A stretch of 64,000 nt of DNA from contig CM075994.1 in assembly GCA_038087875.1 (NCBI GenBank), forward strand, positions 1,428,001 to 1,492,000, written 5' to 3'. The DNA is from Malacoraja senta. Its lineage: Eukaryota. Below the pieces are notes generated by a model. That model was not told where the DNA came from and did no database searches. It worked only from the letters and a program-made list of their open reading frames with translations. This document shows positions 1 to 64,000 of this stretch, one piece after another; within the stretch, counting starts at the first letter, position 1; each line of letters opens with the position of its first letter. The translations under genes and the position numbers were made by a program.

Positions 1-499
1 CGCAAAGGAGCGGCAGTCAACGGGATAGATGGCAGGGACTGAGGAACGGGAGAGAGAATCTCCCCCCCCCCCCCCTACCACCCCTCGCTGGCTGCAAGTC
101 CGGGTCCGCCACCGAACCGGGACTGGCACGTCCAGCCGCCCTTCTGCATGGACCAGTGGAGAAATGAGAACTAGTGTCGCTAACTCCAGTAGCAATTCAA
201 CAGCGGGTGCAGCATGGGATAACCGGTTCGATCCAATATTTTTCTCCAGTGAATCTATGGCCTGGGCAGTCGGAATACCGAACTCGCTAATACGGGTATT
301 GAACATACATAAGACAAGATTGTGCCAAAACGTTTTCATTCAACGAGCCACGATATTGATTCACTGGTGCACACAGCCTCTGTGACTCAGTCGAAACGTA
401 TATTGCTGGTGCGTGATATTGCCATTGATGAGATCCTGATTTGTTCGTATTATTATTATTGTGTAGTGACTTTGAATAATTTGTGTAACAAATATTAAA

Positions 500-2390
500 A
501 CCATGTCTCATAAAAAAGAAATAGGCTCGTGGCTATTTACCAGAGTATCTGAAGATTTATTTCATCGAATCGGTTACAAACAGCTTCCAATGTGTTTACT
601 GTGCCGCAAGACATTTTCTAACGAAGCAATGAAACCAAGTCGATTGTGAGAACATCTTGCTACAAAGCATCCAAAAGATAAAGATAGGCCTATTGAATAT
701 TTTCAAGAACAGTATGAAAGATTAAAAATAGTCCTACAATAACTGCATCATTCAAGAAACAAAATGCAAAGAAAGAAGATGGATTAACTGCAGCTTATCG
801 TGTATCACAATTACTTGCAAAAAGTGGTAAAAGCCATAACATTGGAGAAACTTTGATAATACCCTCAATCAAGTAGTGCATCAGGATCTAACTGAAATTA
901 TAAAAACATTGCCCCTTGGCGATACCACAGTAAAAAGGCGACGCATTGATGAAATGGCGGTTATGTTGAAAATAATCATAGCTATTCTCCAAAATTCATC
1001 ATTTTCCATGCAGTTGGACGAGTCTACCATTGCAGATAATAATGCTTTATTGATGGCATCTGTACGCCATTTGATGAAAACAGTACTTTGCAAGAATAAA
1101 TGTTATTCACTTTAAATCTTATTACAGATACAAAAGGATTATCAATATTTACTGCTGTGAAATCGTACTTTGCAAAAAATAATGTGCCCTATATCTATAT
1201 TGTTGCATGCGCGACTGATGGAGCACCATCAATGATAGGTCGCCATTGTGGTTTTGTTGCTTATTTGAAGGAGGAAGTGCCAATGTGTATTCATTGTGTG
1301 GTACATAGGCAACATCCTGTAGGAAAACATTTGAGTACAAGCCTTCATTCATAATTAAGTATAATAATTATGGCTATAAATAAGATCAAATCGAATGCCC
1401 AAAATGATAGAATGTTTCGACAGCCGTCCCAGGACAATAATAAGCAATTTATTAGGTTACCGTTACACACAGAAGTTTGTTGGCTCTCAAAGGGTGCATG
1501 CTTGACTCGTTTTGTTGAATTATATGAGATTGTCATAAGTTTTTTGAAAGTGAAAATGAGGCTGGTCTCTGTCAACAATTAAAAACAATAAAGCATCATG
1601 CATTTTATTTGGCAGGCATTTTAAAGAAATGTTATGAACCTAATTTTCAGCTTCAAGGAGCCAACATAACACTTATCAGTTGCAAAAATGTTGTGTAATT
1701 ATTTATCGAAAAACTTGATCTTTTCCGTCATAAACTTTTGAAGAGGGAATTTTATCAGTTTCCGGAATTGTCATCAATAAAAGATCATGTGACTCCAGAG
1801 GAGATTGAATGTTTCAGTGGTCACCTCAATTAACTAAAATTGGATATGGAAAAAGGATTTAGTGATAGTTTGAACTTGAAGGTGTACGACTGGACGGTGA
1901 ATCCTTTTACTACAAATACTGTTGAGGCTGATATAACATGCCAAGAAGAACTATTAGAACTTAAATATGGTGAAGAGAGCAAATCAAATTTCAATAGTGG
2001 ATACCAAAAATTAAAAAAAATGGCTGCCTTATATCCAAATATGTGGAAAATGACATTAATTTATTGTTACCATTCCCTGCCTCATATCTAGTGGAATCAG
2101 GCTTTAGTGTTGTGAGTCATATTGTCACCAAACAGAGAAACTCTGAAAATCACTGAAAGAGGAGACCTTCACTTCGTTCCTTACGAAAATCGAACCAGAT
2201 ATCCAAAATTTAGTTTCTCAGCTTCAGGCTCAAGGATCTCATTAAATTAAAGGTAATTTCAATTAATGTTATTGATTTATGCAGGGTATGTAACTTTAAA
2301 AAAATTAAATATTAGTGGGCGGTACGGAAATGTATCCCTCACGAAAGTTACAAAAGTTGGCGCTAAGTATTAAAAGTTTGAAGAGCACTG
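500..2390 (+). mobile_element. Decayed hAT-superfamily (Buster/Charlie; ZBED8/SCAND3-like) DNA transposon with frameshifted transposase
   Basis: Fragments read SFSMQLDEST, ACATDGAPSMIG, CIHCVVHRQH, LHTEVCWLSKG and a C-terminal dimerisation region (YLVESGFS-like, near 2085). Right end ...TTTGAAGAGCACTG at 2390 is followed by CTTTAAAA (nnnTAnnn-type target). Left TIR not seen. Confidence 0.85.
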
Positions 2391-2394
2391 CTTT

Positions 2395-2690
2395 AAAAGG
2401 CAGCTCATCAGACCACATTTAGAATATTGTGAGCAGTTTGGGAAACATATCACAGGAAGGATATACTAGCATTGGAAAGTGTCCAGATGTGATTACGAGA
2501 ATAATCCTGGTGATGATTGGGTGAACAGTGCAAAGTGTTTTATGGCTATGGGCGTGTATCAATGGCGATTAGAAGTTGAGGAAGGTTCTTAAAGAAACCT
2601 ACTATATCTTATAATGACAGAGTGGACGTGGAGAGGATGTTTCTAGTAGTTGGAGAGTCTGGGGCCTGAGCGCAACAAAGTAAAAGGATG
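2395..2690 (+). mobile_element. Degenerate CR1 LINE 3' fragment
   Basis: RPHLEYC-like codons (agaccacatttagaatattgtgagcagttt) and similarity to the CR1 copies elsewhere in the window. Confidence 0.65.
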
Positions 2691-2797
2691 TTTAAGAAGG
2701 AACTGCAGATGCTGGAAAATCAAAGGTAGACGAAAGTGCTGGAGAAACTCAGCGGGTGCAGCAGCATCTATGGAGCGAAGGAAATAGGCAACGTTTC
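2691..2797 (-). mobile_element. Penelope-like element terminal (pseudo-LTR/tail) fragment, truncated at a GA tract
   Basis: Closely matches the left arm of the 42225-42445 element (gaactgcagatgctggaaaatc...ggcaacgtttc). Confidence 0.7.
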
Positions 2798-2937
2798 AGA
2801 GGGAGAGAGGGAGAGAGGGAGAGGGGGAGAGGGGGAGGGGGAGAGAGGGGGAGAGGGGGAGAGGGGGAGAGGGGGGGAGAGGGAGAGGGAGAGGGAGAGG
2901 GAGAGGGAGAGGGAGAGGGAGAGAGAGAGAGAGAGAG
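2798..2937. repeat. (GA)n/(GGGAGA)n microsatellite
   Basis: Direct sequence. Confidence 0.95.
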
Positions 2938-8200
<5,263 letters not shown>

Positions 8201-8289
8201 GCGCAAGCAGGCAGGCATGCAGGATAATCTGAGGAAGATAAAAAAGGACTGTGCAGTTCAATGGTTGGCCTTCAGTTAGCAGAGGGAGA

Positions 8290-10965
8290 CAAAGGGGAGG
8301 CTGGGGAAATGATTGGAATTTGGCTCCTAGTGCACCTCCACTCCCTATCAGCCCCCGGGTCAAACTCCACCCACACCACAGTCCGAGCCCTAGTCAGTGG
8401 TGACAGGAATTTACCCAAGTTTACCCAAGGCAGAGTCAGGAACCGACAGTGCATCCACCTCAGGCGTCTGACCCAAGAGAAAGGAGAAGCCCCAGTTTAC
8501 AGACCCGTAGCATGGCATACTAGGTCCAGTCTAGAGACCAGGCAGCGAAGGACAGGAGGAAAGGAGGTCACACAGTTGGGACTGTAGAAGGGAGCACTTG
8601 GCTGAGAAGCCAAACCTAGAGCAACAAGAGAAGGTGCTGAAATAGACGGAATAAGAAAGCATTCTCCAGGCGCCAATATCCTGTCAGAAGGGTCCCTAAC
8701 CCCAGAGCCCTAATACCTCCTCCACCCAACGAACACAACGGCGAAACAGCCATGAATAATGTGTGGCTGCCGTGGAAACCAAATGAGATGATGGCAATTT
8801 TGTTGGGAGTGCATAATAAGAATCCACAAGGTTTCATTGAATTTTTAAGAACAACGATATCTGTATATCACTCAGATTCCAGACCATTTATGGGCACTAC
8901 TTCAGCAAGTATTAACAGCAATTGAGCATACCAGATTCTTGGTTCACTTAACCTATGACAACCACACAGCCTTAGGGGCGGCGCACCCAGGGGCAGGTAA
9001 CAATGAGGATCGATAACAGCTTATGTTGACAGCCGTGGGCCTCACTCTCAGCAGCCAATCGATATATCGAAGGTTTTGGGTATGAAACCAGAGGAAGGAG
9101 AGGCTGCAGAAGATTTTTCTGGAAAGGTTGAAAACCATCTACGGCAACCAGTCAGGTGACACTCAGTATCAGCAAGGAAATGACTCGCCACAGTTTTGTG
9201 CTATGCTTATGAACTGCTTGCCTTCCAGCGTCGCAATGGCTATTAAAACCAATAATATGGACTGGTCAGAGTCTTCATCAGCCCGCATGTCAAGAGCTGT
9301 GAGAGCCTTTTCGAAAGTCTATACTATTGGAGACAGGGAAGGCCAGGTAAAGGTAATAAAACGAATATGTGATGAGAGAAACGAGAGAAGGGCTATCTGC
9401 AAATATTACATGGATTCCCAATATGCTTTTGGAGTGGTTCATGATTACGGACAATTAAAGGAAGATCGGGGGTTTCTAACCTCTTCAGGGACAGCGATAT
9501 CTCACACAAATTGGTTTCTAATTCGCTACAGACCATTCAGTTACCCAGTCAGCATGCTGTTATCAAAGTTAGAACCCATACTACAGGCCAAAGCCCCCAT
9601 AGACATAGGAAATTGCCTTGCCGACGGGGCAGCTAAGAAAGCTTCTAGGAGTTACCAAATTGTTGAGCCCCACATGATGAGGCAGACTAATAGTTTGAAT
9701 CCTTATTTTGCTATATGGTTAGGAATATGCGACTGATTACCGGACTGACTAACTGAAGGACGTTTAAATTGAGTGAATAGTTGTTTAAGCCAATTAGTAA
9801 GAAATGAGCTTTTTGTGAGCCTTTGCATATTCCAGATAAATTAAAATGAGGCGATTCGTCCTACTATGCATCCTGATGCTACTACAGATGGAGGGAAATG
9901 AAGGAAAAATTCAACGATGTGTCCCGGGACAAACAAGCAGAGTCTTTCACCTCTGCAAAGGAGATGTGGTACAGTGCAATGGCCCAGATGCCTTTGGATC
10001 TCGGAGCGTCACCAAGATTGACTATTGCAATGGGATACTGCGTCAGCCCGATCGGTGGGTAGACTTAGATAACCGAAACCTGTGGGAATTACCCTGTTGG
10101 TTTCAGGAGTGCAAATTTGACTTTTTCTGCAGACGGAATCCCTTGGAAGACAACTCGGCAAAGAAACATTTGTATGATGGACTATGCTATCGAGAAGCAT
10201 TAGAGGTCTACCCTTGTTTACAGGAGAAAGAAACTGGGGAAAAACACGGGAAAAATGGGCATTGGAAAAAACTGACTCGAACATGTTTATACAAGCCCAT
10301 AATGAACTATTTGATGAAGGACAAATTGTGTGTTACCTTGCTATGAAATCAGTTAGTTGCCTATTGCAGTGTCTACAGAGTGCGGGAGGACTGAACGGTT
10401 AGTAAGGTGTCAAGTTGAGAAGTCAGTTCCGGTCGAAACTGTCACCTAATTTTTGCCACTACCTCGTGACAATGAGCATTCTTACCCGGGTTTGAGGACA
10501 AGACTTATGCGGTGTACTATCAGAAATAGGTCTGTTCTCTTTACAGAATAGATATGCCTTATACTATCTGTTGGCCCGTGAGGGAGGGGTGTGTGCTATT
10601 GTGAAAGACAGATGTATGGTCAGGTCAGGTCAGAACTAGTAACATCACCAAACAGCAAAATGACATTATTACCCTGCTGAATGGGATGAAGGAGGGTATT
10701 GAATGGGGAGACTGGGGATTTAGGGGATTATATAATTGGATCATTAGTATGGCCATATATGCAGCAACATGTGGTTTTGTGTTTGTTCGTGGGAATTGCT
10801 TTCGTTAAATGTATTATTGCTAGACTAATGACATCCCTGGGTAATGTGGAAACTGGAGAAGATATTATTGAGATATTATTGCAACATCTAGAAGAAGACA
10901 TTCCAATGTTGAAGGATGAGGTAGTTGAAAGTATGGTAAATGCGCAGGTTGAGAAGGAATTGTTA
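8290..10965 (+). mobile_element. Internally deleted epsilon-like endogenous retrovirus remnant, copy 1 (gag CA - RNase H - env leader - env TM)
   Basis: Gag-like PWKPNE...DISKV...GEAAEDFLERL; RNase H YMDSQYAFGVVHDYGQL...GNCLADGAAK; env TM immunosuppressive-domain-like LQNRYALYYLLAREGG.C (about 10543-10600) followed by a hydrophobic anchor. No LTRs seen. Confidence 0.85.
9846..10346 (+). CDS. 166-aa Cys-rich ORF with signal-peptide-like N-terminus; probably frameshifted N-terminal part of ERV env (copy 1)
   Basis: ATG start, hydrophobic MRRFVLLCILMLL, many Cys; sits between RNase H and env TM; repeated at 21483-21983 with one amino-acid difference. Confidence 0.5.
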   Translation: MRRFVLLCILMLLQMEGNEGKIQRCVPGQTSRVFHLCKGDVVQCNGPDAFGSRSVTKIDYCNGILRQPDRWVDLDNRNLWELPCWFQECKFDFFCRRNPLEDNSAKKHLYDGLCYREALEVYPCLQEKETGEKHGKNGHWKKLTRTCLYKPIMNYLMKDKLCVTLL

Positions 10966-11108
10966 GCACTGTGGAGGAGGTGGGTACACGCCCCTAGTAA
11001 CGTTACTCCCTGCCCTGCTCACAGGTCTGTGACCAACCTGGAGTACATCAGTGTCAGTACAGTGGAGGAGGTCGGTACACGCCGCTAGTAACCTTACTCC
11101 CCACCCTG

Positions 11109-11199
11109 ACAGCTATGAACGATTATTCATCACGGAGCCACATTGTCTTTCAGCTGCACATGGAAGGGAGTGACTCTGCCAACGGCCTGGTGTGTAGAT
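11109..11199 (+). pseudogene. KIFC1: Displaced kinesin-14 switch-I exon fragment (copy 1)
   Basis: ACA GCT ATG AAC GAT TAT TCA TCA CGG AGC CAC... = TAMNDYSSRSHIVFQLHMEGSDSANGLVCR, ending at a GTGAGT donor (11200). Preceded by the same exon-end repeats found at 25640-25800. Confidence 0.85.
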
Positions 11200-11334
11200 G
11201 TGAGTAATTGCACCATTGTGAGTGGCTGGCACCGACGTGCAGGGCACCCTGGCCCAGTGTGGCTGCCGTCCTGTCTGTGTCTGTGTTTGGCCGGGGTCCT
11301 GTGAGGTAACAGTCCCACCTGGTTGAGCCACTGT

Positions 11335-11885
11335 GGGTGACACAAAGCTGGGTGCAGTGTGAACTGTGAGGAGGATGCTATGAGAATGCACGGTGACTTG
11401 GACAGGTTGGGGGAGTGGGCAGATTCATGGCAGATGAAATTTAATGCGGTTAAATGTGAGGTTGTCCACTTTGGTGGCAAAAACAGGAAGGCAGAAAGGC
11501 AGATTACTATCTAAATGGCATCAAGTTGGGAAAATAGGAAGTACAACGGGATCTGGGGGGTCCTTGTTCATCAGTCTATGAAAGTAAGCATGCAGGTACA
11601 GCAGGCAGTGAAGAAACCGAATGGCATGTTGCCCTTTATAACAAGAGGAATCGAATACAGGAGCAAAGATTTCCTTCTGCAGTTGTACAAGGCCCTAGTG
11701 ACACCACACCTGGAGTATTGTGTGCAGTTTTGGTTCCCCAATTTGAGGAAGGACATTCTTGCTATTGAGGGAGTGCAGCGTAGGTTTACAAGGTTAATTC
11801 CAGGGATGACTGGAGTGTCATATGCGGCTAGGATTGTACACTCTGGAGTTTAGAAGGATGAGAGGAGATCTCATTTAGAAGGATG
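11335..11885 (+). mobile_element. CR1 ORF2 internal fragment without 3' tail (copy 1)
   Basis: WQMKFNAVKCEVVHFG, PHLEYCVQFW. Confidence 0.9.
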
Positions 11886-12195
11886 AGAGTGGCACAGACT
11901 GGCTGAACAGATACGGACCACTCCTTTTGCTACGGCACTTACGCCTGCGGAAATCATATATGGTCGACGTTTACGGACGCCATGGAATGACCATGCCCCC
12001 GCAGCGGTCCATTTCCACCAGATGACTGAGGAAATGACATCCTATTTATTAACTTTAACCGGTGCTTTGCGAACTTCTCATTCACAGGTCAGGGCTGCAT
12101 ATGATGTGGCGCCAGCGCTCAAAGTTCCATCTAATATTGAGCCAGGTTGCTACGTGCTGGTCAGGAACTGGACGCATAAGCACTTGGACCCAATT
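11886..12195 (+). mobile_element. Retroviral integrase C-terminal fragment (copy 1)
   Basis: IRTTP...LTPAEIIYGR motif typical of retroviral/Gypsy integrase core end. Confidence 0.75.
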
Positions 12196-12608
12196 CGGTG
12201 ATCCCAATTTCAAAACCCTGCTGGTATATCACAAGAAAAGGTGCCATATGAAGAAAATGCGAAAAAAGTGCTAAATAACATAAATAATACAAAAAACAGG
12301 ATTTAAAGATACTGTACGTGCAGTGAGCTTCCGTGGATGTTAAATGCAATTAGCTCCGCCCCTTACAAAGTAATATTGCAAAAAAAACATCGGACTAAGC
12401 AGGATATTATGTAAACAGAAAAAAACAGAACAAAGACTGTAAATAATTTCCTCTAAGAGGGTTACATTTATTCTTATAGCTTGCCTCTAAGTGGGTATTT
12501 ACTATTTAAATACCCTATTTAAATTAAAAAATCTTGCTTATTGATATTCGTGTGTTAAATACAAAACCGGTTGAAGGGGTTAATTGAAATATCCAGCATT
12601 CTCACCGG

Positions 12609-12612
<4 letters not shown>

Positions 12613-12692
<80 letters not shown>
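12613..12692. repeat. (CT)n microsatellite
   Basis: Direct sequence. Confidence 0.95.
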
Positions 12693-12698
<6 letters not shown>

Positions 12699-15600
12699 CT
12701 TTTTCAAAAACTTTATTCAACACACTCAATAATACATCACATCAATACATAATCAAAAGATACATTATATCAAACCACATCATTATAGTACAACATTACA
12801 TTCATTATTTATTATACTCTCCACCCCACGCGGTGACCATCGCCCACGGAAGGCATCCAGAGTCCCCGTGGACACCGCATATTCCCGCTCCAGGGACACC
12901 CGTGCACGGACGTACGCCCGGAAGAGGGGCAGGCAGCCAACTCTCGCCTCACCATCGACCGCCCGCTGCCTGGACCCACGAATGGCCATCTTAACCAGGC
13001 CCAGGAGCAAACCGACAGGGAGGTCCCAACCCCCCACTTGACTCTCCCCACACCCTACTTTATGCCCACACACTAGAATCGTGGGACTAAAATGCAACCA
13101 AAACTTAAGGAACAACCCCTTCAGATATTGGTACAGGGGCAGTAACCTCTCACACTCCATGTATACGTGGAACACAGTTTCTTCCTCGCCACAGAAAATA
13201 CACGCGGCGGACGAACCCGTGAACCGACTCAAAAGTTTATTACAAACCACCGCTCCATGCAACAGTCTCCACCCCAGGTCCCCAATGTAAAGGGGGACAA
13301 CTCCCGTATAGAAGGACCCCCACCAGGGACCCCCCCCCACCATCAGGTGGTAACACCGTCCGCCACGGTGTGTCAGGACGGGAAACAAAGGCAAGGAGGT
13401 GCAGAATGTGCAGGAACATCCTATACAATGTGCGTCTCTTCGCATCACGAAACGGTATGCTGATCATCTCAGAAAGGCGGCTCAGGTTGTGTAGAGCCGG
13501 TTCCCGAGATATATCCCGGAGCCTTGGCCCGATGAGCAGATCTGACGGAGCAATTGAAAGCTCATCCAGAACCACTCTAGGCACTCGCCTCTCCTCGACA
13601 CCCGCCATGACTGGGCGAGGACCGGCCACTCCCGCAGCCGCACCACCCCCCTCCCCTCGTAGAACAACACGCTGACTGAAAACAACCAAATTCCTCACTC
13701 TGATCACATCCCGGTAGAAAACAGGCAAACCCCTTAGGGCGGGTCTACTGATGCCCGCCACCGGGAGCCGCGAGACCCCCCCTAGGCAACGACCACGACG
13801 AAAAAAATACGTGGCCAGAGCGTGCCATCTGGGGGGGCTCTCTACATACATATACCTCCGCAGAGTCCTGAGACGGAGAGCCGCCACCTGGGTACGCACG
13901 CATACCAAGGACTGGCCGCCCTCCTCTAACGGGAGACTCAGGACCGCTGCAGAGACCCAGTGCTTCCTATTCCCCCAGAAGAAATCTACCAGCTTCTTCT
14001 GAAGAGCATTTACAAATATGGAAGGTGGGACAAGAGTAGCCAGCCGGTACCATAACATAGAGGCCACCAGCTGGTTTATGACCAGCACCCTCCCCCGGAA
14101 AGAAAGAACTCCAAGCAAGCCCGACCAGCGCCCCAGCCGGGCAACCACCTTCGTCTCCAACTCCTGCCAGTTCGCCGGCCAAGCATCCTCAGGTAAACCC
14201 CCAGATAGAGGAGATGTGTAGTGCTCCACACATACCTTGCCATCTCCTCCGGCAGGGAATCCACTGCCACTGACCCACTAAAAGACCAGAACACTTACTC
14301 CAGTTAATCCTTGCAGAAGATGCAGCTGAGAAAATCTCCTGGCAGTCACGCATCCTCCGCAGGTCACCAGGATCAGTGAACATAAGGAGGACATCATCTG
14401 CATACGCTGAAAGAACCACCTCCAACCCCGGCCCAGGTAGGCCAGGCCTGTCAACCTCCTCCGAAGAAGACACAGGAACGGCTCCACACAGACCGAGTAC
14501 AACTGACCCGACATGGGGCACCCCTGACGGACCCCCCTCCCAAACTGAAAGGGAGCCAACAACGCACCATTAACCTTCACCAGGCACTCCGCTGCAGCGT
14601 ACAAAAGCCGGACCCGGGCCACAAAATGCGGTCCAAATCCAAACGCTTGCAACGTCCCGAATAGGTAATCATGCTCTACCCTATCAAAAGCCTTCTCCTG
14701 ATCAAGAGACAGAAAAGCAGCTGACTGACCAGTACCCTGAACTATATGAATTAGGTCCCTAACCAGGTGGATGTTATCCTGAATGGACCTGCCAGGGACC
14801 GTATAGGACTGGTCAGGATGAATTATTTGAGACAGCACAGGGCCCAGGCGATTTGCCATTGCCCGTGCAAATACTTTATACTCTGTACATAGGAGAGATA
14901 CCGGCCTCCAGTTCTTCAACACGCGGAGTTTGCCCTTCTTGGGCAGCAAGACAACAACTGCCCTACGCCACGATAGGGGCATCGCCCGGCCGCCAAACTC
15001 TCCCCCAGCACCAACATGTAATCACCCCCCAGGATATCCCAGAAAGCTCTGACAAACTCCACCGTCAACCCATCCATCCCGGGTGACTTACCCTTCCTGA
15101 GCTGAAACAATGCACAAGTCACCTCCTCCAAAGATAAGGGGCCATCAAGAAGATCGGCCACCTCCCTATCAATAGTCGGTATACCCTCCCACAATTCCTT
15201 CTGAGCCTCCCCGTTATACCCCCCTCCGGAGAACAGGGACCCATAAAATGACCTGACCTCCTCACTGATCCTCTCCGGATCAGTGACTGAGGATCCATCA
15301 TCTGCGAGCAGCTCTACGAGCTGCTTGCAGGCTCCCCTCCCTTTCTCCAAAGAGAAAAAGAAAGGCGACGCTCGGTCCAGATCTTGCATCATCTGTACCC
15401 GCGCCCTCACGAAAGCGCCTCGGGACCGCTCAAGCAGCAGATTCCTCAAGGCTTCCTTCTTCTCCTGAAACTCTCCCCATTCACAGGAGTCCTCACCATC
15501 CCGACCCAGGCGAGACTCTGCACCCTGTAGCTCCCTCTCAAGCCTCGCGACCGCTGAGTCCCTCCGTCCTGTCGACCCCCACGTATACTCCTTACAAAAT

Positions 15601-18600
15601 AGACGAATGTGAGCCTTCCCCCACATCCCACCACTGCCTAAGGGAAGAGAAGCACCTCCGCCCCTCTCTCCACTTCCCCCAAAACCTACTGAATGACTCC
15701 CGGAAACACCGATCCTCCAGCAACCGGTTGTTAAAGTGCCAGTACGCGGACCCAGCCCTAGCGCGCGCCGGATTGAATTCCACACGCACCAGACAGTGAT
15801 CCGAGCATGGCACCACCCGCATTGAAGCCTCTGAGACACGGGCAACAAACGCTCGGGAAATATATATTCTGTCAATACGGGAACCACCACCCTCATACCT
15901 CCGCGAAAAAGCATTGGAATCCGGATGGAGGTTCCGCCATGCATCAACCAACTCAAAGGATTCAATCATCCCTCTCAACTTCTTCGCTACAGCAGGGGCA
16001 CACTGAGTACCAGAACGATCTCCCGCCTCAAGTGTGCAATTAAAGTCCCCACCAAGGAAAACACACTCTCCCCTATCAATAGTGCTCAACAGAGCAGTCA
16101 CCTCCTGAATTAGGCCAGCCTGCATCGTACCGGAGCTAGGGGCATACACGTTAATGAAATGCAACGGCATGCCATCCAAGCTCACTGCCAGATGGAGCAA
16201 ACGACCTGGCACAACTTCATTCACTTTTAAAATCGTTGGCAGAAAATTCTGGGCCAACAGAAAGGCCACCCCACTCGAATTTGAGCTGAGATGGCTCATG
16301 TAAACCCCCCCTTCCCACTCCAGTCTCCAGGTAGGTTCATCACTAACAACTGTGTGCGTCTCCTGCAGAAAACACACTGCAAATCTCCCCTCTTTAAGGC
16401 CTGATAAAAGCTGAAATCTACTAGTGGATTTACTAGTAGCGTGGATAGGGGAGAACCAGTGGATGTGGTGTATCTGGACTTCCAGAAGGCTTTCGACAAG
16501 GTCCCACATAAGAGATTAGTATACAAACTTAAAGCACATGGCATTGGGGGTTCAGTATTGATGTGGATAGAGAACTGGCTGGCAAACAGGAAGCAAAGAG
16601 TAGGAGTAAACGGGTCCTTTTCACAATGGCAGGCAGTGACTAGTGGGGTACCGCAAGGCTCAGTGCTGGGACCCCAGCTATTTACAATATATATTAATGA
16701 CCTGGATGAGGGAATTGAAGGCAATATCTCCAAGTTTGCGGATGACACTAAGCTGGGGGGCAGTGTTAGCTGTGAGGAGGATGCTAGGAGACTGCAAGGT
16801 GACTTGGATAGGCTGGGTGAGTGGGCAAATGTTTGGCAGATGCAGTATAATGTGGATAAATGTGAGGTTATCCATTTTGGTGGCAAAAACAGGAAAGCAG
16901 ACTATTTTCTAAATGGTGGCCGACTAGGAAAAGGGGAGATGCAGCGAGACCTGGGTATCATGGTACACCAGTCATTGAAAGTAGGCATGCAGGTGCAGCA
17001 GGCAGTGAAGAAAGCGAATGGTATGTTAGCTTTCATAGCAAAAGGATTTGAGTATAGGAGCAGGGAGGTTCTACTGCAGTTGTACAGGGTCTTGGTGAGA
17101 CCACACCTGGAGTATTGCGTACAGTTTTGGTCTCCAAATCTGAGGAAGGACATTATTGCCATAGAGGGAGTGCAGAGAAGGTTCACCAGACTGATTCCTG
17201 GGATGTCAGGACTGTCTTATGAAGAAAGACTGGATAGACTTGGTTTATACTCACTAGAATTTAGGAGATTGAGAGGGGATCTTATAGAAACTTACAAAAT
17301 TCTTAAGGGGTTGGACAGGCTAGATGCAGGAAGATTGCTCCCGATGTTGGGGAAGTCCAGGACAAGGGGTCACAGCTTAAGGATAAGGGGGAAATCCTTT
17401 AAAACCGAGATGAGAAGAACTTTTTTCACACAGAGAGTGGTGAATCTCTGGAACTCTCTGCCACAGAGGGTAGTCGAGGCCAGTTCATTGGCTATATTTA
17501 AGAGGGAGCTAGATGTGGCCCTTGTGGCTAAAGGGATCAGAGGGTATGGAGAGAAGGCAGGTACGGGATACTGAGTTGGATGATCAGCCATGATCATATT
17601 GAATGGCGGTGCAGGCTCGAAGGGCCGAATGGCCTACTCCTGCACCTAATTTCTATGTTTCTATGTTTCTAAAACTCGATCTACTCCCGTTTAAGTTTAA
17701 TGTTGCGACGGTGAATGTAAAGGCACACTTCATTAAACCCCCTCAGTCCCCGTAGACACAACAAATTTCTCTCTGAGTAACACCAAAAAGTCCCCAAACT
17801 GCCCCACCTCTAAGTCAGTAAGATCACTCTCCCTGCTGCCAAGAATATCCTCGAGAGTCGGAATCAAACCAGGCAGATCATCCCACCGCCTACCAGCAGC
17901 ATCCAATCTTGTTCTTGCGGAGCGGCTTGTTCTGAGAAACTCTCGAACCACCTTTATCTCACAATCAAGAGCCTCGGCCTTGGAGTCTGGGCACTCGGCC
18001 AACGCACTTGCACCTGCACCATCAGACTCCACAACACAACGTTCAAGGGCTCTTTCTGTAACTGAACGCCCAGAGCTCTCCAAAAGCTCTCCACCCCCAC
18101 TACCCAAACTTTCCGATTCACCCTCCCCTCCTCCTGCAAGACACCACCCCCAGGATCACTGCCAGGTAAGGGCCCCTAAACCCCCAACTGCAACAAGCAT
18201 CCCCCTGACTGGCTTGGCCCCTGCACGCTACCCTCACCCTCCACGCCTTGGCCTGGGGAAGCAAAAACACTAGGCTCCCCCAGGGCCTGGGATACACTGA
18301 CACCCCTTGAACCTAAAGGGACATCACCACCCAAACTATCCCCGACCTCCACACCACCTATAGCATCCCCACCACTAGCAACACCCAGAGGCTCGCCTCT
18401 TACTTTTAGCCTCTCCCCTTCCACCTCATCCGGCGATGCAGCACACCCCCCATTACCACCACTGGCACTGATGTGCAGCATAGACTGGAACACCACAGCC
18501 CCCGACCCACCCCCCTCAGGCTGACTCTGCTCATCCTCCATCTCAGGGGCCCCCCTACCAGGGGCACATACCCCATCCTCTGGCGTTCCATCACCCTCAA

Positions 18601-19325
18601 GAGGCCTCTGAAACGAGGGGACCTCCTCCGACCCAGAGGACACCCCCCCAGGGGAGCTCACCTCACCACCCGATGAGATAACTCCATCGGAAGACCCCTG
18701 AAATGAAGGGACAGCCACCCGCCCAGAGGACACAACTCCAGCGGAATCAACCCCCTCACCTGCCCTAATTTTCGCCTCACGCCCTTCCTCTTCCTCGCCA
18801 GGCCTATTCCTTTTCACCCCACTAGCATGCGGCAGTACGGTGACCTCCATAAAGGAAGGTCTTCCACCCCCTCCCTACCCCCATCCACTATACCCCCCGC
18901 ACCCTTTACCAACCCTTCCCCCGTCTGAGCGATCTCATCGCCTTGCTGGGCCACATCAAGCACACTCTGGACCTCACTAGAACTAACACGCATATTTTTA
19001 CTCTCCGGATGGCCCTTTCCCTTCTTCTTCCTCCCCTTCTTCACCTCCCACTTCCCCTCCCCGTCTTCATCCTCCCCCTCTCCACCCTCTCCCTCCCCCT
19101 CACCATTAGCCACCACCACCTCCACAGTCTCAGGACGCAGGGGCCTGAGGCCTTCCCCGCCCCGGGTCCCCAAGGCAGAACTTTCAGACCCAGATGGCCT
19201 ATCACTTCCGCCCCGGATCCCCGAGGTAGAGCTAGCCGCCCTAGCCAGGTCAGCAGTGCCGCCCCCCGCGCCACCGAGGCATGATGTACCACCCCGGATG
19301 GGCCAGCATTGCAATCCTGGGCCAC
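12693..19325 (-). mobile_element. Tx1-clade L1 retrotransposon (ORF1 3' part plus frameshifted ORF2), interrupted by a CR1 and truncated at the gap
   Basis: ORF2 starts at 17733 (MKCAFTFTVATLNLNG). It contains FLQETH, NVYAP, GGDFN, SRIDRIY, SDH, KSPGMDGL, KNWRPVSLL, LDQEKAFDRV, GVRQGCP, AYADD and the C-terminal CIFCGEEETVFHVYMEC knuckle. AATAAA plus an A-rich tail lie at 12693-12718. Confidence 0.92.
16420..17671 (+). mobile_element. 5'-truncated young CR1 inserted in the Tx1 ORF2; open RT C-terminal frame 16441-17574
   Basis: YLDFQKAFDKV, GVPQGSVLGP, KFADD; 3' UTR ending in (TTTCTATG)n. Confidence 0.95.
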
Positions 19326-19525
19326 NNNNNNNNNNNNNNNNNNNNNNNNNNNNNNNNNNNNNNNNNNNNNNNNNNNNNNNNNNNNNNNNNNNNNNNNNNN
19401 NNNNNNNNNNNNNNNNNNNNNNNNNNNNNNNNNNNNNNNNNNNNNNNNNNNNNNNNNNNNNNNNNNNNNNNNNNNNNNNNNNNNNNNNNNNNNNNNNNNN
19501 NNNNNNNNNNNNNNNNNNNNNNNNN
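19326..19525. other. Assembly gap (200 N)
   Basis: Run of n. Confidence 1.
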
Positions 19526-19544
19526 GTATTAATATGATCGTTGA

Positions 19545-19940
19545 TTCCGCTAGTGTTTCAGGTAGGTTTTGCTCTTTATAAGCATATGTATACATTTTTT
19601 GTAATCGTGGAGTAACTATATCATAAAAGATTTATAAAATTCATTACTGAATCCGTCTGGTCCTGGTGTTTTTCCATTTTTTAGTGTTTTTATTGTGTCT
19701 TCTATCTCCTTAGAAGTAATTTGTGCTCCCAGTTCCTCTTGTTCCCTGCGTTCTAATTGTGGTAGATTACAATTATCTAAAAATTCTGAGATTTTATTAT
19801 TGTCTATTGACGTTTTAGATGTGTATAGATTCTGGTAAAATTGAGCAAATCTTTTATTAATATCCTTGGGTAGTGTTAATACTTCCCCTCTATCTGATTT
19901 AATCTTTAATATTGCATTCTCTTTTTCCCGTTTTTTAAGT
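19545..19940 (-). mobile_element. L1 ORF2 internal fragment
   Basis: INKRFAQFYQNLYTS...LKNGKTPGPDGFSNEFYK. Confidence 0.85.
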
Positions 19941-22595
19941 ATGATTGGAATTTGGCTCCTAGTGCACCTCCACTTCCCTATCAGCCCCCGGGTCAAACTC
20001 CACCCACACCACAGTCCGAGCCCTAGTCAGTGGTGACAGGAATTTACCCAAGTTTACCCAAGGCAGAGTCAGGAACCGACAGTGCATCCACCTCAGGCGT
20101 CTGACCCAAGAGAAAGGAGAAGCCCCAGTTTACAGACCCCGTAGCATGGCATACTAGGTCCCAGTCTAGAGACCAGGCGCAAGAAGGACAGGAGGAAAGG
20201 AGGTCACACAGTTGGGACTGTAGAAGGGAGCACTTGGCTGAGAAAGCCAAACCTAGAGCAACAAGAGAAGGTGCTGAAATAGACGGAATAAGAAAGCATT
20301 CTCCAGGCGCCAATATCCTGTCAGAAGGGTCCCTAACCCCAGAGCCCTAATACCTCCTCCACCCAACGAACACAACGGCGAAACAGCCATGAATAATGTG
20401 TGGCTGCCGTGGAAACCAAATGAGATGATGGCAATTTTGTTGGGAGTGCATAATAAGAATCCACAAGGTTTCATTGAATTTTTAAGAACAACGATATCTG
20501 TATATCACTCAGATTCCAGACATTTATGGGCACTACTTCAGCAAGTATTAACAGCAATTGAGCATACCAGATTCTTGGTTCACTTAACCTATGACAACCA
20601 CACAGCCTTAGAGGCGGCGCACCCAGGGGCAGGTAACAATGAGGATCGATAACAGCTTATGTTGACAGCCGTGGGCCTCACTCTCCAGCAGCCAATCGAT
20701 ATATCGAAGGTTTTGGGTATGAAACCAGAGGAAGGAGAGGCTGCAGAAGATTTTCTGGAAAGGTTGAAAACCATCTACGGCAACCAGTCAGGTGACACTC
20801 AGTATCAGCAAGGAAATGACTCGCCACAGTTTTGTGCTATGCTTATGAACTGCTTGCCTTCCAGCGTCGCAATGGCTATTAAAACCAATAATATGGACTG
20901 GTCAGAGTCTTCATCAGCCCGCATGTCAAGAGCTGTGAGAGCCTTTTCGAAAGTCTATACTATTGGAGACAGGGAAGGCCAGGTAAAGGTAATAAAACGA
21001 ATATGTGATGAGAGAAACGAGAGAAGGGCTATCTGCAAATATTACATGGATTCCCAATATGCTTTTGGAGTGGTTCATGATTACGGACAATTAAGGAAGA
21101 ATCGGGGGTTTCTAACCTCTTCAGGGACAGCGATATCTCACACAAATTGGTTTCTAATTCGCTACAGACCATTCAGTTACCCAGTCAGCATGCTGTTATC
21201 AAAGTTAGAACCCATACTACAGGCCAAAGCCCCCATAGACATAGGAAATTGCCTTGCCGACGGGGCAGCTAAGAAAGCTTCTAGGAGTTACCAAATTGTT
21301 GAGCCCCACATGATGAGGCAGACTAATAGTTTTGAATCCTTATTTTGCTATATGGTTAGGAATATGCGACTGATTACCGGACTGACTAACTGAAGGACGT
21401 TTAATTGAGTGAATAGTTGTTTAAGCCAATTAAGTAAGAAATGAGCTTTTTGTGAGCCTTTGCATATTCCAGATAAATTAAAATGAGGCGATTCGTCCTA
21501 CTATGCATCCTGATGCTACTACAGATGGAGGGAAATGAAGGAAAAATTCAACGATGTGTCCCGGGACAAACAAGCAGAGTCTTTCACCTCTGCAAAGGAG
21601 ATGTGGTACAGTGCAATGGCCCAGATGCCTTTGGATCTCGGAGCGTCACCAAGATTGACTATTGCAATGGGATACTGCGTCAGCCCGATCGGTGGGTAGA
21701 CTTAGATAACCGAAACCTGTGGGAATTACCCTGTTGGTTTCAGGAGTGCAAATTTGACTTTTTCTGCAGACGGAATCCCTTGGAAGACAACTCGGCAAAG
21801 AAACATTTGTATGATGGACTATGCTATCGAGAAGCATTAGAGGTCTACCCTTGTTTACAGGAGAAAGAACATGGGGAAAAACACGGGAAAAATGGGCATT
21901 GGAAAAAACTGACTCGAACATGTTTATACAAGCCCATAATGAACTATTTGATGAAGGACAAATTGTGTGTTACCTTGCTATGAAATCAGTTAGTTGCCTA
22001 TTTGCAGTGTCTACAGAGTGCGGGAGGACTGAACGGTTAGTAAGGTGTCAAGTTGAGAAGTCAGTTCCGGTCGAAACTGTCACCTAATTTTTGCCACTAC
22101 CTCGTGACAATGAGCATTCTTACCCGGGTTATGAGGACAAGACTTATGCGGTGTACTATCAGAAATAGGTCTGTTCTCTTTACAGAATAGATATGCCTTA
22201 TACTATCTGTTGGCCCGTGAGGGAGGGTTGTGTGCTATTGTGAAAGACAGATGTATGGTCAGGTCAGGTCAGAACTAGTAACATCACCAAACAGCAAAAT
22301 GACATTATTACCCTGCTGAATGGGATGAAGGAGGGTATTGAATGGGGAGACTGGGGATTTAGGGGATTATATAATTGGATCATTAGTATGGCCATATATG
22401 CAGCAACAGTGGTTTTGTGTTTGTTCGTGGGAATTGCTTTCGTTAAATGTATTATTGCTAGACTAATGACATCCCTGGGTAATGTGGAAACTGGTGAGAA
22501 GATATTATTGCAACATCTAGAAGAAGACATTCCAATGTTGAAGGATGAGGTAGTTGAAAGTATGGTAAATGCGCAGGTTGAGAAGGAATTGTTAG
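19941..22595 (+). mobile_element. Internally deleted epsilon-like ERV remnant, copy 2
   Basis: Near-identical to 8290-10965. Gag-RNase H fused frame 20389-21393 has a TAA at 20650-20652; LQNRYALYYLLAREGGLCAIVKDRC at about 22180-22255; TM anchor 22325-22480. Confidence 0.85.
21483..21983 (+). CDS. 166-aa Cys-rich signal-peptide ORF, env N-terminal-like (copy 2)
   Basis: As for 9846-10346. Confidence 0.5.
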   Translation: MRRFVLLCILMLLQMEGNEGKIQRCVPGQTSRVFHLCKGDVVQCNGPDAFGSRSVTKIDYCNGILRQPDRWVDLDNRNLWELPCWFQECKFDFFCRRNPLEDNSAKKHLYDGLCYREALEVYPCLQEKEHGEKHGKNGHWKKLTRTCLYKPIMNYLMKDKLCVTLL

Positions 22596-22737
22596 CACTG
22601 TGGAGGAGGTGGGTACACGCCCCTAGTAACGTTACTCCCTGCCCTGCTCACAGGTCTGTGACCAACCTGGAGTACATCAGTGTCAGTACAGTGGAGGAGG
22701 TCGGTACACGCCGCTAGTAACCTTACTCCCCACCCTG

Positions 22738-22828
22738 ACAGCTATGAACGATTATTCATCACGGAGCCACATTGTCTTTCAGCTGCACATGGAAGGGAGT
22801 GACTCTGCCAACGGCCTGGTGTGTAGAT
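22738..22828 (+). pseudogene. KIFC1: Displaced kinesin-14 switch-I exon fragment (copy 2)
   Basis: TAMNDYSSRSHIVFQLHMEG..., GTGAGT donor at 22829. Confidence 0.85.
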
Positions 22829-22964
22829 GTGAGTAATTGCACCATTGTGAGTGGCTGGCACCGACGTGCAGGGCACCCTGGCCCAGTGTGGCTGCCGTCC
22901 TGTCTGTGTCTGTGTTTGGCCGGGGTCCTGTGAGGTAACAGTCCCACCTGGTTGAGCCACTGTG

Positions 22965-23505
22965 GGTGACACAAAGCTGGGTGCAGTGTGAACTGTGAGG
23001 AGGATGCTATGAGAATGCACGGTGACTTGGACAGGTTGGGGGAGTGGGCAGATTCATGGCAGATGAAATTTAATGCGGTTAAATGTGAGGTTGTCCACTT
23101 TGGTGGCAAAAACAGGAAGGCAGATTGCTATCTAAATGGCATCAAGTTGGGAAAAGGGGAAGTACAACGGGATCTGGGGGGTCCTTGTTCATCAGTCTAT
23201 GAAAGTAAGCATGCAGATACAGGAGGCAGTGAAGAAACCGAATGGCATGTTGGCCTTTATAACAAGAGGAATCGAATATAGGAGCAAAGATGTCCTTCTG
23301 CAGTTGTACAAAGCCCTAGTGACACCACACCTGGAGTATTGTGTGCAGTTTTGGTCTCCTAATTTGAGGAAGGACATTCTTGCTATTGAGGGAGTGCAGA
23401 GTAGGTTTACAAGGTTAATTCCCGGGATGACTGGACTGTCATATGCGGCTAGGATTGTACACTCTGAAGTTTAGAATGATGAGAGGGGATCTCATTTAGA
23501 AGGAT
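22965..23505 (+). mobile_element. CR1 ORF2 internal fragment (copy 2)
   Basis: ORFs 22988-23281 and 23136-23474. Confidence 0.9.
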
Positions 23506-23845
23506 GAGAGTGGCACAGACTGGCTTAACATGGTTAAAACTGCTTCCTGTATCTCTTTTTCCGATACGGACCACTCCTTTTGGTACGGCACGACTTACGC
23601 CTGCGGAAATCATATATGGTCGATGTTTACGGACGCCATGGAATGACCATGTCCCCGCAGCGGTCCATTACCACCAGATAACTGAGGAAATGACATCCTA
23701 TGTGTTAACTTTAACCGGTGCTTTGCGAACTTCTCATTCACAGGGCAGGGCTGCATATGGTGTGGCGCCAGCGCTCAAAGTTCCATCTAATATTGAGCCC
23801 TGGCTACGTGCTGGTCAGGAACTGGACGCATAAGCACTTGGACCC
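23506..23845 (+). mobile_element. Retroviral integrase C-terminal fragment (copy 2)
   Basis: QTGLTWLKLLPVSLFPIRTTP...LTPAEIIYGR. Confidence 0.8.
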
Positions 23846-24039
23846 AATTCGGTGATCCCAATTTCAAAACCCTGCTGGTATATCACAAGAAAAAGTGCCA
23901 TATGAAGAAAATACGAAGAAAGTGCTAAATAACATAAATAATACAAAAAACAGGATTTAAAGATACTGTACGTGCAGCCCACCCCCTGGTGGGAAATTTA
24001 CAGTGAACTTCCGTGGATGTTAATTGCAATTAGCTCCGC

Positions 24040-25103
24040 CCCTTACAAAGTAATATTGCCTGTGTAGGCAAAAGTAACGTGGCAATGATGACATGCTTTA
24101 ATGTCATAGACTCTAAAACTCTTGTGGAAACGGTGACACAACTAAGGCCATCCAACTGCTGCTTTGATGCTTTACCTACCAACTTCTTTAAGAATGTTTT
24201 TGACTGCCTAGCAATAGACATACTGCAAATAGTTAACAGCTCTCTTCAATCAGGCAATTTCCCAAAAGTCTTGAAAACTGCAGTTATTAAACCGCTTTTA
24301 AAAAAGCGGAGCCTAGATGCCTCTATTATTAACAACTATAGACCAATATCAAACCTACCTTTCATAAGTAAAATCATTGAGAAAGTTGTCCTCCAGCAAC
24401 TTAATCACTTCCTGGTTCAACTGGCTGCTACGACAACTTCCAGTCAGGATTTCGACCTCTTCATAGCACTGAGACCGCCCTTATTAATGTTGTAGACGAC
24501 ATCCATCTTAACACAGACTCTGGCAAAGTTTCAATATTAATGCTATTAGACCTCAGTGCTGCATTCGACACTCAATACTTTTGGACAGGTTGGAAAAATG
24601 GGTGGGGCTTTCAGGCACCGTCTTAAGTTGGTTCAGGTCATATCTGCAAGATGGGAACTATTTTGTTTCCATTGGTGACTTTGTATCAGAACCAACCAAC
24701 ATGACGTGTGGAGTCCCGCAAGGTTCGATCTTAGGGCCCTCTTTATTCAACATCTACATGCTCCCACTAGGGCAAATCATGCGAAATAATAATATTCACA
24801 ACCACTGCTATGCCGATGACACTCAAATGTATGTAGCGCTATCACCAAATGACTATCGCCCCATAGATCTGCTGTGCCAGTGCATTGAGCAAGTCAAAGA
24901 CTGGATGTGCCAAAATTTCCTCCAACTAAATAAGGACAAAACGGAGATAATTGTTTTTGGTGCTAAAAAAGAAAGGCCTATAGTAACCCAACACCTTCAC
25001 TCTCTGTCCCTGAAAACTTCAAACAAAGCCAGAAATCTCGGGGTTATTATGGATTCAGATTTACATTTCGACAGTCACATCAAATCAGTAACAAAATCGG
25101 CCA
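24040..25103 (+). mobile_element. L2 LINE RT fragment without tail
   Basis: NYRPISNLPFISKIIEK, LLDLSAAFDT, CGVPQGSILGP, CYADDTQ, NFLQLNKDKTE. Confidence 0.9.
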
Positions 25104-25139
25104 GTTGCAACAAAAAAAATCGGAATAAACAGGATATTA

Positions 25140-25329
25140 TGTAAACAGAAAAAACAGAACAAAGTCTGTAAATAATTTCCTCTAACAGGGTTACATTTCT
25201 TCTTATAGCTTGCCTCCAAGTTGGGTGTTTACTATTTAAATACCCTCTTTAAATTAAGACATCTTGCTTAATGATATTCGTAAGTTAAATACAGAACCGG
25301 TTAAAGACCGTCAGGCTTGAAGGGGTTAA
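25140..25329 (+). mobile_element. Possible piggyBac-type terminal fragment (also about 12410-12583)
   Basis: AT-rich segment ending ...CTTGAAGGGG|TTAA, the piggyBac terminal/target signature; no partner left end found. Confidence 0.4.
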
Positions 25330-25371
25330 TTAAAATCTCCAGCATTCTCACCGGTAGCACGAGAGCTAGCT

Positions 25372-25633
<262 letters not shown>

Positions 25634-25639
25634 TGGACC

Positions 25640-25800
25640 TGTGGGCAGGGTGGGGAGTAACCTTGCTAGGGGGCGTGTACCCACCTCCACTGTACTGACA
25701 CTGATGTACTCCAGGTTGGTCACGGACCTGTGGGCAAGGTGGGGAGTAACGTTACTAGGGGCGTGTACCCACCTCCTCCACTGTGCCGACACTGATGTAC
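25640..25800 (-). repeat. About 88-bp tandem repeat built from the kinesin exon 3' end and donor
   Basis: Repeated ACCAACCTGGAGTACATCAGTGTC...GGAGGTGGGTACACGCCCC. Confidence 0.85.
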
Positions 25801-25994
25801 TCCAGGTTGGTGAAGTACAGCTGCTCACTCTTGTTACTCCGTTGCTTGATCTCGTACACAACTGCCTTCTGTGATTTGGTTACCAACAGGTCACGGATGG
25901 TCTCTTTGTAGATCTCCAGAAAGCTGGCCGTGAACTTGTACTGAAACCACAGCACACAAACAGTGCTGGTGTAGCTCCCACAATGCTCACACTG

Positions 25995-26280
25995 GGCAGC
26001 ACCCAGAGCCCAGAGCCCACAGAAGGGGCTGCAAAAGGGCCCAGAGCCCAGAGAAGGGGCTGCAACAGGGTCCAGAGGCAGAGGCTGCCACAACGCCCAG
26101 AGCCCAGAGGCAAGGGCCGCCACAGGGCCCAGAGCCCAGAGAAGGGGCTGCCACAGGGCCCACACCCCAGAGAAGGGGCTGTTACAGGGCTCAGAGCCCA
26201 GAGAAGGGGCTGCCACAGGGTCCAGAGGCAGAGGCTGCCACAGGGCCCGGAGCCCAGAGGCAAGGGCTGCCACAGGGCTT
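25995..26280. repeat. Intronic minisatellite (about 27-29 bp; agggcccagagcccagagaaggggctgccac)
   Basis: Direct sequence. Confidence 0.9.
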
Positions 26281-26977
26281 TGTGTGAGGTGCAGCTTGTG
26301 TGTGCAGCCAGGCGGTGGTGCCAGGAACAAGCTACCAGTGGGAAGGCTGTGTCCAAGGCAGAGGGGCAGACAGGGACATCATGTAACAGCTGCACCAGGC
26401 CACTCCAGGCCTCTCCAGGCCTGACAGCAGTGAGAGCTTGCACTTAGCCAGGTACCAATCTCAGGGCCACAGAGTTGGAGATGTCTGTTTACACAGGAAC
26501 AGTGGGTTGGGGGAAAGCTAGAAGGCTCCTACCAGTTGTGAAGTGTTTTGTGTCTAGACTCCTGCCTGCCTGCCTGCTGGCCACACTGCAGATACTCACC
26601 AGCCGTCCCATGGTCTTGAGTCTACGCGCAGTGACGTAGATCTGATCGCCTGCGCGTGGAATCATCCCCTAGGTGTCACACGTCAGCTCGTCTGGCCTCT
26701 CCATGGTGTAGGTCTTGCCACTGCCTGTTTGACCGTAGGCAAAGATACAAACGTTGTAGCCATCCAAGGCAGACTGGGAGAGAAAGGCAGGCAGCGTCAC
26801 GACAGGAGAGTCCGTCCATTCATAATGCCCACAACCTCTTTGATGCCCATGTCAACCATTCCAACACAGTGGTGACAAGACAGCATCCGTTACCCACCCA
26901 CCTCACCAATGGTGGGACGGGCTCATAGACCAGGGTGTGTCTACGTTACTGTCATGCCCATCCACTGTGGAAGGGTG

Positions 26978-27212
26978 ACAATAAATGCTGCAGTAACTCA
27001 GCAGGTCAGACAGCATCTCTCGGGAGAAGGAACGGGTGATGTTTCAGGTCGAGACCCTTCTTCTGAAGACCATTCTTCATCTGAAGAGGGGTCTCGAGCT
27101 GAAATGTCACCATTCCTTCTCTCCAGAGACGCAGCCCTTCCCGCTGAGTTACTCCAGCTTTCTGTGTCTATCTTGGGTTTAAACCAGCATCAATCTGCAG
27201 TTCCTTCTTCCC
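26978..27212 (+). mobile_element. Penelope-derived inverted-pLTR mini-element with 13-bp TSD
   Basis: Inverted arms around 27060-27080; CTGTGGAAGGGTG duplicated at 26965-26977 and 27213-27225; degenerate CTGAAGA...GAAA motif at 27081-27108. Confidence 0.75.
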
Positions 27213-27769
27213 CTGTGGAAGGGTGTCTACGGACACTGAGCAATATTAGACAGAAGCCTTGAACAGGCGTAGCAGGGGGATCCACACAGAGTGAGTGGAT
27301 CAGTGATGTGTACACCAGACTAACCTGCATCAGCTGAGAGATGTCTTCAAACACTTCTTCCTGCTTTGCCACTGGCTGGAAAATGTGGTCAAAACTGAAG
27401 TCGTGTTTCACCGCATCTTTCCGGTTGTTCCCAGTGCGAGACTATAAATAATTTGAGGAAAGTTCAGTTTGCAGCTGAACATTGAATGGCGTCATCAGTT
27501 AGGGCAGGCTCAGCACGAGGTCTTGATCAAATCCCATTACACTATATGCACCATGTTTACATGTAGGAACAACCGAGACCGACTCCTTCCTCAGCCTGAC
27601 CACCACAGGAGATCATGCAGACAGTGTGATAGAGCCCTGTGCCAACCGAACTCCCCTACACACCGAAACGGAGTCCTCCCTCAGCCTGAACACCACAGGA
27701 GACGCCATTGAATGGCGGTGCTGGTTCAAAGGGCAGAATGGCCTACTCCTGCACCTATTGTCTATTGAG

Positions 27770-28030
27770 ACAATGCAGCCAGTGTTATAGAGGCCTGTGT
27801 CACCAGATGTCCCCTAGACACCACCTCACCACAAGGTAATGGAGTCAAGAGCACGCAGCCAGTGTGTTAGAGACCTGGGCCACCAGAAATGCACTTGACA
27901 CCATCCCACTAGTCACCACCTCACCACCAGTTAATGGAGTCAGGAACACCGCAGATAGTGTGGGAGCCCTGTCCCACTATAACACTGTACACCACCAGTT
28001 AATAGAGTCAGCACCGTGCACAGTGTGATA
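27770..28030. repeat. Intronic minisatellite split by the CR1 (continues 32365-32530)
   Basis: Repeated ccctgtcccactataacactg..caccaccagttaatggagtcagg on both sides of the CR1. Confidence 0.75.
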
Positions 28031-31000
28031 GAAACAGAAACATAGAAACATAGAAAACAGGTGCAGGAGGAGGCCATTCGGCCCTTCGAGCCTGCACCGC
28101 CATTCAATATGATCATGGCTGATCATCCAACTCAATATCCTGTACCTGGCTTCTCTCCATACCCCCTGATCCCTTTAGCCACAAGGGCCACATCTAACTC
28201 CCTCTTAAATATAGCCAATGAACTGCCCTCAACTACCTTCTGTGGCAGAGAATTCCAGAGATTCACCACTCTCTGTGTGAAAAATATTTTGCTCATATCG
28301 TTCCTAAAGGATTTCCCCCTCATCCTTAAACTATGACCGCTTGTCCTGGACTTCCCCAACATCGGGAACAATCTTCCTGCATCTAGCCTTTCCAACCCCT
28401 TAAGAATGTTGTAAGTTTCTATAAGATCCCCCCTCAATCTTCTAAATTCTAGCGAGGACAAGCCGAGTCTATCCAGTCTTTCTTCATATGAAAGTCCTGA
28501 CATCCCAGGAATCAGTCTGATGAACCTTCTCTGTACTCCCTCTATGGCAAGAAAGTCTTTCCTCAGATTTGGAGACCAAAACTGTACGCAATACTCCAGG
28601 TGTGGTCTCACCAAGGCCCTGTACAACTGCAGTAGAACCTCCCCGCTCCTATACTCAAATCCTTTTGCTATGAATGCTAACATACCATTCGCTTTCTTCA
28701 CTGCCTGCTGCACCTGCATGCCTACTTTCAATGACTGGTGTACCATGACACCCAGGTCTCGTTGCATCTCCCCTTTTCCTAATCGGCCACCATTCAGATA
28801 ATAGTCTACTTTCCTGTTTTTGCCACCAAAATGGATAACCTCACATGTATCCACATTATACTGCATCTGCCATGCATTTGTCCACTCACCCAGCCTATCC
28901 AAGTCACCTTGCAGCCTCCTAGCATCCTCCTCACAGCTAACACTGCCCCCCAGCTTCGTGTCATCCGCAAACTTGGAGATGTTGCATTTAATTCCCTCGT
29001 CCAAATCATTAATATATATTGCAAATAGCTGGGGTCCCAGCACTGAGCCTTGCGGTACCCCACTAGTCACTGCCTGCCATTCTGAAAATGACCAGTTTAC
29101 TCCTACTCTTTGCTTCCTGTCTGCCAGCCAGTTCTCTATCCAAACCAATACTGAACCCCCAATACCGTGTGCTTTAAGTTTGTATACTAATCTCTTATGT
29201 AGGACCTTGTCAAAAGCTTTCTGAAAGTCCAGATATAACACATCCATTGGTTCTCCCTTATCCACTCTACTAGTTACATCCTCGAAAAATTCTATAAGAT
29301 TCGTCAGACATGATTTACCTATCATAAATCCATGCTGACTTTGTCCAATGATTTCACCACTTTCCAAATGTGCTGCTATCCCATCTTTAATAACTGACTC
29401 TAGCAGTTTCCCCACTACCGATGTTAGACTAACTGGTCTGTAATTCCCTGTTTTCTCTCTCCCTCCCTTTTTAAAAAGTGGGGTTACATTAGCTACCCTC
29501 CAATCCTCAGGAACTACTCCAGAATCTAAAGAGTTTTGAAAAATTATCACTAATGCATCCACTATTTCTGGGGCTACTTCCTTAAGTACTCTGGGATGCA
29601 GCCTATCTGGCCCTGGGGATTTATCAGCCTTTAATCCATTCAATTTACCTAACACTACTTCCCGGCTAACCTGGATTTCACTCAGTTCCTCCATCTCATT
29701 TGACCCTCGGTCCCCTGCTATTTCAGGCAGATTATTTATGTCTTCTTTAGTGAAGACAGAACCAAAGTAGTTATTCAATTGGTCTGCCATGTCCTTGTTC
29801 CCCATGATCAATTCACCTGTTTCTGACTGGATGGGACCTACATTTGTTTTAACTAATCTTTTTCTCTTCACATATCTATAACATCTTTTGCAGTCAGTTT
29901 TTATGTTCCCTGCTAGTTTTCTTTCATAATCTATTTTCCCTTTCCTAATTAAGCCCTTTGTCCTTCTCTGCAGACTCTGAATTTCTCCCAGTCCTCTGGT
30001 AGGCTACTTATTCTGGCTAATTTGTATGCTTCATCTTTTGTTTTGATACTATCCCTGATTTCCCTTGTTATCCACGGATGCACTACCTTCCCTGATTTAT
30101 TCTTTTGCCAAACTGAGATGAACAATTGTTGTAGTTCAGCCATGCAGCCTTTAAATGCCTTCCATTGCATAGCCACCGTCAACCCTTTAAGAATCAATTG
30201 CCAGTCTATCTTGGCCAATTCACGTCTCATACCCTCAAAGTTACCTTTCTTTAACTTCAGAACCCTTGTTTCTGAATTGATAATGTCACTCTCCATCCTA
30301 ATGAAGGACTCAACCATATTATGGTCACTCTTGCCCAAGGGGCCACGCACAACAAGACTGCTAACTAACCCTTCCTCATTACTCAATACCCAGTCTAGAA
30401 TAGCCTGCTCTCTCGTTGGTTCCTCTACCTGTTGGTTTAGAAAACTATCCCGCATATATTCCAAGAAATCCTCTTCCTCAGCACCCCTGCCAATTTGATA
30501 CACCCAATCTATATGTAGATTGAAGTCACCCATTATAACTGTTTTACCTTTGTTGCACGCATTTCTAATTTCCTGTTGGTGCCATCCCCAACTCCCTGTT
30601 AGGTGGCCCAACTACTACTGTTAGGGGCCTGTACACAACTCCCACTAGCGTTGTCTGCCCCTTAGTGTTTCGCAGCTCTACCCATATCGATTCCACATCC
30701 TCCAAGCTAATATCCTTCCTTCTATTGCGTTACTCTCCTCTCTAACCAGCAACGCTACCCCGCCTCCTTTTCCTTTCTGTCTATCCCTCCAGAATATTGA
30801 ATATCCTGGATGTTCTGCTCCCAGCCTTGGTCACCCTGTAGCCATGTCTCCGTGATCCCAACTATATCATAGTCATTAATAGCTATCTGCACATTCAACT
30901 CATCTACCTTATTACGAATGCTCCTTGCATTGAGACACAAAGCCTTCAGGCTTGTTTTTACAACACTCTTACCCCTTATACAATTATGTTGAAAAGTGGT

Positions 31001-32360
31001 CCTTTTTGATTTTTGCCCAGATTTGTCTGCCTGCCACTTTTACTTTTCACCTTGCTACCTATTGCTTCTACCCTCATTTACACCCCTCTGTCTCTCTGCT
31101 CACACATTTAAGAAACCCTTTCCCTTTAACTCCATCCTCGACTATCACCATTTGACACCCCACCCCCATTATTCAGTTAAAAACCACCCGTGTAGCAGTG
31201 GCAACCTGCCTGCCAGAATGCTAGTCCCCCACCTGGTAAGATGCAATCCCTCCCTTTTGTACAGTTCCCCTTTACTCCAAAACAGATCCCAGTGATCTAA
31301 AATCTAAATCCCTGCCCCTTGCACCAGTTCCTCAGCCACACATTCATGTACCATATCTCCCTGTTCCTGCTCTCGCCTGCACGAGGGAACTGGAATCAAA
31401 CAGGAGATAACAACCCTGGAGGTCCTGCTTTTCAACATTTTCCGAGCTCCTAAAGTCACGCTGCAGAATATTCATCCCCTTTTTCCGACATCGTTTGTGC
31501 CGGACATGCACTACCACTTCCGGCTGTTCACCTTGCCCTTGAGGATTTTCTGCACTCTGTCCGTGACATCCTGGATCCTGGCACCAGGAAGGCAGCACAC
31601 CATCCTCGAATCCCGTCTATTGCCGGCAAACCCCCTGTCCGTACCTCTAACAATGGAGTCTCCAACTACATGGCATTGCCTGACGTTGGCCTCTTTTGGT
31701 TTTGGCTCAACAGCCCTTTTTGCTTCGCAAGCCTGTCCGCCGCTCAGTGTAATAACGTCTTCTGTCCCGACGGCTTCTAAGTGGGTGAACCTGTTCACAA
31801 GAGGTACAACACCCGGGGACGTTGCCTTCCCATGCTTCCCTCCCTTTCTCACCGTTCACCCACCTTATCTCTTCCAGGACCTTAGGTGTAACAATCTTAC
31901 TGTAGGACTTGTCGAGGAATGACTCAGTTTCTCGGACGAACCTGAGGTCATCCACTTGCTTCTCCAGTTCCCCAACACGGTCCTTCAGGAGCTGTACCTG
32001 GATGCACTGTCTCACATTTGTAGCTGCCAGAGGCACCAGCAGTGTCCTTGACCTTCCACATACTGCAAGCATCACATTGAATCAGCTTGCCTTGACATCT
32101 CCTTCTTTCGTCTCTCCCTCTGCAGCGTTTTGTGTAGCCTCCTCCTCAGCCTCCACGCCGAAGACTCGCACTTTTCTCTCAGGGCACTTCCCTCACAAGG
32201 CCGCTTCCTAAGAGCTGTCTTGCTTATTGACTGATAAATTGCCTAATTTACCAATTCACAAACCAAATTCCTCAGTTTTAAACTGTTTTCCCCCTCTGAC
32301 TGACTTCTAACCCACCTCCCGCTCAGGGCTAGAGCCACTCAGTGTTTTCTCCTGCTTCTC
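28030..32360 (-). mobile_element. Near full-length CR1 (zinc-finger/leucine-zipper plus esterase ORF1; APE-RT ORF2)
   Basis: ORF1 VVGDSIVRG, CCLPGARIQDV (31344-32075). ORF2 CLNARSIRNK, GITETW, MGDFN, SDHN; RT frame 28132-29871 is open (579 aa). Tail (TTTCTATG)n. Confidence 0.95.
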
Positions 32361-32704
32361 TTTGTTGAGACCTGTCCCACTATAACACTGCACCACCAGT
32401 TAATGGAGTCAGGACCGTGCATAGTGTGGACGAGCCCTGGTCCCCACTATAACAACTGGACACCACCACCAGTGAATGGAGTCAGACTATGCACAGCGTG
32501 ATACTACTCACTATAACACTGCACACCACCACCACCCACCCGGGCACAAGGCCACCAGTCAGCGGCAACCTTTTGATGTCTCTGTGGCCTTTCAACAAAA
32601 GCCTGGCCTGGGTCTTCGTGGCACCCCTGCACATTACTGAACAAGATGCTGATGAGGCCACTGTTAGGAAAGTCATGTGTTCAGTTTTGGTCAGTCTGCC
32701 ATTA

Positions 32705-35700
32705 GATACATAGATACATAGATACATAGAAAATAGTTGCAGGAGTAGGCCCATTTCGGCCCTTCGAGCCTGCACCGCCATTCAATATGATCATGGCTGA
32801 TCATCCAACTCAGTATCCCGTACCTGCCTTCTCTCCATACACCCTGATCCCTTTAGCCACAAGGGCCACATCTAACTCCCCTTAAATAAAGCCAATGAAC
32901 TGGCCTCAACTACCCTCTGTGGCAGAGAGTTCCAGAGATTCACCACTCTCTGTGTGAAAAAGTTTTTCCACATCTCGGTCTTAAAGGATTTCCCCCTTAT
33001 CCTTAAGCTGTGACCCCTTGTCCTGGACTTCGCCAACATCGGGAACAATCTTCCTGCATCTAGCCTGTCCAACCCCATAAGAATTTTGTACGTTTCTATA
33101 AGATCCCTCTCAATCTCCTAAATTCTAGCGAGTATAAGCCAAGTCTATCCAGTCTTTCTTCATATGAAAGTCCTGACATCCAGGAATCAGTCTGGTGAAC
33201 CTTCTCTGCACTCCATCTATGGCTATAATGTCCTTCCTCAGATTTGGAGACCAAACTGACGCAATACTCCAGGTGTGGTCTCACCAAGACCATGTACAAC
33301 TGCAGTAGGACCTCCCTGCCCCTATACTCAAATCCTCTTGCTATGAAGGCCAACATACCATTCGCTTTTCTTCACTGCCTGCTGCACCTGCATGCCTACT
33401 TTCAATGACTGGTGTACCATGACACCCAGGTCTCGCTGCATCTCCCATTTCCTAATCGGCCACCATTTAGATAATAGTCTGCTTTCCGTTTTTGGCCACC
33501 AAAGTGGATAACCTCACATTTCTCCACATTATACTGCATCTGCCAAACATTTGCCCACTCACCCAGCCTATCCAAGTCACCTTGCAGTCCCCTAGCATCC
33601 TCCCTCCAGGCTAACACTGCCCCCCAGCTTAGTGTTATCCGCAAACCTGGAGATGTTGCTTTCAATTCCCTCGTCCAGATCATTAATATAATTTGTAAAT
33701 AGCTGGGGTCCCAGCACTGAGCCTTGGGTACCCCACTAGTCACTGCCTGGCCATTGTGAAAAGGACCCGTTTACTCCTACTCTTTTGCTTCCTGTTTGCC
33801 AGCCAGTCTCTATCCACATCAATACTGAACCCCCAATACCGTGTGATTTAAGTTGTATCCTAATCTCTTATGTGCTACCTTGTCGAAAGCCTTCTGAAGT
33901 CCAGATACAACACTCCACTGGTTCTCCCCTATCCACTCTACTAGTTACATCCTCGAAAAATTCTATAAGATTCGTCAGACACGATTTACCTTTCGTAAAT
34001 CCATGCTGACTTTGTCCAATGATTTCACCACTTTCCAAATGTCTGCTATCCCATCTTTAATAACTGACTCTAGCAGTTTCCCACTACCGATGTTAGACTA
34101 ACTGGTCTGTAATTCCCGTTTTCTCTCTTCCCTCCCTTCTTAAAAGTGGGGTTACGTTTGCTACCCTCCAATCTCATGAACTACTCCAGAATCTAAAGAG
34201 TTTTGAAAAATATCACTAATGCATCCACTATTTCTGGAGCTACTTCCTTAAGTACTCTGGGATGCAGCTATCTGGCCCTGGTGGATTTTCCGGCCTTTAA
34301 TCCATTCAATTTACCCAACACCACTTCCCGACTAACCTGGATTTCACTCAGTTCCTCCACTCCTTTGACCCGCGGCCCCCTGTTATTTCCGGCAGATTAT
34401 TTATGTCTTCCTTGGTGAAGACGGAACCAAAGTAGTTATTCAATTGGTCCGCCATATCCTTGTTCACCATGATCAATTCACCTGTTTCTGACTGCAAGGG
34501 ACCTACATTTGTTTTAACTAATCTCTTTCTCTTCACATATCTATAAAAACTTTTGCAGTCAGTTTTTATGTTCCCTGCCAGTTTCCTTTTCATAAATCTA
34601 TTTTCCCTTTCCTAATTAAGCCCTTTGTCCTCCTCTGCTGGTCTCTGAATTTCTCCCAGCCCTCTGGTATGCTGCTTTTTCTGGCTAATTTGTACGCATA
34701 TCTTTGCGTTGATACTATCCCTGATTTCCCTTGTTATCCACGGATGCACTACCTTCCCTGATTTATTCTTTTGCCAAACTGGGATGAACAATTTTTGTAG
34801 TTCATCCATGCAGTCTTTAAATGCCTTCCATTGCATATCCACCGTCAACCATTTTAGAACTAATTGCCAGTCAATCTTGGCCAATTCACGTCTCATACCC
34901 TCAAAGTTACCTTTCTTTAAGTTCAGAACCGTTGTTTCTGAATTAACAATGTCACTCTCCATCCTAATGAAGAAGTCAACCATATTATGGTCACTCTTGC
35001 CAAGGGGGCACGCACACAAGTCTGCTAACTAACCCTTCCTCATTACTCAATACCCAGTCTAGAATAGCCTGCTCTCTCGTTGGTTCCTCTACATGTTGGT
35101 TTAGATAGCTATCCCTCATACATTCCAAGAAATCCTCTTCCTCAGCACCCCTGCCAATTTGATTCACCCAATCTATATGTAGAATTGAAGTCACCCATTA
35201 TAACTGTTTTGCCTTTGTTGCACGCATTTATAATTTTCCTGTTTGATGCCATCCCCAACTTCACTGCTACTGCTAGGTGGCCTGTACACAACACCCACCC
35301 AAGCGTTTTCTGCCCCTTAGTGTTTCGCAGCTCTACCCATACCGATTCCACATCCTCCAAGCTAATGTCCTTCCTTTTCACTGCGTTAACTCCTCTCTAA
35401 CCAGCAACGCTACCCCACCTCCTTTTCCTTTCTCTCTATCCCTCCTGAATATTGAATATCCCTGGATGTTCAGCTCCCAGCCTTGGTCACCCTGGAGCCA
35501 TGTCTCCGTATCCCAACTATATCATAATCATTAATTACTATCTGCACGTTCAACTCATCCACCTTATTACGAATGCTCCTTGCATTGAGACACAAAGCCT
35601 TCAGCTTGTTTTTACAACGCTCTTACCCTTATACAATTATGTTGAAAAGTGGCTCTTTTTGATTTTTGCCCTGGATTTTGGTCTGCCTGCCACTTTACTT

Positions 35701-36830
35701 TTCACCTTGCTACCTATTGCTTCCGCCCGCATTTTACACCCTCTGTTTCTCTGCTCACCCATTTAAAAACCCCACCACCTCTTATTCTCTGTTTATTATT
35801 GTTTTATTCTTTCCCCCTACATGTTGGGTCTGAGTGCTTTCCTTCCTGCCTCCTGCCTCACACACTGTCTAATAGCATTCTCTATTGAGTCCCTCCCCCC
35901 AACCATTCTAGTTTAAAGTCTCCCCAGTAGCCTTGCAGATCTCCCCGCCAGGTATCGGTCCCCCTCAGGTTCAAGTGGCAGCCCATCCTTTTTGTACAGG
36001 TCGAACCTTCCACAAACAGAGGTCCCAATGATCCAGAAATGTGAATCCCTGCCTTCTGCACCAGTCCTTCAGCCACGCATTTATCCTCCACCTCGCTCCA
36101 TTCCTACTCTCACTGTCGCGTGGCAAGGCAGTAATCCGAGATTGTTACCTTTGCTGTCTTTCTCTTTAACTCCCCTCCTAACTCCTAAATTCTCCTTTCA
36201 GGACCTCTTCTCTTTTTTTACCTATGTCATTGGTACCTATATGTATCACGGACCTCGGGGCTCCTCTCCCTGCCCTTTCAGGGTATCTTGGACACGTTGA
36301 GACACATCACAGACCCTGGCACCAGGGAGGCAAACTACCATCCGGGTCTCCCGACTGCTCTCCACAGAGATCGCCTGTCTGACCCCCTAACTATAGAGTC
36401 CCCTATTAGTATTGCCCTCCTCTTCTTTTCCTTACCTTTCTGAGCAACAGGACCGGTCTCTATACCGGAGGCCCGGCCGCTGTCGCTACCCCCAGGTAGG
36501 CTGTCACCCCAACAGTGCTCAAACAGGAGTACTTATTGTCAAGGTGTACAGCCACCGGGGTACTCTCTAGTCCCTGCCTGTGCCCCTTGCCTCTCCAAAC
36601 CGTGATCCACTTGCCTGCCTCCTGTGGCGTTGAAGTGACCACATCCCTGTAACTCCTCTCAGATGACTTCCCTCGCTCTCCCTGACCAGACCGTAGATCA
36701 TCGAGCTGCTGCTCCAGGTTCCTAATTACGGTCCATTAGGAGCTCCATCTCGATACACCTGGCGCAGATGTGGACGTCTGGAGGGATATCAGACCCCATC
36801 ACTTCCCACATCTGACATCCAGAACATTAG
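32705..36830 (-). mobile_element. Second near full-length CR1 with many 1-bp indels
   Basis: Colinear with 28030-31300 over ORF2; esterase-type ORF1 remnant 35880-36800; tail (TATGTATC)n. Confidence 0.92.
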
Positions 36831-37530
36831 GAAAGATGTTGTTATGCTGGAAAGCGTATAGAGGAATTGAGGATGTATAGACTTGAGGGTGTGGGCTCTA
36901 GGGGGATGTTGGACAGGCTAGAGAATGTAGGAGGATGAGGGGTGATCTTATAGAGGTGTACAAGATCATGAGGAAATAGATCAGGTAGTCTTTTACCCAG
37001 AGTTAGACAATAGGTGCAGGAGTAGGCCATTTGGCCTTTCGAGCCAGCACCGCCATGGCTGATCATCCACAATCAGTATCCAGTTCCTGCCTTCTCCCAT
37101 ACCCCTTGACCCACTATCTTTAAGATGTCTATCTTAACTCTCTCTTGAAAGCATCAGAAAACCGACCTCCACAAACTCACAACTCTCTGGGTGAAAAAGT
37201 GTTTCCTCATCCCCGTTCTAAATGGCTTACCCCTTATTCTTAACGTGTGTGACCTGGTTCTGGACTCAACATCGGGAACACGTTTCCTTCCTCCAGCGTG
37301 TCCCAAACCCTTAACAAACATATATGTTTCAATGAGATCACCTCTCATCCTTCTAAACTCCATATTAAGGGAATGAAGAGCTGAGGACATGGGTTTAATG
37401 TGAGGGGAAAGATTGAACAGAACCCAAGCGGCAACGTTTTCCCACACGTGTATGAAATGAGCTACAGGAGGTAGTTGAGCAAGGAACATAACAACATGGT
37501 CAGTGGGGAAGGCTGGGCTGAAGGGCCTGT
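36830..37530. mobile_element. Cluster of short CR1 3' fragments in both orientations
   Basis: RMRGDLIE and FFTQRVV motifs (37010-37360 on minus strand; flanks on plus strand). Confidence 0.7.
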
Positions 37531-37699
37531 TATCACTCTATGAGCAGACTGATGTGTGAAATGCATGGACTTACCTCCTGCTCCTTTGTTAGGGTGATCA
37601 CCTTCTCATCACTGGGCAGGAACTGAATGTGCATCATATCATTGTGCCTCTCCCGTCCAGAAGCGGCGAACACTGGCAGATAACATGGATATACCCATG

Positions 37700-38070
37700 T
37701 AAGAGGCAAGGCAGGGAGAACATCACTGGCTGCAGAGAGCACACAGCGCGGAGTAAACACCGGGGCCAAGAGGCAAGGAAAACGTCACTGGCTGTAACAG
37801 CACACAGCACTGGGAAACGCAGGGCCAAGAGTAAGGAGAACGTCACTGGCTGTACACAGCACACAGCACTGGGCAAACGCCACCACAGCACTGGACAAAC
37901 ACCGGGGCCAAGGGGCAAGGCAGAGGACACAGCACTTGGCAAACGGCAGGGCCAAGAGGCAAGGAGAACGTCACTGGCTGTACACAGCACTGGGCAACGC
38001 CAACACAGCTCTGGGCAAATGGCAGGCCAAGAGGCAAGGCAGAGACACAGCACTGGGCAAACGCCAGGGG
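37700..38070. repeat. Intronic minisatellite next to the kinesin acceptor
   Basis: Repeated cacagcactgggcaaacg..gggccaagaggcaaggagaacgtcactggctg. Confidence 0.85.
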
Positions 38071-38087
38071 CAAGTGAATGGCCAGTT

Positions 38088-38640
38088 GAGAGATAGACCA
38101 AAATGCTGGAGAAACTCAGCGGGTGCAGCAGCATCTATGGAGCGAAGGAGATAGGCAACTTTTCGGCGCGAAACCCTTCTTCAGTTGAAGGTGGCTGGCT
38201 ACAGGACGATGGAATCCATTACTGGCTGCCGTGCCAGTAGCTCTGGTGCCCACATATAGAGCCTCTCACAACCCTCTCCCATGGCCAATGAGTCGGCTCC
38301 AGATTCAGGGACAGTTCCACCCAGCTGTTATCAGGCAACTGAACCGTCCTCTCACCAACTGGAGAGCGGTCCTGACCTCCCATTTACCTCATTGGAGACC
38401 TTTGAACTATCTTGAATTGGACGTTGTTTAGAAAGAACTGCAGATGCCGATAAAATCGAAGGAAGACAAAAAAGCTGGAGAAACTCAACGGGTGAGGCAG
38501 CATCTATGGAGGGAAGGAATTAGCGACGTTTCGGGTCGAGACCCTTCTTCAGACTGATGTCGGGGGGGGGGGGAGAAAGGAAGTTGGCGGAGACAGTAGG
38601 ACGTGGGAGAACTGGGTAATGGGAGGGGAAGGAGGGAGAA
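38088..38640 (-). mobile_element. Two Penelope pLTR fragments (38088-38185, 38427-38640) around a Rex1-like piece
   Basis: Same arm sequence as 42225-42445. Confidence 0.7.
38525..38552 (-). ncRNA. Minimal type-I hammerhead ribozyme motif (Penelope-associated)
   Basis: Minus strand reads CUGAAGA-A-GGGU(CUCG)ACCC-GAAAC-GUC: all core boxes, 4-bp stem II and a short palindromic stem III. Confidence 0.7.
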
Positions 38641-39179
38641 TTGAACTTTGTCTTGCACTGAACGTATTCCCTTTATCCTGTTTCTGTACACTGGAGACGG
38701 CTTCGATTGTAATCTCGTAGAGTCTTTTTGTGGACTGGATGAACAAAGATTGTCACTGGACATCAGTACACGTGATCACAATAATAACAAACTAAATTAT
38801 CAATGAAGACAATAGGAGGAAGATTGGAAATGTGTTGAATGTTGACAGAACAATCTTGAACAAGAGCAAGGGGATTGTTGATTGTTGACGGGGAAAACAG
38901 GATCCATGGGCAGTTGGTGGTGGAGAGAGTGAACAACTTCATCGCTGCCTGGGCCACGTACATCTCCGACCACTTGGCCTGAGGCCCGCACACTGATGCA
39001 ATCATACAGACACTTTAGCAATGCACAAGAAGGTTGAAAGATTCATAATGCAGATATAGATTCTTCCCATAACTATCCGGCCCCTCAACACTAAATTAAC
39101 GATGAACTGTCTTTGACTTCACCAAGGCCTTTAGGCTTTGTTTACACTAGTATTGGGGCTGGAAATTAATTGAATGTGT

Positions 39180-40175
<996 letters not shown>

Positions 40176-40439
40176 CTTCAGCTCCTGCACGGCGTTGTGC
40201 AATCTGCGTCTTTCCTGCTCCACGTTTGTCAGTGCCTGCTCCATATGCTGAAGCTTCTCCTCCAGACTGCCGATGAGCTTGTGTTTTTCATCCGCACAGG
40301 CAACCTTCTGGTCCAGCTACCGCTGTGTGTACACCAGTGTACTCTGGAGCAAGCAAGCATTGCCAGTCAGCAGAGTACATCCACACGCTAGGAGACAGAC
40401 CGACACCTCACGTGGACATCCCTTTACAGTGGCATGGTG

Positions 40440-40570
40440 CAAACTTTAGAGATACAGTGTGGAAACAGGCCTTCGGCCCAACTAGTCTATGCTGACCAGC
40501 AATTACCCCGTACATTAACACTATCCCTGCACACTTGGGACAATTTATTTTACCAAAGCTAATTTACCCA
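40440..40570 (-). mobile_element. HE1-like chondrichthyan SINE 3' part (also about 42715-42850)
   Basis: tttagagatacagtgtggaaacaggccttcggccca, the CR1-shared 3' end in reverse. Confidence 0.55.
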
Positions 40571-40771
40571 AGTACCCATCCCTGTGAACTTGCTCTGGAT
40601 GTGTTCTGAAATAGCCACAGCTCATCCAAAGGACAGCCACCCCTCTCCTGGACATTTCAACCCTCTCTCACTGGCCCATAAGGTTTCTGCATTCCCCACT
40701 CACCCACACGTCACACACACCTCTACCATGACTCAGGTCTTGTGTAGGATATGTGAGCCCAGACCAGATAG

Positions 40772-41804
40772 TAGGTATGTTACAAAACTTACCTTCAGTC
40801 GCGCTGTAATTCTGCCACTGGCCGTGTGCGCGATTTTGGCGCCTTTAAGGGGGGGGCGGGGTTAAAACGCGGTTTCTCCTCCTTGTCCTGAAATATTTGT
40901 TGGAGTACAAAACTTCGCTGACAAAATCGTTCCTACCGGCGATTTGTGAATTTTTTTTTTAATTAAATCGTCAATGTCAGCGCTACAGTCATTTTAAAAG
41001 CAGCTCCTGAAGCGTCAACGCCAATAACGGGGACGGATTTCACACAATGGACAGGTAAACAAAAGTGCTTTCTTTAAATGTATAAAAGTGCTTCTTAAGA
41101 AGCCTTTAATTCACATTTTGTCATGCGACACGGTGATTTATCCCCGAATTAACGGCAGTATTTTTCATGCCAATACGGGGGTTAAATTCACCGCAAATCA
41201 CGTTCCAAAAGATCGCGTTCCAGAAATTCTCACTCGCAAGATGAATTTAAATGCCCATTAATTTACAGGTATTAAACATTCAATTCCTTCCATTTGCCTG
41301 TAAATTCATGAAAATTAGATTTAAAAATTATGTTATATTGTGAATTATTGTGTGAATGTTATTTGGACACTTAGGCTATTTAAAAATGTTAACTCTATTC
41401 TAAGAAATTGATAGATGTTTAGATCTAGTAATTGAATTTTGTAATTAGCTACAATTAGGTAACTAACTAATTATATGCTTTACTTTCATGTCTTCGAAGT
41501 AAGATTGTTTCATATTTGTTCAGAATGCTTCAATCTATAATACCTGAAAATTTCTTTCAGTTACCATAATTTTTAAGAAAGTTATGGGCTTTCAACTGTC
41601 CTCGATCACAGCTTTTGTGTTAAGTCAATGGAAAAGCAATAGGGAACTAGATGCTAATTTCTGAGTATGATAATGGCCATAACTTTTTTAATACTGAAGA
41701 TATGAAAGTGAATTAAGTGTCAAATTTAAACTTCTTTTTATGCTTTATCTGATGGGATAAATTGCAGACTTATTTTTAAATCTCAAAATTTTGTAACATT
41801 GCTA
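40772..41804. mobile_element. Non-autonomous TIR DNA transposon (about 1.03 kb)
   Basis: TIRs TAGGTATGTTACAAAA / TTTTGTAACATTGCTA; CAGATAG(T) duplicated at 40765 and 41805; no ORF. Confidence 0.8.
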
Positions 41805-42224
41805 CAGATAGTGCCCAGCCAAGTGATTCTGCGGGACATGTGTCAGCTTCCCCAAATCATACTTTTACTGGGCCATAATAATAACATTCAGAAGTGCGGC
41901 TTTATCTTGGTGTCTTTCAGAGTGGTGGAGTGTTCTTTCACTTCAGTAGGTAAGCTGCTGATTTGAGCTTCCCGGAGCGGCAACACCTTCTGCAGGGCAG
42001 TGTTGTCATGTCGAAACTGATCTAGCTCTGATTCCCTGCTCTGCAGCTGAGACTCCGCTGTCCGAAACAGATATGGACAATGATCAGGTAAGGAGCAAAG
42101 CAAAACTCTGCTCATTTCATCACCAATGGAGGTAGACAATTAAACACAACGGCTTTCACTGCACCTGTGGCAATAAAGTGGTATTAATTGAATGCATGGA
42201 AGGAAGTGATTCCAAAATTATCTT

Positions 42225-42445
42225 GTTAAAGGAGGAACTGCAGATGCTGGAAAATCGAAGGTACACAAAAATGCTGGAGAAACTCAGCGGGTGCAGCAGC
42301 ATCTATGGAACGAAGGAAATAGGCAACGTTTCGGGCCGAAGATTCTGAAGAGTCTGAAGAAGGGTTTCGGCCCGAACGTTGCCTATTTCCTTCGCTCCAC
42401 AGATGCTGCTGCACCCGCTGAGTTTCTCCAGCATTTTTGTGTACC
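42225..42445 (-). mobile_element. Penelope-derived inverted-pLTR hairpin mini-element with 14-bp TSD
   Basis: About 80-bp near-perfect inverted arms (42259-42340 and 42366-42446); TCCAAAATTATCTT at 42211-42224 and 42446-42459; hammerhead-like CTGAAGAAGGGTTTCGGCCCGAAC at 42354-42377. Confidence 0.85.
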
Positions 42446-42852
42446 TCCAAAATTATCTTCATCCCCTGGTGAATGGGATGTGTAAAGGCTCAGCTTCACA
42501 AGATGAGAGCTGCAACAAGATGGGAGCCCAGGACACAGACAAACATGCTCACCAACAGCACAACAGGCAAGAACTCGTAGATGGAAGCGACCCAACAGTG
42601 GTTAGTGGGGCCGTGTGTACTGACCCTGATAGCAACTAATCTCATGTACCTGCATGCAAACTATACGCCTCCATTCCCTGCCTGTCTAGAGTTGCAGATG
42701 CCTGTCTAATCAACATAGAAAATAGATGCAGAGCAACAGGGCCTTCGGCCCACAATGTTGATCCCCAACATGATTCCAAGTTAAACTAATCTCCTCTGCC
42801 TGCACACAATCCATATCCCTCCACTCCCCGCATATCCATGCGCCCATCTCAT

Positions 42853-43083
42853 TGTTCCCAATGTTGGGAGAGTCCAGAACCAGGGGCCACAGTTTAAGAA
42901 TAAGGGGTAAGCCATTCAGAACGGAGATGAGGAAAAAACATTTTCACACAGAGTTGTGAATCTGTGGAATTCTCTGCCTCAGAAGGCGGCGGAGGCCATT
43001 CCTCTGGATGTTTTCAAGAGAGGGTCAGATAGAGCTTTTAAAGATAGCGTAGTCAGGAGATATGGGAGAAGACAGGAACGGGG
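42853..43083 (+). mobile_element. CR1 3' fragment
   Basis: ESRTRGHSLRIRG...LWNSLP. Confidence 0.85.
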
Positions 43084-43482
43084 TCACAAGTGTCAGCGAC
43101 ATTATGCATGCAGACACTAAGTAAAACTATCCAGCTTGACCTGCCATGAAGCACCAAGGTGTGGAATGAAATTCAATGACAATCATCCTTTCCCAGAGCT
43201 GCTGGAAATCCTCAAGTAAAGAACAAAATCACATTTGTACTGTAACTGTTAACAGCATAGATCATGGTATATTCGCCATATTTGCAGTCACAAAGTAACT
43301 TCATTGACACCACCACTTCCTTGGAAGACTAATACTCTGTTGAACTTCTAATACTCTGTTGAACCTCTAATACCCTGTTGAACTTCTACAGGTGCACAGT
43401 AAAGACTGGTTGAACCATGGCCTGCCAACCCGAGCGCCCAGAATCTAAAGGAGATTGCAAAGGGTGGCAGACCATGCCCGGT

Positions 43483-44540
43483 CAATAGACAATAGATGCA
43501 CGAGTAGGCCTTTCGGCCCTCGAGCCAGCACTGGCATTCACTGTGATCATGGCTGATCATCCACATTCAGTACCTCGTTCCTGCCTTCTCCCCATATCCC
43601 CTGACTCCGCTATCTTTAAGAGCTCTATCTAACTCTTTCTAAGTATCCAGAGAATTGGCCTCCACTGCCCTCTGAGGCAGAGAATTCCACAGACTCACAA
43701 CTGTCTGGGAGAAAACGTTTTTCCTCGTCTCCGTTCTAAATGGCCTACCCCTTATTCTTAAACTGTGGCCCCTGGTTCTCCCCCAACATCGGGAACATGT
43801 TTCCTGCCTCTAACCCCTTAATAATCTTATATGTTTCCTTAAGATCTCCTCTCATCCTAAATTCCAGAGTGTACAAGCCCAGCCGCTCCATTCTCTCAGC
43901 ATATGACAGTCACGCCATCCCGGGAATTAACATTACAAACCTACGCTGCACTCCCTCAATAGCAATAATGTCCTTCCTCAAATTTGGAGACCAAAACTGC
44001 ACACAATACTCCAGGTGTGGTCTCACTAGAGCCCTGTACAACTGCAGAAGGACCTCTTTGCTCCTATACTCAACTCCTCTTGTTATGAAGGCCAACATGC
44101 CATTTGCTTTTTTCACTGCCTGCTGTACCTGCATGCTTACTTTCAGTGACTGATGAACATGGACTCCCAGATCATGATGCACTTCCCATTTTCCTTACTT
44201 GTCACAATTCAGATAATAATCTGCCTTCCTGTTCTTGTCGCCAGTGGATAACCTCACATTTATCCACATTAAACTACATCTGCCATGCATCTGCCCGCTC
44301 ACCCAACCTGCCCAAGTCACCTTGCATCGTCATAGCATCCTCCTCACAATTCACACTGCCATCCAGCTTTGTGTCATCTGCAAATTTACTAATGTTACTT
44401 TTAATCCCTTCATCTAAATCATTAATGCTTTGGTCCTAGCACCGAGCCTTGCGGTACCCCACTAGTCACTACGTGCCATTCTGAAAAGGACCCGTTTATC
44501 CCTACTTTTTGTTTCCTGTCTGCCAACCAATTTTCTATCC
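43483..44540 (-). mobile_element. 5'-truncated CR1
   Basis: RPHLEYCVQFWSP, 3' UTR and tail (ctattgtctattg). Confidence 0.9.
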
Positions 44541-44544
44541 AGTC

Positions 44545-47063
44545 TCCCAGTGCAATATCATCATCATCTTCTTCTTCTGCTTGCTTAGCATCTCCTTTTC
44601 AGTAACATTCACTTTGGTCAAATTCAGCTAACCATGTTTCCGCAACTTCCATGGATTCATCATAATACTCTGTATTTTCTGAATACCACTTATAATGTAT
44701 TTCATGTTCCTCTTGAGATCGCTCTGCTTCCAGCAGTGTGTTCTGCTTTTCTTTAAGCTCATTATTAAGGCTACGTATCAGGCGTAATTTATCCTCCACA
44801 TTTACCAGATTAGCATCTGATTCCATAGCTACCTTCACACTTTCAAGTAGCCTTCTAATCCTCTGCCAGAACTTGTTTCTATCCGATTCAGTTTCCTTAT
44901 TGTAGCATCCACTTCTATTGAGAGAGCAGCTAGCTCAGCTTTAGCTCCCAATCGAGCAGAAGCCCTCGAAACCGAACTGGCTGAAGAACCAGATTTATAT
45001 CCTGAACTATCTGAGCTGCTACTGCAGCCTCTGCTCCTGCTGTCGGCTTTTTTGGACACAGACTTTGCAGGCAGTAATGAAGGCTTGGCCTTTACCATTC
45101 GTAGTTGGGTTACGGGGGTCTTCAACTGAGGCTCTTCATCGCTTGAAGATTCTTCAGTACTTTCAGTATCGGACTCACTGTCCGAGCTGGTACTAGCCTT
45201 GGCCGCAGGCTTCTGAGCGGCAGCAGCCGCCTTGGCCAGCGTGGGGTCAGCTTTCCTCTGTGGAATTGTTGTGGCTGGTTTTAGGGTTGCCTCTTCATCA
45301 CTACTGTCTGAGCTGTCGTCTGACAAGTCACTGATTTCCATTTTACTCACTCCTGAGGCTATTTTCTTCTTGGTCACGCCTGCTTTTCCATTCTGAACTT
45401 TGGGAGGTGGTACAGCACTGTACAAACCTTGTTGTACTTTGACTTTCGCAGGAGACTCATCATATGACCTGTTCACTGCTTGAATTTTCATCTTCCATTC
45501 TAGCACCTTGTTGCTTCGCACTTCCAGCTACTAAGCTCGTAACTTGTGACATAATTTCAGATAACCACTTCTCTGCCTTTTTCATGAAACCATTGAATTT
45601 CTTCTTCCTGTCTTCATCCCACTAGGTATGTCTTCTGCGTTCTTCCCAAGACGGCTCTGAAAACAGCAGTACATGTTGTTTCTTGCCAACCTTCTGGATG
45701 AGGTTCCATAGTTGGCTCGTATTAGATTTCACCTTGATCATGTTCTGTTCTGATTCCATTGGTTTTTTCTGTGTATTAATTAATCTGTTAACCTGTAACC
45801 ATAATTAGTTTCTCTCTCTCTTGGTTTCTCTCAAAGACGCAGCTAGTGAAATATCTGTTTCTTCAAGTTGTCTCGGTCTTTCTTTACCACCACGTGGTTC
45901 GTCTGGCATAGCTCTTTCTTCATCATCTAAATTCCTGATTTTAAAGAGGTCTTGACAGATTGCCAAGTCTTTAAATTAATCGAACAAGAGTCTCTGCTAA
46001 TAGCTGTGGCTTTGTTTGGTCAACATTCCTTTCAAAATGATAACATACTGATAATGTAGAGAACATCTCTCTAACTCCAGGTGCAAAACGAATGATACTA
46101 ATTCACTTATCACAAGCGATTCAAAACAATCCAAGGTCGGTCTGCTTTCCCCAGACAAGCTGGAGAAAACACATCCTGGTGGCTCTGTTACAGAAGTCTT
46201 TAAAAATAATGCCGTGATTTCAATTCAAAGAGTAATAATCGATTTGTACTCACAAATCCAGTGATACGTCTTCAGATACGTCTCGATGCTGTAGATAGAC
46301 CTCAAGGCCCTTCTCTGGCCGAGATCTAGTTCCTCCTGGAACCACTTTCTTCTGGCTAAAACCTCTCCGAGAATCTTAGCCATTTTTCTGTCCCAATCTC
46401 TGGGACTGGTATTTTCTTCAGTTCCACGACTGGAACCAGTCTTCTTCTGGCTAAACCTCTCCGAGACTTTAGCCTGGTCGTCCTGCTTCGATTTAATCTT
46501 CTGTCCCTCTCTCTGGGACTGGTATTTAACCCCCCTGCCGGAGGTACCCTTCTACTTAATGTAGCGGCAGACTTTCATATCTTTCAGGTAATTAGCACCC
46601 TAGCCACTATTTGGATGAGAAGGGTTGAAGGGGGTGTCTTCTAAACGCATGCTAGCTCACCCACAGAGACCTTTAGAGCTTCTTCTCAGATATGGCTTCA
46701 AAACACAGTCTTTTGATGAATAAATGCTTTATTGTTGATAGAAAACAGTGAGATACATCCCAATTTCTTCCGACTCGTTACTACAATCTTCTTCGAACTC
46801 CAGCTTATTACTTTAGACATTAGAAAACTCCTCGTGTCTCCGTAACACTGACAAGATCTGGCATGTTCCGCATGATAGAAGGGTTAACCTTTCCCATCGT
46901 CTCTCCAAACTAATCTAAAAACTAAACTTCTGCGCAAGCATCTAAGCTCCAAACATGCCCAAAAACACGTCATAAATCCCACCCACAATATAACGGCCAG
47001 TCTAAAATTTAAAGGCGCATGCCATCATCAATGACATGCAAAACAGGCCAAATGGCCACAACA
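44545..47063 (-). mobile_element. BEL/Pao-like LTR retrotransposon 5' part (putative 5' LTR about 46717-47063, leader, gag N-terminus)
   Basis: Minus strand starts TGTTGTGG, has AATAAA, ends ...TTCA and is followed by TCAAAAGACTG (fish BEL-type post-LTR sequence). Gag-like SSASSVSRASARLGAKAELAAL and a helical region at 44599-44838. Confidence 0.6.
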
Positions 47064-47077
47064 CCCCCAACTCGACT

Positions 47078-47453
47078 TGTTATGTCAAATAGTTAGGCAA
47101 TTATTTTATAGTTTTGTAGTATAAAGAGCACTGTGTTAATTGTGGTACTTTATCCACATTAAATTGATTAAAGGTTACATTTATTAGTATAGGAAATAGT
47201 TTGTAAAGTACATGAATTTGTGACCTCAAAGTTGATGGTGGAGATGTGATTTAAATGCTAGTGCCATCTTGAAACATTTGTACTTGTTTTCAATGTGTAA
47301 ATGCCAGTGTCCTCTTGAGGCGAGGAGTACAAGCTGGAGGTGTGCCTGTGCCTCGTGACTAATGACAAGTGACCTTCTAGTAGTTTCTGTTGGTTGTTGG
47401 AATAAACACTTCTTACAAGATGTCGGCCGTGTATTAATTGTGCTAGTCACAAC
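47078..47453 (+). mobile_element. Putative solo LTR
   Basis: TGTTATG...CACAACA inverted ends, AATAAA at 47401; no clear TSD. Confidence 0.55.
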
Positions 47454-47471
47454 AGGATCATACAGCAGACA

Positions 47472-47845
47472 TTATAAAATTATATAAGGACTGGACAAGC
47501 TAGATGCAGGAAAAATGTTCCCAATGTTGGGCGAGTCCAGAACCAGGGGCCACAGCCTTAGAATCAAGGGCAGGCCATTTAAGACTGAGGTGAGTAAAAA
47601 GCTTTTCACCCAGAGAGTTGTGAATTTGTGAAATTTCCTGCCACAGAGGGCAGTTGAGGCCAAATCACGGGATGGATTTAAGAGAGAGTTAGATAGAGCT
47701 CTAGGGGCTAGTGGAATCAAAGGATATGGGGAGAAGGCAGGCACGGGTTACTGATTGGGGACGATCAGCCACGATCACATTGAATGGCGGTGCTGGCTCG
47801 AAGGGCCGAATGGCCTCCTCCTGCACCTATTTTCTATGTTTCTAT
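47472..47845 (+). mobile_element. CR1 3' fragment
   Basis: YKIIxGLDKLDAG...; tail tttctatgtttctat. Confidence 0.9.
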
Positions 47846-47849
47846 ATTA

Positions 47850-49345
47850 AACACACACACACCATCACGGATCCTCACCCCCACACCCTGACACCCCACC
47901 CTGACACCCACACACTGACCCCCACACCCACACACTGACCCCCACACACTGACCCCCACACCCACACACTGATCCCCACCCACTGACTGCACGCCCACAC
48001 TGACCCCCACACACTGACCCCCACACATTGACCCCCACACCCACACTGATCCCCACCCACTGACCCCAATCCCACACTGACCCCCACACACTGACCCCCA
48101 CCCCCACACACTGACCCCCACCCCCACACACTGACCCCCACACACCGACCCACACACTGACCCCCACACACTGACCCCCACACACTGACCCCCACTCCCA
48201 CACACTGACCCCACACACTGACCCCCACACACTGACCCCCACACACTGACCCCACACACTGACCCCCACACACTGACCCCCACACACTGACCCCCACACA
48301 CTGACCCCCACACTTACCCACACACTGACCCCCATACACTGACCCCCACACACTGATCCACACACTGACCCCCACACTGACCCGCACACACTGACTCCCA
48401 CACACTGACTCCCACACACTGACCCCCACACACTGACCCCCAAACACTGACCCCCACACTGACCCCCACACTGACCGCCACACATTGACCCCCACACACT
48501 GACCCCCATACTGACCCACACACTGACCCCCACACACTGACCCCCACACACTGACCCACACACACTGACCCCCACACACTGACCCACACACTGACCCCCA
48601 CACACTGATCCCCACACTGTCCCCCACACACTGACCCCCACACACTGACCCCCACACACTGCCCCCCACACTGTCCCCCACACACTGACCCCCACACTGA
48701 CCCCCACCCCCACACACTGACCCCCACCCCCACACTGACCCCCACACACTGAACCCCACTGACCCCCACACACTGACCCCCACACACTGCCCCCCACACT
48801 TTCCGCCACACACTGACCCCCACCCCCACACACTGAACCCCACACACTGACCCGCACACTGACCCCCACACGCTGACCCCCACCCCCACACACTGACCCC
48901 CACACACTGACCCCCACACACTGACCCCACACACTGACCCCCACACACTGACCCCCACACACTGACCCCCACACACTGACCCCCACACTGACCCACACAC
49001 TGACTCCCACACACTGACCCCCACACACTGACCCACACACTGACCCCCACACTGACCCGCACACACTGACTCCCACACACTGACTCCCACACACTGACCC
49101 CCACACACTGACCCCCACACACTGACCCCCACACTGACCCCCACAATGACCCCCACACACTGACCCCCACACACTGACCCCCACACTGACCCACACACTG
49201 ACCCCCACACACTGACCCCCACATACTGACCCCCACACACTGAACCCCACACACTGACCCACACACTGACCGCCACACACTGACCCCCACCCCCACCCCC
49301 ACACACGGAGTCCCACACTGACCCCCACACCCACACTGACCCTCA
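47850..49345. repeat. Minisatellite (CACACTGACCCC[CA])n, 12-14-bp units
   Basis: Direct sequence; explains the long spurious ORFs 47834-49382. Confidence 0.97.
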
Positions 49346-49484
49346 CCCCCTGGTCCCCCGGGGGGGGGGAGGGGGGACCCAATGAGACCTAATATCTAGG
49401 ATATGTGTCGGAAATCATCCGGCCAGCAGGCATATTTTTATCAATTAATTTTCATCCTCGTTACTCAGAACTTGAATTTGCCAA

Positions 49485-49647
49485 ACACTTTAATTCTCCT
49501 TCCTTTCCCCTACTGACATTTCCGTCCTAGGCCTCCTCCATTGTCATAGTGAGGCGAACAGCAAATTTGAGGAACAGCATCTCATATTTTCCGTGGGCAG
49601 CTTACAACCCAGTGGTTTGAATTTTGATTTCTCTAACTTCAAATAAC
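49485..49647 (+). mobile_element. Penelope GIY-YIG endonuclease C-terminal fragment
   Basis: HFNSP...SVLGLLHCHSEA.SKFEEQHLIF..GSLQPSGLNFDFSNFK*. Confidence 0.75.
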
Positions 49648-49689
49648 CACTGTATTCCCTCTCTCTCTCTCTCTCTTCCCTGAGGCTGG

Positions 49690-50005
49690 TTCTCCATGGT
49701 GAAGGTCGATCGTCCATCTGGTGACAGTGCCGAGGACATGGAAGATGCTGATCTATACCCGGCCAGGGTGTGCTTCGTCATTGATGATGCTGCTGGCGTT
49801 GCCGAGGCAGCGTGAGGTGTAAATGGAGTCAATGGAAAGGAGGTTGGTTTGTGTGATGGTCCACAATTCTTTGCAACTACTTGTGATTTGGATGGAGCTG
49901 TTCCTAAATCATGCTGTGATGCATCCCGATAAAGTGCTTTCTATGAGAGTGGTTGGGAACATGATGAGCATCCCAAGCCTTCTAAGGAAGTAGAGCCGTT
50001 GGTGA
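49690..50005 (-). mobile_element. Rex1/Babar-like LINE fragment
   Basis: HQRLYFLRRLG...IESTLSGCITA. Confidence 0.65.
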
Positions 50006-50149
50006 GCGGGCAGGGCCGTTGAGTTCAGCTGCCGGGCGCTGCGTGAGGGGACACCCTCGTGTGCGCGTCTGTGGGATGTGCTTCCGCTGGCCGTGCCCGC
50101 TCGACGGTCAACGGCGCTTCCACAGCGGGGGGGGGGGGGGACCGAGGAG

Positions 50150-50430
50150 AACACCGTGTGCCGGAAGCGGTTTCACACATGCAGTGACCCGGGCCCACAC
50201 CGGACCATCCACAGCGGCGAGAAGCCGCTCGGGTGGCCGAGCGCACCAGGGGGTTCAACAGCCGCAGTAAACTCAGGGAACACCGGCGCATTCACGGCGC
50301 ACACTGGCATCTCGACTGCCCGGAGTATCAGAAGAGGGTTCACACGCTGATCCGCCGCGTGAGGGAAAGCGTTTGAATGCACCTTGTATAACGAGCGGAT
50401 TTCACATCGGGGACATCTCTCGCTCCGCTC
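50150..50430 (+). pseudogene. Degenerate C2H2 zinc-finger array fragment
   Basis: CRKRF...HRTIHSGEKP linker and a frameshifted second finger (LREHRRIH). Confidence 0.55.
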
Positions 50431-50499
50431 CATCCGAGTGATTGAGAGTTCAAATGACCACGGAATACCGAACCTTCTCCATCCTTCGCCCGAACCCGA

Positions 50500-50950
50500 G
50501 GTCCGTGTGTACATGGACATAGGCCAGGAACAGACAACTCGGCCCCTCCAGGACAGTGTGTACACGGACATGGGCCAGGAAAAGGCCACTCGGCCCCTCT
50601 AAGACCATGTGTACCCGGACAGAGATCGGTAACAGGCCACTCCGCCCCTCTAAAACCTTGTGTACACGGACATAGATCGGAACAGGCCACTCGGCCCCTC
50701 AATGGCCATGTGATCACGGAGATAGACCAGGAACAGGCCATTCGGCTCCTCAAGGACAGTGTGTACAGGGACAAGGCCCAGTAACAAGCCGCACCGCCCC
50801 TCCCGGACAGTGAGTACACGGACATGGGCCAGAACAGGCACCCGGCTCCTCCAAGACCATGTGCACACGGATATAGATCAGGAACAGGCAACTCTGCCCC
50901 TCCAAGACCGTTTGCACACAGACATAGATCGGGAACAGGCCACTCGGCCT
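50500..50950. repeat. About 58-bp minisatellite
   Basis: Repeated gtgtacacggacat..caggaacaggccactcggcccctc. Confidence 0.9.
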
Positions 50951-51143
50951 TGTGCTACTTCTTGGCCATCCACGTAATCTCTCTCCATCCCTCTCTATCG
51001 GCACAACGCACTGCTCCGTGCATCGTTTTCTGAGCAGCAAATGTGGCTACAGTGCACTCGGTCCCTTCATCTGTACAGATGGTAAACAGAGGCCCAGCCC
51101 TGATCGCTGTGACACCGCCAGTCATTACTGATCCCTACATTCT

Positions 51144-54100
51144 GTTTTATATGTAAGTCACGTGAGTGACTATGTGAAGACCCCGCCAGCCCGCATTCGA
51201 TCACTACGTCGACGCATGGCGCGGGAGTCGGAGCAGTTCGAAAATGCTCTGGCAGGTAAGTTAATTTTGTTTTCAGCGGGCCACTGCGGTCCAGCGGGCC
51301 CGCAGTAGCTGACGGGCGCAGCCTGTGCGGCTGCCGCCGTTGGAGCTCCGAACGGGAGCAGGCGGCCTGATTTGGAGGCCTCCGTGGAGGCTCCACAAGG
51401 AGCTGGGAATCGATTTTGCGGCTGCCGGCGTTGGAGCTCCGAACGGGAGCAGGCGGCCGGATTGGGAGGCCGCCATGGAGGCTCCGTAAGGAGCTAGGAT
51501 ATGATATTGCGGCTGCCCGCGCAGCCAGGTCAGCGATCGCTGCAAAAGATTAGCAGCAGCCGGTGGGTTAAAAATAGCCGCGGCCAGGAGAAACCGCCAG
51601 GTAAGCTCAGCTGCCGTAGCACCGAGCAATTTTAAAGATAGATGCTGCCGGTTGAGGTCGGCTCAGCTTACGCTGGAGCAGCATATAGTTTATGCTCTAT
51701 TTATAGGGCGGCTATAAATAGAGTTGGCAGGTTTTTAATGGCGGTTGCCGCTCGGTCACGTTTGTGACTATCGTAGCAGATAGGATACAAAGGTCATGTT
51801 TAATACTTTGGCAATATAACGATGTATCTTATCATGCCAATAAAGTTTTAAATTGAAAATGAATTAAATTGAATACAAAGGACATTTATTATCACATACA
51901 CCAAATAATGTAGTGATATTTGACTTGCCATTGCAGTCCAGAGCTCCTGGCTGAGACACAGCTCAAAATAGGCTTCCTATCAGACACCTGTGGGAGCTAC
52001 ACCTGGTTCAGGGTGGCGTCATGATAATTTCCGCTCAGTAGAGGGGACTGTTGGAGATTCTTTCATAAGAGACTCCAACTATGTGGTTATCGATATGGCA
52101 GACGAATCTCTGATCTAATGGGGATATGCTTCTTTTAATCATATGAACAAACTCTGCTCCGTACACCGGAGGCATTAACAGGCGGCTCCAGCCATATGCC
52201 TGTGATAACACCTGGCAGGGTTGCAGTATTTCTCCCACTCTGTCGTGGGGAGTATCGGAAAGAGGTGACTCCGATTACGATGCCGGCTCATCCAGGTCAT
52301 ATGGGGGCCAGAGGCCTGAGGTAGCAACACCTTGTGCAGGGTTGCGCTCTATTTCCTTCCCTGATATACTCAGTTAAGGCTCCAGAAGGGAGCAAGGACT
52401 CGGAGTCACTAACAGGTGCAACCCGCCTGGTAAGTATAATAAATAATGATGATTTATTCCGACAGCAGAGGATCGCGGCAGTGCGGAAAGCCGACGGCCA
52501 CTTCGGAGTCTCTGGCAGCGCCGATATGCACAGCTAGTTGCGATTCGGCTCCGACAGTGAGCAGCTTGCCAACCCCGAGTCTGGACAAAGCCAAAGCCAA
52601 GTATATGAGACAAGCCCTGTCGGACGATTCGGGACAAGAGGATTCTGTCCCCACATCTATGGCAGATGTAATTGGCCGTTTGTCTCAATTGGAACATCTG
52701 ATGGATCAGATGGTGGCACAAAATATGCTCCGTATTACGGAGGCATACACAGGCAGTTCGAGTCATACGCCTGTAGCAACACTTGCTTCAGGGTTGCAAT
52801 ATGCCTTCCACTCGGATAAAGAGAGTGTTGGAGATGGTGGCCCAAAATATGCTCCGTGTTACGGAGGCATGCACAGGCAGTTCGTCATACGCCTGTAGCA
52901 ACACCTGATTCAGGGTTGCAGTATTTCCTCCACTCTGTCGAGGGGAGTGTCGGAGATCAGTATGGAGCTGACTGCGAACATGAGTATGTGCCTCAATCCC
53001 ATGCTTTAGTGCATGATGTACGAGAGTCGCAGAAGGAAGAGCTGTCAGCTCTTGCCTGTACATTTGCTGTTCCCTCGGGGATGGGCAAGCCACTACAAGA
53101 GGAGTTGGCCAGCGGCAACAGCTACCTAACATCACACCAGCTGAAGGAATGGCAAGCATGGGGCTGAAGATGTGGTCAGACAGGATCTGCATATGGAACT
53201 TCGCCGAAGCTCCAACAAGCAGATCGACCCGGGTTCAGAGACGCTGGCAGGTAAGGTCTCTTTATTAACCTCCGTAAAACTCCGAAATGGAGCAGACTGT
53301 CGTCCCAGGTTTGGGTTTACTGGCAGCATGGGCTGTCTCGTATCTTTTCACTGTCTCTGGGAAAGATCAGGTTGATGCAGAGACATTGGCAGGGTGCCTT
53401 GCATAGTAACCTCTGTAAGTTCCAAGAAGGAACAGCTTTGTTACCCGGGTTCAGGGTAGACCATCATGGCACTGGCTGGCTATATGGGCCATATTGACCA
53501 GGGAAGCACTTCCTCAACATCTGTGATTGAGGTTATCAGGCTGCTCAGTAGAATGAAGTAGTTCAAGTCTCCCTCAACACATGTTTAAATTTCTGCTCAG
53601 TTATTGGAGTTCCCATTTCGTTGGAAACATCATTGCCATCCTCTCTGGGATAGGTAGCTACCAGCAGGAAGCTGGTCTGGCATATAGTAATTTTATCTGA
53701 CCTGCAGGTTCATGTTGTGAATCAAAAATGTATTTATAATAATCCGTAGGCTCTCAATACCAGTATTCCTGATTGAGTGGCGGGTCGAAGAGATTGTGTT
53801 GCGCACTCTGGCGACTCAGACAAGTGGTTTCAGTCAGAGGACTGCGAAGCAATTCCTGATTCAGGCTTGCATTATGCTAAATTCCACTCTGAGGAAGAAC
53901 GCTGAGAATGCGTAGTGACTCTTATAGTCAAGAGGTGACAGGGAACTCGTATTCCCACATCAAGGGGATACTGTGTTTTCAGCTCTAGTCATAAGCTTCT
54001 GGTGATATGTTATCAGAGAAATGTATGAATAACTAGATAATGCATCTTCCGCGGCAAGAGAAGCCAAAAATGTTCCGTCCGTATGGTCAATAGAGGTATG

Positions 54101-55852
54101 GTGGTTCCAAGTGGAATCAGTGACATCTCACGGAGGATGAGTGGTCTGCCCAAGAACAAGAGGGGTATATTTCTGATACTTCTCAAGATTACAGAAACAT
54201 GGAGCATGCCGAATCAGGTTAGGATTTGGATAATCTGATCATGTGTTTAGTTCCCCAGTTTAAGATGAATGATTGGTTTCAGCAATTTAACTGATTCAGA
54301 GAATAGATCTTGAAGATGCATACTTCGCCATATCTATACACATGAGGCACAGATTATCTGGTGTTTTGATAACAAAGCCAGTGGTGGAAGCTAAAGCTGC
54401 CCTACTCAGATCAAAGGGAATTGTGTCATCGAGTTTTAGATAACACGCAACATTTGCAGCTGATAAAAGGTAGGGGTTTATCAGTAGATACTTCTTGCGA
54501 TATTAAAGATGAAGCAACATGAAATTTAATAGCGCCAACTTTGCCTATTCATTCAGAGTGATGGCTGGGGCAGCCTGTCTTCTCGGGCAGCTAGCTCTGC
54601 GCGATTGTATGGGAAGTTTGTGAACAAAATATGTAAGTTACTTTTAAACGGAAGTAACAGAGGTTTGTGTGGCTTTCAGTTTCGTCTTAGAGAAGCGTTT
54701 ATGTGATAGCACAATTGACACTGCTTGTGCTGCTTTGTCATTCTCTATAGTACCACAAGTGGGACAATAAATGATTGGTTATTCACCCGCTGTTCACTAG
54801 CGTTATGCAGGGTGTCTTTTATATGACCGCTCTAAAAGCCTACACTCATTGTAGTGAGCGATGTATATCAGTAAATTATTATGCAAATATTCTTCTACTG
54901 TATTCCTAATGGGAGCAGTATTTTTAAGTTGATTATGCTTTTAGCAACTGACTTCAGCACAAAGAACACAGTCTGTCCTCAATCTCTGGCTCGGTCTCTG
55001 GGTCATAACTGACATTAGGGTACCTTGTTATGGGAATGATCTCATAAGCAAAATGGGCATGATTCTGTACATTTGGAGTTGACAGCATACCCACCAGTGC
55101 GGAGATTGGGGTATCATTAGGTATACAAGTACACTGAGCTCGCTAGAACCTATGAGATGAAAGATAGTTTCTTTATTGTTATTCAATAGTCTCTCAAGAT
55201 ATTGCTGATGGCTCATTAGCAGCCAATAGAATGGATAGTCCCCTTTCATCATACAGCAAGAGGCTTACATAATGCGTGTTAATAAGTTATACAATTTGGT
55301 TGAATATGTCTGGATATTTGCAGATAGAATTCTGCACAGTGTTGCATGAGTTATTACTCAAAGTTAATTGGGACTATGGTCCGTTTACGAACAATGGTCA
55401 TGTATGCAAGTTAGCATCATGGTAATAATAACCCATGTTTTCTACCATTAATGGTTTATCTGTTTAAATGTTTCACACACAGATTAGGTTACTGCATGAA
55501 ACCACAGAGCGTTGAAGGCTTCACGTAGTCACACGTGACTTCGATATAAAATATAAAGATTAAACGAGAACTTACCGTTTGAAGTTTGATCTTTATTTTA
55601 TGAGAAGTTGAAGTGAGGGAATACGTGCCCTCCAATCCCAACCCTACTTCTCATAAAGATCATTCGGCAATTCTAAGGTCGTTAATCTTTCTATAGCTTA
55701 AGTTCAGCAACTAGTCTGTGGTTTCATACAGCTGCTCTGAAGATTGACGCGCATGCGGACTGTCGGGCTCTTCACGTATTCCCTCACATCAACTTCTCAT
55801 AATATCAAGATCAAACTTCAAACGGTAAGTTCTCATTTAATCTTTCTATTTT
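51144..55852 (+). mobile_element. DIRS1-type tyrosine-recombinase retrotransposon relic with lITR, ICR, rITR and right extension
   Basis: Left end aagtcacgtgagtgactatgtgaag is complementary to the ICR (55519-55545). The ICR second half (55555-55627) is complementary to 55773-55852. RT remnant IDLEDAYFAI (about 54304); YR remnants STIDTACAALS, HPLF...MQG, KLIMLLA..SAQR (54700-54970). Confidence 0.85.
51794..51872 (+). mobile_element. Short 3' stub of the same LINE family as 2938-7945, with 9-bp TSD
   Basis: tactttggcaatataac...tatcatgccaataaag...attga; ATACAAAGG at 51785-51793 and 51873-51881. Confidence 0.8.
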
Positions 55853-57281
55853 CTGTGGCCTAACCACTGCGATATACACGCCCAAACGTCCCCTTAACCC
55901 CGTGGCCCCTTGTGCTGGGTCTTTATGTTGCACGATATTAAATGTCAAATATACAACATCTACTTATCCATCTGTTGCTTCCATCATCATTGAAATTCAA
56001 CAGATTCGTCAAACACAACTTCACACTCAGTAGACCACGCTGGCTCTGTTCGCACTGATGATGAAAATTTCCGGCCACAGCGCCCGAATTATGGAGACAG
56101 CATTTCACCAGAGACAGATGACGGGGGAACTGGCCGAGAGATTCCTGCTTCTGCCTCCCTCCTTGAACGGTGGTGTCGAATCTTCTAGCCTATAACCAGT
56201 AGTTCACCATCTCTACCCGTCCCCGGTAATGCGAACGATGTGCCCGGCACTGATGCCGCGTAATGTGCCCGTCCGCTGGACATTTACGCACCTCCTGTCC
56301 TTTGTGGAAAGCCTCTTCCAGGCCAACAGCCAGCCGGCGGTTACCCTTCCACGTTAATTCCATCACCGAGTAGCTGGTCCGGAGTCCTCTGTGTCTAAGA
56401 GATTCATGGCTCGTCTGGACACTTCCTCAATCCTGGCAATGTCTGAGCTTGAACCATTCTCTCAAAGTGTTGCAGGTACCCCCCGGGATGTGGGTGAAGT
56501 CACCTCAGATTCCTCTCAACCCCCCACCTCGCCCTTATCCGAAATAATCCATTTTAATCTACCTCTGATATTGAGACAGGTTTCCCGGGGTCTATCCTGT
56601 CTAGAGTGCTCATAGTGGTTTTATACCTCTTCATGTCCCCTCTTACCTCCTCTGCTCCACCAGTGAGAAGAGGCGCTCTTTCTCCAGTCGCTCACCGTTA
56701 CTGAAACGCTGTGTCCCAGGCAATATCCAGAGGAATCTCCTCCGCACTCTCCCCGGTAGAGTCCCATCCGCCCGACAGCGTGCGCCAGATATCTGACCTC
56801 GCTTGGATGAGGGTGAAAGCAGCCTCCTGCACCGTCAGAACCTCACTACCAGCGTACGTTGCCCTCGGGACGGCTGCTATGGAGATGAGACGGTTGCCCA
56901 CCACTTCGTAGAGTGTGGATTTGCAAAGAGAGTCTAGAGAAGTTTGCAAGGATCGCAATCACGGTTTATTCCAAACAGCTCCGTAATAGAAGACTCTCTG
57001 ATTCACGGCTGTTCCCAAGGACACGTTCAGAGACGGAGTCAAATGCTGCTGTAAGGGCATTAACTCGGTGAAAGATACTCGTTGGTCTTCCCGAACTTTG
57101 TTGACCTCCCAGCACAGCAAGATGTCCGTCAGGGAATGTTGCCGACTGCCCGCTCCAGACTGCAAATGTACGTGCTGAGTGATGGACTGAGCTCTGGACA
57201 ATGTGTATTTTGTATATTATAAAAACATATACAAAAAAAGAACAGTGCAAACACTTCTTGGCCATTCTGAGCGGGCACATA

Positions 57282-57990
57282 ACTATATTACTAAAAGTAA
57301 GATCTTGACCGCTTTTGACTAACTGTGATGTGATTTCCGAGAGAACTCCGCCACTTACGGCCGTCATTTTTGGCCACCTCGTTCAGAGCGCCCCTCCGCC
57401 GGAATGGACCGGAGGACTTTTCCCATCGATGAAAAATCAGAGATATATCAATGTTTAAATTTTTTTCGCCATTCTCTCTGCTGCCCTCTCTGGCGGCATG
57501 TGGGAGGGACTATAAAACCCGGAAGTGTCGTGGCTCTCCCAGTCTCTGCAGATGGAGGAAGCGAGAGGGTCACGGCGCTTTGAGCTGCGAATAACGCTGA
57601 ACGCACGTCTACTCCACGGTGAGTCCCCGGGATGTGGTTTTCAGCAAATGTATTTGTTGTTTGCAAAGTGTTTGCCCAATTGGGTTGGCTTTTTAAAGGG
57701 CTTTCAGCAAATGTGTTTTGTTGGCTTGCAACGTGTTTTTGCCCAATTGGGTTGGCTTTTTAAAGGGCTTTCAGCAAATATGTTTTGTTGGCTTGCAAAT
57801 TGTTTTTGCACAATTGGGTTGGCTTTCATAAGGGCTTTCAGCAAACGTGTTTTGTTGGCTTGCAAAGTGTTTTTGTCCAATTGTCTTGGCTTTTAAAGGG
57901 CTTGCTTGCAACAGTTTTCGGATGGATAAAGTGTGAATAAACATTTTATTATATCAGGAATGTTTAATTTCAAAATTGGCGCTCATTCTG
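57282..57990 (+). mobile_element. Possible non-autonomous Helitron 5' part with an internal about 66-bp tandem repeat (57635-57915)
   Basis: Begins CTATATTACTAAAAG (Helitron-like 5' end); the tandem unit gctttcagcaaatgtgttttgttggcttgcaa...gggttggc is directly visible. Confidence 0.4.
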
Positions 57991-58004
57991 TGATTTTCGC
58001 TTAG

Positions 58005-58250
58005 ATGCAAGATGGCGCCGATTACGTCATTTCCGGTTAGCGGCATGCTGGAGCTGAGTGCGTCATTTCCGGTTCGCGGCAAGAAGCGAGAGGGTGACGT
58101 CAAGATGGCGCCGAGTGCAGGCGCCGTTGAATATTTCAAGGGAGCTGACTGCAGTGTCTATGGTGAGTGTGTTTGTCGGATGTTATTTAAAGCACGTTTT
58201 TGCTTCAGCACCAGGAGGCTTTAAACAACACAAGATGGCTGCCGTTGCTG
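58005..58250 (+). promoter_or_regulatory. LINE internal-promoter-like CpG region
   Basis: Three AAGATGGC(G) YY1-type motifs (58008, 58102, 58232), CATTTCCGG (ETS-like) twice and TGACGTCA (CRE). Confidence 0.45.
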
Positions 58251-58518
58251 CGTGAGGGTTTTACACAAGCTCTAGCCTGCAGGCTCAACTATTTGTCAAT
58301 TTGATGGCGTTCTGAGATTCCTTCTAAACTCTAACTCGCCTGGTGTCAATGAACAATTTTTGGTGAATTTAAAAAGCAAGGTAGAACAACTCAACTAATT
58401 ATTAATTACTGGACTATCTTCTATCTTCTACCTTCTATTACCTTCTTCCTTCTACTTTTCGCTGAGTGGAAAAGACTACTGGTTTTACAATGGGCGAGCC
58501 AATTGCCCACAAATTGTC

Positions 58519-59274
58519 TTGGATAATATGCATCAAATGCAGCTCAACATGATATTACATATGGACAATAAAATTGATCCAATTGGAGTAAGCCTGATTA
58601 ACATTGAAGGCTCACTTCAAACGCTGGGAGAGCAAGTAACGGAGCTTGAGCATAGAGTTAGCTCCAACGAGGATAATATAATGGACCTGGTCGGACGTGT
58701 AAAATTACTTGAAAAAGAAAACGCTGACCTGAAAACTTGGGCAGATGACGCTGAGAACAGAAGCACACGTTCCAACTTACGTTTTGTCGGCATCCCCGAG
58801 AGGGTCGAGTCAAAAGATATTTCCGGATTCATAGGCCGTCTGATACCGCAGCTTTTTGGTGAGGCGAATTTCCCCACTCCTCTAGAGATTGAGCGTTGTC
58901 ACCGTGCTGGTCGCAAGGATAACTCCAGAGCCAAGGGTCCGAGGCCTATCCTGGTGAAGTTCCACTATTTCCAGGATAAGCTGAAGATAATGAAGCTCTC
59001 CCGGGAGAAAAATGTGCCCCTTGATTACAATGGAGCTCGGGTTCATGTCTACCCAGACTTCAGCGCTGGTCTTGTCCGGAGACGCCGGGAGTATGATGCG
59101 GCTAAGAAGAAGCTACGCGACCGTGACATTAAATATGCATTGATCTTTCCCTGCACACTGAGAGTTGTCTACGCTGGCAAGACACAGTTCTTTCGTACTC
59201 CTGATGAAGTTGAGACATTTTTTGGTGAGGTTTCCTCCACTAACTCCTCCATGGACTCTGATATAACAGCCTAA
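58519..59274 (+). CDS. LINE ORF1, L1-type (coiled coil + RRM + CTD; Transposase_22-like)
   Basis: DAENRSTRSNLRFVGIPE, IERCHR, PRPILVKF, VYPDFS; first ATG at 58528. Confidence 0.9.
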   Translation: MDNMHQMQLNMILHMDNKIDPIGVSLINIEGSLQTLGEQVTELEHRVSSNEDNIMDLVGRVKLLEKENADLKTWADDAENRSTRSNLRFVGIPERVESKDISGFIGRLIPQLFGEANFPTPLEIERCHRAGRKDNSRAKGPRPILVKFHYFQDKLKIMKLSREKNVPLDYNGARVHVYPDFSAGLVRRRREYDAAKKKLRDRDIKYALIFPCTLRVVYAGKTQFFRTPDEVETFFGEVSSTNSSMDSDITA

Positions 59275-59875
59275 TGTTGGTGGCCAGTGGCTGGTGATAG
59301 CGTTAGCACAATAATGCTGTTTGCCTATGAACGTTGTGTTTATCTGGTTTTGGTTGCATTTTTCTTGATTTTGATAAACTGATGCCAGTGGGTCCTCTTG
59401 TAATTATATAATCGCTGGACAACCATTGATTTTTCTGTTTTATTTGCAAAGTTAAAACTGGCATGATAGTTGTTATGATTGATGCTGCTTTACTACTGTT
59501 GCAGTAAAAGGTGTTGCAATTGCCGTAAAAACGTTGTAAAACTAAGAGTTGTTATTTTAGGCTTCATAATGCCCCATTAATTTAAACATAAATGGTCCAG
59601 GACCTCATACTTTCATCTATTTGCATAAATATGAGCTACGCAGACTGAGGTGTGTATGCTCACTTTGTTTTCTTCTTTTTCTCTCTCTCTCAATGACGCA
59701 GCCTGATCTTGTGTGCTTTGTCTGTCCTGTCTTTTGTGTGTGTTTGTCTGTGTTAATCTGTGTATGTGGCTCTCTCGTCCCCTTTCTCATGCTATTTCCC
59801 TGCCTCACTCCCGTGACTTTATCTACACCCAATTGATCCATAATTGGTACAGCTAAAGGTCTAAAAATTATCCAC

Positions 59876-62668
59876 TTGAACATTAGGAGTCTTCTTCCAA
59901 AGATAGATTTAATTAGAGTTTGGATTGCACAGAATAAACCTGACATAATAACATTTTCAGAAACATGGTTACATAGTGAAATTTGTGACAATGATATTCA
60001 TATTGATAATTTTGTATTATATAGAGCAGATAGGCCTACGAGAGCTGGAGGTGTGGCTTGTTATGTGTCAACTTGTTTTATATCTGAACTTGCCATCCCT
60101 AAAGCAACCTCACTCCTCTTTGAAAGCCTTTTTATTAGGTTAAAACTTCATGACTATAAACATCTAATTATTGGCACTATCTATCGATCTCCCCCTGTTC
60201 ACCCTGACTCAACTAAGTCCTTAATTTCTACTCTCACCTCTATTGAACACCCATGCGAATTACTGCTTCTTGGTGACTTCAATAAAAACTGGCTCGATCG
60301 CTCCTCTTCTGACGACAAACACGTGCTTAAAAGTATAAACCTGACCCAGTTAATCAATGAACCTACTAGAGTTCATGGCAATTCTACATCACTATTAGAT
60401 TGGATTCTTGTTACCCATCCTGACCGAATCTTAACATCTGGTGTTTTGTCAGATTGCTTTAGCGATCACTCTGCTATTTTCTGTGTGTGGAAGATTAAAC
60501 CCTCCCGTCTCCCTCCTAAACATATTCGTGTTAGGCAATGTAGAAAATTAAATTATGATAATTATATGCATGACCTGATTGCAATAAACTGGGATAGGTT
60601 TCAACTTATACCAACTGTCGAGGATGCCTGGAATTATTTATACACTGAAGTCTCAAGAGTTATTGATAAGCATGCCCCCTGGAGAGAAATAAAAGTCAAG
60701 GGAAAACATTTACCATGGATTAGTGCTGATTTGATCAACCTTTTTAATGAGCGAGATAAAGTTTGGAAGACTTTCAGGGAAACAAAGGACCCTGCTGACT
60801 GGGAAAAATATAGGTCCTTAAGGAATCAGTGTACGACAAAAACATGTAATGCTAAATCAAGTTATTTTAAAAAACATCTTTCTGAAGACATGCATAATCC
60901 AAAAAAGTTTTGGAAAAGACTAAACAATGTTCTTAATAAATCAAATCAAAATATTAGAACTCAGATTCGGGTCAATAATGACATCATTCAGGACCCTGCT
61001 GTTATATCCAATGCTTTTAACCAGCACTTCTCCACTGTAGGTAGCTCTACTGTATTTGATTCATCTATTATATGTGACTTTCCAGCTACCTCTACAAGTA
61101 GAAGCTCTTTTTCTTTTCAAAAAATCAAACCTGTTGATGTTCAACATGTTATTAATGAACTAAAGGATGATTGTGGATCTGGACCAGCTGGTATTGAGAC
61201 TAAATTCATTAAGTTAGGAGCTAATATTTTAATGTACCCACTATGCGACCTGTTTAATTTGTCTTTCTCAACTTGTACCCTCCCTTCCGCATGGAAGTGT
61301 GCCAATGTTACTCCACTGCATAAGGGAGGCGACCCACAAGATATTAACAATTACCGCCCCATCTCAATTATCAACTCGGTGGCTAAAATCCTTGAGAAAC
61401 TAGTGTTCAACCAGCTATCACATTATGTCTCAACATTCAATATTCTATCTCCATGCCAGTCTGGGTTCAGACCTAAACACTCCACAACTACAGCTCTGTT
61501 AAAACTTACCAGCGATGTGTTCACTGCTTCCGAGGATGGTAAACTCACCGGTGCCATCTTTCTTGATCTAACCAAGGCCTTTGATGTTGTTGACCACTAC
61601 CTACTGCTTGATAAACTTTACTCTATTGGTCTTTCTCGAAACAATCTATTGTGGTTTAACTCATACCTTCATAACAGACGCCAATGTGTCACCATTAATG
61701 GAAGTCAATCCAATGTCTTAATTGTTGAGAAGGGGGTCCCGCAAGGTTCGTCCTTGGGACCACTCCTTTTCTCTATTTTCATAAACGACCTCCCCAATAT
61801 CTGTTCTGACTGTCAAATACAACTATATGCCGATGATGCGGTGCTATATACATCTAGTACTAACAAGTCTGAAATTGAAAGAACCCTTCAATCAGATCTT
61901 ATTTCTGTTCAGAAATGGCTATTATTTAACAAGTTAATTTTAAATAAAAATAAATCATGCAGTATGTTATTTGGTACCAGACAAGGCCTTGGTAATTCTG
62001 TAGATCTGACTATATCATTTAATGAAGGATCACCATTAGAACAAGTATTGAACTTCAAATATCTTGGTGTTTGGCTTGACCCAACGCTTTCATTTACGCA
62101 GCATAGTGAGACGATTACTAAAAAACTTAGCTGTAATCTAGCTATTCTTTACCGCCATATAAATTGTTTCACCTTTCAGATGAGAAAAATAATTGTCTCT
62201 CAACTACTACTACCAACACTGAATTATGCTGATATTGTCTATCAGAATACATTTGATATACATCTTCAACCCCTTAATGTAGTTTATAATAGTCTTTGCA
62301 GATTTATTTTAAGGTGTCCATATACAACTCACCACTGTTCTATGTACGAAACTTTAAACTGGTTATCCCCCCACGCTCGAAGATACTACCACTGGTTCCA
62401 GTTCATCTTTAAATGCATCCATCTTAATTACCCCTCTTATTTAAAACAAGACCTATTACCATACACACCCTCATATTCACTAAGACATATTCAACAACCC
62501 TTCTTTTTGATTCCAAGAACTAACAAAGAAATTGGGAGACGTGCATTTAAATATAAAGCTCCTTCTGACTGGAACACTCTGCCCAGTACCATAAGAACCA
62601 TTAGTTCATTTTGTCTATTTAAAAATACACTTTTAACATTTCTCATAAAACCATGTACCTGTTTCTAG
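59876..62668 (+). CDS. Uninterrupted LINE ORF2 (APE endonuclease + RT), L2/Crack-like
   Basis: HLNIRSL, FSETW, LLGDFN, SDH, NYRPISI, FLDLTKAFD, GVPQGSSLGP, YADD, FKYLGVWLD; 930 codons with no stop. Confidence 0.95.
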   Translation: MNIRSLLPKIDLIRVWIAQNKPDIITFSETWLHSEICDNDIHIDNFVLYRADRPTRAGGVACYVSTCFISELAIPKATSLLFESLFIRLKLHDYKHLIIGTIYRSPPVHPDSTKSLISTLTSIEHPCELLLLGDFNKNWLDRSSSDDKHVLKSINLTQLINEPTRVHGNSTSLLDWILVTHPDRILTSGVLSDCFSDHSAIFCVWKIKPSRLPPKHIRVRQCRKLNYDNYMHDLIAINWDRFQLIPTVEDAWNYLYTEVSRVIDKHAPWREIKVKGKHLPWISADLINLFNERDKVWKTFRETKDPADWEKYRSLRNQCTTKTCNAKSSYFKKHLSEDMHNPKKFWKRLNNVLNKSNQNIRTQIRVNNDIIQDPAVISNAFNQHFSTVGSSTVFDSSIICDFPATSTSRSSFSFQKIKPVDVQHVINELKDDCGSGPAGIETKFIKLGANILMYPLCDLFNLSFSTCTLPSAWKCANVTPLHKGGDPQDINNYRPISIINSVAKILEKLVFNQLSHYVSTFNILSPCQSGFRPKHSTTTALLKLTSDVFTASEDGKLTGAIFLDLTKAFDVVDHYLLLDKLYSIGLSRNNLLWFNSYLHNRRQCVTINGSQSNVLIVEKGVPQGSSLGPLLFSIFINDLPNICSDCQIQLYADDAVLYTSSTNKSEIERTLQSDLISVQKWLLFNKLILNKNKSCSMLFGTRQGLGNSVDLTISFNEGSPLEQVLNFKYLGVWLDPTLSFTQHSETITKKLSCNLAILYRHINCFTFQMRKIIVSQLLLPTLNYADIVYQNTFDIHLQPLNVVYNSLCRFILRCPYTTHHCSMYETLNWLSPHARRYYHWFQFIFKCIHLNYPSYLKQDLLPYTPSYSLRHIQQPFFLIPRTNKEIGRRAFKYKAPSDWNTLPSTIRTISSFCLFKNTLLTFLIKPCTCF

Positions 62669-62991
62669 TATTAGAGTATTGTATAGCGACTAACATTATG
62701 CTGTAATACATAACTTTTGTTATTATTGGATTTAAGTTAATTAACAATTGTTATAAACTATAACAAGTGGGGATGGAGGGGTTTTGGGTTTGGTGTGTGT
62801 GTAGGTGGGTCAATGAGAGCCTTTATGTATGTTATGTCTTGTGCTGTATGTTCTATGTTGGACCCCCTCGAAAACGAGATGACTGTCCATCTCAAGGGGT
62901 TATCCATAAATAAACTTGTTGAAACTTGTTGAAACTTGTTTTACACACTGTATATTAAACACGATCTGAAGTTACTTGGCATTTTAGTATT

Positions 62992-63995
<1,004 letters not shown>

Positions 63996-64000
63996 CAAAT

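Follow-up and report, generated by a model that had tools for sequence, protein, structure and literature searches.

A patchwork of retroviral, kinesin and LINE fragments occurs twice in a 64,000-nt stretch of Malacoraja senta DNA (the window), and its kinesin piece continues a broken KIFC1-like gene lying beside it. With a probability of roughly 0.7, the patchwork is a locally scrambled KIFC1-like pseudogene locus of the skate that includes a piece of a class I endogenous retrovirus (ERV). The block is thus probably ordinary genome debris, a decayed retrovirus remnant in a dead kinesin gene that was cut down, flipped and copied locally, and it probably has no role as a unit.

Composition of the two copies

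The window holds two copies of one mosaic, at 8202-12612 (copy 1) and 19941-25372 (copy 2), as the sequence-only reading had proposed. They align at 96.4% over 4144 columns (8309-12379 vs 19941-24059), with a second segment at 12376-12608 vs 25105-25354, and both follow the order gag/RNase H fusion, env, kinesin exon piece, CR1-type piece, integrase and TTAA-ended repeat (Table 1). The limits first suggested (8290-12610 and 19941-25360) were right as to two copies but not as to the left start of copy 1, which lies at ~8202, where N-terminal gag residues reach the (GA)n tract in weak matches. The left edge of copy 2 is a LINE breaking into gag; position 19941 was rejected as the start of the unit, since copy 1 gag runs further 5'.

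Table 1. Features of the two mosaic copies and their surroundings (window positions)
Feature	Position	Strand	Basis
(GA)n-type microsatellite bordering copy 1 on the left	7944-8201	+	TRF
Copy 1 gag, N-terminal region to capsid end	8202-9385	+	tblastn, P0018, P0019; 8261-8340 weak matches only
Copy 1 RNase H, fused to gag	9407-9700	+	P0009 787-882, 48%, E 1e-19
Copy 1 env leader and env, 3' end cut	9701-10964	+	99.7% identity with copy 2
Copy 1 kinesin stretch, made up of exon-tail/intron units of 91 bp, the exon piece at 11109-11199 and a stump of intron	10965-11337	+
Copy 1 CR1-type LINE piece	11338-11889	+	alignment to copy 2
Copy 1 integrase C-terminal piece	11890-12195	+	P0009 958-1053, 50%, E 6e-24
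Copy 1 AT-rich dispersed repeat, GAAGGGG/TTAA at 12580-12583, 25-bp shared flank	12196-12612	+
(TC)n right of copy 1	12613-12693	+	TRF
Tx1-type LINE, A-rich tail at (TC)n	12694-19325	-	endonuclease, RT, zf-RVT matches
Scaffold gap between copies, 200 N	19326-19525
High-copy LINE ORF2 piece (L1-like), 5'-truncated at 19940, interrupting copy 2 gag	19526-19940	-	ORF 19616-20026
Copy 2 gag	19941-21020	+	P0018 residues 169-438, 47%, E 1e-69
Copy 2 RNase H	21043-21339	+	P0009 787-885
Copy 2 env leader and env	21340-22593	+	ORFs, weak TLV_coat match
Copy 2, 1.6 units of 91-bp KIFC1 exon-tail/intron repeat	22594-22737	+
Copy 2 KIFC1-like exon piece (switch I), 5' part deleted	22738-22828	+	P0003 residues 513-542
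Copy 2 kinesin intron stump, GTGAGT donor	22829-22966	+
Copy 2 CR1-type piece, no tail	22967-23510	+	88% to CR1-type copy at 43.8-44.4 kb
Copy 2 integrase C-terminal piece	23511-23850	+	P0009 942-1052 at 23513-23821, 48%, E 2e-25
Copy 2 AT-rich dispersed repeat, split by L2-type piece, GAAGGGG/TTAA at 25326-25329	23851-25372	+
L2-type LINE RT piece, copy 2 only	24060-25109	+	RVT_1 E 2e-16
(TC)n between copy 2 and broken kinesin gene	25374-25630	+	TRF
KIFC1-like pseudogene	25631-42067	-	six collinear exons, P0003 residues 187-498
KIFC1-like pseudogene exons	42067-41906, 40346-40176, ~37700-37575, 27441-27316, 26782-26600, 25940-25767	-

The ERV modules show class I retroviral gag and pol homology in tblastn; the assignments of gag, RNase H and integrase come from that search with retroviral proteins and not from Pfam, in which neither these three pieces nor the 5' env frame found a family. 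A single catshark Gag-Pol (P0009, with PF18697 among its precomputed domains) matches the capsid (residues 1 to ~200, from 20428), RNase H and the C-terminal part of integrase, and by its numbering ~590 residues are absent between gag and RNase H. Copy 1 gag is disrupted by stops and frameshifts and has no LTR upstream. Capsid and RNase H of copy 2 lie within a single open frame (20653-21393), and its env has a signal-like start at 21483 and a putative transmembrane part with an immunosuppressive-type motif (22162-22254); the match of env to TLV_coat is weak (E 5e-4, 19.3 bits, below the curated cut-off of 22.5). Neither copy contains a terminal direct repeat. The description of an ERV without LTRs whose gag passes straight into RNase H is therefore borne out, as is that of an integrase piece placed after env and the host exon, outside gag-pol-env order.

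These modules resemble the internally deleted class I (gamma/epsilon-like) ERVs of sharks and rays in the 42-50% match of gag, RNase H and integrase to catshark Gag-Pol and in a multi-copy family with several deletion forms in three organisms, and perhaps in the weak TLV_coat match. They differ in that the block lacks LTRs, env continues into host sequence and the integrase has moved behind env, host exon and LINE piece. For the fused capsid-RNase H frame, the best 150 of 244 representatives match mainly one half (read from the table of matches, not from pairwise alignment), and none of these 150 covers both halves at high identity. The 5' env frame drew only scores under 0.8 in the Atlas, and for the env-kinesin fused frame (22244-22714) 0 of 15 candidates were scored, which is uninformative on absence. 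Rfam at gathering score and ARAGORN each gave 0 matches.

Both copies of the CR1-type piece share a 14-bp internal deletion and, at the joint with integrase, a 16-nt repeat of CR1 sequence; the mosaic is therefore older than the 5% split between the copies. CR1 and L2 pieces without tails had been reported for the mosaic: the CR1-type piece indeed lacks a tail, but copy 1 has no L2-type piece. In copy 2, 4 letters at the joint of that piece fit on either side. The labels L2-type, Tx1-type and L1-like are our presumption. The Tx1-type LINE carries a CR1-type insert (~16432-17690) and masks the right flank of copy 1, while the L1-like piece, for which Pfam gave no family, reaches depths of 3e4-5e5 in public runs with a loose end at 19940; further loose ends lie at 23445/23446 within the copy 2 CR1-type piece. 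The Atlas gave no usable match for 44838-45527. Kibi-like Tx1 LINEs target (TC)n (PMC4494074); the skate LINE is like them in its tail at (TC)n and its endonuclease, RT and zf-RVT matches, and may belong to that family, but it is a neighbour outside the block.

Continuity with the adjacent KIFC1-like gene

Right of copy 2, six collinear exons that are 81-100% identical to skate proteins contain in-frame stops at ~40350 and 26669 and a frameshift near 37650, and therefore represent a KIFC1 (kinesin-14) pseudogene. It ends in two 91-bp units and breaks at the microsatellite 7-8 bases into a third, and the block resumes ~33 bases into a unit. The gene stops at residue 498 and lacks the exon for 513-542; the piece in the block picks up at 513 as its continuation, 3 kb away and in the opposite orientation. 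Between the minus-strand gene (P0003 187-498) and the plus-strand block (513-542), only the repeat units occur twice. The block's units are 85-93% alike to those of the gene, and both share residues differing from the full-length skate paralogs listed; several KIFC1-like paralogs are annotated in two skates. The best match of the piece is KIFC1, and the first ~14 codons of its exon are absent, in line with the missing 5' part noted earlier. The kinesin stretch is identical between copies over 377 bp. To the left of the block, no exons beyond residue 542 were detected.

A stretch ending at 25372 and not including the flanks of copy 1 was compared with four of 23 listed public runs (X1, X2, X3 and X7). 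The best share of its words in any listed run was 0.37, below one half; the other 19 runs, at 0.24 or less, carry no weight as evidence, and no RNA data set was listed as containing the sequence. The kinesin bin is the shallowest of 30 bins in three of the four and the fourth shallowest in X1 (618), while in X2, X3 and X7 the depth of the ERV bins exceeds it by factors of 2 to 130, with further deletion forms present. A 321-nt contig of X2 (organism A) across 22687-22993, with 12 differing letters, spans the exon deletion. In X3 and X7 (organisms B and C) the exon is ~90% alike and departs to other sequence at 22974 and before 22737; the same kinesin joints are hence present in one related organism, and the unjoined form in two others. 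Contigs of X1 and X2 reach 30 and 27 letters into the CR1 piece, narrowly missing the 31-letter rule for bridging intron and CR1. Among the matches listed (32 of 265,361 pieces), none carries the env/kinesin or CR1/integrase joint. A kinesin-intron contig of X1 has a depth of 139, while three further contigs listed there lie at 45-49; this hints weakly at ~3 copies, contig depth in these runs not being a copy number. The AT-rich TTAA-ended repeat is multi-copy in other organisms, and its L2-less form also occurs in X3 and X7.

Block ends and divergence between copies

The left (GA)n is inverted relative to the right (TC)n. The block had been said to end near GAAGGGG/TTAA; the motif is present in both copies, but the shared sequence does not end there. 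Beyond TTAA, 23 of 25 bases agree, the flank of copy 2 being shared up to 25354, and (TC)n then follows in both, so TTAA was rejected as the end of the unit. We take the TTAA/CCCCTT end to be piggyBac-like. AAGGGGTTAA occurs in the window at 12574 and 25320 only, TTAACCCCTT, the inverted TTAA end, nowhere in it, and other TTAACCC sites of the window are unlike the repeat's end. In a search for inverted terminal repeats, the outermost 300 bp at either side of copy 1 gave a best score of 15, a value that 173 of 200 shuffles reached; the left end of copy 2 is masked. The left borders carry no TTAA, and the longest direct repeats between the ends measure 5 and 7 bp and lie away from the borders. 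Helitron 3' ends consist of CTRR before T, and the final ~120 bp of each copy contain no CTRR/T.

These results speak against the lead of the sequence-only reading, that a kinesin exon is being spread by a Pack-type or Helitron-like unit: no inverted ends or target-site duplications were found, neither right end has CTRR/T near it, and the right flank is shared. The parent gene lies next to the block, with its break exactly at the point from which the kinesin piece resumes, and the kinesin bin is among the shallowest in all four runs. The second option of that reading, a locally rearranged segmental duplication, is supported.

Substitutions affect 5 of 3161 sites (0.16%) in the 5' part versus 51 of 1084 (4.7%) in the 3' part (Fisher p 2e-25), with a step from 0% to ~5% near 11500, inside the copy 1 CR1-type piece. 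Indels in the 5' part are mostly single-base (17/20); in the 3' 1.1 kb, the copies differ by an insertion of 1050 bp and by indels of 32, 26 and 16 bp. Given the 3' divergence, at least the 3' part is probably an old real duplicate, and a pure assembly artefact was rejected as the sole cause; the 5' part was probably converted or recopied recently, or doubled by the assembler. The gap between the pair is a listed mark of false duplication (PMC9516828). As with segmental duplications with gene conversion and false duplications at assembly gaps, a near-identical pair lies on one scaffold with a gap between, and the likeness passes through all element ends; the sharp step to ~5% divergence differs from plain allelic overlap.

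Origin of the block

Could one locus have been assembled twice, its haplotypes overlapping at the gap and each contig ending in a haplotype-specific LINE? Near identity over 3.2 kb with mostly single-base indels agrees with this, and merging yields a single orderly locus that runs from the left flank through (GA)n, block and (TC)n to the gene. Yet 4.7% substitutions lie above allelic levels, the 3' changes far exceed those of the 5' part, and X1 depth weakly suggests that a relative has more than one copy; despite the gap as a mark of false duplication (PMC9516828), we consider this unlikely. Less probable still is a block truly in gene orientation, with the flip produced by misjoining within the long (GA)n/(TC)n tracts and the remaining history unchanged. 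The borders are mutually reverse-complementary microsatellites of 80-260 bp in an assembly that looks error-prone here, but the same block has (TC)n on its right in contigs on both sides of the gap, and a tract of 257 bp is short for long reads to span.

More improbable again is capture of the next kinesin exon by a composite DNA transposon that moves in one piece, either a Pack-TIR with a piggyBac-like end or an element of Helitron type. Both copies are closed by the TTAA-ended repeat, and the ~3-fold depth of two X1 contigs would fit; Pack-TIRs are characterized by joints with short shared sequences and by the capture of neighbouring DNA (PMC8277862), and the block also resembles animal Pack-TIRs described there in its host gene piece beside a DNA-transposon-like end and its nearby parent. 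However, in the same source multicopy Pack-TIRs have distinct target-site duplications and sit far from the parent, while the skate host piece is not enclosed by two transposon ends, lacks such duplications, was, as far as the window shows, lost by its parent rather than copied, and has a common flank in both copies. No second end, inverted repeat or CTRR/T accompanies it, the flank past TTAA is shared, and the kinesin bin is the shallowest in 3/4 runs. The least probable origin is retroviral transduction, in which template switches among provirus, kinesin and LINE RNAs built the mosaic before integration. Every module is on one strand, gag-RNase H-env order is preserved and ERV deletion forms are deep in other organisms; against it, the ends show no LTR-like direct repeat, env stops short of any polypurine tract, intron sequence persists and the piece lies beside the exact break of the parent gene.

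For the preferred reading, local scrambling of the pseudogene locus, we infer the following order. A class I ERV piece would have landed among the 91-bp repeats of a KIFC1-like paralog, oriented as the gene is. The LTRs, protease-RT, the integrase core and the beginning of the following kinesin exon may then have been lost to deletions, several of them where short sequences are shared, together with the DNA that separated later downstream insertions (CR1-type, integrase piece, TTAA-ended repeat), so that end-less modules adjoin. The integrase piece might stem from a second provirus copy further downstream. The block between (GA)n and (TC)n would next have been inverted, and the continuing exon would therefore now face the opposite way; each copy shows one diagnostic flank, the other being masked by LINE and gap, and the inversion is therefore assembled from both. 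At least the 3' 1.1 kb would have been duplicated long ago (now ~5% apart). The identity of the 5' 3.2 kb may go back to recent gene conversion or renewed duplication, or to a doubling that the assembler introduced at the gap. LINEs would finally have hit single copies, the L1-like piece in gag and the L2-type piece in copy 2, and the Tx1-type LINE in the (TC)n of copy 1. Very unlikely is a microsatellite-bounded retrovirus/kinesin exon chimera that now exists as an independent low-copy unit in skates, flipped and recopied via its inverted (GA)n/(TC)n ends or aided by the piggyBac-like end, with the 5' 3.2 kb kept homogeneous and a few copies in more than one species. Among titles and abstracts of mostly openly accessible papers on skate ERVs, KIFC1 duplication in skates and microsatellite-bounded inversions, none describes the locus.

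All modules are broken and the kinesin gene is a pseudogene among several skate paralogs, so the significance of the block itself is small. It illustrates, cleanly and on a small scale, how a duplicate gene is dismantled by a retroviral remnant, by inverted microsatellites and by deletions where short sequences are shared. It also cautions that debris of this kind next to a scaffold gap resembles a gene-capturing transposon. Should dispersed copies come to light, each with flanks of its own, the block would be a rarity among vertebrates, a host exon carried by a microsatellite-bounded, retrovirus-derived unit.

A duplicated mosaic with two levels of divergence

Masked self-comparison recovered the block as a single long repeat, 96.4% identical over 4144 columns, with a further extension (see table). 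The module make-up proposed by the sequence-only reading was borne out. One catshark Gag-Pol (P0009) spans gag, RNase H and the displaced integrase in tblastn (42-50% identity for the capsid, RNase H and integrase pieces). Protease and RT are missing from the block ERV, and the integrase piece sits 3' of a tentative env, weakly assigned from a TLV_coat match below cut-off and from frame anatomy. That reading was also largely right about the duplicated mosaic, except that the L2-type piece (RVT_1 match), which it listed among the modules, is confined to copy 2. The LINE clade names (CR1, L1, L2, Tx1) and "piggyBac-like" for the TTAA-ended repeat are labels that we assume.

From gag to a point 150 bp into the CR1-type piece (5' part), 5 of 3161 sites differ between copies, four of them next to indels, versus 51 of 1084 in the 3' remainder (contrast, p = 2e-25). 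The 5' part has 20 indels, 9 in one copy and 11 in the other, with the look of consensus errors: 17 are single-base and 14 repeat a neighbour. Both 3' parts carry the same 14-bp deletion within the CR1-type piece and the same CR1-integrase joint, with its 16-nt repeat of CR1 sequence; the patchwork thus predates their 5% split, and the 3' part is likely to be truly present twice. Identity of the 5' part may reflect conversion, re-duplication or an assembly effect.

Features of the window around the duplicated block
Position	Strand	Feature
~500-2390		Decayed frames, presumably of hAT/SCAN transposase type
2798-2935; 7944-8201		(GA)n tracts, the second bordering copy 1 on the left
2936-7943		LINE between the (GA)n tracts
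8309-12379; 19941-24059		Long repeat, copies 1 and 2
12376-12608; 25105-25354		Extension of the repeat
11488-11495		8-bp tandem duplication in copy 1, right at the identical-to-5% step
19326-19525		200-N gap between copies
20428-		Capsid region (P0009)
21043-21339		RNase H (P0009 787-885)
23513-23821		Integrase C-terminal part (P0009 942-1052)
22594-22737; 25633-25813		91-bp repeat: tandemly duplicated 46-bp exon tail plus 45-bp GT-AG stretch
42067-25767	minus	Six collinear kinesin exons (P0003 187-498)
28059-31118; 32735-35772		CR1-type copies in one kinesin intron, 91.6% alike; 623-codon open frame in the first
44835-45527	minus	230-codon stretch of Ser/Lys/Ala-rich repeats inside another decayed frame
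59837-62668		LINE frame open for 943 codons, endonuclease and RT domains; apparently young

The kinesin exon and the block borders

Nearest to the kinesin exon among named proteins are skate sequences (79-88% identical; 8 matches among 30 candidates). Searched by tblastn with skate proteins, the six exons matching P0003, one of these KIFC1-like proteins, carry two in-frame stops and one frameshift, which mark the gene as a KIFC1-like pseudogene. The exon piece of the block, on the plus strand, corresponds to residues 513-542, the next exon without its first 14 codons; tblastn found no residues beyond 542 in the window. Past its last exon the gene bears two 91-bp units, each an exon tail with intron sequence. 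Its break lies at the microsatellite, 7-8 bases into a third unit, and the block picks up ~33 bases into such a unit. Residue order, the break within a unit and the likeness of units on the two sides (85-93%) indicate that the "captured" exon continues the gene that lies 3 kb away and is no copy of it. A unit of this type can also be read in translated P0008, an annotated Amblyraja radiata paralog, so the array predates the breakage at this locus.

The (GA)n on the left of copy 1 and the (TC)n on the right of both copies are reverse complements. Combining the left flank of copy 1 with the right flank of copy 2, we infer that the block was flipped between such tracts; turning it back would give gene, (GA)n, gag-RNase H-env, the remainder of the unit, and exon plus intron a single reading direction. 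The other two flanks are hidden. On the left of copy 2, a high-copy LINE piece cuts gag at 19941 and then enters the gap; copy 1 gag extends 5' beyond this cut point (weak matches, two gag N-termini). The tail of a Tx1-type LINE directly follows the (TC)n of copy 1, as expected for Kibi-like elements, which target (TC)n (PMC4494074). With the LINE between the (GA)n tracts, two apparent LINE insertions into this kind of microsatellite lie within 10 kb.

Mobile unit, false duplication or local rearrangement

A Pack-type/Helitron-like unit spreading a captured exon, as initially proposed, found no support. Each copy has GAAGGGG/TTAA, but the likeness does not stop there: 23 of the 25 bases beyond TTAA agree, and (TC)n comes next in each. 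An inverted copy of this end is absent from the window, the last ~120 bp of either copy contain no CTRR/T, no TSD was found at the borders, and the best inverted-repeat score at the ends was matched by 173 of 200 shuffles. The exon, moreover, continues the adjacent gene instead of being copied from it. In Pack-TIRs, transposon ends enclose a copied host piece; multicopy elements carry distinct TSDs and are found far from the parent, and those present once form close to it, through gap filling that involves short shared sequences (PMC8277862). The block is like them in nearness to the parent and short shared sequences, but differs in ends, TSDs and copying of the host piece. False duplication by assembly is a possible rival, since a gap between a duplicated pair is a known mark of it (PMC9516828), although the 5% divergence makes two real 3' copies likely. 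The other original alternative, a locally rearranged duplication, is our preferred reading, with a probability of about 0.7.

Four of 23 listed public runs, all as contigs, were compared with 19526-25372 (X1 and X2, organism A; X3, organism B; X7, organism C); the greatest word share among listed runs was 0.37, below half. Of 30 bins, the one with the kinesin exon (22646-22840) had the lowest depth in three runs (X2, X3, X7) and the fourth lowest in X1; ERV, LINE and AT-rich repeat were deeper. A 321-nt X2 contig (depth 5.85) spans 22687-22993 across the exon deletion, with 12 letters that differ and 14 that are gaps. It enters the CR1-type piece by 27 letters and a 148-nt X1 contig (depth 139) by 30, both just below the 31 from which bridging was counted. 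The organism B contig departs at 22974, eight letters inside the CR1-type piece, a sign that a short sequence is shared at the intron-CR1 joint; that of organism C matches from 22737 only, preceded by 89 other letters. X3 and X7 have the form that lacks the L2-type piece, in which 4 letters fit on either side of the joint. Two observations count against local rearrangement: the env-kinesin and CR1-integrase joints were absent from the 32 pieces listed of 265,361, and the X1 depths of the kinesin-intron (139) and env-tail (151) contigs were ~3x those of three other listed contigs (45-49), which hints at a few copies, depth being no copy number. Deep contigs in X2, X3 and X7 skip 96-175 bases of gag or env, so several amplified deletion forms of the block ERV family exist in related organisms.

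Neighbouring elements and significance

A piece 93.6% alike to CR1-type sequence of the kinesin intron is embedded in the Tx1-type element. The Ser/Lys/Ala-rich stretch, which we take to resemble the nucleolar phosphoprotein NOLC1, gave no Pfam or Atlas match.

The literature searched (listings and abstract starts) held no description of the locus. That a microsatellite-bounded retrovirus-kinesin chimera is maintained at a few copies across skates seems improbable. At least two KIFC1-like annotations exist in each of Leucoraja erinacea and Amblyraja radiata, some of them partial or of low quality on small contigs, and skates probably have a small KIFC1-like paralog family. The block itself behaves as a pseudogene locus that has decayed and been rearranged, inside a low-copy duplication.
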